Shown one piece after another: positions 1-64,000 of a stretch of DNA of 64,000 nt. The translations under genes were made by a program, and so were the position numbers. Under the pieces are notes generated by a model that did not search any database, was not told where the DNA came from, and saw only the letters and a list, made by a program, of their open reading frames with translations. Each line of letters opens with the position of its first letter. Positions within the stretch are counted from its first letter, which is position 1. The DNA is from a virus, in the IMG/VR virus record IMGVR_UViG_3300032116_000033, positions 70,894 through 134,893 of that record; one strand, 5' to 3'.

Positions 1-2919
1 ACCGCAGCCACAGACAACCTTGTTGCTGCTTCTGCGCTAGAGTACGCTGTGTATCTGTCAAGCTCCAACAATATCTCGACCGTTGCCGACATGGAGTCGA
101 ACGGAACCAAGGTGATGGACTTCACTGCCGACACCACGTACAAGATGGTCGGCAGTCTCACAAAAGACACACAGTACTACTTCAACGTTATGGTGCGCGA
201 CGTGGCCGGAAACAAGGCAGCGTACTCGATGACCAACGCGACCACGCAGGCAGATACGACCGTACCGGTCCTCGGCTCGCCGACCAGCATCGCCGTCACG
301 AACCTTGCCGACATCTCGCTCACGCTAAGCTGGAACAGGTCGAGCGACAACTACGACATCTCTACCGCGCTGGTCTACAAGGTCTACAGATCCACCAGCA
401 ACGTTCTTACGTCGATCAACCAGACAGAGACCAACGGTACACTGATAGGAACCGGCATAAACATAGAGACCTTCAACGTTACCGGACTTACGCCGGCGAC
501 CACGTACTACTTCAACGTGATCGTGTCGGACTCGTCGGGCAACAAGTCGCTGTACTCGTCGGTGAACGCAACGACCGCAACCGACGCCCAAGCACCAACT
601 CCTGGTGGTTCGGGCAATGTGTCTACGTCTGGCATCACCGTATCGAGCATCAACGTGTCTTGGGCAGCAGCCTCTGACAACATCACTGCGGCAGCCAGCC
701 TTCAGTACGCTCTCTACAGATCTACTTCCAACAACATCTCGACCGTGGCAGACGCAGAGACGAACGGCGTTGTCGTCATGAACTACACCGCCAACACGAC
801 CAGCTTCACAGCATCCGGTCTAGTTCCTGCTACGTCTTACTTCTTCAACGTTGTCGTACGCGACGCGACCGGCAACAAGTCAGCTTACGTTCCTTCCAGC
901 GCCATGACTCAGGCAGACATCACGCCACCGGTTCCGGGATCTTCTGGAACAATATCAGTAAGCTACGTTACTAAATCAAGTCTCGTACTTTCGTGGACAA
1001 AAGCGGTCGACAACCACACCGCTCAGTCTGGTCTAAGGTACGAGGTCAGAAGGTCGACGTCCAACAACATAGGAACGGTCGCCACCTTCAGGAACGGTAC
1101 GGTTGTCAGAGCTTTCACGACCGACATAAACACCGTGTCTGTAGAAGGCCTTCTGCCGAACACTCAGTACTACTTCAACGTGCTGGTCATGGACGCTTTC
1201 GGAAACAGGGCCGTATACTCGATGGCCAACGCAACGACGCTGGTCGACGCACAAGGACCGACTCCTGGAAACTCTGGTCTCATCAGCTTCACCGGAACCA
1301 CTCTTCAAGAAACTGTCGTCAGCTGGGCAAGAGCATCAGACGAGGCGACATACTTCGAGGATCTCGAGTACGCGCTATATTATAGCACTTCTCCCAACAT
1401 CTCAACCGTAGCCGGTGCAGAGACGAACGGTACGCTGGTGATGGACTACGATCTCTACGCGAGCCCGTATCCTATGACGGACCTGACACCGGGCACGACG
1501 TACTACTTCAACGTCATCGCGCGAGACGAGCAGGGCAACAAGTCTGCGTACTCGATGTCTAACGTGTCTATGCTTCCAGACGTCACGGCACCGGTTCCAG
1601 ACAACTCCGGAACCATACTGCCGAACGACACCACCACCAGCAGCGTGACGCTGAGATGGTTCAAGGCCGTAGACAACGTAACAGAAGAGCAGGACATGAT
1701 GTACGCTGTGTACAGATCTATGTCCAACAACATGACCACCGTCAACCAGACAGAGACGAACGGCACCAAGATAATGGACTGGGCGGCAGACGTTCTGGAG
1801 CTTGAGATCTCGGATCTTACTCCGTCTTACACGTACTACTTCAATGTCCTAGCAAGGGACGAGGCCGGAAACAAGGCAGCGTACTCTACAGCAAAAGTGA
1901 CAACGGTCTCCGACACGTCCGTACCTTCTCCGGGCGGATCCGGCGTACTGGGTGCAAGTCTCGTTACGCCTAGCACCGTGACCGTATCTTGGACAAAGGG
2001 AACCGACAACGTAACGGACGCAGGCTTCCTGATGTACGGCGTATACTACTCCAAGCTCAACAACATCTCCACCATCGCAGACATCGACGCCAACGGCACG
2101 CTTGCGAGACCTTTCTCAAGAGACATAGCGGTACAGACCGTAACGGGCCTAGACTCAGACGAGACGTACTACTTCAACGTGATGATCAGAGACTCTGCCG
2201 GTAACAGGTCTTGCTACAGCACGGTTCAGGCCACGACGCTCGAGGACATCGAAGCTCCTGTTCCGGGCGGATCCGGCGTAATAACCGCAAGCAACGTAGG
2301 CCTGACAGGGATGATACTCAGCTGGAACCCTGCCGTAGACAACGCCTCGTCGCCGCCTAACCTTCAGTACCAGGTCAGGATATCTTCGCTGAACAACATC
2401 TCGACCGTGGTGAGCGCGGAGGCAAACGGGACCATCGTGAGCGCGTACTCGTCTCTCACGTACGCTACGGTGAGCGGGCTAAACTCAGGCGAGACCTACT
2501 ACTTCAACGTCATAGTAAAAGACGCCAAAGGCAACAAGTCCATATACGCGACCAAGACCCAGAGAACCAGAAACGACGTCGTCGAGGTCCCGAGCACTCC
2601 GGTTGCCGTAAACCAGGCCGTAGTGGTCGAGAGCTCCATAGACAAGATCAAGACTCTGCCTCAGGTTGTGTCAAACCCTACGCTGTCTAAGCCGCGTAAC
2701 TGGGCAAAGGTCCACATCATCTACAAATCAACCACGTCGGCCAAGCGTGTCGTCGTCTCGATCACGGACTTCTCTCAGATGCTGGGGACCTTCAGAGCCA
2801 AAAACGCTGAGATTTTCGCTGTGCACAAGGTCATCGTAGAAGACGCCAACAACAACTTCGTCACGGTTCCGGCATCGTTCATAATGAACGCTAACAACTG
2901 GAACATAGACGTCGATTAG
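1..2919 (+). CDS. Fibronectin type III repeat protein, probable virion surface/adhesion protein (5' end lies before the window)
   Basis: About 8 tandem repeats of roughly 110 aa with W..A.DN, Y..Y.S...NIST, L.P.T.YYFNV...D..GN signatures; the frame is open from the window start. Confidence 0.8.
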   Translation, partial: TAATDNLVAASALEYAVYLSSSNNISTVADMESNGTKVMDFTADTTYKMVGSLTKDTQYYFNVMVRDVAGNKAAYSMTNATTQADTTVPVLGSPTSIAVTNLADISLTLSWNRSSDNYDISTALVYKVYRSTSNVLTSINQTETNGTLIGTGINIETFNVTGLTPATTYYFNVIVSDSSGNKSLYSSVNATTATDAQAPTPGGSGNVSTSGITVSSINVSWAAASDNITAAASLQYALYRSTSNNISTVADAETNGVVVMNYTANTTSFTASGLVPATSYFFNVVVRDATGNKSAYVPSSAMTQADITPPVPGSSGTISVSYVTKSSLVLSWTKAVDNHTAQSGLRYEVRRSTSNNIGTVATFRNGTVVRAFTTDINTVSVEGLLPNTQYYFNVLVMDAFGNRAVYSMANATTLVDAQGPTPGNSGLISFTGTTLQETVVSWARASDEATYFEDLEYALYYSTSPNISTVAGAETNGTLVMDYDLYASPYPMTDLTPGTTYYFNVIARDEQGNKSAYSMSNVSMLPDVTAPVPDNSGTILPNDTTTSSVTLRWFKAVDNVTEEQDMMYAVYRSMSNNMTTVNQTETNGTKIMDWAADVLELEISDLTPSYTYYFNVLARDEAGNKAAYSTAKVTTVSDTSVPSPGGSGVLGASLVTPSTVTVSWTKGTDNVTDAGFLMYGVYYSKLNNISTIADIDANGTLARPFSRDIAVQTVTGLDSDETYYFNVMIRDSAGNRSCYSTVQATTLEDIEAPVPGGSGVITASNVGLTGMILSWNPAVDNASSPPNLQYQVRISSLNNISTVVSAEANGTIVSAYSSLTYATVSGLNSGETYYFNVIVKDAKGNKSIYATKTQRTRNDVVEVPSTPVAVNQAVVVESSIDKIKTLPQVVSNPTLSKPRNWAKVHIIYKSTTSAKRVVVSITDFSQMLGTFRAKNAEIFAVHKVIVEDANNNFVTVPASFIMNANNWNIDVD

Positions 2920-2956
2920 GATATAATGGATGTAGACTCCGAGTGAGAGGGCCTAT

Positions 2957-3376
2957 ATGCGCGACGATAAGATCGATTTGATCAGTAAAGACATCGAGTT
3001 TGTCAAGGACATCGTTCAAGACACTAGCCGTCGCGTCTCTAGCCTAGAGGAGGCTACTGGCCAGTTCTCTAGGGACTTTCACGAGCACATAGCCACAGAC
3101 CGTCAGATGAACGTAGAGATCGCACGCATAGGCCGCATCCTAGAGAAGAACACCGACTCCCTGGTCGAGCACATGCGTCGCACAGACATAAACGAGATGA
3201 GCATCAGCGAGCTCAAGAACATCAGTCTAAGATTAGATCAAAGATTGCAGCCGCTTGAAAGTTCATACACGCAGCGTAAAACGATGATGATTCTCATTGC
3301 TAAGATTGCCGCCGTGGTTGCAGCGTTGGCAGGGTTTGCAAAATTCTTGTACGAGATCTACGTCTTGAAGCTGTAG
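2957..3376 (+). CDS. Coiled-coil protein with C-terminal transmembrane helix (holin/XhlA-like topology)
   Basis: Heptad-rich N-terminal part, hydrophobic ILIAKIAAVVAALAGFAKFLY tail; TATAAT and GAGAGG upstream. Confidence 0.5.
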   Translation: MRDDKIDLISKDIEFVKDIVQDTSRRVSSLEEATGQFSRDFHEHIATDRQMNVEIARIGRILEKNTDSLVEHMRRTDINEMSISELKNISLRLDQRLQPLESSYTQRKTMMILIAKIAAVVAALAGFAKFLYEIYVLKL

Positions 3377-3445
3377 CAGATGATAATATAAGCATATAGT
3401 GACGCGGTAATAATGCCGCGCCCTGAAGAATCATGGAGATACACT

Positions 3446-3736
3446 ATGTCACTCATGTCCTCTAAGACAAAAAGAATCCTGGAAGTTGCCCTCGCAAACC
3501 GCGTTGCCAAGAACGAGATGGTCTCTGCCTTCGGCTCGCACGCAGTCGTTCTCTGCGTTGTAGCGACCAGCACCTCTACGACCGTAGACTTCGGCGCCCT
3601 CAAGGTCGGTGATTTCTTGGTTCGCATCAAGGCTGGCGCAACCGGCGGCGCTCTGTTCGATGTCTGCGTAGCAGACGGAACCGCTCCTGCTGCTGCAGTG
3701 ATAGGCGACCTCTACATCGCTCTTCGTCTGGTCTAA
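3446..3736 (+). CDS. Small putative virion protein
   Basis: GGAG RBS before ATG 3446; N-terminus resembles that of 41258..42328. Confidence 0.5.
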   Translation: MSLMSSKTKRILEVALANRVAKNEMVSAFGSHAVVLCVVATSTSTTVDFGALKVGDFLVRIKAGATGGALFDVCVADGTAPAAAVIGDLYIALRLV

Positions 3737-4107
3737 TCGACCGGGAGGGCGTCTTCTGCGCCCTCTTCTTTTAAGATCTCGTCTAGAGCCTGAATAGCCC
3801 CCGTGATCTGCGAGAGTCTCGTCTCGAAGCTTGAGATCTCGCCCTTCAGAACCTCGATCTTCTCTGATATCGCCCAAGCCTCAGAGCTGAGCATGTTTAT
3901 CTTGTTGATTATCTTTTCGCGCATGATCCACATCCTTGCCATCTAAGGACAAACACGCCGCAGCAGATGTCTTCGTTGTCTGAAGGCTCCAGCATGCCGC
4001 AGCACGTGACCTTTACGCTGTAGCCGTTGAAGCAGGCGATCTCGTAGCCGTTTATGTGATTGTCAGGCATGTCCTGAAGCTTGAGTACACGGAGAAGTTC
4101 CATGAAC

Positions 4108-4596
4108 TCATACAGCAGCGACGACTGCAGAGAACCAAGCTGGGTGGCCACGGTTTGTCCACTTTGGCTCTCGCTTGTCGTTTGCCCACTTGATGTGGAA
4201 GCCGAGTCGGTAAGCTTCGATGACATCGCTTATGTCCTTTCTTAGCGAGCAGTTGGGAAACTGCTGAAGTCCCAGGCTCGGGAGTATGTGCACCTGAGCC
4301 TTAAGCGATGCGTAGCCTGCAAGAAACGACGCGTGATCTTTCTTGTACCTGTGCACAAACTCATCGTTCATCGCCTTTAGGTGCTCGAGGTGCCACTCGA
4401 AGTTCTCGAGGGAGTCGCCGGACCAGAGCGTGCAAGGATGCTTGGTCCAGGCGACTCGATACACGGGAGTTCCGCCGTGGCGGGCGATCGCGGACGACAG
4501 CATCTGCACGGACTCGATCGGCATCTTTACCAGGCGCTTGTCGTCCAGCGCTCTAGCACATTCTACCGGATCGTTTGATGTGAAGAAGATGTTCAC
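4108..4596 (-). CDS. Pyrimidine-dimer DNA glycosylase (DenV/endonuclease V-like family)
   Basis: MNIF...P.ECA..LDDKRLVKM.IES.QMLS and HPC..W motifs. Confidence 0.75.
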   Translation of the reverse strand: MNIFFTSNDPVECARALDDKRLVKMPIESVQMLSSAIARHGGTPVYRVAWTKHPCTLWSGDSLENFEWHLEHLKAMNDEFVHRYKKDHASFLAGYASLKAQVHILPSLGLQQFPNCSLRKDISDVIEAYRLGFHIKWANDKREPKWTNRGHPAWFSAVVAAV

Positions 4597-4614
4597 GACG
4601 AAACTCCTTTTACG

Positions 4615-4917
4615 TTAGATCACGTTCTTTACCACGAACTCGATCGATCGGCCTACGCTCGGCTTACGCAGACCCTGCGGCCATTCGGTGGCGATCAGCG
4701 TAGGGCCTGATCCTGTGCGGTTCTGGCGGAACTTGACTTGGTAGGTCGTGTTGATGTTGCTCTTGCTGGAGATGAACAGTGTTACGTATCCGTTCTTGAC
4801 TGAGACCTTGCCGAACTTCTCGGTCAGACGAGCGAGCGTTACGGTTGGGTACTTGTCGTTGGCGGACTTCTTCGTGAACTTGACGGATACGACTGAGGTT
4901 ACTGTAGACAGGGTCAT
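4615..4917 (-). CDS. Hypothetical basic protein
   Basis: AAGGAG RBS before ATG 4917; the longer ORF in the track probably runs through a non-coding leader. Confidence 0.55.
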   Translation of the reverse strand: MTLSTVTSVVSVKFTKKSANDKYPTVTLARLTEKFGKVSVKNGYVTLFISSKSNINTTYQVKFRQNRTGSGPTLIATEWPQGLRKPSVGRSIEFVVKNVI

Positions 4918-5074
4918 AGATGCTCCTTTTATTGCCTTTCGGCGTTGTGGATGTTGTGGTGGGGACGCCGGTCGATCTCCATCCCCTTTTTCAGCCTCAA
5001 CCAGGTCCGACATCTCTGCAAAGACGGAGAGCCCGGTATATACATGAACTTGCAGGTACATGTTGCGCCTGTGA

Positions 5075-5500
5075 TCATATTATACCCTCGTTTATATATT
5101 TCGTCAGTGATTCCTTGGTGTTGCGCACAGTATCAGGATCGTTGAGCTTTCGGTTCATCCCGCTGGGATGCGGAAGTGCCAGAAAGCCGCTTACGCCTGC
5201 TTCTGCTAAAGCTCTGGCTGCGGTCTTGCCCAGCGAGACCATCTTGGCGTCTGGATGCTGCGCGAGCTTTGCGATAAGGGAGTCTCTGGCCTCTCTTATC
5301 TGAGCTACGGACAAAGGTTTGTTTCCTTCGGTCTTGTCGTCGCAGACGTTGATGAACGTGAAGTTGGCGTTTAAGTTCTCGATCCAGCTTTCGAGCGTTT
5401 TTCTTGATCTGACTGAGACGTGGAAAGGAGAGGAGTCTGGACTAGACGAGCTGGGGTTCGAGCCTACGAACACTACGTTCACTACGTTCACTGTGCTCAT
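5075..5500 (-). CDS. Uracil-DNA glycosylase superfamily protein
   Basis: VFVGSNP, SLGKTA and LPHPSG motifs. Confidence 0.7.
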   Translation of the reverse strand: MSTVNVVNVVFVGSNPSSSSPDSSPFHVSVRSRKTLESWIENLNANFTFINVCDDKTEGNKPLSVAQIREARDSLIAKLAQHPDAKMVSLGKTAARALAEAGVSGFLALPHPSGMNRKLNDPDTVRNTKESLTKYINEGII

Positions 5501-6284
5501 CTTATTCTCCTTGGTTAAGGAGGCATTTTTTGCTTACGATCTCTAGCATGAACGGGCCTGCGGTGAAGATCTTGCACCCGCACGCGGACTTTATGTGTCT
5601 GGGTCGCCATATGTCGATCGAAGGCGTCAAAAGGTAATGCGCGTACGTGATCACTATTCGTGGTGAGAGTCTGTAAGTCTTCATGTTAGCCTCAGCAGTA
5701 CTGAACGCCGTTGATCCAAATTCCCTCGTTGGGTCTGCACGGCAGCTCCCTGAGCTTGTCTGGTTCGGCGTCGCAGATAAATACTCTTGTTTCGGTCTGA
5801 TTCTGATCGCACCTTGCCCAGACCTGGATCTTCACCTGCTGGTTCTCGCCGTAGATCTCGCCTGTGCTCACGAGCCCGAGAGCCCTGTCGCCCGGAAGAG
5901 ACACGGTCACGTATACGTTTCTTCTGGGCTCGAGCAGAAGATACTCGATACCCGCAGCAGACGGGGTCGCGCTCTGTATGACGAACCAGCCTTTGAAAAA
6001 CATCAGAGACAAGGACATATGATCATCTCCTGCACGTGAGGCTCATCCACAGCTCCCCGCCGTGGCTGAACGAAACTTGACCGGACGGTGTTTTTTCACT
6101 GCACACAAGCTCTATGGACTCTATATACGGGCTTATTGTCCCGCTGTCTCGGTCGAAGTTGGATCTTCCGGTGTCGCACGTGATCTTTGCGTGGCATCTG
6201 CTGTCCGATATCTCGGGTCTGCAGACGTACACCGGGTTCATGGCGATGACCAGAATCCTGCCGCATATGTCTATCATAATGGTA

Positions 6285-6737
6285 TCAATCATGCTTCACC
6301 TTGTATATGAGGTCTATGTATTGATCCTCGTTTCGGATATCGATCTTTAGGTCCCTCATAGCAAGGATGTCGTCGAAGTCCCGGTACCTTGTCTTAGCCA
6401 CTACGCGCGTCACGCCGCTCTGCCACAGAAGCCTCATGCACACCTTGCACGGCGTCATCGTGCACACAACGAAGCAGTTCTCCATCGAGATGCCGTGGCG
6501 GGCGCAGTTGGCGATCAGGTTCATCTCACTGTGAACGATGTAGTCGTACTTGTCTGGACGAGTGCTCGGAAGAGAGTCGTCGTCTGCCCCTCGTACGAAG
6601 CCGTTGCAGCCGGTCGCAAGTATTGCACCCGTCGATTCTTTGATCAGGACGGATCCCACCTTTGTCTCTGAGTCGTGTGATCTCTGAGAGGCAGCTTCGG
6701 CCATCATCATGTAGGTCTCTATCTTAGAAGGCTTCAT
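6285..6737 (-). CDS. dCMP deaminase
   Basis: HSEMN and PCKVC zinc motifs, KVG..L, G.NG. Confidence 0.9.
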   Translation of the reverse strand: MKPSKIETYMMMAEAASQRSHDSETKVGSVLIKESTGAILATGCNGFVRGADDDSLPSTRPDKYDYIVHSEMNLIANCARHGISMENCFVVCTMTPCKVCMRLLWQSGVTRVVAKTRYRDFDDILAMRDLKIDIRNEDQYIDLIYKVKHD

Positions 6738-7330
6738 TTCTTTTCCTTGGGTTTTCTTTGCGCAGGATACTCGTCGAAGAATTCCCTGCCGATTATCAGA
6801 GAATCCAGATAATGCTGGTCCATCTCTATGGCGATGTACGATAGCGAGTTTATAGACCTTAGGACCCCGTACTTGTTGCGCCCCCTCACCCGTCTGGCGA
6901 GTATCATGTTGAACATGACCGACTCGACCTTGTAGCGCACGTTTATGCCTAAGGCGTTCTTTTCTATAGAGTTAGATTGCTTCAGTCTTCTTACGACGTA
7001 GTCGCCTTTGCTGAAGCCCGTGGTGTTTGTGTTTGGGATGCCGAACATCACGCACCGTCGCACGAAGTCAAAATCCCTAGCGTTGAGGAACTGGATGTCG
7101 ACCCAGTCTATCCCGTACCTCTCGAACATCTCCTCAAGATAGTTCATCTGATGATTCCGTCTTTAAGATCTCTAGTTCGTAAGCTGAAGTTTTATCAGGC
7201 GCTTTCTGTGTCTTGAGTCTCTTGACCTTGACGCGCTCTGTTACTTTGCCTCGCTTAGGGCACACGTACGATATGTCTTCGTAGTACGTAGACTCGACTT
7301 CGTCTTTCTTCGGTTCTTCCTTCTTTCTTC

Positions 7331-7906
7331 TCATCTCTGTATGAACCTCTTTATGTCTTCAAGATTCTTGTATTCTATCGAGACCGCGTCGTGCACGGCT
7401 CTTTGATATTGCTTGACTATCGGATGAAGGTCCTTGGCAAACATGAACCTGGACCACTCGCCCATGCTCGCGTACATCACGCCTTCCCAGTAAGCGGAAA
7501 CAGGCGTAGTGACGGACGCCACAAAAGCGTTGCAGCCGTCGTGTACGTAAGATTTCTGATTAAGCATCAGCGACTCGACCGTCATCTTCATCGACTCCGA
7601 GATGTCGCGATCGTTAGCAGTAGACCCTGACGCGATCATGTCCACGGTGGGGCAGAAAGCGTCGCTGGCCTGGCTCACGGACGACGTGCACCGTATGCCG
7701 GACGACACCATCGGGATAAGGATGAAGTACGGGCACTTTACCTGTAGGTGGACGTATATCATGTCTATGGCCTGCGACGTGAGCCTGTTCCTGAACATCG
7801 AGGATCTTATCTCTAGATGGTCGCTGTAGGACGGCGAGCACGACATCAGCGACACGTAGCCGTGGTCTAGAACAGGCAGTCTATTTAGCTTTGTTCTTTC
7901 GCTCAT
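7331..7906 (-). CDS. Degenerate ThyX-fold protein lacking the catalytic RHRxxSxxExSxRY motif
   Basis: VLDHGYVSL, VKCPYF and G....A....P...Y segments align by eye with ThyX; the signature motif is absent. Confidence 0.55.
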   Translation of the reverse strand: MSERTKLNRLPVLDHGYVSLMSCSPSYSDHLEIRSSMFRNRLTSQAIDMIYVHLQVKCPYFILIPMVSSGIRCTSSVSQASDAFCPTVDMIASGSTANDRDISESMKMTVESLMLNQKSYVHDGCNAFVASVTTPVSAYWEGVMYASMGEWSRFMFAKDLHPIVKQYQRAVHDAVSIEYKNLEDIKRFIQR

Positions 7907-8654
7907 CGATGAGTCCTCGTTCTCTTAGGATCTTGAGCACGGTGAGAAAGTTGGCGTAGAAGTTTCTGCTGGCGACGCCGAACCGTGGGCCGTCATACTG
8001 CTCTATGATGGTACATATGTCGCGGCTGCCCGTCTCCTCTACCGCTCGCTGCACGCCCCTTAGGCCGTGGTTGTATGCCGTTATGGCAAGCGGCCAAGAC
8101 TTCAGCACTCTGTATTTCTCTACGAGGACGTGGATGCCGACCTTGGTGTTGTACTCGGGATCTTTGAGCTTCTTGGGGTCAAAGCCGTACATCTTTGCGG
8201 TACCGGGCATGACCTGCCACATGCCCACTGCACCGACCTTGGACCGTGCCTTGGGATTGTATCCGGACTCGACGTGCGGCAAGACCTTGATCTCGAGCGG
8301 GATGCCTTTGGCCTTTATGTTCTTGACGACCATCTTCTTGTGGGTCTTGTAGCGCGTGATCCCTTCCTCGAACATCGATTTCACGCCCTTCTGGACGCGG
8401 ATCTTGACGCCTTTTTTCTCGTACTTTGCCTTTATGGCCTTAACGAGTTCTGTCCTCTTCTTGTCGTCATCTGGAAGATCCACGATCTCCATGATCTCGA
8501 GCGTCTCTTTCTCGAAGACGATGCCCTTGTCCTCGTCGTACTTCGTGTAGACGTCGTACCAGAAGTCTACCGCCTTGGCGAGACAGGCGGGTTCCTTGAA
8601 GTTCTCGGCGCGTGCCGATCCGGCGATGAGCATGAGTGCCATTACGATTCTCAC
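7881..8654 (-). CDS. Lytic transglycosylase (MltD-like SLT) with signal peptide
   Basis: LPHVES, GAVGMWQVM, AITAYNHG; N-terminal signal ending ARA. Confidence 0.85.
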   Translation of the reverse strand: MRIVMALMLIAGSARAENFKEPACLAKAVDFWYDVYTKYDEDKGIVFEKETLEIMEIVDLPDDDKKRTELVKAIKAKYEKKGVKIRVQKGVKSMFEEGITRYKTHKKMVVKNIKAKGIPLEIKVLPHVESGYNPKARSKVGAVGMWQVMPGTAKMYGFDPKKLKDPEYNTKVGIHVLVEKYRVLKSWPLAITAYNHGLRGVQRAVEETGSRDICTIIEQYDGPRFGVASRNFYANFLTVLKILRERGLIDERKNKAK

Positions 8655-8846
8655 TGTTGATCTCCGTAGTCCAGATTACGTTCAAGCTCGAACATGATCA
8701 TGTGCGCGACGAACCATCTTTGGGCCTGCCTAGTGTCCGACTGTATCCTAGACAGAAGCCACTCCTGGCGGTCTCCTCGCGGGACATCGTCGTCGATCTG
8801 TCGGCGAGCTTCCTTGAAGAGCTCCAGAGCCTCAAGATCTTCTTCC

Positions 8847-9044
8847 TCATCTTCCATTATCCATGTTGCCATTTTCGACCTCTATATCAAGCATCTCGTA
8901 CTCGCTGCCAGAGACGCCGTATCTCGCGTAGTCTCCCCCGCCGTCGATGAAGCACGACTTACACTTGCACCAGCGACAGTCGTGGCGATGCCGAGACCAC
9001 ACTATGTCGTTACACTTCAGGCACTTTATCGCCGGCACCATCAT
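8847..9044 (-). CDS. Small Cys-rich (Zn-binding) phage protein
   Basis: C..C.D...S..RHD...C.C....IDGG..Y.R pattern. Confidence 0.6.
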   Translation of the reverse strand: MMVPAIKCLKCNDIVWSRHRHDCRWCKCKSCFIDGGGDYARYGVSGSEYEMLDIEVENGNMDNGR

Positions 9045-9266
9045 CGCTCGGCTCCTTGTACTCGTAGGGTTTCCAGTAAGCGATCCAGTCGTCTACCGGG
9101 ATTCTCACGCTCTGAGTGATGTCCATCGGCCATGGTCTGTGGCGTTCGCCGATGTTCCACCACTCCACCTTCATCTTCAGGAGTCGCTTCTCTTTCGCGT
9201 AGAAGCACTTCAAGACCTTCAGCGCGACGTCTTTGTTGTTGACGTGCTTGAACATTCCTGTAGGTC

Positions 9267-10079
9267 TCATAGATCGCTCTTGAGAAGGTTTTCCATGAAA
9301 GCCACGTCGTGGCCGCACGAGTCTTTCCATGCATGCTCTGCGTCCTCGCGCTCCCACGCCCACTGCCGCATGCTGCCCTGACCGCTGACGGCGATGTGGC
9401 CTTTTACGATGGCAAGTAGCGCAGAGGCCCTCGCGTCGTCTCCGGCAAGCCATGCAAAGAAGGCGTTCTCGGGCTGACGAGAAGTGAGCTTCTTGGCTGC
9501 TTTCTTTGCGAGCCACGAGATCTTCGACCGGCCTCTTCTAGCGATCACAAGCGACAAGAGCGTCACACCCACCAGGTGAAGCGTGTATCCCAGCGGGTTG
9601 AATCTCGCAGAGACGTACACGTACGGGACGTGTAGGAACTTGGTGAGTCTGTAGACGAGCGGCACGATCCGCACGCCTGCCTCGATGGCCATCCAGTAGA
9701 CGCCGGGCGTCATGACGCAGCGACCGTCCGTGTCGTCGTTGCAGGCTTTGCAGCCGTTGTCGAGCGTGTGCTGGACCCAGCGATGGTAAGCGCCAAGAAC
9801 GCTGGAGCCGAACTGGGTCGTGTTCGCTTTTACTGCCGCAAGGCTGAGGCCGGTGGCCATGTCTCGGCTGAACGAGTTGATATGGCGCATGCCTTTGTCG
9901 GCCTGCTCTCGCTTGAGCGGAGACCTGAAGAAAGCACCGTCCTTGCCCTCGCAGCCCAAGATGCCGCTAGAGACGTCTTCGCCTGAGGCGTACATCAGCG
10001 CACCCCACAGAAGCGAGTCTCCGTCGTCTTGTCCGCCTTTGCACGGGATGCCCTCTACGTACTCTCGGTTCATGTCCAC
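9267..10079 (-). CDS. Hypothetical protein (270 aa)
   Basis: Long ORF with AAGGAG RBS, overlapping its neighbours operon-style. Confidence 0.6.
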   Translation of the reverse strand: MDMNREYVEGIPCKGGQDDGDSLLWGALMYASGEDVSSGILGCEGKDGAFFRSPLKREQADKGMRHINSFSRDMATGLSLAAVKANTTQFGSSVLGAYHRWVQHTLDNGCKACNDDTDGRCVMTPGVYWMAIEAGVRIVPLVYRLTKFLHVPYVYVSARFNPLGYTLHLVGVTLLSLVIARRGRSKISWLAKKAAKKLTSRQPENAFFAWLAGDDARASALLAIVKGHIAVSGQGSMRQWAWEREDAEHAWKDSCGHDVAFMENLLKSDL

Positions 10080-10450
10080 TCCTTCTCTTGATCAAGTAGA
10101 CCCGCCTCGCATGTGTACTCCTGCTCTTTAGAGAGGATACGGTCCATCACGATGTCAGCGCAGCGGATCTGTATGTAGTCGATCGTGTTGCTGTCTAGCC
10201 ACTTCGGCTTGTTCTTGGGGTTCTTGTCTAGGACGTAGACCTTCGCGTTGTTCTGGTCCTCTATCCACATCCTGCTGACTTCGCCGATCATCTCGTCGAA
10301 GTCGTATGGGCCGTGTATGGTCTTGGCCAACAGCCTGCCGTCGTCCCTGGCACCGGTAGACACGGCGACGATGAAGGTCTTGTCGTACAGACCTCGTAGG
10401 TCCATGCTCTCTACCTGAGGTACAAAAGTGCGTTCTGACGAGTCGTTCAT
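10070..10450 (-). CDS. Hypothetical protein
   Basis: ORF with GAGG RBS. Confidence 0.55.
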   Translation of the reverse strand: MNDSSERTFVPQVESMDLRGLYDKTFIVAVSTGARDDGRLLAKTIHGPYDFDEMIGEVSRMWIEDQNNAKVYVLDKNPKNKPKWLDSNTIDYIQIRCADIVMDRILSKEQEYTCEAGLLDQEKEWT

Positions 10451-10528
10451 CTTGACCTCTTGATCGTTTGCGATTGGTCTAACGTTATATACAAAACGTT
10501 GATGTCTTGATACGGAGATGTGGTGGAT

Positions 10529-11035
10529 CTAGGAGTCGAACCAGAACACGAACCTGAACTCGGTCTTGTTGCTGCAGCCCAGAAGAAGGTTCTCTGCCTT
10601 CTCCCAGTCGATGAGCTTGTTGACGTAGTCGATGGCCGAGTAGTCGATCCTCCAGGGTTGGTCGAAGGGGCCGATGTCAAGCGGTACGGTGTCAGACCAC
10701 TCGGGATCTTTTTTGACGATCTTGAAGTATCGGTCGAGCACGCGCTTAAGCTCCTTAGGCGTCAGCCACGACGAGCTGTGGAAGCCGCACTCGTGGGAGT
10801 CGGCCCACAGCTCGCTCACGAACTCGCACGTGCCTTCAGGTATGCCTCTTGCTGGATATATGGGGCTGTGGTAGGATCTTACGCCGGAAAGGAGACCGAA
10901 GAAGACGTAAGATCTTCCTTCGAGGGAGATGACCGAGCCGTAGTGATCGCTTTCTGGGCTTTTCTTGCCGTCCTCGAGCTGCCATGGACCTTTGTTCGTG
11001 CGTTTCTCCAGGAAGAAATGTACGTCTGTGCCCAC
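10529..11035 (-). CDS. Conserved-type phage hypothetical protein
   Basis: MG.D.H...E, R.Y..F..L.GVR, RG.P, HS.SWLT..EL and R.VFWFD pattern. Confidence 0.65.
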   Translation of the reverse strand: MGTDVHFFLEKRTNKGPWQLEDGKKSPESDHYGSVISLEGRSYVFFGLLSGVRSYHSPIYPARGIPEGTCEFVSELWADSHECGFHSSSWLTPKELKRVLDRYFKIVKKDPEWSDTVPLDIGPFDQPWRIDYSAIDYVNKLIDWEKAENLLLGCSNKTEFRFVFWFDS

Positions 11036-11048
11036 GTGCAGCCTCTTG

Positions 11049-11819
11049 TCAGTTGATTATGATGTAGTCAGCTTTGTCGGGTCTTTCCTTAAGATCCAGC
11101 TCTGCCTGCTTCTCTTTGCTTGCCTTGATGCTCTGTCTGCTGACTTCTTCGCTGAAGATCCCGTCTGGTGCATCGATCACGTCGACGATCTTGAGCCACC
11201 CATCGTTCGTTTCGGAAACGAGATCGGAGGCGATCCACATGGTCTCCTGGTCGAAATGGAGCTTAAACCACTTCTTTCCGTTTTCGCTTAGGGCATCGAA
11301 CCTTCTTCCTGCGATCATCACAGAGATCTCGTCCAGTCCTCTGCGGTCGATCTTGCGCATCTCTCTGGCCAGGATCTCTGCCATGTCTGCGGTGATAACT
11401 GCCTGCATCACGAACACCCTCGACGGGTGAAACAGAAGCAGCGAGTTCGGCATGGCGTACCGCTCGGTGCAGTGCGGCAGAAGCTGGAAGGCCATGGAAG
11501 CCGCCATCGTGCCTACGGCGCAGATCACCGGAACGTCTCTTGCTCTTGCGATATCAAGCGCTTGAGTCAGCTGATATCCCGCGAAGACGGATCCACCGGG
11601 CGAGTTGATGATCACGTAGATCGGGTCCTTAGACTTTGCCGAAAGACGCTCGATCTTGTGAGCCAGATCTATAGCGTTGCCGCCTATCGCACCGATGACG
11701 GCTACGGTTCTTTCTCCGCTAGGCACCTTGAGGTACGTCGGTCCCTTGTGCTTATCGGCAAGCGCCGAAGAAGCCACAAGACTGGCCACAAGCATTACAA
11801 ACAATCTTAATTTCTTCAT
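11049..11819 (-). CDS. ClpP-like serine protease with N-terminal signal peptide
   Basis: INSPGGSV, AASMAF (Ser), LLFHP (His); leader MKKLRLFVMLVASLVASSALA. Confidence 0.75.
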   Translation of the reverse strand: MKKLRLFVMLVASLVASSALADKHKGPTYLKVPSGERTVAVIGAIGGNAIDLAHKIERLSAKSKDPIYVIINSPGGSVFAGYQLTQALDIARARDVPVICAVGTMAASMAFQLLPHCTERYAMPNSLLLFHPSRVFVMQAVITADMAEILAREMRKIDRRGLDEISVMIAGRRFDALSENGKKWFKLHFDQETMWIASDLVSETNDGWLKIVDVIDAPDGIFSEEVSRQSIKASKEKQAELDLKERPDKADYIIIN

Positions 11820-11905
11820 GACTTCTCCATCCTTTAGTAAAAGCACCTAAAGGATGGTTATACTCGCTTTATTTAACTTTGCTCAAGGCCAACCAAGCAT
11901 CTTCT

Positions 11906-12760
11906 TCATCTGAGGAAGATCGCGCTTTTAAGCTCTTCGTACAGCAGCCAAGGATCTTCAATCTCAATTTGATTGCTTTTACGCATGTTGACTTTATGAT
12001 TCAAAGGGCGTAAGTTTCTAAGACTGTTCACTATTTTTACATCAAATACTTTGTTTTTTATAAACCAGTCAACAGGCAGGATATGGTCTATCGACCAACC
12101 TTCACGTCCATAGTTGCTCCAAGACATGTCTTCATTGAACTGGGCCTCTATGTGCTCTTTAAACTCTTTCCAAGAGTATCCGAGCATCTCTGTGGTTTTA
12201 TTTTTATTCTTAGTGATGCCGCCTGACTTACATACATTGGCCATAATGCCAGAGAGCATCTTTCTAGCCTTGACGCATTCTAAATAAAAATCCCTATCGT
12301 TGCTTATGAACCTGCCGTTTTTGACACTGCTACGTAGGCCTGAACTAAAGGAGCATGATCTGCACATCTTTGCGCCATGTGATTTCTTTTTGCCGCATTC
12401 GCATACATGCTTACCGGTCCAAGCAGGATTAGAAGAGCCTCTAGATCTAGCTGACATACGCTCAGCCTTGAGGATCTGGCACGAATCTTTGCTGCAGTAT
12501 TTTAATGAAGTTCTTACCGGATCTCCGCATGAGGCGCATTTGCCCTTTACCTTCTGGGTCTTACCGAACTTATCGCCCATCATCTTGCCGCGAATCTTAC
12601 CTATACACGACGCGCATCTTCCGTTCCAGGCAGGAAGATCGCGACTTATCTTTTCGTATTCTTTGTCGCATTCATCGCATTTAACACATATCTTGTCATA
12701 AGCTCTAGCTTCCTTGACATCATATCCTTTTACTTCTACTGTCTTTTCATATAATATCAT
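11906..12760 (-). CDS. HNH homing-type endonuclease with N-terminal Zn fingers
   Basis: Multiple CxxC; MSW.NYG..W.IDHI.P...N...NLRPL....N..K. Confidence 0.85.
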   Translation of the reverse strand: MILYEKTVEVKGYDVKEARAYDKICVKCDECDKEYEKISRDLPAWNGRCASCIGKIRGKMMGDKFGKTQKVKGKCASCGDPVRTSLKYCSKDSCQILKAERMSARSRGSSNPAWTGKHVCECGKKKSHGAKMCRSCSFSSGLRSSVKNGRFISNDRDFYLECVKARKMLSGIMANVCKSGGITKNKNKTTEMLGYSWKEFKEHIEAQFNEDMSWSNYGREGWSIDHILPVDWFIKNKVFDVKIVNSLRNLRPLNHKVNMRKSNQIEIEDPWLLYEELKSAIFLR

Positions 12761-12794
12761 TAGATTTTCTCCATGAGATCTAATGATATTATAT
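12749..12794 (-). promoter_or_regulatory. 17-bp perfect hairpin covering the HNH start codon, with TATAAT in its upstream arm
   Basis: ATATAATATCATTAGAT (12749-12765) pairs with ATCTAATGATATTATAT (12778-12794); GGAGA RBS in the loop. Confidence 0.7.
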
Positions 12795-12807
12795 CAGATC
12801 ATTAGAC

Positions 12808-13578
12808 CTAAATGCCAAGCATCTTCTTCATCTGAGGAAGATCGCGCTCGTAGATGTGCATGGAGTGCGCAGTGTGGGTGTAGGTGCCTTTGGTTAAGTT
12901 AGGGTACGTTGGTTTGAGCTCTTGAACCAGTCGATCCATCAGGCCGACGAACCACGACAGGTCATACACCAACCCCTTGGACAAATCGTTACTCCTCATA
13001 ACTATCGATAAACTCAGGCGATCTTCGCGAATAAGCCAGTTGCCATGCAGGGTGCACACCTGATCCTTGTTTCCGACCCAGCGGTGCTCAGGTAGAGCGA
13101 ATGCCATAACGGCTTGCCGCGTGTCTTTGTCGGCGATGAGGGCCTGCTTGGCCCATTCCCAGGGAGTACGGTGCGCTTCGCTGAACAGCGGAAACTTCCC
13201 GTCATACGGATCGCCGAACTCGTAGAGTGCGTTGCCTTGACTGGCGTTCTTCCAGATCAGGTACCCGTAAGCAGAGTTGATCGTCCCGTCTGGGTTAGCG
13301 ATCTTCTCCCAGAACTTAGAAGCCTTGGCGAAGTCCTCGACCGAGTTAGAGCAGGAATCGTACAGATCCATCTCTTTTGCCGTGTACTCGGCGATCACTC
13401 GGTTGCGCTCTGGGTCTCTGGTGACGACGGGCTCTGAGACAGGAGACGTGACCCTGAACGTGTAGTCGGTCTTCTCGAGGATCTTCTGCCCGCGCGGGGC
13501 ACACACGAAGTCTGGGTTCTCGAGCACGTCTTCTATGGTGCCTAGGTACGCTTCATGGATGTTGCCGTAGATCTTCAT
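12808..13578 (-). CDS. ThyA-superfamily enzyme, dCMP hydroxymethylase (T4 gp42)-like
   Basis: INSAYG, DTRQAV, catalytic VCT, MRSNDLSKGLVYD (Asp at the Asn/Asp specificity site), HSMHIY. Confidence 0.75.
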   Translation of the reverse strand: MKIYGNIHEAYLGTIEDVLENPDFVCAPRGQKILEKTDYTFRVTSPVSEPVVTRDPERNRVIAEYTAKEMDLYDSCSNSVEDFAKASKFWEKIANPDGTINSAYGYLIWKNASQGNALYEFGDPYDGKFPLFSEAHRTPWEWAKQALIADKDTRQAVMAFALPEHRWVGNKDQVCTLHGNWLIREDRLSLSIVMRSNDLSKGLVYDLSWFVGLMDRLVQELKPTYPNLTKGTYTHTAHSMHIYERDLPQMKKMLGI

Positions 13579-14182
13579 CGCTCACTCCTTCCTGTCGATC
13601 CCGCAGTGCTTGCAGGCTTCTTTAACAAAGTTGAAGGAGACGTTCACCCACTCGTGCTTGCAGACCTCGGCGTCGCCTTCTTTCCAGTACTTGGAGAAGT
13701 ACTGGTCCATGGGGGAGCTGCCGTGGCCGGTGTCGCGGTCCAGCTCGTCCAGGTACCAGGTGTAGCCCGGCGAGTACGGGATGTTGATCTTGCTCTCAGA
13801 GTCAGACATCGCTTTATCCTCACTCGTATAGTTCGTCGTCGGCCCGCATCATCATCTCCTGCTTCAGGAACTCGAGTATGCCGATCCACTCGAGGTAGTT
13901 GGTGCCCGCAGGGATGAACTTGTACTGATGTATACCGCTGTCGTTCTTGCCGTTGATTATCAGCATCATGCTGTCGATGTCGTCTCGCTCGATGTGGTCC
14001 TTGATCGCCGGGATGATCTCGCTGAGCATTTCCTGGACCTTGCCGATGTCTCTGAGTGTCATGTTTGCCTCTGTTAGATGGCGTTGTTGCCGTGTTTCTC
14101 GCTTATGAAGGTCAGCGCCTCTCGGATGTACGAGAGCTCGTTTCCTGCGTCTTCGGCGTACAGCGTGAGCACGTAGCCGTAC

Positions 14183-14692
14183 TCACTGTGAAAGACGTTG
14201 GCCCCGTTGTCCTCCGACGGCTGCACGTAGAGCTTGTGGTTCAGTCGGTTCGCGATCAGGTTCACCTTTGACACCAGGGATTCGCTTGTCATGCTGTGCT
14301 CCATCAAGTGAGTCTGCGATCTTGTTTGAGTATCTTATGGCCGCTCTCTCGTGCGGCCTTCGGCTCCAGGGCATCTTGTTTATGCTGCTCAGCTTCTTGT
14401 TCTTGTAGGTCCACCCGGAGCTGGTGCGGCGTATGGCCCCGCTGCGGACCTGGTAGAGGTGGTACGTCTCGTGCGCGACCGTCTTCACCATGTCCCTGTC
14501 GGTCGTTTCGGGGCAGAGCCTGACGACGATCAGGTCTCTGTCGAAGAATATTACCCCGGTCGTGTCGAGGCTTCGCTTGCACCAGCTCGGCCAGCGGTCG
14601 ACGACCACGACCTCTGCAGGAGCGATTCCGAGCGACATGCACATCAGTCTGTGCCATGCTTTTGCCTCTGCGGTCTTCTTTCTCAGCAGCAT
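14183..14692 (-). CDS. Putative Zn metallopeptidase (HExxH)
   Basis: VAHETYHLYQ plus downstream PHERAA. Confidence 0.55.
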   Translation of the reverse strand: MLLRKKTAEAKAWHRLMCMSLGIAPAEVVVVDRWPSWCKRSLDTTGVIFFDRDLIVVRLCPETTDRDMVKTVAHETYHLYQVRSGAIRRTSSGWTYKNKKLSSINKMPWSRRPHERAAIRYSNKIADSLDGAQHDKRIPGVKGEPDREPTEPQALRAAVGGQRGQRLSQ

Positions 14693-15055
14693 CTCTAACC
14701 TCGTCTAGTTGCATCGACCCACGATCTTCATCCTGTCGTTGCCGTCTTTCGGCACGAGGATCAGGCAGTCGCCTACGTCCACACCTCTCATCGCGTGGTC
14801 GTTGCTGAGTATCAGCGATTTCTTAAGCGTCTTGAGATCGACCACCGCGACACGATACTTGGCCTCGTCGTCGGGTCTCTTGGGCAGATTTATCGCTATA
14901 AAGAGCACTATGACCTTCACAGTCTTCCTCCCTTCTTTATGTTTTCGTAAAAACTACGCATACTCTGCTTATAGCGCTGCATCCTACACAGCTCTGAGCA
15001 TGTCTTGTAGTTAGACTGCTTTGCGATAAAGCTAAGGCCGCACACTGCGCAAGCT

Positions 15056-15442
15056 TTATTCATCGCTTAGGTCGCCTACGGCTTGCTCGATCTGGGAGGT
15101 CCAGACGCCGTACCCGTAGCGGCGCTTCGTGAGTTTCTTTAAGATCTGACCGCCGCGGTTGTAGATGTGCGTGAATATGAAGGTGGACTCTTTCACCGAG
15201 CGACCGTCCTCGGTGCGGTAGTCTGGGTTGTAGTTGCTGAGCGCGACGCAGACCTCCATGAGGAGGTACTGGCGGATGTCGCGTATGCTCATACCGGTGT
15301 TGCCGAGGGCCACGTCCTGCTTGTGGGGTGAGAGCGAGGCCTCGTTCCAGTTTTTGAGCACCGACTTTCGTATGTACGAGTCGACCATCGGCATGTACTT
15401 CTTGATGTCTTCGTCAGTTAGAGTTCTTTTTATCTTTGTCAT
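15056..15442 (-). CDS. Sigma-70 region-2-like small protein
   Basis: Y.PMV....., DI.Q.L...V..AL..Y.P, STF...HI.NR pattern; no region 4. Confidence 0.5.
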   Translation of the reverse strand: MTKIKRTLTDEDIKKYMPMVDSYIRKSVLKNWNEASLSPHKQDVALGNTGMSIRDIRQYLLMEVCVALSNYNPDYRTEDGRSVKESTFIFTHIYNRGGQILKKLTKRRYGYGVWTSQIEQAVGDLSDE

Positions 15443-15986
15443 GCTTCACCTTTAAGAGGTTGTCTTTTTCCCACAACGGTCGAAGGTTCGTGTAGTGACA
15501 CGCTTGCCTGAGCTGCTCATGCACCGAGAGATCGAAGCTGCACAGCGGCACGGCGTGGTCTATGTTCCATCTGTCTTTGCCTTTGCCGTAGTTCTCCCAG
15601 GACATGCCTGGTTCCCACAGTTTCTCTAGATGAGACCTGAGCTCCTCGATCGAGCACCCAAGATCGGCTACGGCAGATCCGTCTTTGGATCGGTTTCTGA
15701 TCGCGTTGGCGAGCCTGCTCCTGAGGTTGCAGGAGATCTTGAAGCTTAGGTCCGACTCGAGCTTCTGGCGCCGCTTCTCGTAGAGGTCCTGCTTGTTTCT
15801 CTGGAACCATCTCGCCTTGGTCTCTGCGACCCTGTCGCTGTTTTTTGCATGCCACTCCGCAGAGCTTTGCTTGGCTTTTTCTTTGTTCTTGGCGTACCAC
15901 TCTTTCTTGTTGCATCCGGCGCACTGGGTCTTGTTCTTGTACCATCTCGACGACTCGACCCGGTCGCAGTAGAGGCACCTGGTCAT
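15414..15986 (-). CDS. HNH homing-type endonuclease
   Basis: LRSRL, LGCSIEEL, GMSWENYG, WNIDH..P, ACHYTNLRPLW. Confidence 0.85.
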   Translation of the reverse strand: MTRCLYCDRVESSRWYKNKTQCAGCNKKEWYAKNKEKAKQSSAEWHAKNSDRVAETKARWFQRNKQDLYEKRRQKLESDLSFKISCNLRSRLANAIRNRSKDGSAVADLGCSIEELRSHLEKLWEPGMSWENYGKGKDRWNIDHAVPLCSFDLSVHEQLRQACHYTNLRPLWEKDNLLKVKHDKDKKNSN

Positions 15987-16486
15987 GTCTTCTTCGCCTC
16001 GAAGGCGGCGATCTTGCCGAAGACTACGTTTATGGTCTCTTCGTTGAGCTTGTCAGGATCGATCAGACCGGCGCGCAGTATGAGCTCGGAGAGCCTCTCG
16101 TCCGATGTCGCGATCCTGAACACGTTATCGCGTCTCAGGAGGTTCTTGAACGCCTGTTTCTGTTCCTTGACCTTCTTTGTCTTGCTTGAGCTTCTCTTGA
16201 GGTCCATCCATCTCATGAGGATGCGATCTCCGGCCAGCTCCACGAAGAACTTGACCAGATCGTACATAGATGTCTTGACCTCGGAGTTGGAGGCGAAATG
16301 ATCGTAGATCACCTTCACGTAGAGGGACCCGTCGTCGACCTCGCTGAACTCTTTGAGCCACGGCGTGTAAGAGTGAGACAAGCGCAGATCGCCGAAGTAT
16401 TCGTGGAAGATGATGGTCGCGATATTTTCCTGCTCGAGCGTTTGGCTCTCTACGTACCTGATTGCCTCGATCATAGACGATACCAT
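15983..16486 (-). CDS. Hypothetical protein
   Basis: ORF in operon context. Confidence 0.55.
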   Translation of the reverse strand: MVSSMIEAIRYVESQTLEQENIATIIFHEYFGDLRLSHSYTPWLKEFSEVDDGSLYVKVIYDHFASNSEVKTSMYDLVKFFVELAGDRILMRWMDLKRSSSKTKKVKEQKQAFKNLLRRDNVFRIATSDERLSELILRAGLIDPDKLNEETINVVFGKIAAFEAKKT

Positions 16487-16487
16487 G

Positions 16488-17234
16488 TCACAACCTCGAT
16501 ATCTTGTATATGGGTTTGTTGCTTCTGGCTATGGCTTTGATGTGTATGAGATTTATCTTGGCGAGATGGTAGTTCGACCCGCTGCCGGACGCGACCTGCG
16601 ACACCAGGCTCGCCACGTCGAACATCGCTTCCGAGGATCGGATGCGCCACTGGTTCGACCTGATCTTGGTCTCTAGGGCCCCACAGATAAGATCTCGCCA
16701 GTACTTTTGGCCCTTGCGGCGTCGCTCGCACGGTACGTCCAGGAGATCTGCAAGGTCTGATAATCGCTGAATATCTTCTGTGTCCAGCTCAGACGGTGTG
16801 TATATGTTATCGCACGCTTTTTCTAAGACGTAGTCGATGATCTTGGACTCGCTTGTGTCGAGCTTGGAGATCAAGATGTCGGACTCTTTGACCACTGCGC
16901 CTTTGTTCGTGTTGTACGAGAAGCATCCGTCGCTGAGATCGACCTTCAGGGATCTGTTGAACATGGACCTGTAGGCAGAGCAAATTGTCGTACTATCTTC
17001 CTCGAAGATCTCGTTTCGACCGTACATCACGTGTGCTATCAGCTTGTCTAGGCCTAAGTAGAATGAGCCGGATTTACACATCTTGGTCATGAAGGGTCTT
17101 ACCTGGTCTCTGGTCAGGACGAACGACTGGTCGAGTTTAGAGAGCTCGTCTAACACCGGGCACTGGAACGGCTCGACCATCTGCGATATTGGGTCTAGAC
17201 TGTCGTATGTCTCGTCGGCGAACAAGGCAACCAT
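16488..17234 (-). CDS. Hypothetical protein (248 aa)
   Basis: GGAGGAG RBS, long ORF. Confidence 0.6.
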   Translation of the reverse strand: MVALFADETYDSLDPISQMVEPFQCPVLDELSKLDQSFVLTRDQVRPFMTKMCKSGSFYLGLDKLIAHVMYGRNEIFEEDSTTICSAYRSMFNRSLKVDLSDGCFSYNTNKGAVVKESDILISKLDTSESKIIDYVLEKACDNIYTPSELDTEDIQRLSDLADLLDVPCERRRKGQKYWRDLICGALETKIRSNQWRIRSSEAMFDVASLVSQVASGSGSNYHLAKINLIHIKAIARSNKPIYKISRL

Positions 17235-17802
17235 GGCTCCTCCGTGGATCGGGTGAAAGTGACACGATCGCTATTTTGTCCATTGCGATGGACAAAATGC
17301 ACGCTTATGATCACTATATTGGTCATTATGACGTATAGGCTGCATCATCGAATAGGATCGGGATTGACCGAGAGTCAGGCAGTGATATCGCCGCTTATCA
17401 GCGCTTGGATCGCGATATCGGCCTCGTGCGTCTCGGCCATCAGAGTGATGTCATGTTTGTTGATCATCAGAAAGTGCCTGTCTTTGAGGGCCACCACTAT
17501 CAAGTCGTAGCCTGCATTCTTGTCGCTGATCAGGCGGGCGTTCTCTAGCTTTAGGAGCTGTCTCAGTCTTTTGGTGTAGACATTGAGCGCTTCCTTCTCG
17601 GAGTTGACGGCGCGAAACTGCTCCTTGAGGAGTCTGATCCTGCTTGACCAGGGGCTCCACCCCTTTAAGGTCTCGTAATAGTAGATCTTGCTGCGTATCT
17701 TTCCTCTTCTGGAGGCCCAGATGTTTCGCTTGTTGACTATCCAACAGATCTCTGATAAGTTGGGATTCATGGTCTTGCCTTATCTAGGGTTCGCGGTGTC
17801 GT

Positions 17803-18306
17803 TTACACACTAACAGTCGCGTCGATGATCATCTCGCTGAGATAGATGTTGAGTAGATCGTAAGGTGTGAGGTCATATTTTGCAGCATAAGCAGCATAAG
17901 CAGCAGCAGCAGCATCAGCATAAGCATAAGCAGCATAAGCAGCATCAGCAACAGCATCATCAGCAGCAGCATCATCAGCAGCATCAGCAGCAGCATCAGC
18001 AGCAGCATAAGCAGCAGCAGCAGCATAAGCAGCAGCAGCATCAGCAGCAGCATCATCAGCAGCAGCATAAGCAGCAGCAGCAGCAGCATAAGCATCAGCA
18101 TAAGCAGCATAAGCAGCATTAGCAGCATTAGCAGCATTAGCAGCATAAGCAGCCTCGCTAGGATCTAGTATCCACTTCTCTGCTGCTTGTATAGCTGCTG
18201 CGACCCTAGGGTCAGTGTTTATATGCTGTACCCTCTTAGCGCACCATACCGCAAACTTAACGCAGTCCATCTGACTCCAAGTAGATAGAATCTTTTTAAT
18301 TTCCAT
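17803..18306 (-). CDS. Phage protein with Ala-rich low-complexity tract (Imm5-like N-terminus)
   Basis: FAVWCA.RV.H...DPRV..AI.AA..W followed by an A/Y/D/N repeat. Confidence 0.6.
   Translation of the reverse strand: MEIKKILSTWSQMDCVKFAVWCAKRVQHINTDPRVAAAIQAAEKWILDPSEAAYAANAANAANAAYAAYADAYAAAAAAYAAADDAAADAAAAYAAAAAYAAADAAADAADDAAADDAVADAAYAAYAYADAAAAAYAAYAAKYDLTPYDLLNIYLSEMIIDATVSV
17880..18153. repeat. Imperfect trinucleotide (GCT)n tract interrupted by TAT/GAT/AAT
   Basis: About 270 bp of agc/atc/ata/att triplets on the + strand. Confidence 0.95.
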
Positions 18307-19174
18307 GATTCACTCCGGCACGCTGAAGCCAAGCTCCTTGGCCTTCTTGACCGACAGCGACCCGCGAGCCTCACCTGGGCGCTTGGTGCGCTCCACGCCG
18401 TAGCGCTCGAAGTTCACCCACTTGCCATCTAGCTCGACGAGCTGGTAGACGATGCCCTGATCGTCCTGAAAAGCGTGGTTGACGCCGTACTCCTTGACCA
18501 AAGCCTCGACAGCGGTCTTGTAGTCGTCGAAGAATCGCTTGATCTCTTCGCGCCGACGGTCCAGAAGAATAAGCTGAGCGTGCAACGGTGACATATCACT
18601 CTCCTTTGCTGTTGATCTTTTCGACGTAGAGATGCGCGACCTGAAACGCTTGATCGAGCGTCATCCTCGTGCTTCGTTTGAAATCTTCGTTTCGGTACAC
18701 GACACTAGGCATCGTGCAGAACTCAAGGTCAGGATAGAGAACTTCGTCGCGCTCGTTGAAGATCGAGAAACATCTCGCTTCCTTGGTGGCGATCTTGCGG
18801 ATCCATATACCGTACTTCTTGGAGAATAGGAACTCGGTGGCCATGCCGAGCATGGCTTTGTTGTCGTACTTCACGATGTGTCCCTCGATTATTTTGGAGG
18901 AGTTTCTTGATCTTTATCGGATCGGATGATCTTAAGGTTGGAGCGTTTATGCTTCTTGGCAGACGAGCCCGCTACGGTGAAGTCTTTTGCGGAGCCTGCG
19001 ATGTACTCGAGGTACGTGCGGTGGGTCTTCTCGATCTCCTTCATGGCGACGTCGTACATCTTGGCGATCTGCTTCCTGGCGCGTATGCTTGCGATAAGAT
19101 ATCCGGCGACGTAGGCCGAAACACCGATGCACATAGTCAGCACTATCAGAGAAGCGACTCCTGCGTACTCCATG

Positions 19175-19687
19175 TTAATCTCCGTTGCTTGAGTTTTCTT
19201 CAAACCTTACATACAGCAGAGCTGCGAGCTCGTCTTCGGTGATCTCGGCCTTCTTCAGGCGCTTCTTCCATTCCTTGATCTTCTTCTCGTCGGCGTTGTG
19301 GCGGCCTCTGTTTAGGTGCTCAGGAATGGCTCTAGTGTTCTTGCAGCTGTAGCCCTCTGAGTTGTCCTTGCGGTCCGGCGAAAGTTTCTGTCCGTTCTTC
19401 TTCTCGGCCCTCTGGTGGCGATCGGATATGTCGCTCCAGTCTCCGTTTCCTTTGGAGGTCCCAGGTGCGGTGCCGTTCTTGCCCTTCTGGCGTCGGGTGG
19501 CGTCGTCGGCCTTACGCCAGGCACGCTCTTTTGTACCAGCAGTGTGGCGCAGTCTTGTGAGCTTGTCCATGCACGACTTGCAGCGCGAGCCCTTAGATCC
19601 GCCGGAAACTTCGGTACCGCAGCGGACGCACTTAGACTTAACGAGTTCCTCTACCAAGTCCCATATTCTTTCGTCTAGATCGCTCAT
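19175..19687 (-). CDS. Zn-ribbon protein with a degenerate HNH-like motif
   Basis: CVRC..CKSC; LSPDRKDNSEGY..KN.R.....LN. Confidence 0.45.
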   Translation of the reverse strand: MSDLDERIWDLVEELVKSKCVRCGTEVSGGSKGSRCKSCMDKLTRLRHTAGTKERAWRKADDATRRQKGKNGTAPGTSKGNGDWSDISDRHQRAEKKNGQKLSPDRKDNSEGYSCKNTRAIPEHLNRGRHNADEKKIKEWKKRLKKAEITEDELAALLYVRFEENSSNGD

Positions 19688-20022
19688 TTTATCCCTCGGG
19701 CAAGATCGGTGCTATAATATTTTACCCCAAGAGTGTGCTCTAGATGGTCTGTATGCTTTTTATCTCTTGTATCAAGAGTTTAATCTGCCTGATCTGAAGC
19801 CTACGTATGAGGTTTGCGTCGGCGATCTTGAGCTTGAAGAGAACCCTAGACGCACCGATGAGCACGTCCTCGCTGATCATCAGCTTACCTCTGTCGGAGA
19901 GAAGGAATCGATCATCCTTGTCTGAAGGTCGTACATCGTCTGGCGAGACACGATCTTGAGCTGGATGAGCGTGGATGCTGCGAGTAGCACGGTCCTGTAG
20001 GACCCGAGGCTGCGGATCTCGT

Positions 20023-20541
20023 TCATGCGTTTCTCGTCTTCTTGAGTCTTCTCATTATCATGTCTTTCTTGATCCTTGAGGCCTTCTCGACCAGGGTCTT
20101 GCCGTCGAGGTGGTCGATCTCGTGCTGGAGGCACGCGGCCATCAGCCCTGTGGCTCTGATCTCTTTGTGCTCGCCGGACAGGTTCTGGTATCGCACCGTG
20201 ACCTGGTCGAAGCGCTTGACGACGTCGATGACGTCCGGCAGCGACAGGCACCCCTCGCGGGACATGACGTCGACCTCTGCCTCCAGCAGGATCGGGTTGA
20301 CGAGCACGATCGGGATGTTGTGGTAGGGCTCCGACATGTCGCCGAGTAGCCTAGGGACCTCGGTGACCGCCACCCTCCTGGAGTCGCCGACCTGGTTGGC
20401 CGAAAGGCCGATGCCGCCCTCGGCCCGCATCGTCTCGATCATGTCCCGAGCGAGCCGCTCGAGGTCGTCGTCGAACACCGACACCGCTAGGCAGCGCGTT
20501 CGTAGCATAGGGTCTGGCCATTTTCTTATCTTGAGAATCAC
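20023..20541 (-). CDS. def: Peptide deformylase
   Basis: GIGLSANQVG, EGCLS, QHEIDHLDG. Confidence 0.95.
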   Translation of the reverse strand: MILKIRKWPDPMLRTRCLAVSVFDDDLERLARDMIETMRAEGGIGLSANQVGDSRRVAVTEVPRLLGDMSEPYHNIPIVLVNPILLEAEVDVMSREGCLSLPDVIDVVKRFDQVTVRYQNLSGEHKEIRATGLMAACLQHEIDHLDGKTLVEKASRIKKDMIMRRLKKTRNA

Positions 20542-20620
20542 GTCTCACCTCACGGAAACGTTCTGTAAAGGATCTGGCATATCTTGTACACAACGAGCTT
20601 GATCTTCTCTTTTAGTCTGG

Positions 20621-22417
20621 TCATGTTAAGCCTTTCTTAGGGATCTTGATGGTGCTACCGATCCTCGCGAGCGGGTGGTCGGCGTGCCCGCCTTCGGATA
20701 TGATCCACAGGGTCTGTGGGAACTTCTGACCGGGCCTCATCGAGGCTTCGATATCGACGTCGGAGTAGCAGCCGTCCGTTATTATCAGCGAGAGGTCCGG
20801 GCTTGTCTCGAGTATGCGCTTGAGTGACGAGCCGAGGTGCGTGCCGCCCATGCTCACGGCTTTCTTGATCTGCTCCTGCGTAGACCGGTCTCCGAGCTTG
20901 TACTTTGCCGTGTGGTAGTTGACGTCGCTGAAGAGGTTGATCTCGCACTTCCTGGAGCCGACCTTCAGGAACTGGTCGACGATGTCTAGGAAGACGTTCA
21001 GCTCCTCGATCGAGATCGAGCCCGACGTGTCGAGGAAGAGGCTCAGCTTAGGGAGCTCGCCTTCGCGGGTGCCCGGCGACATATTGCCGTACCTGCGGGA
21101 TCTTCTGGACCACGTGTGGGCGCGATCGTGGCCGGAGGCCGACCGCTTGATGGCGGACAGTATCAGCGCGCGGTAGTTGAGCTCGGCGCGCCTCGTCTTG
21201 ATCGAGTCTAGAAGCTCTTTGACCGAGCCGGGGAGATCGTCGTAGCTTAGGCCTTGCTTCACCATGGCCCGCTTGACCAGCTCCTCGGTCGCGTCTAGGA
21301 TCTCGCTCTCCTCGGCGTTGGCGTGCCAGTCGTGCACGTCGAACTGGCGTGGGAGCCCCTTGCCCTTGCCGCTGCTCTTGCCTTTTGCGGGCACCCACTC
21401 CATGTCGTCGACGTCGACGTCGAGCTTCTTGCCGGCCTCGCCCTGGATGGCCCAGGCCTTGCCCTTGTTCGCGGTGCCGTAGCGGGGGACCGCACCGTCG
21501 CCGCGCTTCACGATGCCGGCGTCGTCGTGGCCGTCGTGGGCCTCGAGACGAGTCAACACGACCGGCGAGGTCTGCGACCCCGGATCTGACACGACGTATA
21601 TGCCGTTGTCCTTGAGATCGGTCTGATCCTTGACGAGGATGTTCTGGCCGACACCTAAGGTCCTGCCGTCGATGGTCTGCTCGCCGTCTGCGTTGAACGT
21701 CAGGGTCTTGCCGCGCTTTGATCCACTGGGCACGACGTCGAGGTTGTCGGTGGTCGCGACGGACACGAGGATGCTCTTGTTGTCTGGATCTTCCTCGGGC
21801 TCGTCGTAGTGTTCCATGAGCTTCTCGAAGTAGTACTCCATGGGCTTGTTCTTGGGCCACGGCGTTTTCTTGCCGGTGCTCTCGCTCGTGTCGTAGTAGT
21901 CGGACACGTCGAGGCACATGCCGGGGCACTGAGGGTTCTCGCAGGCTTCACCTTGTTTCTGAAGTTCGACAGGAGGGCATTGGCTGCAGCCGCGCGGAAG
22001 GTTCTGGATTGTCTGATTGATCGAAAGATCGCCTGCAAAGTTGAGTAGCATGCGCTTGTGATCTGACACGGACATGAACGGAACACGGATGAGGTGCTTG
22101 TTGAGGATGTGATACATCTCGTGGATCAAGACGGCGACGCGCTGTTTGTCGCTTAGGGACCGACAAAAGAACGACGGGTTGATGTACATCTCATAGCGTT
22201 TCATGTCTGCATTGAACGTCACACCGGCAGTCGGCACCATGTACGAGTACATAATATTCATGATCTGAAGCGTAGACCCTACAAACGGATGCTGTCGCGT
22301 CAGCTCGTACAAAGCCGTATTGAGGCACTGCTGCATCACGTCCGCCGGCACATCATCCTTGATCGCTTTCTGGAGTGCGGCCTTCTTCGTCACTGTGCTG
22401 GGCTGAGCTTGAGACAT
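20621..22417 (-). CDS. DUF2201-type metallopeptidase-VWA protein with an internal tail-fibre-like insertion
   Basis: HEMYH in the N-domain; DTSGS, GGT and ITDG MIDAS motifs; GGAGG RBS before ATG 22417. Confidence 0.8.
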   Translation of the reverse strand: MSQAQPSTVTKKAALQKAIKDDVPADVMQQCLNTALYELTRQHPFVGSTLQIMNIMYSYMVPTAGVTFNADMKRYEMYINPSFFCRSLSDKQRVAVLIHEMYHILNKHLIRVPFMSVSDHKRMLLNFAGDLSINQTIQNLPRGCSQCPPVELQKQGEACENPQCPGMCLDVSDYYDTSESTGKKTPWPKNKPMEYYFEKLMEHYDEPEEDPDNKSILVSVATTDNLDVVPSGSKRGKTLTFNADGEQTIDGRTLGVGQNILVKDQTDLKDNGIYVVSDPGSQTSPVVLTRLEAHDGHDDAGIVKRGDGAVPRYGTANKGKAWAIQGEAGKKLDVDVDDMEWVPAKGKSSGKGKGLPRQFDVHDWHANAEESEILDATEELVKRAMVKQGLSYDDLPGSVKELLDSIKTRRAELNYRALILSAIKRSASGHDRAHTWSRRSRRYGNMSPGTREGELPKLSLFLDTSGSISIEELNVFLDIVDQFLKVGSRKCEINLFSDVNYHTAKYKLGDRSTQEQIKKAVSMGGTHLGSSLKRILETSPDLSLIITDGCYSDVDIEASMRPGQKFPQTLWIISEGGHADHPLARIGSTIKIPKKGLT

Positions 22418-22625
22418 ATGTTGGACCTCCGGTTTGAGGATCATTAGATTCGGAAATATATTTGAAGACATAACCGCCAGCAGACTTTCTTCTGCCCGCT
22501 AAGACGGAAGATATGTTTGACTGACATATCCCTAACTCTTTTGAAGCTGTAGCCTTATTTTCAAACCGACAAACTTCAATACCATCCTTGATCTGCTTGA
22601 GGACTCTGGATGTGGTTCCTGTCAT
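22353..22625 (-). CDS. Stand-alone NUMOD1-like DNA-binding domain (endonuclease remnant)
   Basis: F.....ASKELGI.QSNISSVL.GRRKSAGGYVFKY. Confidence 0.6.
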   Translation of the reverse strand: MTGTTSRVLKQIKDGIEVCRFENKATASKELGICQSNISSVLAGRRKSAGGYVFKYISESNDPQTGGPTYVSSSAQHSDEEGRTPESDQG

Positions 22626-23153
22626 CTTCGTTTCGCCAGCTGCACGACGTCGACTATGTCTTCTGCGTCGATCCATATGAACCTTGAGATCTCTTGGTCG
22701 TTGACGACGCACCTTGTCTTTACGATGTACGCTTCTGCTGCAGCGTCCTCTTCCCAGCTTTTGCGCATCTCCATCACCACGCCGACGTTAGAGCAAGCGT
22801 CGGCATAGAAGAGGTTTCTCTGCTTGAACTCGAACTTTACGGTGTCGCCTAGTCTGAATTCTTTGTGCCTGATCTCTCCTGAGAAGCACGACGAAAGTAG
22901 TAGAGCCGTAGCTATGTAGAGCCTCATCGGTCCCTCATGAATGTTAAAACTATGAGCAATATCGCAGCAGCGACGTACAGCAATTCCGGTATCTGTCTGT
23001 TTCTGTTTGGAAAAAGTTTGTCAAACGCCTTGCGAAACATCAGTCCCTCATGAACATGATAAACGCCAGCACCATGGGCAGTATGCAGACACCAAAAAAC
23101 ACTACCAAAAACTCAATGAACTTCATCATCTCGGGTGTCATGTCGCACATCTT

Positions 23154-23819
23154 CTACTCCACGAATAGACTTGGAAAATAATCCTTTAGCGCATCTTTAC
23201 AAGCCACAGCGATGTCGCGGTGCTCTTTCTGAGTCGAAGGATCCGACCTCACGGCGATATAGTGCATCCAGCTCCTCACAGATCCAGACATATAGAGCCT
23301 AGTCCTAGACGACAGCGGCAACACGAACCTCGCGCACTCCTTGGCTATACCGTTGTCTAGTGCCCATTTGTAATGCTCGAAGCATACTTTCCAGGCATCC
23401 AGTTGACGTATGGACCACTCGTCCTTGATGTCTGGCGGAAGGTCGTCTATGGAGTTCTGCTTGTTCTTGAGATCCTGGCGTCGTGCCGCATAGAGCACCA
23501 CGCCTGAATCGTCGAGCGACTGGTAGCGCTGACTGAACTCTTGAAACGAGAAGCTGCGATGTCTGAGGATCTGGGGCGCGATGCCGCGCGAGGTGTCGAT
23601 CTCGATCGTCACGTGGCTCATCTCGAACGGAGACCAGTGCTTGTGGTCCTGAAGATATTTCAGAAGTTTTGGCATGGTGTCGGTGTTGATTTGGTTGTTT
23701 GGGTTGGACACTCTAGCGCAGTAGGCTATTATGTCTTCTTGGTCGAGGTGATCGATGTCTTGTGCGACCGGCTTTGTGACCGATATGACTCGAACTGAGT
23801 ACTCATTGCTCGTCGTCAT
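23154..23819 (-). CDS. thyX: FAD-dependent thymidylate synthase
   Basis: ARVS, HWSPFE, RHRSFSFQEFSQRY, ARFVLP, TQKEHR. Confidence 0.95.
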   Translation of the reverse strand: MTTSNEYSVRVISVTKPVAQDIDHLDQEDIIAYCARVSNPNNQINTDTMPKLLKYLQDHKHWSPFEMSHVTIEIDTSRGIAPQILRHRSFSFQEFSQRYQSLDDSGVVLYAARRQDLKNKQNSIDDLPPDIKDEWSIRQLDAWKVCFEHYKWALDNGIAKECARFVLPLSSRTRLYMSGSVRSWMHYIAVRSDPSTQKEHRDIAVACKDALKDYFPSLFVE

Positions 23820-24067
23820 CTTTCTTTTCCGTAAGTGATATGATCTTGTCTATGGCTTCGCTGAGCGAGTTCATGTAAGCAGCGAACAAGTCTTCCTGAC
23901 GCTTCGCTGCTATCTTGCGCTTTACAGCGCGCTTGCGCTCTATTATCTTGCGGCGCCTCAGTGCGCCTATGTCAGATACGTCACCCATGACTTTACTTAC
24001 GTCTGTTGCACATATCTATATCTTAACAGACAGAAGGTCGAAGCATCCGTGCTTCCGACCATATACA

Positions 24068-24796
24068 TCATCGTGCAGCAAGTCTCTCTCGCGCGATGCG
24101 AAGTTCTTCCTTCATGTCAAACAGTTGGGCAACGTAGTCGTCTGTCTCGTGCACGCCTCGGCCACCGCCGCGGATCATGCTGGTCACAGTAGCGCCTGCA
24201 GGACCGCCGTTGTACGCTGCATAAGCGCGGGCGATGTTGCCGTTGTACTTCTCGGCAAGGCTCTTGAAGTGCTGATATCCCAGGAAGATGTTGATCTCAG
24301 GGTCGTTTAGGTCGTCGGGAGTAAGCTTGCCGAGGTCTACTTTGTCTGCTTCGGCCTGTGCTGTAGCAGGCATAAGCTGAGCGATACCCATGGCGCCGGC
24401 AGGTGATCTTACTGTCGGTCTATACTGACTTTCTTTGCACATCAAGGCGATGAAAGCTTCCTGCACGTGGCGGTCGCCACCGATCTGGCTGAGGATGCGG
24501 TCCACCTGACGAGCCCGGATGACGCGCTGTGCCTGGCTCGGCAGCGTTGCCTTCGATCCCTGACATTTAGGCTGGTCCATCATCCACATGACGATGTCCT
24601 GAAGAGACTCTTTTTCTTGCTGTACGACCTCTGCTACAGCAGGCGACCGCTGGCTTGGTGCGGGCTCTGCTAAGCTCGAAGACTGGAAAGCACCAAGCGC
24701 TTGAGCGATGCCGATGCTTACAGCAGCAAATGAAACTCCGCCGGCCACCATGAAGAAGATTTTGCTTGACTTGACTTTTTTAAAGAAAGATTTCAT
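24068..24796 (-). CDS. Membrane-anchored lytic transglycosylase (SLT domain)
   Basis: KES, SPAGAMGIAQLMPATA, AAYNGG, ET..YV; N-terminal hydrophobic helix. Confidence 0.85.
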   Translation of the reverse strand: MKSFFKKVKSSKIFFMVAGGVSFAAVSIGIAQALGAFQSSSLAEPAPSQRSPAVAEVVQQEKESLQDIVMWMMDQPKCQGSKATLPSQAQRVIRARQVDRILSQIGGDRHVQEAFIALMCKESQYRPTVRSPAGAMGIAQLMPATAQAEADKVDLGKLTPDDLNDPEINIFLGYQHFKSLAEKYNGNIARAYAAYNGGPAGATVTSMIRGGGRGVHETDDYVAQLFDMKEELRIARERLAAR

Positions 24797-25245
24797 AAAA
24801 GCTCCTTTGCTTTAGTTTTCTGATAGTATGTCGTCTACGATGCTGCTTGCTATAGCATCTGCAAGATCTTCGATTCGGTATCCGACATAACTTTCGTCCA
24901 CTTTTACAACGGCTAAAAAGTAGGGACCGGTGCCTTTAGGGGACTGTCTCGTCATCAGCTTTATCGAGAACCTTGAGCGAACCTTAGCGATCTTGAATTT
25001 GCAGTTCTTGTTGAAAAAGGTTATGTTCGTTTGGTGCTCATCTATGAGCCTTGACACGATCTCGATAATCTCACTCATGGCTTCGTTGAACGAGTCTTTT
25101 CGATATAGCTTAAGTGCTTCAATGACGTTGCGAGACACTATCAGTAGATTTGAAAAATTACAGTCTTTGCCCTTGATACGGCTTAACGCCTTTTCTACAG
25201 CATCTTTCTTCCTCCACCTTGATTTTTGGCTTCTGTGTCTAGATC

Positions 25246-26364
25246 TCATTTAGATCCGCTTAGCTTGATGTTGGACTTAAGGATCTCTACGAGCTTAGGG
25301 TATCGCTTGCAGAAGTCTTTGAAGAAATCAGTGATGTTGCCGTTGTGCGACTTGAGGCCGCATCCTTTTAGGAGTATGACCGCTTGGTCGGAAGAGATGA
25401 TCTCGGCCACCGCGACCATCGTGAGCTCGTCTACCTGATCTTCCGTGGCGCTGGTGCCGCCGTAGTCCTTGATGATGGATTCGACCGTTACGGCGATCTT
25501 GTCGCCTTGGTAAGACTCAGGACGCGATTGATCCTTGAGCTTCTTGAGCGATTTATCTTTGTTAGAGATCAGATCCTTGGACGTAACCGGCGCGTCGTCA
25601 TGCACGAACTTCCAGAACTCGTTGCCGATGTCTTTGCCCAGGACCGCAGACGTGATGATGCGGTGGAGTTGCTTGTCGTCGACCGCGCCGGCCTTGTGTG
25701 CCGCGTTTAACTGAGACCACGTGCGAGGAGAGATGTACACGCCGTCTTTCGCCACGGTCGAGGCATCTTTGTACGTCCACGTGCCGGACTTGACGAAGTA
25801 CTGGATGTGGCTGCACCAGTCGTTAGAGGACATGAACGACACGAACGTGCTGTGGTCGTACTCGACCTCGAAGATCGCGAACCGGTTCTTGAGCGCGGTG
25901 TCGAGGGAGTTGACGTCGTACTCGGCAGAGTCTGGGTTGATGGCGGCCGCGATGATCCAGCCCTTGGGAAGGTTGTAGTTGTGGACCTTGCGGTCGGTGA
26001 GGAGCTGCATGAGGCAGTTCATGACCGCCGTGGTACCGCGGTTGGGCTCCTCGAGAAGGAGAAGACCTTCGGAATCAGGGTCAGTGGGCCAGAACTCAGG
26101 AAGGCGGTGCGACGTGCGGAGTCGGCCGTTCTCGTCGGCGGTCTCGCCAGGAAAGCCGATGAAATCGGGTGCTTCGAGGTATGCTACGCGCAGATCTATG
26201 AAACCGAAGTCCGGATTTCGCTCGCGCTGGCTGTGCGCCCACGCTTGGCAGATCTCGGACTTGCCGATGCCGGCAGCACCGGCGAACAGCGGGTTGAGGT
26301 TCTTGCCGACTGCACGAGCTCGAAATGCAAGGTCGAGGATCTCTGGGATGCGTGACGGTTTCAT
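25246..26364 (-). CDS. MoxR-like AAA+ ATPase
   Basis: GAAGIGKS, DLR, LLLEE.NR, AINP, LDTALKNRF, SPRTW. Confidence 0.85.
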   Translation of the reverse strand: MKPSRIPEILDLAFRARAVGKNLNPLFAGAAGIGKSEICQAWAHSQRERNPDFGFIDLRVAYLEAPDFIGFPGETADENGRLRTSHRLPEFWPTDPDSEGLLLLEEPNRGTTAVMNCLMQLLTDRKVHNYNLPKGWIIAAAINPDSAEYDVNSLDTALKNRFAIFEVEYDHSTFVSFMSSNDWCSHIQYFVKSGTWTYKDASTVAKDGVYISPRTWSQLNAAHKAGAVDDKQLHRIITSAVLGKDIGNEFWKFVHDDAPVTSKDLISNKDKSLKKLKDQSRPESYQGDKIAVTVESIIKDYGGTSATEDQVDELTMVAVAEIISSDQAVILLKGCGLKSHNGNITDFFKDFCKRYPKLVEILKSNIKLSGSK

Positions 26365-26450
26365 CGTCTCTCCTTGATGTTTATATGACTCTCATAGGTT
26401 CGGAAACACTTTCTCGAGGCACCTGGTATAATCGGCTCAGGAGGACCGCC

Positions 26451-27323
26451 ATGGAATTATTTATACTGATCGGAGCCCCTGGAATCGGCAAGACCTGGCT
26501 TTGTGACAGATTATCCAATGATTTTACAATCATATCATCGGATCGGTATCGAGACAAGATCGACGAAGCGATCCACAGTGCGCTGCAGCAGGACAAACCG
26601 GTGCTGGTGGACATACCCTTCAGGATCAAGGCATTCATAGAAAGGTGGAGATCCGCAAAGCCGAGCTGCGTCGTCGTGTCGCTGGTCGAAGACGAAGCGA
26701 CCCACAGGTCCCGACTGGCGATGCGAGGCGGCGAGTACACGGACTCGATCCTCAAGCGGGTGAGGCGCGTGAACTCCATCGCCAGGAAGTACGGGAACAT
26801 ATCGGGAACGTCTGATTTCCTTATCGAGAGCCTGAGGCAAGAGTCTCGCATCCTGCGATCTCCTGAGACGAGGGACGAGCCCAAGCCGTCTAACGTTGGC
26901 CGCAGGCCGTCTGCGCTCCACCTGAAGATCCTAGCGGAGCGAAACGCGAGCGGTTGGCAGTCTGCCCCTGAGGTCAGGAGAAAGATAAGCGAGGCGAACA
27001 AAGGTCTTAAACTAACAGACGATCAGCTTCAAAGACTGAGCGAGGCAACCAGCGGCGAGCGCAACGGCATGTACGGCAAGAAGCACTCTGAAGACTCAAA
27101 GCAAAAGATGAGCGAGTCTAAGAAAAAGCTCATGTCAGACGAAGGATTCAAGGAGAAGTTTAGGCGCAGTCGATCTAAGTTTGCGATCGTGTCGCCGTCT
27201 GGCGAAGAGTTCTTCAACGACAGAGACGCGGCCGCTAAGACCGGCATGAGTCGCAGCAAGATCCGCAAGCTGCTGGAGGACTCCAGCAGCGGGTGGAAGA
27301 GAGTTGAGACCTCTGGTCAGTGA
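26451..27323 (+). CDS. P-loop kinase domain fused to NUMOD3 DNA-binding repeats
   Basis: LIGAPGIGKT; RKISEANKG, GERNGMYGKKHSEDSKQKMSESKK; own TATAAT and GGAGG RBS. Confidence 0.7.
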   Translation: MELFILIGAPGIGKTWLCDRLSNDFTIISSDRYRDKIDEAIHSALQQDKPVLVDIPFRIKAFIERWRSAKPSCVVVSLVEDEATHRSRLAMRGGEYTDSILKRVRRVNSIARKYGNISGTSDFLIESLRQESRILRSPETRDEPKPSNVGRRPSALHLKILAERNASGWQSAPEVRRKISEANKGLKLTDDQLQRLSEATSGERNGMYGKKHSEDSKQKMSESKKKLMSDEGFKEKFRRSRSKFAIVSPSGEEFFNDRDAAAKTGMSRSKIRKLLEDSSSGWKRVETSGQ

Positions 27324-27936
27324 AGCGGACCCACCGGCTTTCCGGGGTCTGCGTCGATCTGGATCTTTTCCTGAAGCGTGTGGGCGGCAAGACCTTTGTC
27401 CATGAGCATGTGCCGCACGTCTTCTTCCATCGAGTCATTCTTTGCGACCAGAGACTCGCAAAGCTTCCTGGTGAACGAGAGGACCTCGAGTATCGAGGCG
27501 ATCTCCTCTGATGAGAAATATAACTCTATGAAACCTCTATCCTCTTTCGCGAAGAACTTCGGATTTCTTGGCTTCTTCATCGGCGGTCTCCTCAGCTCCG
27601 GTCACTAGCGCTGCGATGTGCGGCGGCAGCAAGCTTAGGTTTAGCTTGGGGGCCCTAGTCTTCTTGGGCTTACTTAATTTTACCTTGGCTGAAGTCTTTC
27701 TCGAAGGGGCCTTGTCTGCGAAATACAGCGCACCCTCGTTGAGGCCTAGGATGTTGATCGAGTTGTTTGTTGAATTTACAGACACTTTTCCGTCCGAGCT
27801 GGGCTCCACTGCATCAAGCTTGACGATCACTCCACCTCTTGCGATAAACTGTTCCAAGGTCTCTTTCATGCTGAGCTCCTTTGTCTTCGTGTAGGGTACA
27901 AGCTTTAAAGCTGATACGACAGAGAGGTTAAAAGAT

Positions 27937-28734
27937 ATGGCCGAGAAACCTGATGTGCTCAACAGTCTTTCTTACGGTGTCGATTTCAGGGCCAGGAGAA
28001 TATACTTCGGCTGCCTCCTAGATTCGGTCGAGGAGGAATCAGGAACTTTCACTCAGAACTCCGTGGAGCTTGCTGTAAGGGCTATGCACCGCATGGCGCT
28101 GGACGCTCCCTCTAAGCCGATCGAGATCCACATGAACTCGTACGGCGGCGATATGTGCTCGATGCTTCGGCTGTACGACGAGATCCTGACTTGTCCGTGT
28201 CAGGTAAAGTTCTTCGGCGGCGGAGCGATAATGTCTGCGGCGACGTGGATCATGGCTGTGTGCGACGAGCGGTACCTACACCAGCACACGACAGTTATGG
28301 TTCACGAGCTGTCAGCCGATCAGGGCTACGACAAGCACACAAACCTTCAGGTCAGCGCAGACGAGAACCGCAGGATCATGGAGGTGGCGTGCGAGCTCTA
28401 CGAGAAGAACTCGTACATGCCTAAGAGCTTCTGGCTCGACATATGCCAGCGGGACGTTTTCCTGACAGCGCAGGAGACTATCGCATTGGGATTGGCCGAC
28501 AAGATCATCGAGCCCAAGAAGCGCGGGAACCTTCGCAAGATGCGTCAGGCGCACCTCAAGAAAACGCCGGACAAGGACCAGGTCCAGTCGCTCATAAAGT
28601 CGATCTACCAGCGGATACACAGGGTCAACGTGCCGAACATCCAGGTGAACGCGCACGTGAAAGAGCCGGTGGATCCAGCCCTCATAGTCGATGACTCGAT
28701 CGTGTTACCGGTCGAAGAGGGAGAACCCTACTGA
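27937..28734 (+). CDS. ClpP-like protease subunit
   Basis: R.IYF, MNSYGGD, IMSAAT, MVHE, FLTAQE...LGLADKI. Confidence 0.85.
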   Translation: MAEKPDVLNSLSYGVDFRARRIYFGCLLDSVEEESGTFTQNSVELAVRAMHRMALDAPSKPIEIHMNSYGGDMCSMLRLYDEILTCPCQVKFFGGGAIMSAATWIMAVCDERYLHQHTTVMVHELSADQGYDKHTNLQVSADENRRIMEVACELYEKNSYMPKSFWLDICQRDVFLTAQETIALGLADKIIEPKKRGNLRKMRQAHLKKTPDKDQVQSLIKSIYQRIHRVNVPNIQVNAHVKEPVDPALIVDDSIVLPVEEGEPY

Positions 28735-29685
28735 CTCTTTGGCCTTCTCGAAGGCCGCCTTCACGCTCTTCCTGTGGTTCAGGATCTCGTTCAGCGTCTC
28801 TTCCAAGGTTTTGTCATGCAGCAGACTTCGCACCACGATCTCGTCAAGGTGCGCGATGCTCAGTCCGTCACACTTCTTGCTCAAGAACAGCGCAGCCTCG
28901 TCGTCGGTCAAGGGTCTCTTGGCGATGAACTCTAGGAGCTTGACTCGCTCTGATCCTGACGGCGGCGTGAGCTCGAGGAGAAGGTCGAACCGGCCCGGGC
29001 GATCGGCGAGCGACGCCAACAGGTTCTCTGGGTGGTTGGTGGTCGCGATGATGAACGTCGGAAGCTTGAAGACGTCGGAGACGCCGTCGAGCAGGTTCAG
29101 TAGCCCGGCGTCGACCTGGCGCATGCCGCCCTCGCGCTCGCCCCCGCCGATGTCCTCGAGTATCAGGATGAGCTTCGTGCATCTCTTCGTGTACTGAGAT
29201 CCGGTCGCCAGGAAGTCTAGGACGTCGTCTGAGTCAATCTTGGACGTCGGCCAGACCATGACCACGGTCCCAGGGTCCTGCTTGATCGCCTCGTTGCAGA
29301 AGTGCGAGATCGTGCTCGACTTCCCTAGACCAGGTGCAGAGTATATGAGCACGCCGCGCTTCTTCTGACGGCCTAGCGCCTCGTAGACGTGGAGCTTGCC
29401 GAAGAAGGTGTTGGCCTCTTCCAGTATGGCTGTGGCGTTGACCGCGTCTAGGAGCAGGCGCTTCTTGCCGAGCTCGGTCGCAACGAGCTGGATGCCGAGG
29501 TTCGTGTTCTTCATCGACCATATGCCCGGCTTTACCTTGCGCTTCTCTTCTTTCTTCTGCGTGCTGTACTTGAACTGATAGAGGATCCCGTTGTCCTGGA
29601 GGGCGAGATCAGACTTAGGCAGCTTTACCGATTCGGTGAGGTCTGTGAAATTTGTCTTCTTTATCAGCGTGAAGTTTCCGCTCAT
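28705..29685 (-). CDS. Single-domain classic AAA ATPase
   Basis: RGVLIYSAPGLGKS, LILEDI, LLNLLDG, ATTNHPE, RPGRFD. Confidence 0.85.
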   Translation of the reverse strand: MSGNFTLIKKTNFTDLTESVKLPKSDLALQDNGILYQFKYSTQKKEEKRKVKPGIWSMKNTNLGIQLVATELGKKRLLLDAVNATAILEEANTFFGKLHVYEALGRQKKRGVLIYSAPGLGKSSTISHFCNEAIKQDPGTVVMVWPTSKIDSDDVLDFLATGSQYTKRCTKLILILEDIGGGEREGGMRQVDAGLLNLLDGVSDVFKLPTFIIATTNHPENLLASLADRPGRFDLLLELTPPSGSERVKLLEFIAKRPLTDDEAALFLSKKCDGLSIAHLDEIVVRSLLHDKTLEETLNEILNHRKSVKAAFEKAKESVGFSLFDR

Positions 29686-30694
29686 CTTTGTCTCCCGTTG
29701 TTTGAGTACATGTTCAGCGTCCTACAGATGAAGTTTCGACGCCCCTGTATGTTATTGCTCTCGCGCTGTGTTCCGCTGAAGTCGTCTATGTTTATGCCGT
29801 CGCTTCCGCTACTGAACGCTTCACGGCTTAAGTTGTACCACTTAGCGGAAACTTTATAGTCTTTCTCTGGGCATATGCGAAGGCCTATGCTTATCGGAAG
29901 ACTGCTGACCGCCATGCCTCCGCTTGCCAGAACGAACCTGTCGTTTTCTTTCATGGTTCACCATCTGTTAGTGAGTCTGTGGGCCATGCCTGATATGTCT
30001 CTGCAGCGAATGTCAGCCTTGGCCCTCATGGTCGATAGGCCTACGAACTGAACGTCAGAGAACTCGTCTGCAAGCAGCGCGGTCCCTAGATCGAACTCTA
30101 GCCTCTCGAGCGAGAGAGATACCGCGCGCGAGGGATCGAGGTCCACGTGATCTGGTTCCTCTACGCCTCCGACTATGATGTAGCCTTCTACGGTCGTCGG
30201 CATCACGGCTCCTCGTGTCTGAACTCGTGGAGTCCGGTGGAAGTCAGTATGGTGAGCACGACCTGCTGGGTCGGCAGGATCTGCCACGAGTAGTCCAGCA
30301 GATCTAGCTTGCCCGATCTGCTTGCCTTCTCGAGGGCCACGAACAAGAACTCGGTCTTGTCGGCGGTCGCTCGCATCTCAAGCATCTCGCGATCTGTCAT
30401 TATACCCTCTTTTACGAGGGTCTCTGCTATGTCGAGCGGGTGATAGACCTTGGTGGTCAGGACTCGAAGCGCGTTCAGCTTCCTAACAGTCTTCTCCGAC
30501 GGGGTTGCGCTCTTCGACATGTTGGACCTCCAGCTGGTAGGATTCGCGGTACGACGACATCACGGCGTGACACCACTCTATGGCTCTGTACTTGTTCGGC
30601 CACTGCCTGACCGACAGGACCGCTCCGGAGTGCACCACGACGATGGACCAGTAGTTGCCGATTCTGTTCTCTAGCCTGATGACCAAGACGACTC

Positions 30695-31576
30695 CTAGAG
30701 GTCGTCTGGCGACCTTAGACCCAGAAGGGTGGGAAACCTCGGCGCATCTTTGACGCCTGAGGGCTGATACTTATATTTTACCAGCTTGCCCACCAAAGTA
30801 TGCCTCTCGGCCCACAGCTTTGCCCTGAGTGCGTCGTCGAAGCCGGTGCCGATCTTGAACTCGATGCCGGACCTGAGGTCCTCGACTATGAGGGTACCGA
30901 GCACCCCCTTGGGAACGAGACCTGACTGAGCCTGACTTCGCTCCACTTTACCGAACGCGTCGGTCTTCGCCTCGTTAGTGTTGTGCATCTGCTCCTCGTA
31001 GCCCTTGATCCTGGCCTCCGAGTCCTCAAACCGCTTCAGCTTCAGGAGAAAACCTTCCTTCATCGTGGACCTACCGCACTTGTAGGGTCCTTCCAGCGAC
31101 CTCATCATCACGCCCTCGTAGCCGAGCGCCAGCATCTCGTCCTCGTACGACAGGAGATCGTCTACGCCGCATATCAGATTGTGCTCGACTATGGAGAAGT
31201 GCTCGCCCTCGAACGAGGACCTACACATCATGTCTGTAAGATCTTTATATCGCTTAGAGAAGCATCGCTTAAGATCTCCGATTACGTAGTCGAACATCGC
31301 GAACCTGAAGTTCGGGTGACCGTCTCGACTCATAACGCCCGACGAAGACTCGTGAAACGTCTCGCCGACCAGCAGCTCGCCGTCTACGCCGTCTGGCATC
31401 ACGTGCTCGACTATGGTGCGGATGTACGAGTTTGGTATGGGCTTGAACGTGCGGCTCAGGAGCTTACCGTCCACCTTGAGCGCGCGGATGCCGTCGAGCT
31501 TGGGCGAGGCCAGGACTGGGAACTTGATCTTCTTGAGATCTTCGGCTGCGACTGCGAGCATCGGTCTGGTTATCAT
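30695..31576 (-). CDS. lig: ATP-dependent DNA ligase
   Basis: PMLA, KLDGIR, DGEL, FD, EGVM, LLKLK, IGTGF, PRFP. Confidence 0.95.
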   Translation of the reverse strand: MITRPMLAVAAEDLKKIKFPVLASPKLDGIRALKVDGKLLSRTFKPIPNSYIRTIVEHVMPDGVDGELLVGETFHESSSGVMSRDGHPNFRFAMFDYVIGDLKRCFSKRYKDLTDMMCRSSFEGEHFSIVEHNLICGVDDLLSYEDEMLALGYEGVMMRSLEGPYKCGRSTMKEGFLLKLKRFEDSEARIKGYEEQMHNTNEAKTDAFGKVERSQAQSGLVPKGVLGTLIVEDLRSGIEFKIGTGFDDALRAKLWAERHTLVGKLVKYKYQPSGVKDAPRFPTLLGLRSPDDL

Positions 31577-31643
31577 GTTTAAACCTCGTATGTTTCGCTG
31601 CTCATGTATCGGATCGGTATATAATCACTATGGAGGAGTTTTT

Positions 31644-32033
31644 ATGGCAGACAAGATGAAAGACCCTAAGAACCTGATGCACTACCTTTTGACGACCCAC
31701 GCACCGCTCATCAACCAGACCATAAACAGCCTAAAAGGGACCGGAAAACTCCCCAAGGACATGGAAGACTGGGAGTTTCACGAAGCGGGCATGCGCGGGC
31801 TGATGGAGGCTGTAATGGACTACAAGCCAGAGGTTGCCCAGCGGACCATGCCTGACTCAAAGAACCCGTTCGCGACGTTCGCCAGAACCAGGATATCGGG
31901 CCGTATCCAGGACCACGCTGACTCCATGCATCAGATCCCCAAGCACATCCGCCAGCAGGCCAAGCGGTTCGAGGCCCAGAGTCAACCCCAGGCCCCAGTA
32001 ACCACACCAAAACCGGACACAGAGAAACCTTAG
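31644..32033 (+). CDS. FliA/sigma-28-like protein consisting of region 2 only
   Basis: AG..GLMEAV..Y.P, FATFA..RI.G.I.D......IP..IR; ends without regions 3-4; GGAGGAG RBS. Confidence 0.65.
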   Translation: MADKMKDPKNLMHYLLTTHAPLINQTINSLKGTGKLPKDMEDWEFHEAGMRGLMEAVMDYKPEVAQRTMPDSKNPFATFARTRISGRIQDHADSMHQIPKHIRQQAKRFEAQSQPQAPVTTPKPDTEKP

Positions 32034-32374
32034 TCTTCAGAGCGAAGGATCTCGTCGACCTGCCGATCGAAGCTGGCGAGGAACGAGATCTGCTTCGCGT
32101 TGTCGACGACCTGGTTCATCAGCGGATCCTCGAACAGCGGATGGTTCGCACCCACGATAAACTCGCACAGTCGGTTCCTGAGATTGTTCTGAAGACCGAT
32201 GAGGATGTCTCTGTCGATCTTGCTGTTGAACGCGGTCTCGAACTCTTGAAGAGCTTTAGTGAACTCTGGCGACGGTTCGATCGCGAAGTGCTCGATGAAA
32301 TCTCTGATGTTTCTGCAGTCCTCTGCGTCGATGAAGAGATCTGTAAGCGGCGTAAATTGCACATCATTTGTCAT
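32030..32374 (-). CDS. Hypothetical protein
   Basis: GGAG RBS before MTNDV; TATAAT upstream. Confidence 0.5.
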   Translation of the reverse strand: MTNDVQFTPLTDLFIDAEDCRNIRDFIEHFAIEPSPEFTKALQEFETAFNSKIDRDILIGLQNNLRNRLCEFIVGANHPLFEDPLMNQVVDNAKQISFLASFDRQVDEILRSED

Positions 32375-32641
32375 GATTTTCTCCGTTTTTTGTCGTGATG
32401 AAGGCATTATACAGACGATGACGTGTTTAGATCGCTGGCCCAGGTAGAATAAGGATCAGGACAAGTAATGACACGGAGTTCTAGAAATGCGCACCCCATC
32501 GTACACCTACAGCGTGAAAACCACGACAAACATATCCTCGAATAGTCTCTATTATTTCACCGTTACATCATCAGTATAATCTATAAACCTGAGATCACAG
32601 GCTATACTACAGTAGTCTGATCTTCACCAACGAGGCGTGGA

Positions 32642-33631
32642 ATGCTCACCGCACCGCGATTAGTTTATCGTCCTTTCTTGTATCCGCAAGCCTTCGAGTA
32701 CTTCTCGAAGCAAGCCATGGCTCACTGGGTTCCGACCGAGGTCTCGATGGCGGGCGACATCCGCGACTACAACGAGAACCTCTCGAGCGCAGAGCGAAGC
32801 GTCGTGATCAAGATCCTGAGACTCTTCACGACGCTCGAGATCGACGCCGAGGAGTATTGGTCCAGCCACGTCGCCAAGTGGTTCCCGCATCCTGAGATCC
32901 AGCAGATGGCCTCGCTCAACGGCGGTATGGAGGCGATACACATCTGGGGCTACGACTATCTCTCCCAGAGTCTGAACCTTCCGCTGTCTGAGTACGAAGC
33001 CTTCCTGAAGGACCCGGCGATGAAGGCGAAGAAGGAGAGGCTCGGCGAGGTTCTGTCGAAGACCGAGACACTCGAGGACAAGGCACTGAGTCTCGCGGTC
33101 TTCTCCGCGTTCACCGAGGGTGTGTCGCTCTTCTCGTCGTTCGCGGTTCTGATGTCGTTCTCACGCTTCGGCAAGCTCAAGGGCGTCGCGAACATCGTGT
33201 CGTGGTCGGTGAGAGACGAGTCGCTTCACTCCGAAGCAGGATGCTGGCTCTTCAGGAAGCTGATAGAGGAGAACCCGCAGATAATGACAGACAAGCTCAG
33301 ACACGACATCCTGGATGCTGCGCGTCAGACCGTCGAGCTCGAGGACGACTACATCGACTCCGTGTTCTCCGAGGGCGAGATCCAGGAGCTCTCGTCCAAG
33401 GACCTAAAGGCGTACATCCGCTTCCGCGCCAACACCAAGCTCGAGGACTTGGGTCTCAAGCGCAACTGGCGCAACGTGGACATGCAGGCCGTTAAAAGAA
33501 TAACGCAGTGGTTCGACATAATGGTGAGCGGCGGCGAGCACGCGGACTTCTTCGCGCTCCGCAGCACTGCCTACTCCAAGGGGCACGTTTCTTGGAACAC
33601 GATCAACTTCGACGAAAGGGCGTATCGATGA
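32642..33631 (+). CDS. nrdB: Ribonucleotide reductase class Ia beta subunit
   Basis: W.P.E, EAIH..Y, EG..LFSSF, RDESLH, DFF. Confidence 0.95.
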   Translation: MLTAPRLVYRPFLYPQAFEYFSKQAMAHWVPTEVSMAGDIRDYNENLSSAERSVVIKILRLFTTLEIDAEEYWSSHVAKWFPHPEIQQMASLNGGMEAIHIWGYDYLSQSLNLPLSEYEAFLKDPAMKAKKERLGEVLSKTETLEDKALSLAVFSAFTEGVSLFSSFAVLMSFSRFGKLKGVANIVSWSVRDESLHSEAGCWLFRKLIEENPQIMTDKLRHDILDAARQTVELEDDYIDSVFSEGEIQELSSKDLKAYIRFRANTKLEDLGLKRNWRNVDMQAVKRITQWFDIMVSGGEHADFFALRSTAYSKGHVSWNTINFDERAYR

Positions 33632-35319
33632 GTCTGCAGGATCTGAAAGACAGAGGGTTGGCCCCAGAGTGGCTCACTGAGCCCGGATACCAGACGCTGT
33701 GCGGCGGGTATCTGTTGCCCGGTGAGAGCCCCCGCGACGCGTGGCGCCGTGTAGCGGTGTCAGCTGCTGCGCATCTCAGCAAGCCGGAGATGGCCGACCG
33801 CTTCTTCGATGTCATGTGGAACGGCTGGCTGTGCGCAGCGACGCCGGTCCTGTCGAACACAGGAACAGAGCGCGGACTTCCGATAAGCTGCTACTCGATA
33901 CACGTCGACGACTCTACCGACAGCATCTTCACCAAGAACCACGAGCTCGCCATGCTCAGCAAGTACGGTGGAGGCGTGGGCATATACATGGGCGACATCC
34001 GTGCCGCAGGGTCGAAGATCTCTACGGGCGGGACCACCGAAGGCCTCATACCGTTCGCTAAGGTCTACGACTCGACGATCATCGGCGTCTCGCAGGGAAA
34101 CATGCGCCGAGGTGCGGCCGCAGTGTATGCTCCGTGGTACCACGGCGACATCGCTTCTTTCCTGCGGATGCGGAGGCCTGAGGGCGACGTCAATCGTCAG
34201 TGCATGAACCTGCACCACGGAGTCTGTCTCGACGACGATTTCTTCGAGAAGCTGAAGGAAGGCGACGAGAAGACGCGAGAGCTATGTCGCGAGATCTACA
34301 AGATGCGACTCGAGACCGGAGAGCCTTACTGGTTCATGTCCGGCAACGTCAGGCGCAATAGGCCTGAGGCTTACGTCAAGCACGGACTCGAGGTCCACAC
34401 GTCCAACATCTGCAACGAGATCTACCTACACACCGACCCAGACCACTCCTTCGTGTGCTGTCTGAGCTCAATGAACCTGGCCAAGTATCACGAGTGGAAG
34501 GACACGGACGCGGTCTACGTCGCGACCTGGTTCCTCGAAGGCGTGATGACAGAGTTCATAAAGAAAGCGGAAGGTCGCCCAGGCTTCGAGGCTGCGGTTC
34601 GCCACGCCAAGAAAGGAAGAGCGCTGGGTCTTGGTGTGCTAGGCTGGCACACGCTCCTGCAGTCCGAGATGGTGTCGATGGGAGACTTCAGGGCCACGAT
34701 ACTCAACCGCGCGATCTTCAAGAAGATGAAGGAAGAGGCCACGAGGGCTTCAAGGGACATGGCCAAGGAGTACGGCGAGCCGCAGTGGTGCAAGGGCACC
34801 GGCATGCGCAACACCCATCTTCTCGCGATCGCACCGACCGCGTCCAACTCTATAATCTCTGGAAACGTGTCTGCTGGCATCGAGCCGATCAACGCCAACG
34901 CGTACGTCAAGAAGACCGCCAAGGGAACGTTCATCGAGTTCAATCCGCTCCTGAAAGCGCTCTTGGCCAAGAAAGGCAAGGACGACGAGCAGACGTGGAA
35001 GACCATAGTCGAGGACGGAGGATCGGTCAGGAACCTGTCGTTCCTTGACGATCAGGAGAAGGCCGTGTTCCGCACCGCCTTCGAGATCGACCAGCGCGTT
35101 CTGATCGACATGGCAGGCGATCGTCAGAAGTACGTATGCCAGGGCCAGAGTCTCAACCTCTTCTTCTCGGCAGACGTGGACCCGCAGTACTTCCATGAGG
35201 TGCACATGCGCGCCTACGAGGCGGGCCTCAACGGTCTATACTACGTGAGATCGAGCTCGGTCCTGAGGGCAGACATCTCTTCTCGCAGCGCCGAGGACTG
35301 CGTGGCCTGTCATGCATAG
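33628..35319 (+). CDS. nrdA: Ribonucleotide reductase class Ia alpha subunit (short form, no ATP cone)
   Basis: ATPVLSN, PISC, GGGVG, SNICNEI, IAPTAS, CQGQSLN, LYY, C-terminal CVACHA. Confidence 0.95.
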   Translation: MSLQDLKDRGLAPEWLTEPGYQTLCGGYLLPGESPRDAWRRVAVSAAAHLSKPEMADRFFDVMWNGWLCAATPVLSNTGTERGLPISCYSIHVDDSTDSIFTKNHELAMLSKYGGGVGIYMGDIRAAGSKISTGGTTEGLIPFAKVYDSTIIGVSQGNMRRGAAAVYAPWYHGDIASFLRMRRPEGDVNRQCMNLHHGVCLDDDFFEKLKEGDEKTRELCREIYKMRLETGEPYWFMSGNVRRNRPEAYVKHGLEVHTSNICNEIYLHTDPDHSFVCCLSSMNLAKYHEWKDTDAVYVATWFLEGVMTEFIKKAEGRPGFEAAVRHAKKGRALGLGVLGWHTLLQSEMVSMGDFRATILNRAIFKKMKEEATRASRDMAKEYGEPQWCKGTGMRNTHLLAIAPTASNSIISGNVSAGIEPINANAYVKKTAKGTFIEFNPLLKALLAKKGKDDEQTWKTIVEDGGSVRNLSFLDDQEKAVFRTAFEIDQRVLIDMAGDRQKYVCQGQSLNLFFSADVDPQYFHEVHMRAYEAGLNGLYYVRSSSVLRADISSRSAEDCVACHA

Positions 35320-35490
35320 CATGTGGACCGCCAGGGTATACGGCGAGCGAATCAACACAGACTGCTGGGTGAAGTCTACGTGCGTCTTGCACAACACGAT
35401 GAACGTGATGTACCTGCTGGGTATATTATCTCAGCAGCCGATGATGATCGACAGCTACAGGGCAACGATGAGGATGGGTGAGGATAAGAC

Positions 35491-35745
35491 ATGGCGTTAG
35501 TCATACCGATGATCAAGAAGACCGTAGAGACAAAGGTTCTCGCAGCGTTCCAGAAAGAGTTCGGCTCTCTTCAGGGAGACAACTCGGCCGCGATGGAGAG
35601 CTGGCAGAAGCAGGCTAAGATCGCCGGTGAGATCGCCGGCGCCATAGTCGAGATCCTAATGACCCAAGCCGAGGTAGCGCCCGGTATTCCGGTTGCTACG
35701 CCGGTTGGGCCGGGCGCTACGACCGGGCCTGGAAAGATACTGTGA
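35491..35745 (+). CDS. Small putative structural protein
   Basis: V.PGIPV...G.G.T.G.GKI C-terminus typical of small spike-associated phage proteins. Confidence 0.45.
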   Translation: MALVIPMIKKTVETKVLAAFQKEFGSLQGDNSAAMESWQKQAKIAGEIAGAIVEILMTQAEVAPGIPVATPVGPGATTGPGKIL

Positions 35746-35987
35746 TCTATTTCTTGGGTGTGAGACGGTAGGATCTCTTGACTGATTTGTTGGCCTTCTC
35801 TCGCTCGAGCTTGAGCTTCTCTTCTTTCTCTTTGTTTGCTTTCATGATATCTTCGAAGCTGAAGTCTTTGTCCGGCGGAGGAGCTGAAGGTGTCTCTGCT
35901 GCAGGCGCATTTGCCTTCTCTTCTCGTTTGGCCGCCAGCGATACGACGTTGTCTTTTCCTTGGTTCTTGTCTGTCATATCATCTCCG

Positions 35988-36374
35988 TTATTCATGCTTC
36001 ATGCAGGCCGTCGTTATCCAGCCTTTCTTGGTCAGTCTGCCTGGTCTTCCGCACGTCTCGCAGACACGCATCGACTCTTCCTCGTACCTTGCGGTGATGT
36101 CCATTATCTCCTGGGTCGGGCACGAGACCGTTATGCGAAGCGAGCCGTACTTCTCCTTTACGTCTGTGATCCTTGGAACATACTCTGGGTCTACTTCCGG
36201 CGGCATCCTTGCGATCTCTTGCTCGATCTCGAAGGCACATTCAGCTATGAGCTCGTGCCACCCTTCCATGACCGATATCACCGGCTTGTCCCTCATGGCT
36301 ACAGGATAAGACCTGTAGAGGTCCTCTACGCTGGACTCGAAGTCCTTCAATGGTGTCGGTTCTTTACTCGTCAT
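35988..36374 (-). CDS. Conserved-type phage protein with Zn ribbon
   Basis: GW..LI, VKEKYGSLR, S..VCETCG.PG....GWI.T.C..H. Confidence 0.65.
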   Translation of the reverse strand: MTSKEPTPLKDFESSVEDLYRSYPVAMRDKPVISVMEGWHELIAECAFEIEQEIARMPPEVDPEYVPRITDVKEKYGSLRITVSCPTQEIMDITARYEEESMRVCETCGRPGRLTKKGWITTACMKHE

Positions 36375-36655
36375 CCACCTGATCCGTTGAGTCGACTGTC
36401 GCGCTTCCAGTGGTTCGATATGAGTCCGCTGAGGTACGCTGTCAGACTTGCTCTGTCGGCCATTCGTTTCTTGTTGGAGTCTTTGTCGGCGAACGATATC
36501 AGACCCTGATCTGCGTAGTCCAGCATCTTCAGCGTAACGAGCTTCCGTATCTCTCTTGGCACAGCGTCTTTTGCAGCACGCCCTGCCATGTCGATGTTAG
36601 CCTGCCTCAGGATCTCGATGGTCGCTTGATATACTGCTTCTTTCTGAGACATCAT
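36371..36655 (-). CDS. Short paralogue of the 49964 and 51516 early proteins
   Basis: SQKEAV ... Y.SGLISNHWKRDSRLNG. Confidence 0.7.
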   Translation of the reverse strand: MMSQKEAVYQATIEILRQANIDMAGRAAKDAVPREIRKLVTLKMLDYADQGLISFADKDSNKKRMADRASLTAYLSGLISNHWKRDSRLNGSGG

Positions 36656-36921
36656 AGCTTGAAGCCCTCTCCAGGTTTCTTTACATCTGAGGTTATACTG
36701 CCGTAGCAGTTTCTTGACTCGCTTAGTCGATCGTACAGTCCTGACTTAGTGTTCATGATGTGGTCACTCATCTGCCTGTTTAGTTTTTTGAGCTCGGTCA
36801 TTACCGCGGGATCAGTATACGTGACGTAGTGAGAACTGTACGGCATGAAGTATCCGACTGCAAAACCCACACACACGATGAACGCCATCAGCAGAAAAAA
36901 CAACATAAACACCTCTCATGA

Positions 36922-37143
36922 TTATTCTTTTTCATTGTATCTCTCTATCGCCTTGATAGTATCGGCAGACGGGTCCCTCGACGCAGCCCATACATTAGAC
37001 GCAGCGGCAGTGGTTCTGCCTATGATGTATATCGCGAGTATAGACGGGAGCATTATCTCTATGTTGACGTTCTTGAACCAAGCCAGAAGCAGGCATCCTA
37101 CGACCGATATAAAAGTCAGTATAAAAGACATCTTGTTTTTCAT
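36922..37143 (-). CDS. Two-TM small membrane protein (holin-like)
   Basis: Two hydrophobic helices and a charged C-tail. Confidence 0.45.
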   Translation of the reverse strand: MKNKMSFILTFISVVGCLLLAWFKNVNIEIMLPSILAIYIIGRTTAAASNVWAASRDPSADTIKAIERYNEKE

Positions 37144-37169
37144 GGTGAAGACCTCCTTCACCAATCTTA

Positions 37170-37706
37170 TCATTCCTCGGCCCTTAAGCTACAAGCGCTT
37201 AATTTTTCAAGCTTTTCACTGTACAAGAAGTCTCTTATCAGCATCTCCCAGTTCTCAAACATATCATCGTCGCTCAGCATAGACGGGTTCATTATGTGGA
37301 GCCGGTCTTCTACGTGAGGCATCTCCATCAGACAGTGCCCAAGCTCGTGCCACACTAGGATCTTGAACTCCAGAGACTCTAGATCGTACCGCGAGCTCGT
37401 CACGATCACGCGCCTGAGGTTGTTGTCGTACACGATGCACACGCCTACGACGTCAGGATCGTTTGGAGAGACCCTCTTCTTCATGACTATGTCGATGGTG
37501 TTTGAGAAATTTACGGCGCACTTCTCCGCGTACTCCGTCATCCTGCAGTACTGGAGGAACTCTGCCACGTGCGGTCTTATGTTGTCGTCGACCTTGTCGA
37601 GCTCCGCGTCCTTGGTGCTTACGTACAAGACCCTGGTGTCAGGATGCTCGACACCGCAAGCTGCCAGCGCGACATAAATCACGAGACCGACTAATTTAGT
37701 TCGCAT
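37170..37706 (-). CDS. Lipoprotein metzincin-like metalloprotease
   Basis: Lipobox LAAC; HELGHCLMEMPH and IMNP Met-turn. Confidence 0.75.
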   Translation of the reverse strand: MRTKLVGLVIYVALAACGVEHPDTRVLYVSTKDAELDKVDDNIRPHVAEFLQYCRMTEYAEKCAVNFSNTIDIVMKKRVSPNDPDVVGVCIVYDNNLRRVIVTSSRYDLESLEFKILVWHELGHCLMEMPHVEDRLHIMNPSMLSDDDMFENWEMLIRDFLYSEKLEKLSACSLRAEE

Positions 37707-39063
37707 ACGGCTATAGCCTCCCCGTTTACAACGGCAAATTTTCCTGTGAACTCGGCGTCGAACGCCTCGCACTGGGTGTGTAGATCCGGTATGTCCGCTT
37801 TCACGAAGGCAGAAGGAAAGAAGTAGAAGAGGACCAGCATGAACACGACGAACAAGAAAAGCAGGATCCTGGCCTTCTCAAGGATGGACGCTTCGGTCCA
37901 GAGCTTTATCATCATGGCTCCTCTCCCTAAACCCGCAGATTATGGCGTACTCTTGCACGGACGTCTTCGTGATCTTCACTGCGCAGTGAAGAGGCGAGTA
38001 GCGTCTCCTGCACCCGTCGTTCATGAGCTTCACCATCGACTGGTCATAGTCTGTCCACGGCTCAACGTCTCCCAAGACGACTATGGTGTCTGGGCAGCTG
38101 GAGTAGACGACTATCGGGATCTCTTTCGGCAACGGCTCGAGTGTCGGGACCGTGTCGTGGGTCGCGCAACCAGCCGCGATCATCGCTGAAAGTATCGCTT
38201 TTTTCATATGACCTTCATCTTCCTTAGCGGTGAAACGAACTTTACAATGAACACGTCTCTTATGTCTCTGTCGATCTTCTTCCTCGCCTCATCGAGCGAG
38301 AAGACCCGTATATAGGCCCAGTCGTTGACCGGCATAAACACGTACGGCGTGTCGACCGTGTACACGAGCTTCGGCCCGAAGACGGTGCTCTTGTAGTTCG
38401 CGTATATCTTCTTGCCTCTGTAGACCTCGACAAGAGACACACGCTCAGCGATCCTGCAGAAAGACACTGCGATGTAGTCGCACAACAGGACCAACAGCGC
38501 TGCCTTCAGCAGGATCAGCATCGTCATTCTTTGACTCGCTCAGAGTTTATGCACTCTACTGCTTTGTCGTAGATGCGGTCGCAGTACGCAGACGAAGCGT
38601 CGGTGCTCTTGGTCTCGCCGAACTCGGTCGCGATCACAAGCCCCATGAACACGCCTACCGACATAAAGAAGATCGCCAGGATGATGTGTCTTATAATGTT
38701 CATATGCAACTCCCATGATGCACACGGAATTATACTATATGATCACGTCTTTCTCTCGTTGTACTGGCCTTTTCCAGTGAACCTCAGCTGGGTCCTTGGA
38801 TCGTGCGCGAGGCCCAGCGACCTTATCTTCGCGGCCTGCTCTGGTGTAGGGTTGCGTACGAGCTGGAAGTGATAGTCGGTCTTGCCGTCTGCAACGAGGA
38901 CGGCTACGTGGCGCTTCTCGTAGGACTGTGAGTCGCAGCAGTCGCACAGGTTTGCGTATCCCCATTTCTTGCCCTTCGGAATCTCGCATTCGCAGTCTAT
39001 GCAGATCGCCATAAAAGCTCCCGTGCTGCGTGAGACGCAGGTATGTGTTTTGTTCTTGGGATC

Positions 39064-39603
39064 TTAGGATCGGATCATTTCGTGCACGAGCTCGAGCAAC
39101 GAGCCGTAGTCGTCGTACGAGACCTTGGCGTCTATAGTGTCGTTCTCCAAGAGCCACGGATATAGACTTACGTCTATGGCGATCGCCTGCTGCTCGTTCT
39201 CGTAGCGGCCTCTTGGATCGTAAGGCTTGGTGCGTGACAGGAATATGTTCTTGTGGTTCGTTCCGGCGGATCTTCTGGAGTGTTCGATGAAGGCTTTTGT
39301 GGTGCTGAGAAGATAGTCCTCGCCTCCGTAGTGCTTCTGGTAGAACGCGCAGAGCATCAGGGGACTGTCGGTGACTATGACGTCGACCTTACCGTAGAGC
39401 AGCGACTCTCGGTACGACTGCTCGCCCAGGAGATGGAGCTGGTTGAGAGGCGTGACGCGTCTGTCTCCCCAGGCCCAGTCCTTCACGTACTCTCTGACGA
39501 GCTCTACGTTGACCTTGGATGTCTTAAGGTCGCCGAACAGTCTTGCCGCGGTGGTGGATTTTCCGGTGCCAGGGCCTCCGAACAGGTTCACTACGAGTGT
39601 CAT
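39064..39603 (-). CDS. P-loop nucleotide kinase/NadR-like ATPase
   Basis: NLFGGPGTGKST, EYVK, VTDSPL, R.KPY...GR. Confidence 0.7.
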   Translation of the reverse strand: MTLVVNLFGGPGTGKSTTAARLFGDLKTSKVNVELVREYVKDWAWGDRRVTPLNQLHLLGEQSYRESLLYGKVDVIVTDSPLMLCAFYQKHYGGEDYLLSTTKAFIEHSRRSAGTNHKNIFLSRTKPYDPRGRYENEQQAIAIDVSLYPWLLENDTIDAKVSYDDYGSLLELVHEMIRS

Positions 39604-40145
39604 CGCCGTCTCCTAGATGTGCTTCCACATGATGTATATAGCGATCATGAAGACCACCAAAGTTCCTACCGGAGATCTTGCTGCCTCGAATATCATCACA
39701 GTGATGCCGCTAAGTATCGTCGTCTCGGTCATCGTTAGCCTCCATGTCTTGTCTCGACCCACATCTTATACACTCCCACGCTGACGAGCGACACGTCGGG
39801 TCCTGAACTTGATTGTGGTGAGTGTATCCGTCGCAGTGCTCGCAGCAGGCGGACGTGCCAGACATCTCATGCTCCCTTGATCTTTGGTGCTCGATCGCCG
39901 AACTCGTTCGTGAGTGCTTCTTGCGCCATCTCGGCGGGCGTCATGCCGTCTTGCCACCAGGCATAGTACGGAGCGTCGGCAAGGCAGCGGCGATCCATGC
40001 CGACTGACTCGGTGAGGCACTCGTCTACTTTTAGGAGAGCGGATGGGAAGTGTGCTACGTACTTGTCGTATCGCTTTGCGTTTGACTTGCTCATTTGAGA
40101 TCTCCTATTGATTTATGTAGATCAATAGGATCGGAAATTTAAAGG

Positions 40146-40216
40146 TGTTGAGGCCGGTCGCATGTCCTCACCAGATTACGGCCATATCTGGGCTGTTGGT
40201 TGTTGAGGCCGGTCGC
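40146..40216. repeat. 16-bp direct repeat TGTTGAGGCCGGTCGC (40146-40161, 40201-40216)
   Basis: Exact duplication of the 3' end of the tRNA-like RNA. Confidence 0.9.
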
Positions 40217-40377
40217 GACTCCGGCAATGACTTCCAAGGTGGTTCATCAGGTACGCTCCCAAGTCCGGGCTCGCCTTCCAGTTTTCATCTCCACCTTGCT
40301 GCGTGTCTCTAAGGGGTATCAACTGATGTTTACATTTGGCTGCTGCCCCAAACCCTAGGCTCCCACGCCGCTCAACA
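40197..40377 (-). ncRNA. tRNA-like structured RNA (181 nt) with encoded 3' CCA and enlarged D and anticodon arms
   Basis: 7-bp acceptor TGTTGAG/CTCAACA + A + CCA; T-like arm GCCGG/CCGGC; GCGTG/CACGC and CAAGGTGG/CCACCTTG stems; TATAAA directly upstream. Confidence 0.55.
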
Positions 40378-40388
40378 TATCATTTATA

Positions 40389-41204
40389 CTAAAGGTTCTT
40401 GACCGCCCAGTCAGAGATCGGTGATCTCAAAGTCTTCTCGAGGTGGATCGCACCGACCAGCGATGATCCCTTGCTTTTCTGGAGGAGAATCTCCATCGAC
40501 TTCGACTGCACCCGCTCGAAGGTCTGGGTCTGATCGCCGAGGAGTATGATCTGCGTTCCTGCAGCCGCACGGGTGACGATCTGCTTGATGATGGAGATGT
40601 CGAGGTTCTGGACCTCGTCGATGATGATGATCGCGTTCGATATTGAGCGACCCTGGATGAAGGTTATGGGTGTGATCTCGAGGATCCCGCGCTCGATCAT
40701 CTTCTCGATCATGAAGCTGTCGTAGCCGCAGTTGACGAAGTTGTCGTAGAACGGACCGAGCCAGGGCATGACTTTGTCTTCCATATCACCCTTCAAGAAC
40801 CCGATCTCGCGGCCGACCGGAGTCATGGACTTGGCGATCACGATCCTGGAGATCTTGTCTTTGCTGTTGAGTCGATGAAGCGCGTGAGCGCACGCTAGAA
40901 GCGTCTTGCCTGACCCTGCGACTCCGCTGAGTATCGTGAGATGGATGTCTGGCTCTGACAGAAGGGCCAACGCTAGGGTCTGTTCGGTGTTCTTGGGGTT
41001 TATGCCGCATGGGTAATGCTGGCGGACTTTTACGACGTAGTCGCCTCTCACGAGGCCGTGCTCCTTGGCACCGGCACCCTTCAGGACCACACCTTGGTTG
41101 GGGTGAAAGGTCTCGCTCGTCTTGAGCGAGTCGATCCTCACGCGCCCGTCTTTGAACCAGTCGTTCCAGCCCTCAAAGTCTTCTACAACCACTACGTGCT
41201 TCAC
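40389..41204 (-). CDS. phoH: PhoH-family ATPase
   Basis: PKN.EQ, GVAGSGKT, IGFL.G, QGRSI, DEVQN, GD..Q, RS. Confidence 0.9.
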   Translation of the reverse strand: MKHVVVVEDFEGWNDWFKDGRVRIDSLKTSETFHPNQGVVLKGAGAKEHGLVRGDYVVKVRQHYPCGINPKNTEQTLALALLSEPDIHLTILSGVAGSGKTLLACAHALHRLNSKDKISRIVIAKSMTPVGREIGFLKGDMEDKVMPWLGPFYDNFVNCGYDSFMIEKMIERGILEITPITFIQGRSISNAIIIIDEVQNLDISIIKQIVTRAAAGTQIILLGDQTQTFERVQSKSMEILLQKSKGSSLVGAIHLEKTLRSPISDWAVKNL

Positions 41205-41257
41205 TGTTTAACCCTCGTTGTTTCAACGCGGGCACTACACCCGCGCTGGATGTAGTT

Positions 41258-42328
41258 TTACGCAAGAGATCCGGGCCGCAGCGGCTCGCCGCGATGGTCC
41301 TCGTAGCTCGCTCCGCTCGACGTGGACACGATCTTTGCCTTCGGCACGTTGGTGTACGAGCTGTTGGTCTGAAAGATCACCGAGCCCACGGGACAGAACT
41401 CAGCCACCGGAAGACCGGACAGTCCCTTGATCTCTGATATCGCTCCGTCTCTCGCCTCTGCCTTGGTGGCGTACTGTGCTTGGCCCTGTATGCAGACATA
41501 AGGAAAATCGATGTCATTGGTGGCGAAGACGTGAACCAGCACGAACTTGTTGGCGTCGACCGCCGTAAGCGACCAGCTCGTGCCGTCGAACCTGTTGTAC
41601 GGAAGCGTGGCGCCCACGTACCCGGCGGTTCCGCTGTAGATTACAGGATAAGCATCTTCATCCTTTCGCTTCCAGCTCGTTGTGCCAGAGCGATAGAAAA
41701 CTGGAAACGTCGCCTGTGCCGGAAGCGAGATCTTTATGTCCTCGTCCCAGATCTGCCCCAGCTGGGCTGTAAACTGGGCCTCTGTTGCAAGACCGCCAGA
41801 CCCGTCGACCACGAAGTTCACGAGCTTACAGCCGAAGTCGAAGGCTGCGCCGCGGGTTCTGTGAAGGTAGAGGTGCGTCATGTCACCCATGTGGATGCCG
41901 TGGCGCTCGTTGGCGAAGTAGATGTGCTTGGCTGCGGCTTGGTCCCAGTAGACGATGGACACGAACGCGTACTTCGTGATGATGTCCTCGGTGAAGGAGG
42001 ACGTCACCTTGAGACGACCGTCTGCGTCCAGATAGAAGTAGTGCGAGCCGTGTGAGTCGCCCCACGAGGCCGACAGAGGCGTCGAGATCTCTACAGACTT
42101 GCCCTCTATGAAGTAGACGTAGGAGCCGGAGACCGGCGACACGGTGAGAGTTCTGGAGGCATCGTCTATCGACAGGCTCACGAGCTCGGGGTTCCTGAGG
42201 CCCACCGGCTGCTGCGAGTCCTCGAACGAGTCGAGCCCCTCGATCGCGTCTATGAGCTCTTTGCCGTATTGTTCGCTGGTTACGGCAACCACTATTCGTC
42301 TCTTGAGCTTATCGCTGAGTCTGACCAT
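41258..42328 (-). CDS. Putative virion structural (fibre/decoration) protein
   Basis: Beta-rich; ERHG..M...TH.YLH.TRG motif seen in phage fibre proteins. Confidence 0.5.
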   Translation of the reverse strand: MVRLSDKLKRRIVVAVTSEQYGKELIDAIEGLDSFEDSQQPVGLRNPELVSLSIDDASRTLTVSPVSGSYVYFIEGKSVEISTPLSASWGDSHGSHYFYLDADGRLKVTSSFTEDIITKYAFVSIVYWDQAAAKHIYFANERHGIHMGDMTHLYLHRTRGAAFDFGCKLVNFVVDGSGGLATEAQFTAQLGQIWDEDIKISLPAQATFPVFYRSGTTSWKRKDEDAYPVIYSGTAGYVGATLPYNRFDGTSWSLTAVDANKFVLVHVFATNDIDFPYVCIQGQAQYATKAEARDGAISEIKGLSGLPVAEFCPVGSVIFQTNSSYTNVPKAKIVSTSSGASYEDHRGEPLRPGSLA

Positions 42329-43402
42329 GTGGGTCTCTCCCTGGGCTGTTCACCAGGGATATCTTATCATCTCTAGAGGCTTTTAGAAGTTGTCGTTGTC
42401 CTTATAGCCTAATATTATTCCCAAAATCAGAAACATCGTGAAAACTACTATGATCGTATCCATGTCGTGTAGCATCTATAGCGGGTCGGCGGCAAGGAGC
42501 ACAGACATCTGCTCGTCGAACTCCTCGCTCTGTATGAGATCGACGTACATCGCGTACGTGTTCTTGAGTAAGCGTATCGCCTCTCTTCGATGCCTGTTGG
42601 CGGACTCTCTGGATCTCGGTCTCGCGATGTCTTTCTCCAGAGACAATATCGCTTCGGCGTAGTGCTTGGCTGTAGCGGCTCGCGCGTTTAGGCCCCTCGG
42701 GGCCTCGATCATCAGGATCTTCTCGTAGCCGAGCGTGCGGGCAAGATGCACTATCTCTCTCCAGTGGCGAGACGTGGTCCTCGAGTAGTTGAACGAGTTA
42801 ACGACCAGAGTGCCAGCGATCGGTTTTGCGATGCAGTACCAGTCGTACGAGTACGCGTAGCCGGTCTCGACCGAGAACGTGAGGTTTCGCTTCTCGTAAG
42901 CGTTGCGCTTCTTGACGAACTTGAAACCGCTCATGACGTCAGCCCGCCTTATACTTGAGGTACAGTGCCACGATCGCCGACTGCTGGTTCGGAGTGAAGC
43001 ATCTCTTGCCCGCGTGGTGGCTGTATATGCCTGACACAAGCAGCCTTTCCTTGGTCGACAGTGTCTTCCAGTTCTTCATGATCTCTCTGATGTACTCGAC
43101 GTACGTCGAGTCGTTCTTGAAGTTTCTGACTGCCTTCCTTATGACGTCGTGCTCGAGTCTATCGCTCATGATAACACTCCTATAGATCTGTTTACAAACA
43201 TTAGGATCGGTTCTTGATCTCCATGGTGACGTCCTCAGAGATCTCTTCCAGTATGGAGAGTGCGTCGTCTATCGACTCGCTGAGAAAATCTGCGCCCTCG
43301 GAGCTGAGGTTCAGAGAAGAAGAGAGCGAGTTCAAGGCTTTGAGATCTTTGGCAATCTTCTTTACACTAGCGATAAACATCGCTTCTTCAGTTTTCATAG
43401 TG

Positions 43403-43645
43403 TCACTCGCATCTTCCCTGCGAAACGACCTTGACACCGGCAAGGTTCGCGTAGCAGGCGCTCATGTACGTGCTGCCGTCGCAGCCGCAGACCTCGACTA
43501 TCGGCAGAGTCTCGCACGGGTTTCTAACGAAGTAGACGTCTCTGCACGCGTTCGCTCCAGGAAAGAAGGCTCCGCTCTCGCACTTGCACGACGGGTCGGT
43601 CTGACAGCCCGAGATCGCTATCGAAAGCAAAATAAAGATTCTCAT
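43403..43645 (-). CDS. Lipoprotein with Kazal-type protease-inhibitor domain
   Basis: Lipobox ISGC; C......VCGCDG.TY..AC.A...GV.....G.C. Confidence 0.75.
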   Translation of the reverse strand: MRIFILLSIAISGCQTDPSCKCESGAFFPGANACRDVYFVRNPCETLPIVEVCGCDGSTYMSACYANLAGVKVVSQGRCE

Positions 43646-44116
43646 ACCAGATTCCTCTTGGCAAGAGGACCCGCGTACGACGAAAGGATCGTATCCGCGT
43701 CTTCGAAGGTCTTCGAGGGAACGTCGAGCCACATCAGCCGATCGGCGTCCGGAGGAAGGACCGCGATCTGGTGCGTCAGGTACCTGAACACGCTGATGTT
43801 CTTGTAGCGGTCCATGAGATCAAAGATCTGGCTCTCCGACAGAAACGCTCTGATAGACTGACTGTCGACTCGGCCGTTTACTGCGATAAGAACGTAGAAG
43901 CTGTCCATACGTCTGCTCCTGTGTGGTTATTTTGAGCCCTTCTGGCTCTCTCTCAGCTCGCGCATGAGCTCGCTTATCTTCTTCAGCGACTCTTTGATGG
44001 CTTCCGCACGATCGTCGAGCGACGGGTTCTCTTCTACTTGCTCGTCGCGTTTCTTGCTGCGAAAATCTTTGATGTGAACCACGTCTCCCATCGTCGTCTC
44101 CTCTCGTGTTTGCGAT

Positions 44117-45565
44117 CTACGGATCATTAGATTCGGACGCGCTGGACGATCCCCTGATCTTATCGACAGCGAGCGTGGTGGATCGATCGGCCACGAGGTC
44201 CAGCATGACGGTCTTTCCGCCGTTGCGCTCGACGAAGTCTGCGCCCACGATGTCTTCGTGCCTGTAGTCGCCGCCTTTGACGAGCACGTGCGGCTTGACG
44301 GCCTCTATGAGCGACAGCGGCGTCTCCTCGCTGAACTCTACGACAGCGTCCACGCAGCCGAGCGCGGCAAGGATCTCGCACCGATCCCTCGCGGTGTTGA
44401 TGGGTCTGCCTTGCCCCTTGAGGGCCGCGACAGACGCGTCGGAGTTTACGGCGACCACGAGGAAGTCTCCGAGCGCTCTGGCTCTCTGAAGGAGCGAGAC
44501 GTGGCCTACGTGAAGGAGGTCGAAGCATCCGTTCGTGAACACGATCTTTCCTCTCGGAGTCTCGAGCGCGGCCGTGAGGTCCGCAGCCGACAGAACCTTG
44601 GACGCGAGCTCCAGCCGCTTGGGCCTGAGCGCATCCTCGAGCTCCTCTCTCAGTATCGGCTGAGTGCCCCACTTGCCGACGACCTTTCCGGCCGCGGCGT
44701 TTGCGAGGACCATCGACTGCCTGAGCGTCTGGCCCGATGCAAGGGCGAGCGCCATAACGGCGGCCACGGTGTCGCCCGCTCCGGAGACGTCGAACACGTC
44801 AACTGCGACCGTGGGGATGTGGGCGAAGGATCCGTCTGCGGCGAGGCCCGCCATGCCCTCTGCTCCGAGCGTCACGAGGACCGACTCCGATCTCGCGATC
44901 TCGGACACGAGCCTCGCGATGCTGAGCGTGTCGCCGGGATCTCGGCCGATCGCTTCAACCGCCTCTTTCCGGTTGGGCGTTATGAGCGTGCATCCCTCGT
45001 AAGGCGAGAAGTCTCTGCCCTTGGGGTCGACGACCACCGGAACGCCGCGCGATCGGCCGAGCGATATGATCCGTCTTATGAGAGAGTGCGGCATGCCGCC
45101 TTTGCCGTAGTCGCTTATGAGGATCGCATCCCACGGCGTCATCCTCATCTCCTCGTAGACCATGTCCTGAAGCCGCTGCGATATTGGCTTGATCGACTCC
45201 CAGTCGACTCTCACGATCTGATGGTGGTCGGCCGTGACGCGCGTCTTTCTGACGGTCTCGACCGTGCTGTCGCCTATGACAGGACTGATGTCTACGCCGT
45301 CCTTGGCGAGGCATCGCTTGAGCTCGCCTCCCGCATGGTCTCTTCCGACCGCGCCGAAGAGGGTCGCGTCTCCGCCCACGAGCTGCACGTTGCGTGCCAC
45401 GTTGGCGGCGCCACCGGGCACGAGCCTCGTGGACCTCACGTGGAGGACCGGCACCGGCGCCTCGGGCGATATGCGCGTGACGGTTCCGTCGAGGTATTCG
45501 TCGAGCATGAGATCGCCGACGACCGCGACGCGCACTTTTTTGCTGCACCATGGAAGATGGGTCAT
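44117..45565 (-). CDS. hldE: Bifunctional heptose-7-phosphate kinase / heptose-1-phosphate adenylyltransferase
   Basis: VGDLMLDEY, RISPEAPVPV, GGAANVA, SDYGKG, TPNRKEA, DVSGAGDT; FTNGCFDLLHVGH, NSD.SV, KGGDY. Confidence 0.95.
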   Translation of the reverse strand: MTHLPWCSKKVRVAVVGDLMLDEYLDGTVTRISPEAPVPVLHVRSTRLVPGGAANVARNVQLVGGDATLFGAVGRDHAGGELKRCLAKDGVDISPVIGDSTVETVRKTRVTADHHQIVRVDWESIKPISQRLQDMVYEEMRMTPWDAILISDYGKGGMPHSLIRRIISLGRSRGVPVVVDPKGRDFSPYEGCTLITPNRKEAVEAIGRDPGDTLSIARLVSEIARSESVLVTLGAEGMAGLAADGSFAHIPTVAVDVFDVSGAGDTVAAVMALALASGQTLRQSMVLANAAAGKVVGKWGTQPILREELEDALRPKRLELASKVLSAADLTAALETPRGKIVFTNGCFDLLHVGHVSLLQRARALGDFLVVAVNSDASVAALKGQGRPINTARDRCEILAALGCVDAVVEFSEETPLSLIEAVKPHVLVKGGDYRHEDIVGADFVERNGGKTVMLDLVADRSTTLAVDKIRGSSSASESNDP

Positions 45566-46479
45566 AGTGTATCCACAGGAAATTATCGTAGTGAGCCTGT
45601 TTCAGATGTGAGTGAGTCTATGCATCTCGCGCACCTTGTGCACATCAGCCAATCGTCTGAGTGGTGCGTGCCGTAGTTCGGCCAACACACCAGGAACACG
45701 GCATCTGTCTTACAGAAGCCGCAGTAGCCTTTGACGCCTGCGCCGAGCATCACGTGCTCGAAGTCTAGGTCGTCCAGCATCTTTCTCTGCATGCGCTTCT
45801 CCTTGAAGGACTCAGTCGTCGATCCTCAAGAGGAACGACAGGACCCCCATCAGCATCAGGGCGAACACCACAGACACCGCGACGAAGTCGATCATAGGTC
45901 CTTCCACCTGTAGCCGAGTATCAGCAGAAAGTACGCTGCCCACACAGCGAAACCGAGCCATATGTTTATCTGGGCTGCGGCCAGCGTGCCGATGCACACG
46001 GCGACGCCGACAACGATAGCTTTCATGACTTGAAATCTCATACGATCTTCATCCTTCTCAGTGAGACGAGCACGTTGCCGAGCCTGTAGGCTGTGCTGAT
46101 GTCTTTGTCGAAGTAGAGCTTGTTCTTCATTATCCACGAAGCAAGCTCGGCCCATCTGTAGTCAGACTCTCTCATCGCGGCAGCCTCCGGCCATGATCAT
46201 CTGTCTTTGCTGGTCGGAAACTGTATGACGTTGCTCTTGAGCGACAGGACCTTTGCTCGCGGTCTGTCGGTCTTGCGCTTGGCTGTCTCGCTGCCGGTCG
46301 GAAACTGCGGCGGGTTCTTGCGGGCGACGTACTCGTTTATCGCCTCGGTCAGCGTCTGCCTGCTGATGAGCTTAGCGCCCATCTCCTCGGCCGCCTCGTT
46401 GATCTTCGCTATAAGGATCTCGATCTTGCGGTCTCGGTCCATGTCGCATAACCTCGATGTTGGTTTCTGAGAGATCTGA

Positions 46480-46502
46480 TGGGGGCCTACGGTAGGCCCC
46501 CA
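46480..46502. other. Strong GC hairpin
   Basis: TGGGGGCCTA-CGG-TAGGCCCCCA. Confidence 0.7.
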
Positions 46503-47933
46503 CCACTACTACAAGGGGTGTCAGCTAGGCACATGCGCGCCCAGAGGCTAGACTTACGTCGTTCGCGGAGGCATTATACATCGCCGTCGTCTTCGGCGGG
46601 ACTCTCACGGCGGTCGAAGAAGACCGTCCACGTCGTCGCGGCGACAAGGGCAAAAACCATGATCATGATCGACAGGGTCGCTACATCGTATATGTCTTGT
46701 GCCCAGCTCATGTCAGCTCCTCTCTGGTCTGTGGTAGATGTGTGCGCGATCTTTCTGGAACTTGGCGACTCGCTCGCGATCGTTCAGGAGCTTGGTTCGC
46801 TTGGCGTCTTCGGCCTTGGGCTTCGATCTGTCGGCGAGGTCTACGATCTCGATCTCGCGGAGAGACGTCAGACAGTAACAATTACCGCTGAACCGTACGT
46901 GCTCGATCGCCTTAGACATCGTCATCGGCGTAACCTCGGCCATGCGGTCGGCGAAGTAGGAGCACCCCTCGAGGTGATCGTCGCTCTCGCCGCATTCTCT
47001 GCAGAAATACTCGTTATCGAACATATCCATGACTTTCCCCTTTGTTAATGATCATCGTCGTTTACACGTATCTCTAGGATCGGAAATCACTGCATGCTCT
47101 GGAGTCTGTCGAGCCACTCCCAGTCGGATGTCTCTCGCACGACGTAGTCCACCAAGCGCTTGTGGAGCACTCGGTCGCGACACTCGCATAACTTGGTCAG
47201 CGACCGTAGCTCGGCCTCGTAGGCGGCCGTGGACGCGACCCATCCGTAGAATCGGTCCTCTTCCATGGCCAGTGTGAGCGACTCGATGCGCTCCTGCAGT
47301 TCATTGTCGTCACGTTCACTCATTACACAACCTCCCAGATACTTGCTTTTTTACGCCAATCTTTCCATTTGGCTATGTCTGCAAAATATAGTGTTACTGC
47401 CGTTTCTGCTTCTTCAAGGCTCTTAAAGTAACGCGGGGTTCCTGGGTCGTATTCGTTAAGCGACGTGAAATCGTAATCTTTCCAAAAACACCAGAAACCT
47501 AGCTTTCTAAACTGTACTGCATATAAATTTAACCCATTACGAACGATGCGGTACTTCATACGTCCTCCTAAAGGGTGATGTGTCAGTCCTCCTTCTTTGT
47601 ATCCTTTGCATAGGCCGCCCAGACGCAACAGTATATGACTGCCGCGGCGGGCGCGGCTATAAACCAATGCATTAGAAACGGAAACCGCTCACACAACTCC
47701 AAGATAACCGCAGCTATTCCAAAGAACACGGCAAATGTTGCCAAGGTTTTAAGGTGTGCCAGCATCTATTACTCCTCAATCAAACGGTTTTGGCGATTCT
47801 TTCCAAGTATACCCACAGCGGTTGCACCTGAACGTGTAGGTATACCAAAACCCATATTTCATCGTCCCCGAATCCTTGTCGGGGAATCTGCTAATTTTAG
47901 TTCTGTTATGGAAACCTAGCCAACATTTGATAC

Positions 47934-48596
47934 TCATACTTCCTCCTCAAGGCCCAGGCGTTCGGCTATTTCTTTAAACCTATCATTCCGCATTATAAAT
48001 TCCTGAGTAGCATCAAACGCATACTTAAGGCTTTCCCTCGTCACCCACACACCCTTATCGCTCGGCTGCGTGCGTTGCTCGACCGCTTCGCGAATTGCAA
48101 GAGTTGCGCGTTTGAATTGCTCCAGCGCCTCAAGCCGCTTAGTTAGGTCGCGCAGTTCTAGCCGAAGGTCTAAATTCACGTCGTCCTGAAGTACGCCTAG
48201 CTCGTCGTCAAACTTGTCTAGTCGCTCCTCAAGCGCATCCACTCGGCTCGGTTGCACCGCGCTCTGGTCTGCAAGGTAGTCGCTCCGGAGGCCGTTGATG
48301 CGGGCGATGTAGTCTGTCCGCATCTCGTTCATGCGCTTGAGGGTTTCCACGGTTATCTCACGCAGCGCTTCTATCTCGTTCCACAGTTCAGTCGTTTCGC
48401 TGGGTTCGGGCTCGTCGGCTAGAGGGATAAGGTCAAGGTCTCTCATGTCGCCTGTACTATTTCCGTGCTGATTCCAAGTAACCGTCCCAATATCGCCTGC
48501 TTTTTCGAGCACCCCGGCATACCAGCCGTTAGCGTCAGGACCGTGAATGCTCAGTATCTTGTAGCCGCCTTTGGTAGTGTCGGTTCTAAAGTTCAT
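47934..48596 (-). CDS. Coiled-coil hypothetical protein in an AT-richer island
   Basis: ORF coupled to its neighbours; heptad C-terminal half. Confidence 0.6.
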   Translation of the reverse strand: MNFRTDTTKGGYKILSIHGPDANGWYAGVLEKAGDIGTVTWNQHGNSTGDMRDLDLIPLADEPEPSETTELWNEIEALREITVETLKRMNEMRTDYIARINGLRSDYLADQSAVQPSRVDALEERLDKFDDELGVLQDDVNLDLRLELRDLTKRLEALEQFKRATLAIREAVEQRTQPSDKGVWVTRESLKYAFDATQEFIMRNDRFKEIAERLGLEEEV

Positions 48597-48943
48597 AGCT
48601 TCTCCACGTTCTTTTCAATGATGCTGGCTATCTCTTTGAAGCTCTTGCCGGTATCGTTTAATTCGGTTAAGCAGTCGTCCTTAATTTCACCCGCGGTAGA
48701 GCTCATCCCGGCCCATAGCCGCACTTCTAATGGAAGAACCTGGTCATCCACGTCACCTTCTGTTTTAAAAACCCAGCCGCCAGAGCCCCTAACCCACTCC
48801 CCAATCCCTTCATCAACGGCAAGGTTACAAAGCACTCCTAAGCAACAAAAATTATCGTTTTCGTCCACAAGCTGGTGGGTGCCTTGCTGGTAGGCGCCGC
48901 TACGAAGAGCCTTTACCCATTTTTTAGCGATTGATTTTTTCAT
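48593..48943 (-). CDS. Conserved-type phage protein
   Basis: KWV.ALRSG.Y.QG, CCLGVLC, LND.G.SF.EIA..IE. Confidence 0.7.
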   Translation of the reverse strand: MKKSIAKKWVKALRSGAYQQGTHQLVDENDNFCCLGVLCNLAVDEGIGEWVRGSGGWVFKTEGDVDDQVLPLEVRLWAGMSSTAGEIKDDCLTELNDTGKSFKEIASIIEKNVEKL

Positions 48944-49913
48944 TGGTGGTCCTCATATGTTTCTTGTACTTCCACTTCTTCAATGTATGTACAATTGCAG
49001 CCCATAGACGTCGGTCTTTTAAACTCAGCTCCAAGGCTTTCGGCCACGGCTTTGGCGCAAGCTTCTGCTGCCTCTTTGTTGGTAAACAACCCCTGAGAAA
49101 ATGAACCAACGCAAGCCTCGTGAAAAAACACTTGATAGACGGTCATTGGTTGTCCTCCTCAGTAAAAGCATCGGGGTTAATTTTTTCGGCAATGACTTCT
49201 AAATACAGGGCAATCTTTTCTAAACTGTCTGCGATGTTTTCTAGTGATTGCCCTTCTGGTGGGTAGTCCGGTCTTCGTTTAGGTCCTGCCATTACTCACC
49301 CTCCTCAATCTTTCTAGCTGCTTGCACTATGTCGGACACTTGTCGTAGTCATTGGTTGTCTCCCAGGTCTTGTATTGCTTCACATTGCGAACACTCATAC
49401 TCTCCTCCTCACGTCAATAGATTAGGATCGGGAAAACACCTTAGGAAGGCCTACCAGAAGCAAACCTAACCCAAGGGGAAGGTCAATCAGAACTCACAGG
49501 GGAAGGCTGGACAACGCTGTCTCACGCATGCCTAGGATACCCATCGAAACACATCAGCTTTAACGCATTAAAACGTACCTACTCCTAACACCAACAACAG
49601 CACGCAAGCGCCTGCAGCAACAGGAGCATAACAGCAGATCGTGCAGCAGCAGACGTTCGGCAGAATAGCTACCTAGGGATAGTACTGGGTCACAGAGAAT
49701 AGGTTAGTGGGTCTAGAGGAGGGTTTGGTAGTAGGGGTAGGGGTGAATTGACGCCCAAACTAACTCCAGGTTTCACTTAGAAACACTTACTTTTATACCC
49801 GAAACACACCTATCGCTTCCTGACCTCTCCCGGTCGCGAGTTCTCCTACCCCTAAAACAGATACTTTCGGGTGCTTTCGGGCTAGAAAGGTCAATGATTT
49901 CCTCGGAACGTGA

Positions 49914-49961
49914 AAAGCCCCTAGAGGAAGAGAGCGTCCTTGCTCTCCTAGGGGTAGTTTT
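49914..49961 (-). terminator. Probable intrinsic terminator
   Basis: CCCCTAG...CTAGGGG stem, with AAAAG on the + strand giving a U-tract on the minus strand. Confidence 0.55.
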
Positions 49962-49963
49962 GA

Positions 49964-50476
49964 TTAGCTCACGAGATCGCGAAGGTGCTCTGGTATGACG
50001 TCGAGGTTGATGGTTGGAGTATCAGCTGCTGCTGAGGGCTTGATCTCTGCTAGGCGGGACTCGATGGCTTCTTGTACTTTTTGCGCGTTGGCGTCGTCGC
50101 CCTTGTCTTCCAGGTGCTTCAGGAGTGTCTTGAGCTCCTTGATCACTGGGTCCTGGGCGCCTTGGCGTGAGCCTGGGTTTTTCGCTTCGTACTTGGCGCC
50201 TGCGTTGAGTCGCTTGTCCTTGTTGTGCCAGTTGGTGATGAGGCCTGCGATGTAGCTGCGTAGCAGCTTCGGATCTTGCAGCTTGGCCTGGTTGGCCGGT
50301 GTGTCTTTGAACTCCACTTGACCTTCTTGGAAGAGCGACACCAGGCGGTCTGCTATGGCGGCGCGTGCCTCCTTGGTGATCACGTCGTGGATGATGGTCT
50401 CGCCTGGGGTGAAGCTGATGCCGTGCGAAGCGAGGACCTGGGTCGTTACGTTGAAGACTGCGTCTGACTGTTTCAT
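49964..50476 (-). CDS. Early protein, paralogue 1
   Basis: GGAG RBS; shares NW.NK.K.LN.GAKYEAKNPGSRQG..DPV.KEL.TL.KHLE and INLD..PEHLRDL with 51516. Confidence 0.8.
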   Translation of the reverse strand: MKQSDAVFNVTTQVLASHGISFTPGETIIHDVITKEARAAIADRLVSLFQEGQVEFKDTPANQAKLQDPKLLRSYIAGLITNWHNKDKRLNAGAKYEAKNPGSRQGAQDPVIKELKTLLKHLEDKGDDANAQKVQEAIESRLAEIKPSAAADTPTINLDVIPEHLRDLVS

Positions 50477-50859
50477 AGATAACACTCCGTAGTTAAGTTT
50501 AGTAAGACTCAAACATCGTCTTACGTTAGGGATGTAGGATCGGGACTCACTCGGCGTCGCTGAGGACCTCATACAGGAAGTCGTGCTCGGCGTCGAAGCA
50601 GCTCAGGTTCTCTTCGGCCCACCTGATCTTGGCGATCAGTCCTTCTCGGTAGCCGTAGAGGTACTCGGGCTCGTAGGTGAGGGTAGGTTCGGGATCCTTG
50701 CCGGCGGTGGCATGGTCGAAACCCAGTCGGTCTAGCTGCTGCTGCATAGTCGGTGCTCCTAGTGGTGTGCGTTTAGCTAACGTATGCCTGTAGGTTCGGA
50801 AAAGACCGGCGCAGTGCGGGGCCGGCGTAGCGGTGTCGGTGCACTTGGGCACCGTGCGG

Positions 50860-51273
50860 CTAGTCCTGCCAGTCATCGCCGAACAACTCCGCTCGCTTGG
50901 TTCGGTAAGCTTCTGCTGCCTCTTCAGGCGAGTCGAACGTACGTCGCCACACGATCTTGTAGTCCTTCATGATCCTAGCTTCCCACCTCTTGGCGTCCGA
51001 CGCTAGGCTTACACCCTTGTAGCCGGACCTGTTTCGCTTCGTAAGCTTGCAGTTCCTAGTGTTAGTGGACACATCGGTCACTCGCAGGTTCTCGCGCCTG
51101 TTGTCTAGGCGGTCTCCGTTCACGTGGTCAACTACCTCGCCCTTGACCAGCGGGCGGCCAAGCATGCGCTCTGCCACCAGCCGATGAATATAGCGGTCAC
51201 AGTTCCTCAAGTAGCGCCCGTCGAAGCGTACCGTAAGTTCTCTCAGCGACTCATCTTCGACGGACAGCAGCAT
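50860..51273 (-). CDS. HNH-AP2 homing-type endonuclease
   Basis: IHRLVA, VDHVNGDRLDNRRENLR, SGYKGV, W.ARI, F...EEAA.AY. Confidence 0.9.
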   Translation of the reverse strand: MLLSVEDESLRELTVRFDGRYLRNCDRYIHRLVAERMLGRPLVKGEVVDHVNGDRLDNRRENLRVTDVSTNTRNCKLTKRNRSGYKGVSLASDAKRWEARIMKDYKIVWRRTFDSPEEAAEAYRTKRAELFGDDWQD

Positions 51274-51276
51274 ACC

Positions 51277-51432
51277 TCACTCTTCCTCGTACAGTTCGTC
51301 CTCGTCGTCGTACAGTTCCTCGTGGTCTAGGTCCTCGTCGTCGGCCAAGTCGTCGTCGTCTCGGCCGCTGTAGTCGCTGTAGATCTGCTGCTTGCTGGTC
51401 GTGAGCGGTAAAAGCTGCGTCTCTAGCATCAT
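51277..51432 (-). CDS. 51-aa highly acidic peptide (below the ORF-track cutoff)
   Basis: GAGGGAG RBS; C-terminal DDDDLADDEDLDHEELYDDEDELYEEE. Confidence 0.6.
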   Translation of the reverse strand: MMLETQLLPLTTSKQQIYSDYSGRDDDDLADDEDLDHEELYDDEDELYEEE

Positions 51433-51515
51433 GGTGAATCTCCCTCGTAGGATGTGTGTATGTGCTTAGTATCGGGAAAGAGCTCTTCCGCGCTGAGCTC
51501 GCTTCGTTCCTGGGA

Positions 51516-52016
51516 TCAGATCAGGTCGCGAAGGTGCTCAGGCACCAGGTCCGCGTTGATCGTAGGCTTGGGCTTCGACTCGGCGGCGACCGCGGCCAGG
51601 CGCTCGGCGATGGCGGCGTCCACCTTGGCGATGCCTTCGTCGTTGCCGACCGACTCGAGGTGCTTGCGAAGCGTCCTGAGTTCCTTGACCACAGGATCGC
51701 TCACGCCCTGCCGAGAGCCAGGGTTCTTGGCCTCATACTTCGCCCCACCGTTGAGCTCCTTGCTCTTGTTCCACCAGTTGGTCACCATACCCATCACGTA
51801 CTTGCTGATCAGGTTCTCCTTGGTGGTCGCATACTTCGCCCTGGCGTCGGCGCTCAGCTCCACTTGGCCCTCGATCATAGCGTCGGCGACCAGCTCCGCT
51901 ACCCGACGCTTGTCCTCTCGGGTGGCATACGACTTGACGTCTCGCCCCGCCTCGAAGCGGTCACTCAGGACAGACTTGGTGAAGCTTACGACTGCTTGGT
52001 GTTGTGACATACTCAT
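51516..52016 (-). CDS. Early protein, paralogue 2
   Basis: Same GGAGTGTTATC RBS region and C-terminal half as 49964. Confidence 0.8.
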   Translation of the reverse strand: MSMSQHQAVVSFTKSVLSDRFEAGRDVKSYATREDKRRVAELVADAMIEGQVELSADARAKYATTKENLISKYVMGMVTNWWNKSKELNGGAKYEAKNPGSRQGVSDPVVKELRTLRKHLESVGNDEGIAKVDAAIAERLAAVAAESKPKPTINADLVPEHLRDLI

Positions 52017-52261
52017 GGATAACACTCCTTAAGTTGTTGTATATACTTAGCTTCGGTTTCTATCGCTTGCCCTCAGAGGTTAGCCGATCAGCCAGACCAC
52101 GTTGCCCACACAGTCCTCACCTACCCACTTCGTCTGGTAGTCGTGGATGATCAGGTACTCGATCCGGTTCTTCCATCGGTTGTGGTGCACGTTCAGGACA
52201 GTGACCTTCTCGTTTCGGTATACGGTCTCGCCTCGCATGCTGTACCTCCGTTGTGTATGTC

Positions 52262-52270
52262 TAGGATCGG
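52262..52270 (-). promoter_or_regulatory. Representative copy of the recurring CCGAWNCTA upstream motif
   Basis: About a dozen copies, mostly about 25-60 nt upstream of minus-strand starts (see findings). Confidence 0.65.
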
Positions 52271-52730
52271 TGAGGCTTCGGAACATACCCGCTAGCCTCT
52301 CACTTACAAGGGATCCCTAGTTTTGGTAGTGGTACATGCGGCCAAAACTCTCTGTACCGGGGGAACATCTAACTTTTAGGCCCCGGGCCCACAGCTACCC
52401 GCCGGCCTCTCCGCAAAAGTGAGGTACCGGTACGCTCAGGAGCATAGCCCAGCATATCAGAGGACAGTCTCGCTTCGCTGACAACCCTCATCCTAACCAT
52501 CGTGACCGCAAAAAATCTGTACAGTGCGCCGAACGCGTCAGACACGATCAATCTCCTTGAGCGCCAATATAGACGACCACATGCCGCTGTGGTATCCAAG
52601 CACCTTGAGCCTGTACAGCGTGGCCGCAAGCCTTAAGGCGCGCAGCTTCTCTGTAAAGCTGTAGATATCGGCGTGCGGCTCGTGCATCAAGAGCGGTTAC
52701 CTCCAGCGAGCAATAGACTGTGACTGCTCG

Positions 52731-53375
52731 CTAGAGCGAGATCGCATAGTCTAGGTCAACGCTGATCTTAGGCCGCTCTGCAGCGAGCACGTACTCGTTG
52801 ACGGCGGCTGTTAGCTGTTCTATGTTGTCGCCGGTCCGGCGAAAGCGGCGCATGGCCTGCTTGAGGTGTATGCACCCAGCGTCGGCGCCGAGCTCGTGCT
52901 CCCGCATCTCGTCGCCTGGCTGGTAGCCGATGATCTCCGCGCTGTCCGAAGGTGCCGATAGTCCGTTCATCATAGCGGTCATCTTGCCGTTGGCCCTGGA
53001 GATGAGTATGGCCTGGTCAGGCGTCAGCACGGCTTCGTTGTCGAGCTTGTTGCGGTTGCACTGCATACACAGCGGCACGGCGTTGTTTATTCTGCGGGAG
53101 GTGTCTGCACACGTGAGGATGAAGTTTCCGCCCTTGGACTTCGGGATCCAGAAGTGGTCGAGCTCGAGGCCGTCCCTGTCGACGCCGCACATCCCGCATC
53201 TGCAGTCGTATGTTCTGAGCAGCGTCAGAAGCCACCTACTGCGATAGTAGCGCTCTTCTGAGTTGTTGCGCTTGTAGTCGCGGGCTTCTATGAAGAACTT
53301 CTGCGGATTGGTCGAAGGCATCCTTCCGCATATCACGGATAAGTTGTGCGATCGTCTTTCGTGAAGCGTCAGCAT
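52731..53375 (-). CDS. HNH endonuclease
   Basis: C..C, LELDHFWIPKSKGG, N.VPLC..CN..K. Confidence 0.8.
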   Translation of the reverse strand: MLTLHERRSHNLSVICGRMPSTNPQKFFIEARDYKRNNSEERYYRSRWLLTLLRTYDCRCGMCGVDRDGLELDHFWIPKSKGGNFILTCADTSRRINNAVPLCMQCNRNKLDNEAVLTPDQAILISRANGKMTAMMNGLSAPSDSAEIIGYQPGDEMREHELGADAGCIHLKQAMRRFRRTGDNIEQLTAAVNEYVLAAERPKISVDLDYAISL

Positions 53376-53426
53376 GGTTAAACACTTATTTTGTTTGATA
53401 AAAAACGATAAATATCGACTTAAAAA

Positions 53427-53969
53427 TCAAACCATCAAGAACAGTCTTCGCTCTGCCTCGCGTCGTCTAGTGAGGCCAGGCAAAACTTGACCTTGTGCCT
53501 TGTTCCACTTAAGAAACTCTTCTGCAGCCAGTCGCGGTTGGTTTCCGTTGACGAACCTAAGGAGAGACGAGTTCTTCAAGTTACCGGTGCCGCAGTTGTA
53601 GGCGAAGCTGACTAATGCCGCAAACTGGTTGTCGGTTACCTTTACCTTAAGAAGCTTCTCTACGGCGCTGCAGAACTGCAGAAGATCCTGCTCCTTGCGC
53701 AGGTCGCACTGCTCCTGTGTCCACCTTGTCCCGGGTCCGATCTGGGTGGGTTTTCCGTCGGGCGTAAGGTTGAAGAAATCTGGCCCTGTCGATCCCCAGC
53801 CTATGGTCCACGGGGCACCGGAAAGCATCTGCCAGTCTTCTTTGCGCATGTTCTCTGTCTTTCGAAGCTCTCGCCCAAGCGGAGACCCAGGATCAGGATA
53901 TGCTTCTAGCTTGCAGCCTTCAAACGCTTTTATCAGCGCGATCCCTGCTACGTTCAACTTTCTTGTCAT
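53427..53969 (-). CDS. Endolysin, GH24 phage lysozyme
   Basis: LIK.FEG..L.AY.D, WTIGWG.T, QF.ALVSFAYN.G, GL.RRREAER.LF. Confidence 0.9.
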   Translation of the reverse strand: MTRKLNVAGIALIKAFEGCKLEAYPDPGSPLGRELRKTENMRKEDWQMLSGAPWTIGWGSTGPDFFNLTPDGKPTQIGPGTRWTQEQCDLRKEQDLLQFCSAVEKLLKVKVTDNQFAALVSFAYNCGTGNLKNSSLLRFVNGNQPRLAAEEFLKWNKAQGQVLPGLTRRREAERRLFLMV

Positions 53970-54349
53970 TTGTCTCTCTCCAGTATATCTCTATTATGGT
54001 TTCGTATGCTATAAGCTTAAGAGCACACAGCGTATGGTAAAAGTTAATTCTAAGATTTCTGCCTGTCACCTGCTATCTCTTCTTGTATAAGGATATCTGC
54101 AAGAATTTCTCCTGCAATCTTCTTATACTTATCGTTCATATCTGCCGTATCAGCCCCGCATACGGCGTCTATGCAGCCAAGCCATCCTCTTTCGTCTGGC
54201 CTTTTTTTTAGTCTTGCAAGCGGACATATCTTGCAGGACTTCTCGTCGAGCTCTTCGCACTCACCCTTGTTCGCTATTGTCTCTAGTATATGTTTTGAGT
54301 CCATGCTGCAGGGTCCAGTATAATTGAATTAGCACCATAGGAGTATTTT

Positions 54350-55168
54350 ATGTCGGGCACTATGTCAAAACCAAACGGGATCTTTACACCCAGCGACACT
54401 TCAACGAGTCCGATGTTTCCTTTGAACTTGCCCGATCCTTCTTCGTACAAGCAGAACTTCGATCAGCTGCTGCAAAGACGTGGCATAAAATTTAAACATT
54501 ACAAAGCCTTACCATGCCCAAACATCAAACTACTAGACGACAACTCCCACGATCCCACTTGTATACACTGCGACGGATCAGGGATCATTTACTATGAGCC
54601 CAGGGATATAGTGGGCGTATTTAGCTCTAACTCAGTAGAGAAGCAGTTTGAGTATCAGGGTGCCTGGGAGATAGGCAGTGCCATGGTCACTATGCCTTCT
54701 GAGTACGACAACGGAGATCAGGCAGATTTTACTCTATACGATAAACTCGAGGTACTCGACTACACTGTCAGACTGTGGGAGCTCAAAGAATACGAGCCTC
54801 GCCCAGACAGCAAGCAGCAACTCAGATATCCCATAGAGAAGGTCGGATTCCTGATAACGGTGTCAGGAAGTCAGATGAAAGAATATGTTCAAGGTGTTGA
54901 TTTTACTATAGATGATGGTCAGATAAAGTGGGTAGAAGGAAAGACTCCTTCTTATGATTACAGCAATGACATGGGGCAAACTTACTCCGTGTCATACTGG
55001 GCAAATCCTGTGTTTATAGTTCTGCAGCCGATGCGCGAGCTTAGGGTCACGCAGCAGATGCTTCCCGATGGTACAAAGATATCAGTTAGATTGCCTCAGC
55101 AACTTGTTATAAAGAGAGACTTTTTAGTAAACAAACCTGAAAAACTGGTAGCCGGTATCGGAAGTTAA
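54350..55168 (+). CDS. Probable head-completion/neck protein
   Basis: CP...C..C.G.G..Y pattern; first gene of the structural module. Confidence 0.55.
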   Translation: MSGTMSKPNGIFTPSDTSTSPMFPLNLPDPSSYKQNFDQLLQRRGIKFKHYKALPCPNIKLLDDNSHDPTCIHCDGSGIIYYEPRDIVGVFSSNSVEKQFEYQGAWEIGSAMVTMPSEYDNGDQADFTLYDKLEVLDYTVRLWELKEYEPRPDSKQQLRYPIEKVGFLITVSGSQMKEYVQGVDFTIDDGQIKWVEGKTPSYDYSNDMGQTYSVSYWANPVFIVLQPMRELRVTQQMLPDGTKISVRLPQQLVIKRDFLVNKPEKLVAGIGS

Positions 55169-55207
55169 CTTATCTCCCTTATATAATGGCTTAAGAGGTT
55201 GTAAGAT

Positions 55208-55822
55208 ATGCCAGCGTTCGTTTACAAGAAAAACATCAAATGCTACAAGTGCGAATGCACCGAGTGCGGCGTCGACAGGGGATTTCAGCCTCTTAGAAAC
55301 TTAAACAAAAAATGTGTAAAATGCAGCAACAAAAGCCGTGGACCTAAAAGCGAGTCATTTAAGCAAAAGATCTCTGCTAAGATGAAAGGCAACAAGAACA
55401 GCGCTAAGCCAGAGCCAACACCTGAGCAGATTAGATCAAGAAAATCAAGATACAATAAAAAAGCGCACACAAGAAACAAAGATAGATACAAAAACGACAT
55501 TGAATTTAGGTTAAGATGCGTTCTTCGCAGTAGACTGAAAGTAGCTATACAAAACAACTATAAAAATGGTTCTGCTGTAAAAGATCTTGGATGCTCTATC
55601 TCTGAGTTTAGGACCTATATGGAATCTAAGTTTCAACCGGGTATGACATGGGAAAACTGGTCACTGACAGGCTGGCACTTGGATCATATAGTGCCGCTCT
55701 CTGCTTTTGATCTAAGCGATCGAGAAGAGCTCGTTAAAGCATGTCATTACGCCAATCTACAGCCAATGTGGGCAAAAGACAACATCAGCAAAGGAGGCGC
55801 ACATGCCGGCGTTCGCCTCTAA
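55208..55822 (+). CDS. HNH homing-type endonuclease (same family as 15414 and 11906)
   Basis: LRSRL, LGCSI, GMTWEN, WHLDHI.P, ACHY.NLQPMW; AT-rich. Confidence 0.85.
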   Translation: MPAFVYKKNIKCYKCECTECGVDRGFQPLRNLNKKCVKCSNKSRGPKSESFKQKISAKMKGNKNSAKPEPTPEQIRSRKSRYNKKAHTRNKDRYKNDIEFRLRCVLRSRLKVAIQNNYKNGSAVKDLGCSISEFRTYMESKFQPGMTWENWSLTGWHLDHIVPLSAFDLSDREELVKACHYANLQPMWAKDNISKGGAHAGVRL

Positions 55823-57302
55823 GAAACAGTACCGTATGATGATGGCAATACTGCACGGCAAGTCTGGAACGACTGCCCGCGGAGACAGTGGGCCGCCAAA
55901 GTCTGTTGCCGAGAAGTACACAGGAAAAGAGAAGGGCTTGCCAGACGACAAGGGCAAGGCTCATCGCGGCGGCAAGTGGGATGAAAAAGCTCATAAGCGT
56001 CACTCAGACAAAGGTCGCAAGCTCAGCAAAAGCAGTAACAGCAAAACCACAGCCGTAGTTGTAGTCAACGACAAAGGTCAGCTCCTGATGGGCAGACAGA
56101 TAGACGAAGAATACAGATGGTCTTTTCCTGGCGGCCACTTAGACGAGGGAGAATCCTACGAGCAAGGGGCACTTCGCGAACTCAAGGAAGAGACTGGTTT
56201 GATCATCGATGCAGATAAGCTTTCGATTTTACACGAAAGCGACGATCAAAAAGTATACATCGCACGATTAAGCAACACTCCTGGTTTTCACTCGACATCC
56301 GAGCTGTCAGATGTTGGTTTTTATGACTTAGACGCAATAGATTTCAACAAGTTGCGCGCCTGCTGTGTAGAGACCATGATGCACTATCTTAAAGGTGGTC
56401 TAAAAAAGAGTAAACGATCTATAAGCGACCTCATGAAGATAGAGCAACTTGAGGTATTGTCCAAGAACATCATACGCACAGGTCAAGTAGCAGACGCGGT
56501 CTATGAGTTTCGCCACGGTGACGCTATAAGGCTTGTCGGCAACGGTGTGTTCAGGATGCTCAAGCGAGGCGTCGACGGCATGGGCGACGACGACATCAGA
56601 GACATACCGTTTGGCAGCTACACTTTACACGTCAGAAAGCACGCCAACGACATCTACTCTGGCAGGATCGACGACGGTTTAAAAACGATACACCAGTTCG
56701 TCAACCGCTCGCTTCCTTCTCTGACAGGCGAGCTTATGAGTGTTTTCGAGTGGTACAACGACGACGAGCATGAACTCGAGATACACGAAGACAGCGACCT
56801 AAGCGACGACACCATAAGCGATGCTGTCACTAAGATGGTCCACAACTATAGAAGCTACAACATAGCCGACATCTACGACGAGATGGAGTCTATACGAAGC
56901 GAGATCCGCCACGGCAACGCAGTCGATCTGCAGCAAGCAGAGCAGCGTATCATGAGCCTTTTCGACAAGCTCGAAGAACGCATGGACATCTTCAGAGACA
57001 AACACAACTCACTGGCTCAGCGGGCCGGAGAAGAGATCGACGAGATCGAGGAAAAGCTTCTTGCTCTTCAGGCTAAGATCGACGAGATGTCTAAGAAGCC
57101 GTCTAAGATGGAGGCTTTCTCTGCAGATCCGCCGAACCCATCAAAGATCATCGAAGAGTACTACGAGTACCTGTCGCGTCCTAGAGTTCTTATAAAGCCA
57201 AACGGCCACATAATCATAGACTTCGGCGCCGACTGGACAAGCGACGACAAGACCAATTTCCTTACCGACATGAGAGCGAAGGCACTCAAGGACAGCAGAT
57301 GA
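55803..57302 (+). CDS. Multidomain protein with a Nudix hydrolase domain in the structural module
   Basis: FPGGHLDEGESYEQGALRELKEETG Nudix box; coiled-coil C-terminal region. Confidence 0.75.
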   Translation: MPAFASKKQYRMMMAILHGKSGTTARGDSGPPKSVAEKYTGKEKGLPDDKGKAHRGGKWDEKAHKRHSDKGRKLSKSSNSKTTAVVVVNDKGQLLMGRQIDEEYRWSFPGGHLDEGESYEQGALRELKEETGLIIDADKLSILHESDDQKVYIARLSNTPGFHSTSELSDVGFYDLDAIDFNKLRACCVETMMHYLKGGLKKSKRSISDLMKIEQLEVLSKNIIRTGQVADAVYEFRHGDAIRLVGNGVFRMLKRGVDGMGDDDIRDIPFGSYTLHVRKHANDIYSGRIDDGLKTIHQFVNRSLPSLTGELMSVFEWYNDDEHELEIHEDSDLSDDTISDAVTKMVHNYRSYNIADIYDEMESIRSEIRHGNAVDLQQAEQRIMSLFDKLEERMDIFRDKHNSLAQRAGEEIDEIEEKLLALQAKIDEMSKKPSKMEAFSADPPNPSKIIEEYYEYLSRPRVLIKPNGHIIIDFGADWTSDDKTNFLTDMRAKALKDSR

Positions 57303-58000
57303 TCTCGCACAGAATCAACGGCCTTCGTCAGTATCTGCAATCTATGGGGCTTAGACCTTCTGAGGCAGACGATGTCTGTCGAAGTGCCATGCAAGAGATA
57401 GGCGACAGGATGAGGCTCATAGTAGAGTCTGCGGTGTCGGACGCCGAGAGTCAGGGTGTCGCAATGGGGGCAGACGAGTTTCTCTCTCAGATAAAGCTTG
57501 ATGCAGACTCAGGTTACGTTCAGATCTCGACCGACTCAGGCGAGCTTGACTTCAGCCTTCCTCCTACGCCGATGCTGCCGTGGCTCCTCAAGAACGCCAA
57601 GATCGCAAAAGATGGCTCTAGGTACAAGATCATACCGATCGGTGCAGCAGGAACCCAGAAGCCCAAACCTGCCGCAAAGGACATCGCTGCCGGCCTCAAC
57701 GCCATATCCTCAGAGGGATCCAGCGTTGAGAACATGGCTCAGCAGATGGCTCAGGCGTTTACAGCAGGTGCGCTCAAGCAATCTCCCACAAGACAGGAGC
57801 CTAGAGCTGCGGGCGAGGTGAGCTTCCGAGTTGCATCAGACAAGCAGGACCCGACCAGGCAGTGGGTTGCGCCAGCCAAGGACCTTGATCTTACTGGGAT
57901 GATAATGGACATCAACAGCAAGATACGGCAGGACATCGACAGAGCCTGCGACGACATCTTACTCAAATATCAACTGGAGGCAGAATCATGGCGTTCGTGA
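57299..58000 (+). CDS. Putative neck/virion protein
   Basis: Position; Y.IIP and FRV.S.K motifs. Confidence 0.5.
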   Translation: MISHRINGLRQYLQSMGLRPSEADDVCRSAMQEIGDRMRLIVESAVSDAESQGVAMGADEFLSQIKLDADSGYVQISTDSGELDFSLPPTPMLPWLLKNAKIAKDGSRYKIIPIGAAGTQKPKPAAKDIAAGLNAISSEGSSVENMAQQMAQAFTAGALKQSPTRQEPRAAGEVSFRVASDKQDPTRQWVAPAKDLDLTGMIMDINSKIRQDIDRACDDILLKYQLEAESWRS

Positions 58001-58611
58001 TGCCAGAGATAGCGGTGCAGCGACTACTGCAGTACGGCATACAAGAGCTCAGGAAGGATAAGCCTGCCTTCGAGGAGATATTCGCCTATCAGATCGATCA
58101 CCCTCTGGTGGAGGACGCGTACGGTCAAGAGTACGTCGACAAGATCTGGACCTGGTTCACCACAGAGCGTATCAGGGTGGTTCAGGCGTGGATATTGAGC
58201 CCGCAGACAGTGCCGTGCTTCAGCATACATCTCTCTAACGAGAACGAGGACGAGTCCAAGGCCGCCATAGGCGATTTCTACGGCGAGGGAGAAGACGGAG
58301 ACATAGGCATCAATGCCTTCAGCACGCTCGTAGACATAGGCATACACGGCAGCAAGGCCGCAGATCAGGTCCTGTGGATGTACTACATAGCTTCTTATGT
58401 GCTTTTTAAGTATAAGCAGGTTGCCAGAAGCTTGGGCATCGAGATTCAGACCTACAGCGCGTCTGACTGGCAGAAAGACTCCTCCAAGATGCCTGAGAAC
58501 ATCTGGACCAGGTGGATGAGGATGCGGTGTACCGTGTTCAACACCTGGGGCGCAGACGAGTATCAGACCATAACTGACGTAGAGACAGAGACTACACCAG
58601 AAAACGCGTGA
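57988..58611 (+). CDS. Putative tail completion protein
   Basis: Position upstream of the sheath; P...I.L..E.E motif. Confidence 0.5.
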   Translation: MAFVMPEIAVQRLLQYGIQELRKDKPAFEEIFAYQIDHPLVEDAYGQEYVDKIWTWFTTERIRVVQAWILSPQTVPCFSIHLSNENEDESKAAIGDFYGEGEDGDIGINAFSTLVDIGIHGSKAADQVLWMYYIASYVLFKYKQVARSLGIEIQTYSASDWQKDSSKMPENIWTRWMRMRCTVFNTWGADEYQTITDVETETTPENA

Positions 58612-58618
58612 GGTATTT

Positions 58619-58876
58619 ATGGCAAAAAAGAACAGTGAAAACATCGACATGAAATCTATAAAAGAGTACGAGCGAGCGATGCGCTCGAAGGCTGTTCAGC
58701 CAAGCGAGGAGAAGGTCGAGTTCGACTCATGGTGGGCAACGAGATCGCCTGTCTTGAACCAACCTAACCACCTAAAAGAGATCCTGAAGGCAGACGCCAA
58801 GGCTAGAGGGCTCGGTAAAGAAGAGACCCTAGATCGCTGGGACTGGGCGGCAAGACAGTTCGGTCTAACTCTTTAA
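58619..58876 (+). CDS. Hypothetical protein
   Basis: GAGG RBS; in the structural operon. Confidence 0.6.
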   Translation: MAKKNSENIDMKSIKEYERAMRSKAVQPSEEKVEFDSWWATRSPVLNQPNHLKEILKADAKARGLGKEETLDRWDWAARQFGLTL

Positions 58877-58877
58877 G

Positions 58878-59525
58878 ATGCCTAAGCAAACTTTCACATG
58901 CTCAGGGTGTGGCGTAGATGTCGAGAAGTATACATCGCAGTTAACCAGGACAGACGTTGTGTTTTGCACCTTGTCTTGCAGGAACAGGCGGTACAAGAAC
59001 GTTGTGCCTGATTGGCATCCGCCTAACTACAAAGAATACAACCACATATGCAGCGTATGCGGGTGTGAGTTTACGACAAACGGGTCAAGCTTTAAGGCAA
59101 GTACCAGGACAGTGTGCGGTGCCGTGTGCAGAGGAAGGATCGCCAGAAAGGGTGCCATCCTATCAGACAGCACGAAGGCTAAATTGTCAGAAGCTGCCGC
59201 TAGGCAGAACAAGAAATATAAAAGCGATATCGAGTACATGCGCAAAGACGGCCTGCAGGTGTTCATGAAAAGCAGATGGGAGGCATCGTACGCCAGGTGG
59301 CTCGATGAGTCAAATATAGCGTGGACGTACGAGCCAGAGTTTAAACTTAGCAATGGAAAAATATACTTACCAGATTTTTTGCTAGAAGACGGAAGCGTGG
59401 TTGAGATAAAAGGATATTTCAGGCCAGATGCTAAGGTAAAATGGGATATGTTCTGCGAAGAGTATCCGAATATCAAAAAGAGTTTACTGCAGAAAAACGA
59501 GTTAAAAGAGCTGGGAATCATATAA
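58878..59525 (+). CDS. PD-(D/E)xK homing-type endonuclease with Zn fingers
   Basis: SRWE...A.WLD...I.W.YEP, YLPDF, VEIKG. Confidence 0.8.
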   Translation: MPKQTFTCSGCGVDVEKYTSQLTRTDVVFCTLSCRNRRYKNVVPDWHPPNYKEYNHICSVCGCEFTTNGSSFKASTRTVCGAVCRGRIARKGAILSDSTKAKLSEAAARQNKKYKSDIEYMRKDGLQVFMKSRWEASYARWLDESNIAWTYEPEFKLSNGKIYLPDFLLEDGSVVEIKGYFRPDAKVKWDMFCEEYPNIKKSLLQKNELKELGII

Positions 59526-59537
59526 GAAGGAGCAGCC

Positions 59538-61715
59538 ATGGCAATCAATGTATCGTTTAACGGGGCCACGATCTACAAGCCCGGCGCATACTCTAGGACC
59601 CAAGTGGACCTCAGCGGCAACGTTCCGCTAGGAGCCGCAGGTCTGATCGCCATCTTCGGCGAAGCAGATGCAGGCGCACCTGGCTCAGCAGAGACCAACA
59701 TCGCAGACAACTACTACACAGCAGATCGTCTCGTTGAAGCCCGCAACAAGTACCGCAGCGGTCCGATCGTAGACGCTCTCAACTTCTTGTTCTCGCCAGC
59801 AGCAGACGGCGCGATCCCAAACGGCGCCTCTATCGTCTGGGTCTACAAGACCAACGCTTCTGTTCGCGCCAGCTTGGCTCTTTCTGGCTCATACGGAACC
59901 ATCAGGTCCTCTGAGTGGGGCGTAGGCGGGAACCAGATCTCCGCTAAGATCCTTGCGAACTCAGAGTCAGTTCCATCTAAGACAGGATCGGTTCCTGCTG
60001 CGTTCGGCGCAGCGCTCAACGGAGCGTCTTTCAGCGCACGCATCAACGGCGGTGCGGCTGCAGTCTACACGCTGTCGACCACCTCTGGCGACCACGCAGA
60101 CATCGCGACTCTTGTGGCAGAGCTCGCTGCACTTCTTCCAGCTGCGTTCGACGTATCGGCTTCAAGCGGCGCACTTCGCGTTCAACTTGACGCAGCCTCT
60201 ACTCAGTTTCAGCTGGGCTGGGGACGCAGCTTCGAGCTGATCGACTCCACTCCTGGCGATCTCGCCAAGCTCGGCCTTACGGCAGGTCTGGTTGTCGCCT
60301 CGTCTGAGCCGAGCGCCACGATCACGCTGAACCAGAAGCGAGACCTGCTGGTCGAGTCAGACACGCTCGGCGGAAACGTGGTCATGTCAATCGGCCGTGA
60401 CCCTACTGTCGGCAGCGTAACCTCTGCTTCTGTAAGTGTAACGCTAAACACAGTGACCCTAACCGACTCCGCTGGATCGATCACGTTCGACAAAGCGGCA
60501 TTCGTAACGTTGAAGCAGCTTGCCGAGTCTATATCACTTCAGCCAGGATGGTCTGCTGAGGTCGCTAGCCCGGTCTACAACCAGCTTGGCCTTAGCGTGC
60601 TAGATCGCGTGTCTGCCGTAGGTGCTCTGGGTTCTGCCGGCACAAAGCCAGCTCGCTTGAAAAAAGACGCCTACGAGGTCCAAGACTTCTTCGCTCAGTC
60701 CAACGTTGCAGGACTCGTGAGTCCAGCTTTCGTCGGTCTTCCTGCTGCCTTGACCGAGACACTTCTGTCAGGCGGAGCAAAAGGCCCGACCGTGACAAAC
60801 GACATCGTTAACGCGCTGTCTAAGTTCGAGAAGTTCCACGCCAACTCCATCGTTCCTTTGTTCTCTCGCGACGCTACAGCAGACATCGCAGACAACCTGA
60901 CCGACGCGTCGTCCACGTACACGATCGACGGTATCCATCAGGCAGTAAAGACGCACATCAGCCTCATGAAGACCACCAAAAGAAAGAGCGAGCGCCAAGG
61001 CTACCTTTCCTTCAAGGGCACGTACTCTGCATCCAAGGACAAGGCCGGTAACATGGCCGATGCTAGGCTTCAGATGATGATCCAGGACGTTCGTCAGTCT
61101 AACGCTCAAGGCGTTATCCAGTGGTTCCAACCATGGGCGATGGCTTGTCTTGTGGCCGGTGCTCGCGGCGGTGCCCCTATCGGCCTTCCGCTGACGTTCA
61201 AGTTCATGAACTGCTCTGGTATCCGTCAGACGTCTCAACCTATGAGTACTCCAGAAGCAGACATCGTTGTAGGCTTCGACCCAGACACCCAGTACGACGA
61301 CGCCATCTTGTCAGGGCTCACGTTCATGGAAGCTCCGCGAACCGGTGGTTTCCGAGTGGTCGTAGACAACACCACCTACGGCATCGACGATAACTGGGTC
61401 TACAACCGCGCCAACGTTCTCTATGCCTCTGATATCGTTGCATACAACTTCCGCAACATCATGGAGAACCGATACGTCGGTGTCAAGAACACGATCCTTG
61501 CAGCAGAGGTCAAAGGAACAGCGGAGTCCGTGCTCGCCACGTTCCTCGCACAAGGCATCACGGTCTCTACCGACGATGCACCGCAGGGGTTCAAGGACCT
61601 CAGCGTTCGCATAGACGGCAGCACGATCTACATCACTGTAACGATCAAGCTCGTAGAAGGTATCGACTTCATCCTCGCAGACATCACGCTCCAGCGCGCC
61701 ACCCAGACGGCTTAA
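59538..61715 (+). CDS. Contractile tail sheath protein
   Basis: N-terminal I.KPGAYS, IFGEA..G.P, L.GG..G; C-terminal sheath-like region. Confidence 0.85.
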   Translation: MAINVSFNGATIYKPGAYSRTQVDLSGNVPLGAAGLIAIFGEADAGAPGSAETNIADNYYTADRLVEARNKYRSGPIVDALNFLFSPAADGAIPNGASIVWVYKTNASVRASLALSGSYGTIRSSEWGVGGNQISAKILANSESVPSKTGSVPAAFGAALNGASFSARINGGAAAVYTLSTTSGDHADIATLVAELAALLPAAFDVSASSGALRVQLDAASTQFQLGWGRSFELIDSTPGDLAKLGLTAGLVVASSEPSATITLNQKRDLLVESDTLGGNVVMSIGRDPTVGSVTSASVSVTLNTVTLTDSAGSITFDKAAFVTLKQLAESISLQPGWSAEVASPVYNQLGLSVLDRVSAVGALGSAGTKPARLKKDAYEVQDFFAQSNVAGLVSPAFVGLPAALTETLLSGGAKGPTVTNDIVNALSKFEKFHANSIVPLFSRDATADIADNLTDASSTYTIDGIHQAVKTHISLMKTTKRKSERQGYLSFKGTYSASKDKAGNMADARLQMMIQDVRQSNAQGVIQWFQPWAMACLVAGARGGAPIGLPLTFKFMNCSGIRQTSQPMSTPEADIVVGFDPDTQYDDAILSGLTFMEAPRTGGFRVVVDNTTYGIDDNWVYNRANVLYASDIVAYNFRNIMENRYVGVKNTILAAEVKGTAESVLATFLAQGITVSTDDAPQGFKDLSVRIDGSTIYITVTIKLVEGIDFILADITLQRATQTA

Positions 61716-61736
61716 CCCGCACGCCGATCGGTCACG

Positions 61737-61763
61737 AAGCCCCTAGCTAGCCTAGGGGCTTTT
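61737..61763 (+). terminator. Intrinsic terminator after the sheath gene
   Basis: AAGCCCCTAG-ctagc-CTAGGGGCTT followed by TT. Confidence 0.75.
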
Positions 61764-61869
61764 ACATTCAGCGAAACTTGACATATGGTAATATCTATCT
61801 ATGGTGCAGTCGCGCGGTGCGATGCAACCCTAACGTATTTGGGCTCTAGGGTCCCAGGAGACATTAGAC

Positions 61870-62406
61870 ATGGCCGGTATTAAGCCAGCACTGATCACAG
61901 GCAGTAACGCTAAGATCCAGATCGACGGAAAGACGATCGCCTACGCAACCGACATCCAGTATTCGGTAGACACAGCAGTCATCCCGGTCGAGGTTATGGG
62001 ACGCTACGAGGTAGTGACCAACGAGCCTATCGCGACAAGCGTAGCCGGATCTTTCACCGTAGTAAGATACTCAAGCGCAGTAAAAGACTCAGGTCTTCCT
62101 AACGCAAGCGCCACTGGTAACGGCGTAGGAAACCTCGCCGGAAACATGGCAAACGCCTTCAACCCTGGTCAGATGCTGTCGACTCAGACCGTAGACATCA
62201 TCATCTATCAGAAAAAGAAAGAGTCTGCCACTGCAGCAGGCGACGTTCAGGAAGTTCTCAAGATCACGGACTGTCGTCTTACTAGGATGAGCGGCAGCAT
62301 CAACAAGCGCGGCATCCTTACCGAAGGCTACTCGTTCGTTGGCGTACTGTTCGACGACGACTCCTTTACCGCTTCTGGCTCTGGAACCGGAACAGACCTT
62401 ACCTAA
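61870..62406 (+). CDS. Tail tube protein
   Basis: Follows the sheath; ITG.NAKI.I.G.TIAYAT...YSV, EP...SV.GSF. Confidence 0.75.
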   Translation: MAGIKPALITGSNAKIQIDGKTIAYATDIQYSVDTAVIPVEVMGRYEVVTNEPIATSVAGSFTVVRYSSAVKDSGLPNASATGNGVGNLAGNMANAFNPGQMLSTQTVDIIIYQKKKESATAAGDVQEVLKITDCRLTRMSGSINKRGILTEGYSFVGVLFDDDSFTASGSGTGTDLT

Positions 62407-62422
62407 CAGCATAGGTGCGTAG

Positions 62423-63004
62423 ATGGCTAGACTGGCTCCGTTCTTTGTAACCGGCGCGAGCTGCAAGATAAAGGTCAACGGAGTCACGTTAGCCTACGCA
62501 ACCAATTTCTCTTACTCTGTGAGCATACCGCACGCTAGGCCGAAGAACCTAGGCAGCTACGAGTCGAGCTCGCTGGATCCTTTGAGCTACGACGTGAGCG
62601 GATCGTTCGACGTGGTTCGATACGTCGACGGCTTAAAAGGCAAGATGGCTGCACTCGGATATTCCGTGCCTGACGGAGTAAGCGACCTAGGCAACGGCAT
62701 CGGCAGCTGGTCCACGGCTGCGGGTAAAGCGCCTTCTATAAAAAACATATCCAGCAACGACGGTCGAGCAAACGAGTCACTGGATCCTTCTAGGCTGCAA
62801 GACGCGATAACGTTCGACATCGAGATCTACCAGAAGCTTCCCGACGGAAACCTGACCGGCATCGCCAGGGTAAGGAACGCCAGGATCACGGCGATGGGCG
62901 CTAGCCTAACCAAGCGCGGCACGATGATCCAGAGCTTTCAGTTCGCAGCGCAGTATCTGGACGAAGACAGCTTCATAGCAGACGCTTCATCCTCAGGAGC
63001 TTGA
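62423..63004 (+). CDS. Tail tube-like paralogue 2
   Basis: VTGA..KIKVNG.TLAYAT.FSYSV; clear similarity to 61870. Confidence 0.7.
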   Translation: MARLAPFFVTGASCKIKVNGVTLAYATNFSYSVSIPHARPKNLGSYESSSLDPLSYDVSGSFDVVRYVDGLKGKMAALGYSVPDGVSDLGNGIGSWSTAAGKAPSIKNISSNDGRANESLDPSRLQDAITFDIEIYQKLPDGNLTGIARVRNARITAMGASLTKRGTMIQSFQFAAQYLDEDSFIADASSSGA

Positions 63005-63007
63005 CGT

Positions 63008-63571
63008 ATGTCTGGTCAAAAAGTAAGACGGAGAGGTTTTGGCCGCAACTCAGGCAACTGGAGAGAGGTCGGCACACGCGCGCTCTTGAGAGAGTTCACG
63101 AACGCAGCCGCCAATGCTATAGCCTTCAACCGTCCAAACGCCAAGTACGGAACCGGAGCTAGGACCGTCGTAAAGATAAACGACCAGATCATAGGCTTCG
63201 CTTTTCAAGTGACCTGGAACGTTCAGAACGAGACCTCGCCCATATACACCATAGACGACATCGCACCCTGGGAGATCGCGCCCAAGCGAGTGTCTGTCAC
63301 TGGGACGCTCGGGCTCTTTCAGGTTCCAGGAAACTCGCCGGTCAAGGCGGGCATCATGACCGACCTTGGTTCATTTTTGGCCAATAAATACATCACCATA
63401 GAAGTCAAAGACTCAGCGACAGACGCCATACTTTTCAGGACCACCACAGCCATGGTCACCTCGCTTCAGGCAGACGTCAACTCAGAGAGACTTTCTACGT
63501 ACTCCCTTTCCTGGAGAGCCGTAGGCTGGCAAGCTGAGGCCACGTATACCCCTCTAAAACCAAACGCATAA
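63008..63571 (+). CDS. Tail tube-like paralogue 3
   Basis: TGAR...KIN...IGFA..V.W.V, EI.P....V.GT. Confidence 0.65.
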   Translation: MSGQKVRRRGFGRNSGNWREVGTRALLREFTNAAANAIAFNRPNAKYGTGARTVVKINDQIIGFAFQVTWNVQNETSPIYTIDDIAPWEIAPKRVSVTGTLGLFQVPGNSPVKAGIMTDLGSFLANKYITIEVKDSATDAILFRTTTAMVTSLQADVNSERLSTYSLSWRAVGWQAEATYTPLKPNA

Positions 63572-63617
63572 CCTAGTATAAGATAATTGGAAAATTTTAT
63601 CTTGCTAGGAGAGACTC

Positions 63618-63995
63618 ATGGATCTTCCAAAGAAAGAGCGCACCTTTGGCTTCAGCTACGTCAGTGACGAGAGCGGCCTCACCTACGACGGAACCTTCAC
63701 CGTGAAGTGTAAGCTCAACGTTGCCGAGAAGTACCAGCTCGAGCTCGAGAAGAGCCGACTGATGTCGGATATGGCCAACCCAAGCAACGGGCTAATGGGT
63801 ATCGCTATAGCACTCAGCACCCTGAGGGTGAGGATCGTAGACGGCCCTAACTGGTGGACTCAAGGCAAAGGCCTCAACATCGAGGACGAAGACGTTCTCG
63901 TGGCTCTGTTCGAGCGCGTTGAGACTGAGTGCATGGAGTGGCGCAAGGAGCTCTCAGAGCGAGCGGCTAAGGCTCGAGAAGAGTTGGGAAAATAG
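63618..63995 (+). CDS. Tail assembly chaperone with a -1 slippery site at its 3' end
   Basis: Follows the tube genes; ends G GGA AAA TAG. Confidence 0.7.
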   Translation: MDLPKKERTFGFSYVSDESGLTYDGTFTVKCKLNVAEKYQLELEKSRLMSDMANPSNGLMGIAIALSTLRVRIVDGPNWWTQGKGLNIEDEDVLVALFERVETECMEWRKELSERAAKAREELGK

Positions 63996-64000
63996 AGGCC

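Follow-up and report, generated by a model that had tools for sequence, protein, structure and literature searches.

A ThyA-family gene in the nucleotide module of a freshwater phage

The stretch that we analysed (the window) covers 64,000 nt of IMGVR_UViG_3300032116_000033, an uncultured phage with a genome of 134,893 bp that CheckV rates as only about 81% complete; all coordinates refer to the window unless they are marked as genome coordinates. The gene of interest, at 12808..13578 on the minus strand, is real and intact: it starts with ATG and runs for 256 aa without an internal stop. The features which bear on its interpretation are as follows.

5075..5500, minus strand: uracil-DNA glycosylase superfamily protein of 141 aa (PF03167, E 6.5e-10), found in 17 of 42 related loci
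6285..6737, minus strand: dCMP deaminase (PF00383, E 4.7e-21; phrog_174, E 9.9e-35)
7331..7906, minus strand: divergent ThyX-fold protein of 191 aa without the RHR...S catalytic motif (profile and AF2 model)
12808..13578, minus strand: ThyA-fold enzyme, predicted dCMP 5-hydroxymethylase (5hm-dCMP synthase; profiles, alignment, AF2 model and tree)
23154..23819, minus strand: canonical flavin-dependent thymidylate synthase ThyX, likely dTMP source (Pfam Thy1 and phrog_85)
33508..35319, plus strand: ribonucleotide reductase large subunit, deoxynucleotide supply (PF02867, E 1.5e-101; phrog_84, E 7.2e-161)
39064..39603, minus strand: P-loop kinase-like protein of 179 aa (PF13521 AAA_28, E 1.5e-11; phrog_2107 'thymidylate kinase', E 2.1e-12)
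44117-45565: HldE-like gene (NCBIfam HldE, 464 bits, domain II above cut-off)
55803..57302, plus strand: NUDIX-domain protein of 499 aa (PF00293, E 1e-17)
54597-55517 in genome coordinates: GT9-like (GT-B) gene

Membership of the 12808-13578 protein in the ThyA family is far above chance, with matches to Pfam PF00303 (E 9.9e-11; score 41.7 bits, cut-off 24.3) and phrog_160 (E 2.2e-32). The motifs on which the original prediction was built are both present in the 256-aa product, where MRSNDLSKGLVYDLSWF spans residues 194-210 and INSAYG occupies 100-105, and the catalytic cysteine that it described is Cys175, which aligns with C146 of E. coli ThyA and C148 of T2/T4 gp42. Two neighbours were considered as pathway partners and set aside: the ORF at 11906-12760 belongs to the many HNH or endonuclease VII-like homing-endonuclease genes of this genome, and for the conserved 128-aa neighbour (15056-15442) the one lead, to phage sigma factors, came from a language model. 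In three metatranscriptome runs, contigs span small parts of window positions 9000-18999. One of these pieces, 341 nt long, covers 181 nt at the start of the gene, an overlap that DNA carry-over could explain and that we do not take as expression. As assembled contigs, such sequences carry no signal of base modification.

Nearest relatives by sequence, fold and phylogeny

Among solved structures, phmmer placed the CMP hydroxymethylase MilA best (E 7.4e-16) and T4 dCMP hydroxymethylase next (2.2e-14), with the flavin dCMP hydroxylase of phage HY126 at 1e-4 and true ThyAs at 5e-4 to 1. The AF2 model of the protein (pLDDT 93.8), searched with Foldseek, retrieved MilA first (6e-20, TM 0.75) and T4 dCH second (1.4e-17 to 6.9e-17); ThyAs followed at 1e-14 and weaker, and HY126 AfhB (9iqu) at 1.2e-13.

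A phylogeny with ThyA, gp42 and dUMP hydroxymethylases had been proposed as a check; a tree of 25 rows was built. In it E. coli ThyA and the canonical second ThyA of one relative branch apart from every phage modification enzyme (support 100/97), and the query family formed a clade of its own (98/97). The family was not placed beside gp42, and its characterised sister group was not resolved because of a deep polytomy and long branches. In cultured phages, the nearest homologues are those of Lactobacillus phage ATCCB and Enterococcus phage VPE25, both of which adjoin annotated genes for beta-glucosyltransferase and for sugar-nucleotide enzymes, and that of Xanthomonas phage Xp15, which adjoins a carbamoyltransferase gene.

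Specificity residues

Residues were compared in an alignment of 151 sequences, namely the query, 120 homologues and 30 IMG/VR loci. The nucleophile is Cys in 151/151, and the base-specifying position is equally invariant: Asp206 corresponds to E. coli N177 and gp42 D179, with N177D in every sequence. The original prediction was right that ThyA has Asn here and gp42 has Asp, and the pattern that it gave for gp42, RSND..FG..ND, fits the gp42 string MRSNDVVFGFRND. Asn is likewise found at 177 in the canonical second ThyA of the complete relative G007 and in an SPO1-like dUMP hydroxymethylase homologue. Published work links N177D to a preference for dCMP (PMC13326640 sec. 24; PMC8670742 sec. 11; PMC5175136). 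The residue after the nucleophile, Thr176, corresponds to E. coli H147 and shows H147T in 151/151; in MetaGPA, Asp at 177 and a non-His residue at 147 were the two most discriminating positions (PMC8670742).

Three further positions bear on cofactor, product and sugar. Asp172 stands three residues before the nucleophile, at the place of E. coli L143 and with the same spacing as T4 D145, and is Asp in 151/151. E. coli carries an insert of 4 residues at this point, which leaves the MAFFT column ambiguous, and the register was therefore set without gaps by counting residues upstream of the nucleophile. PMC13326640 (sec. 24) associates hydroxymethyl products with an acidic residue here and methyl products with a bulky hydrophobic residue; in gp42-type enzymes the acidic residue is tied to the hydration step at the methylene intermediate. 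Asp198, the equivalent of the folate-activating E. coli D169, is kept in 150/151, and D169N is the mark of 5-hydroxy-dCMP synthases (PMC13326640 sec. 28); as a control, RB69 gp48 has Asn at this position in the same alignment, as PMC13326640 reports. The Asp found here therefore argues for a folate-dependent enzyme and not for a D169N flavin 5-hydroxy-dCMP synthase. As for the sugar, Arg154 corresponds to E. coli R126' (Arg in 151/151), Ser196 to S167 and Arg195 to R166, with the Ser167 type in 144/151 and Ala in 7. Ser167 and Arg126' are a deoxyribose mark, in place of which MilA has Ala and Lys (PMC5175136). The equivalents of E58 (Glu69), Y94 (Tyr104) and H207/Y209 (His241/Tyr243) can also be identified, and the chain stops about 12-13 residues past the HxY motif, so that the roughly 50-residue ThyA C-terminus is absent.

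Every published specificity position thus reads alike and points to a cytosine base, a deoxyribose and a hydroxymethyl product. This predicted signature is that of a hydroxymethylase; it is not that of a 5-hydroxy-dCMP synthase, which needs D169N, and a reductive methylase would fit it less well. We put at about 0.7 the probability that the gene encodes a T4 gp42-type deoxycytidylate 5-hydroxymethylase (5hm-dCMP synthase). The products that had been considered originally (hm5dCMP, m5dCMP or a related nucleotide) are in this way narrowed to the hydroxymethyl type.

Comparison with characterised enzymes

The protein shares with T4/T2 gp42 (PDB 1b49, 1b5d, 6a9a) the ThyA fold, the catalytic Cys, the MRSND...D motif, Asp at the equivalents of D169 and N177 and three residues before the Cys, Thr just after it and the deoxy-type Ser/Arg pair (S169/R123' in T4), and in both systems the enzyme coexists with a dCMP deaminase and with a thymidylate synthase encoded separately. 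On the other hand, identity is only 23-26%, the query clade, although well supported, is not resolved as a sister of gp42, the family has a specific insert (approximately residues 106-140), its C-terminus is shorter, the equivalent of Arg127 is Gln, and gp56 dCTPase and alpha/beta-glucosyltransferases, which belong with gp42 and the gp1 kinase to the T-even hmC pathway, were not found in this phage. MilA (PDB 5jnh, 5b6d), the CMP 5-hydroxymethylase of mildiomycin biosynthesis, is the best match by sequence and fold, is cytosine-specific and has Asp at the N177 and L143 positions (PMC13326640 sec. 24), but it is a bacterial enzyme of secondary metabolism, 318 aa long with a long C-terminal extension.

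The Asp177 homologues that MetaGPA recovered from cytosine-modified metagenomic phage contigs (eLife 2021, PMC8670742) share with our protein Asp177, a non-His residue at 147 and co-occurrence with dCMP deaminase; their modules often include a PRA-PH-type pyrophosphohydrolase and a carbamoyltransferase (PMC8670742), whereas neither was found in this phage group. RB69 gp48, DLP3 gp80 and HY126 AfhB (PMC13326640; PDB 9iqu, 9iqc) have the same fold, N177D, an acidic pre-Cys residue and a short C-terminus, and differ in D169N and in their use of flavin and O2 (PMC13326640). E. coli ThyA and the SPO1-type dUMP hydroxymethylase share the fold, the Cys and the equivalents of Glu58, Tyr94, Arg166/Ser167 and His207/Tyr209, but both have Asn at 177, and E. 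coli ThyA also differs in His147, Leu143 and its long C-terminal lid.

A possible mechanism can be drawn by homology with T4 dCH and ThyA, from which the substrate and product are also predicted. Cys175 would attack C6 of dCMP, with Asp206 reading and protonating the N3/N4 face of cytosine, and 5,10-methylene-tetrahydrofolate would be bound and opened by Asp198 and Trp90. Tyr104 and Glu69 would handle the C5 proton, and the exocyclic methylene intermediate would be hydrated and not reduced, a step that Asp172 at the ThyA Leu143 position and the absent C-terminal lid could accompany. The resulting 5hm-dCMP would be phosphorylated, possibly by one of the two P-loop kinase-like proteins of the phage, and would enter phage DNA via its Pol III alpha-type polymerase. 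In parallel, dTMP would come from dCMP deaminase, dUTPase and ThyX, an arrangement like that of T4, where cd and td operate alongside gp42.

Alternative readings

One rival is a dCMP methyltransferase, a 5-methyl-dCMP synthase such as Xanthomonas phage XP12 is reported to have. It would run through the same steps as far as the methylene intermediate, which would then take a hydride from tetrahydrofolate, leading to DNA with 5-methylcytosine. The ThyA C-terminus closes the active site for hydride transfer; here it is missing, as the chain ends about 12 residues after HxY. A methylase would agree with reports that N177D alone shifts ThyA to dCMP and yields 5-methyl-dCMP (work cited in PMC8670742 sec. 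11), with the folate binding expected from the retained Asp169 and Trp80 equivalents, and with the fact that no glycosyltransferase needing a hydroxyl acceptor was found. We nevertheless regard it as unlikely, given the invariant acidic residue at Cys-3, which accompanies hydroxymethyl products, and nearest solved relatives that are hydroxymethylases. A second proposal is a flavin-dependent enzyme like RB69 gp48, DLP3 gp80 and HY126 AfhB, a 5-hydroxy-dCMP synthase whose 5-hydroxycytosine would anchor sugars. The common fold (9iqu at E 1.2e-13 in Foldseek), N177D with an acidic L143 position (PMC13326640 sec. 24) and a short C-terminus as in RB69 gp48 all speak for it. This proposal is nonetheless hard to sustain: Asn at D169, as in RB69 gp48, is absent, the equivalents of Gly173 and Tyr209 are kept here and altered in RB69 gp48, and the HY126 enzyme reaches only E 1e-4 by sequence against 1e-14 to 1e-16 for the hydroxymethylases.

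Databases name the protein a thymidylate synthase (PF00303, phrog_160 and JGI names), and two complete relatives, G002 and G006, have no other clear thymidylate synthase, as would be expected of an enzyme that works on dUMP, either as a thymidylate synthase (redundant or divergent) or as a dUMP hydroxymethylase, in a phage whose DNA is canonical or T-modified. The Asp at 177 and Thr at 147 throughout the alignment make this very unlikely, as do the scores of the curated NCBIfam ThyA equivalog models (20-39 bits, where the cut-offs are 174-327), the separation of the family from canonical ThyA in the tree and the intact ThyX in the same genome. The top rank of MilA in both searches raises the question of whether the substrate is instead the ribonucleotide CMP, as in MilA/BcmA, for a small-molecule or RNA-related purpose. 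We consider this extremely improbable: MilA's ribose residues Ala176 and Lys133' (PMC5175136) are replaced by Ser196 and Arg154, of the deoxy type, and the family keeps Ser in 144 and Arg in all 151 sequences. Moreover, the gene lies within a phage deoxynucleotide module with a dCMP deaminase, and nucleoside-antibiotic genes were not seen.

Nucleotide supply around the predicted hydroxymethylase

The intact ThyX at 23154 that had been noted earlier is confirmed as intact, matching Thy1 at E 2.3e-47 over profile positions 3-191 of 191 (PF02511, 161.5 bits) and phrog_85 at E 5.2e-70, with a visible RHR...S...S.RY motif. Four of the seven complete relatives have a ThyX above the Pfam cut-off and G007 has a canonical ThyA instead (119.6 bits, His147 and Asn177), whereas G002 and G006 show only sub-threshold ThyX-like matches and lack a canonical ThyA. 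The second-synthase pattern therefore holds in 5/7 and is not universal. The ThyA-fold enzyme is, on this prediction, cytosine-specific and separate from the dTMP source.

A dCMP deaminase lies less than 10 kb from the ThyA-like gene in 21/42 related loci. Here it is predicted to supply dUMP to ThyX, and its substrate, dCMP, would be common to the ThyA-fold enzyme; the phage also encodes a dUTPase. The 191-aa ThyX-fold protein is found within the same module in 20/42 loci. Its family profile matches PDB ThyX at E 2.7e-07, and its AF2 model (pLDDT 83.8) matches T. maritima ThyX in Foldseek at E 8.7e-09 with TM 0.64; its position suggests a tie to the cytosine pathway. The UDG-superfamily protein, which is conserved in this module too, may serve in the repair of deaminated bases, and the 179-aa P-loop protein, which had no PDB sequence match, is a tentative candidate for the (d)NMP kinase of the modified nucleotide.

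Searches for the usual dCTPase and DNA transferases

That the phage DNA holds modified cytosine, fed by the predicted 5hm-dCMP synthase, is probable from the residues, solved structures, fold, tree and separate synthase taken together. The original prediction went further, to base substitution, and in this part it found no backing: our searches of this genome and the seven complete relatives turned up no dCTPase of the gp56, MazG or PRA-PH type and no DNA glycosyl- or carbamoyl-transferase of a known kind. Searches for such dCTPases (PF03819, PF01503) gave 0/11 genomes, 7 of them complete, and both matched control genomes; tblastn of RB69 gp56 and the PW916 NTP pyrophosphohydrolase against this genome returned chance-level matches only. 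As a result, a means of excluding dCTP was not seen. The T4 beta-glucosyltransferase family PF09198 was found in 0/11 genomes by a search that matched nowhere and had no positive control, carbamoyltransferase in 0/11, and GT1 and GT2 in 0/5 (this genome and four complete relatives); the VPE25 and ATCCB beta-GTs had no tblastn match in this genome. The analysis establishes the fold, the homology, the residue signature with its conservation, and the gene content; entry of the product into DNA, the share of cytosine that it replaces and any tailoring afterwards are predictions.

The sole candidate that we saw for a dCTP-depleting NTP pyrophosphatase is the 499-aa NUDIX protein, a speculative assignment. 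Proteins of this type, of about 500 aa, occur in 9/11 genomes, including 7/7 complete relatives, and the nearest families and structures are generic MutT/RppH types. This clade may thus differ from T4 in having a putative 5hm-dCMP synthase without a gp56-like dCTPase or a known DNA sugar transferase in seven complete genomes, and the 191-aa ThyX-fold protein could be a new partner, for instance in control of the dCMP/dCTP pool or in base tailoring.

A further, possible tailoring route in this phage is the addition of heptose to 5hmC by the HldE-like ADP-heptose enzyme together with the GT9-like transferase; the sole producer of heptosyl-5hmC to date is a reconstituted metagenomic cluster (bioRxiv 10.1101/2023.12.21.572611). 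Neither gene turned up in 10 relatives with the ThyA-like gene, 7 of them complete, in searches whose positive controls on this genome worked. The sole recurrence of the GT9-like gene in a close relative is on a 30.8-kb fragment. Ten other viral records also have this gene; a single one of them encodes a ThyA-like protein (36% identity), the complete records G017 and G020 lack PF00303 entirely, and HldE is represented in these records by a single partial kinase match. Because the two genes do not travel with the ThyA-fold enzyme, we rejected heptosylated hmC as the main reading and keep it at low odds. Taken jointly, a cytosine route unlike that of T4, a ThyX-fold partner and heptose on 5hmC in this phage make up an improbable combination.

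Palindromes

Short palindromes had been described as common by eye and read as a sign that the phage has no need to avoid restriction sites. We counted them over the whole 134,893-bp genome against expectations from base composition and from a trinucleotide Markov model. The impression is borne out for GATC (1140 observed; 523 by base composition, 1033 by Markov), TCGA (982; 523 and 968) and AGCT (686; 523 and 691), but not for CTAG, which is depleted (308; 523 and 370, z -4.3). The 64 palindromes of six bases sum to 2147 against 2121 and 2310, and eight of these words have z < -2. These counts carry no weight for or against modification, because the excess mostly reflects lower-order composition, CTAG is depleted and some six-base palindromes are rare.

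Implications

The predicted strategy is a known one among phages, met here in an unstudied phage group; our finding extends the known picture and does not change it, because the enzyme class, the residue rules and the link to modified contigs are already in print. If the predicted hydroxymethylase is real, large freshwater phages of a widespread, recurrent group would carry 5-hydroxymethylcytosine, or a derivative of it, in place of some or all of their cytosine. This would bear on escape from restriction and CRISPR in lakes and on bias in metagenomic library preparation and methylation calling, and it could provide a source of new DNA-modifying enzymes. The point of particular interest is how the clade would manage without the usual dCTPase and transferases. 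Near-identical DNA was not found in cultured phages; the family numbers 1736 homologues at E <= 1e-3, on contigs of up to about 178 kb, and the phage itself recurs in freshwater metagenomes of several years.

Specificity of the ThyA-like enzyme

The ThyA-like gene is an intact ORF with an ATG start, and we consider it probable, at roughly 70%, that it encodes a 5-hydroxymethyl-dCMP synthase of the T4 type:

12808..13578 (window), - strand, ThyA-like protein of 256 aa

Two profiles recognise the protein, Pfam Thymidylat_synt (E 9.9e-11, 41.7 bits against a cut-off of 24.3) and phrog_160 (E 2.2e-32), and both strings quoted in the original prediction are present in it: residues 194-210 read MRSNDLSKGLVYDLSWF and residues 100-105 read INSAYG. 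Aligned with E. coli ThyA and T2 gp42, its Cys175 stands at the position of E. coli C146, Asp206 at that of N177 (D179 in T4), and Arg195, Ser196 and Asp198 at those of R166, S167 and D169; likewise Glu69 pairs with E58, Tyr104 with Y94, Arg154 with R126 and His241/Tyr243 with H207/Y209. The chain stops 12-13 residues past the HxY motif and is without the ~50-residue C-terminus of ThyA, a tail that ThyA requires for the reductive step.

Several of these positions have been tied to substrate and product choice (E. coli numbering). In Lee et al. (NAR 2026, PMC13326640), dCMP preference is attributed to N177D, a bulky L143 keeps water out and is associated with methyl products, Asp or Glu at that position is associated with hydroxymethyl products, and D169N is the mark of newly found 5-hydroxy-dCMP synthases. 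The MetaGPA study (eLife 2021, PMC8670742) names positions 177 and 147 as the best discriminators of thymidylate-synthase homologues between cytosine-modified and unmodified contigs, and Zhao et al. (Sci Rep 2016, PMC5175136) ascribe the ribose preference of MilA to Ala176 and Lys133', which are replaced by Ser and Arg in enzymes specific for deoxyribonucleotides. The ThyA-like protein has Asp206 at 177, Thr176 at 147, Asp198 at 169, Ser196 and Arg154, and its Asp172 lies three residues ahead of the catalytic Cys, like T4 D145. Asp172 is equated with L143 by counting back from the Cys without gaps, just as T4 D145 is; E. coli ThyA carries four additional residues ahead of the Cys, so that MAFFT places E. 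coli D139 in the Asp172 column. Across 151 aligned sequences (the ThyA-like protein, its 120 best homologues and 30 IMG/VR loci), the catalytic Cys, N177D, H147T, Arg126 and the Asp at Cys-3 were each found in 151/151, Asp169 was kept in 150/151, and Ser167 occurred in 144/151, with Ala in the other 7. As a control, RB69 gp48 has Asn in the D169 column, matching what PMC13326640 describes.

Canonical thymidylate synthase is one alternative, and phylogeny, a check set beforehand, separates the two. The maximum-likelihood tree had 25 rows: 14 family members left after thinning a 31-row alignment, T2 gp42, RB69 gp48, an SPO1-like enzyme, E. coli ThyA, a second ThyA from the relative G007, and homologues from phages PW916, Xp15, ATCCB, VPE25, RsoM2USA and an Agathobaculum phage. 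All the phage modification enzymes are set apart from E. coli ThyA and the G007 copy (support 100/97), and the family of the ThyA-like protein forms its own clade (98/97). As gp42, gp48 and the other groups form an unresolved polytomy with long branches, the tree says "not a canonical ThyA" and names no sister group. NCBIfam curated ThyA models score 20-39 bits on the protein, against cut-offs of 174-327. Against all PDB chains, the top match was MilA CMP 5-hydroxymethylase (E 7.4e-16 and 8.7e-16), followed by T4 dCMP hydroxymethylase (2.2e-14), the flavin dCMP hydroxylase of phage HY126 (9iqu, 9iqc; 1e-4), B. subtilis ThyA (5e-4) and other ThyAs (0.08 to 1). Foldseek ranked the relatives as the PDB sequence comparison did: for an AlphaFold2 model built on a 31-row alignment (mean pLDDT 93.8), MilA came first (6e-20, TM 0.75), then T4 dCH (1.4e-17 to 6.9e-17), with ThyAs at 1e-14 and weaker and HY126 AfhB at 1.2e-13. 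A T4-type synthase would be a known kind of enzyme, here from a large clade of uncultured freshwater phages.

A likely separate source of thymidylate

The original prediction also leaned on an intact ThyX, and this is borne out: its match to the 191-position Pfam Thy1 profile spans positions 3-191 (E 2.3e-47), and the RHR motif is visible. A second, conserved protein is a divergent ThyX homologue:

23154..23819 (window), - strand, ThyX
7331-7906 (window), - strand, ThyX-fold protein of 191 aa, in 20/42 related loci

The family profile of the 191-aa protein matches T. maritima ThyX in the PDB over nearly its full length (E 2.7e-7), its AF2 model (pLDDT 83.8) matches ThyX structures in Foldseek (E 8.7e-9, TM 0.64), and hhalign gives 61% probability against the window's own ThyX; the RHR...S catalytic motif is not conserved in a 13-row alignment of the family. 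We surveyed synthases in the phage genome and 10 relatives carrying the ThyA-like gene, 7 of them complete. The ThyA-like gene was found in 11/11 genomes, and ThyX above the Pfam cut-off in 7/11 and in 4/7 complete genomes. Complete G007 has no ThyX and carries a second PF00303 match (119.6 bits) with His147 and Asn177; complete G002 and G006 have ThyX-like matches below threshold only, the single one in G002 being, by coordinates, the 191-aa ThyX-fold protein. A clear separate synthase, present in 5/7 complete relatives and so not universal, fits a non-thymidylate role of the ThyA-like gene.

Gene neighbourhood and modification partners

Local tblastn of all ORFs of the phage genome against 42 related loci revealed a conserved module around the ThyA-like gene:

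5075-5500 (window), - strand, UDG-superfamily protein of 141 aa, 17/42 loci
6285-6737 (window), dCMP deaminase, 21/42 loci
66-aa ORF, 11/42 loci
7331-7906 (window), - strand, the 191-aa ThyX-fold protein, 20/42 loci
10070-10450 (window), 126-aa ORF, 19/42 loci
15056-15442 (window), - strand, 128-aa ORF by the ThyA-like gene, 19/42 loci

In this phage a homing-endonuclease-like gene (window 11906-12760) and several small ORFs are inserted by the ThyA-like gene. A protein-language-model search places the 128-aa protein near phage sigma-factor-like clusters, which is a lead only. Next to the dCMP deaminase, along with the UDG-like gene, lies window 4108-4596 (- strand), whose product has a DenV-like pyrimidine-dimer glycosylase domain. 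The cultured phages with the nearest homologues have tailoring genes annotated alongside: a beta-glucosyltransferase and UDP-galactopyranose mutase in Lactobacillus phage ATCCB, a dUTPase, beta-glucosyltransferase and nucleotide-sugar synthetase-like protein in Enterococcus phage VPE25, and a carbamoyltransferase and dCMP deaminase in Xanthomonas phage Xp15.

Such partners were sought here. MazG and PRA-PH domains were found in 0/11 genomes, both searches matching in control genomes, and the carbamoyltransferase N-domain in 0/11; GT1 and GT2 were absent from the phage genome and 4 complete relatives. In the phage genome, tblastn with RB69 gp56, the PW916 NTP pyrophosphohydrolase, RB69 gp45 and the VPE25 and ATCCB beta-glucosyltransferases gave chance-level matches only, while the VPE25 dUTPase, as positive control, retrieved the phage's own dUTPase. 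PF09198 had no match in the genomes searched or anywhere else, so that this search was without a positive control. A roughly 500-aa NUDIX protein recurs in 9/11 genomes and 7/7 complete ones:

55803-57302 (window), + strand, protein of 499 aa, a single NUDIX domain at about residues 80-180

Since its likenesses are to generic MutT/RppH types only, to call it a dCTPase would be guesswork; it has long unassigned flanks and lies among virion genes. With no known dCTPase or transferase partner found in these searches, no recognisable pathway stands behind the inferred replacement of cytosine in the phage DNA, above all a complete one. The original prediction is supported as to the enzyme, whose residues are those of a T4-type 5hm-dCMP synthase, and not supported as to base substitution.

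Palindromes, cited as common and as support for modification, were counted over the whole genome.

Observed/expected ratios of four-base palindromes (base composition; trinucleotide Markov model)
GATC: 2.18; 1.10
TCGA: 1.88; 1.01
AGCT: 1.31; 0.99
CTAG: 0.59; 0.83

Three of the four indeed exceed base composition and CTAG falls below it. Taken together, six-base palindromes show neither avoidance nor enrichment (2147 counted, where 2121 or 2310 would be expected), and a few are rare (TTCGAA, 6 against 21.9). The counts have no bearing on DNA modification either way, and that line of support falls away.

Heptose on hydroxymethylcytosine was a further candidate. It has precedent in a preprint (10.1101/2023.12.21.572611), where a metagenomic cluster of kinase-like enzyme, cytidylyltransferase and GT-B enzyme is reported to make heptosyl-5hmC, and the phage has two candidate genes:

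44117-45565 (window), - strand, HldE-like bifunctional heptose kinase/adenylyltransferase (NF008454, 464 bits; adenylyltransferase domain above cut-off)
54597-55517 (whole record), - strand, divergent heptosyltransferase-like GT9-like GT-B protein (PF01075, E 1.1e-9)

Co-occurrence speaks against it. Both genes were found in 0/10 relatives with the ThyA-like gene, the searches working on the phage genome as positive control, and the GT9-like gene recurs solely on one fragment of a close relative. Among 10 other viral records carrying the GT9-like gene, one has a ThyA-like gene and nine are without HldE; two essentially complete ones have no PF00303 match. Heptose on hmC by this pair is therefore a low-odds reading. 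The GT9-like gene sits among structural genes on the opposite strand, and candidate targets of the pair are a virion protein, LPS and DNA.

Genome context

The phage is represented by one viral contig of 134,893 bp (52.5% G+C, CheckV completeness 81%), on which no terminal repeats were found; the window makes up its right-hand 64 kb. The phage is contractile-tailed, and also encodes a DnaB-like helicase, a primase, a RecA/UvsX-like recombinase, an SbcCD-like nuclease and an N6/N4 DNA methylase:

59538-61715 (window), tail sheath
20023-20541 (window), - strand, peptide deformylase
11049-11846 (-) and 27937-28734 (+) (window), two ClpP-like proteases
24626-28645 (whole record), Pol III alpha-type polymerase fused to exonuclease and PHP domains
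15844-17547 (whole record), GroEL-like chaperonin
14686-15135 (genome coordinates), dUTPase

In DNA comparison the phage has no close cultured relative: the sole megablast match was a 34-base exact one to Brevundimonas phage Bajun, recorded at window 8101-8134, which counted in the 12000-24000 query is 20100-20133, inside the peptide deformylase gene. Near-identical DNA occurs in freshwater and "fungus" metagenomes of 12 studies from 2017 to 2024 (17 public runs with at least half of the sampled words), 9 of these runs being ones that may be the source of the contig itself.

Inteins and many homing-endonuclease genes were found, and genes resembling homing endonucleases (HNH, endonuclease VII-like, NUMOD3) are unusually numerous:

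11906-12760, 26325-27323, 50860-51273, 52731-53375, 55208-55822 (window), homing-endonuclease-like
9168-9869, 30993-31676, 38467-40170, 47822-48604, 49525-50169, 53015-54556, 61947-62528 (whole record), homing-endonuclease-like
35395-37650, 40148-42826 (whole record), two large ORFs with LAGLIDADG or intein domains, the latter the terminase

Two very large fn3-repeat proteins with the same domain set, of 956 aa (window 49-2919, + strand) and 1851 aa (whole record 68257-73812, + strand), are probably tail fibre or tip proteins.
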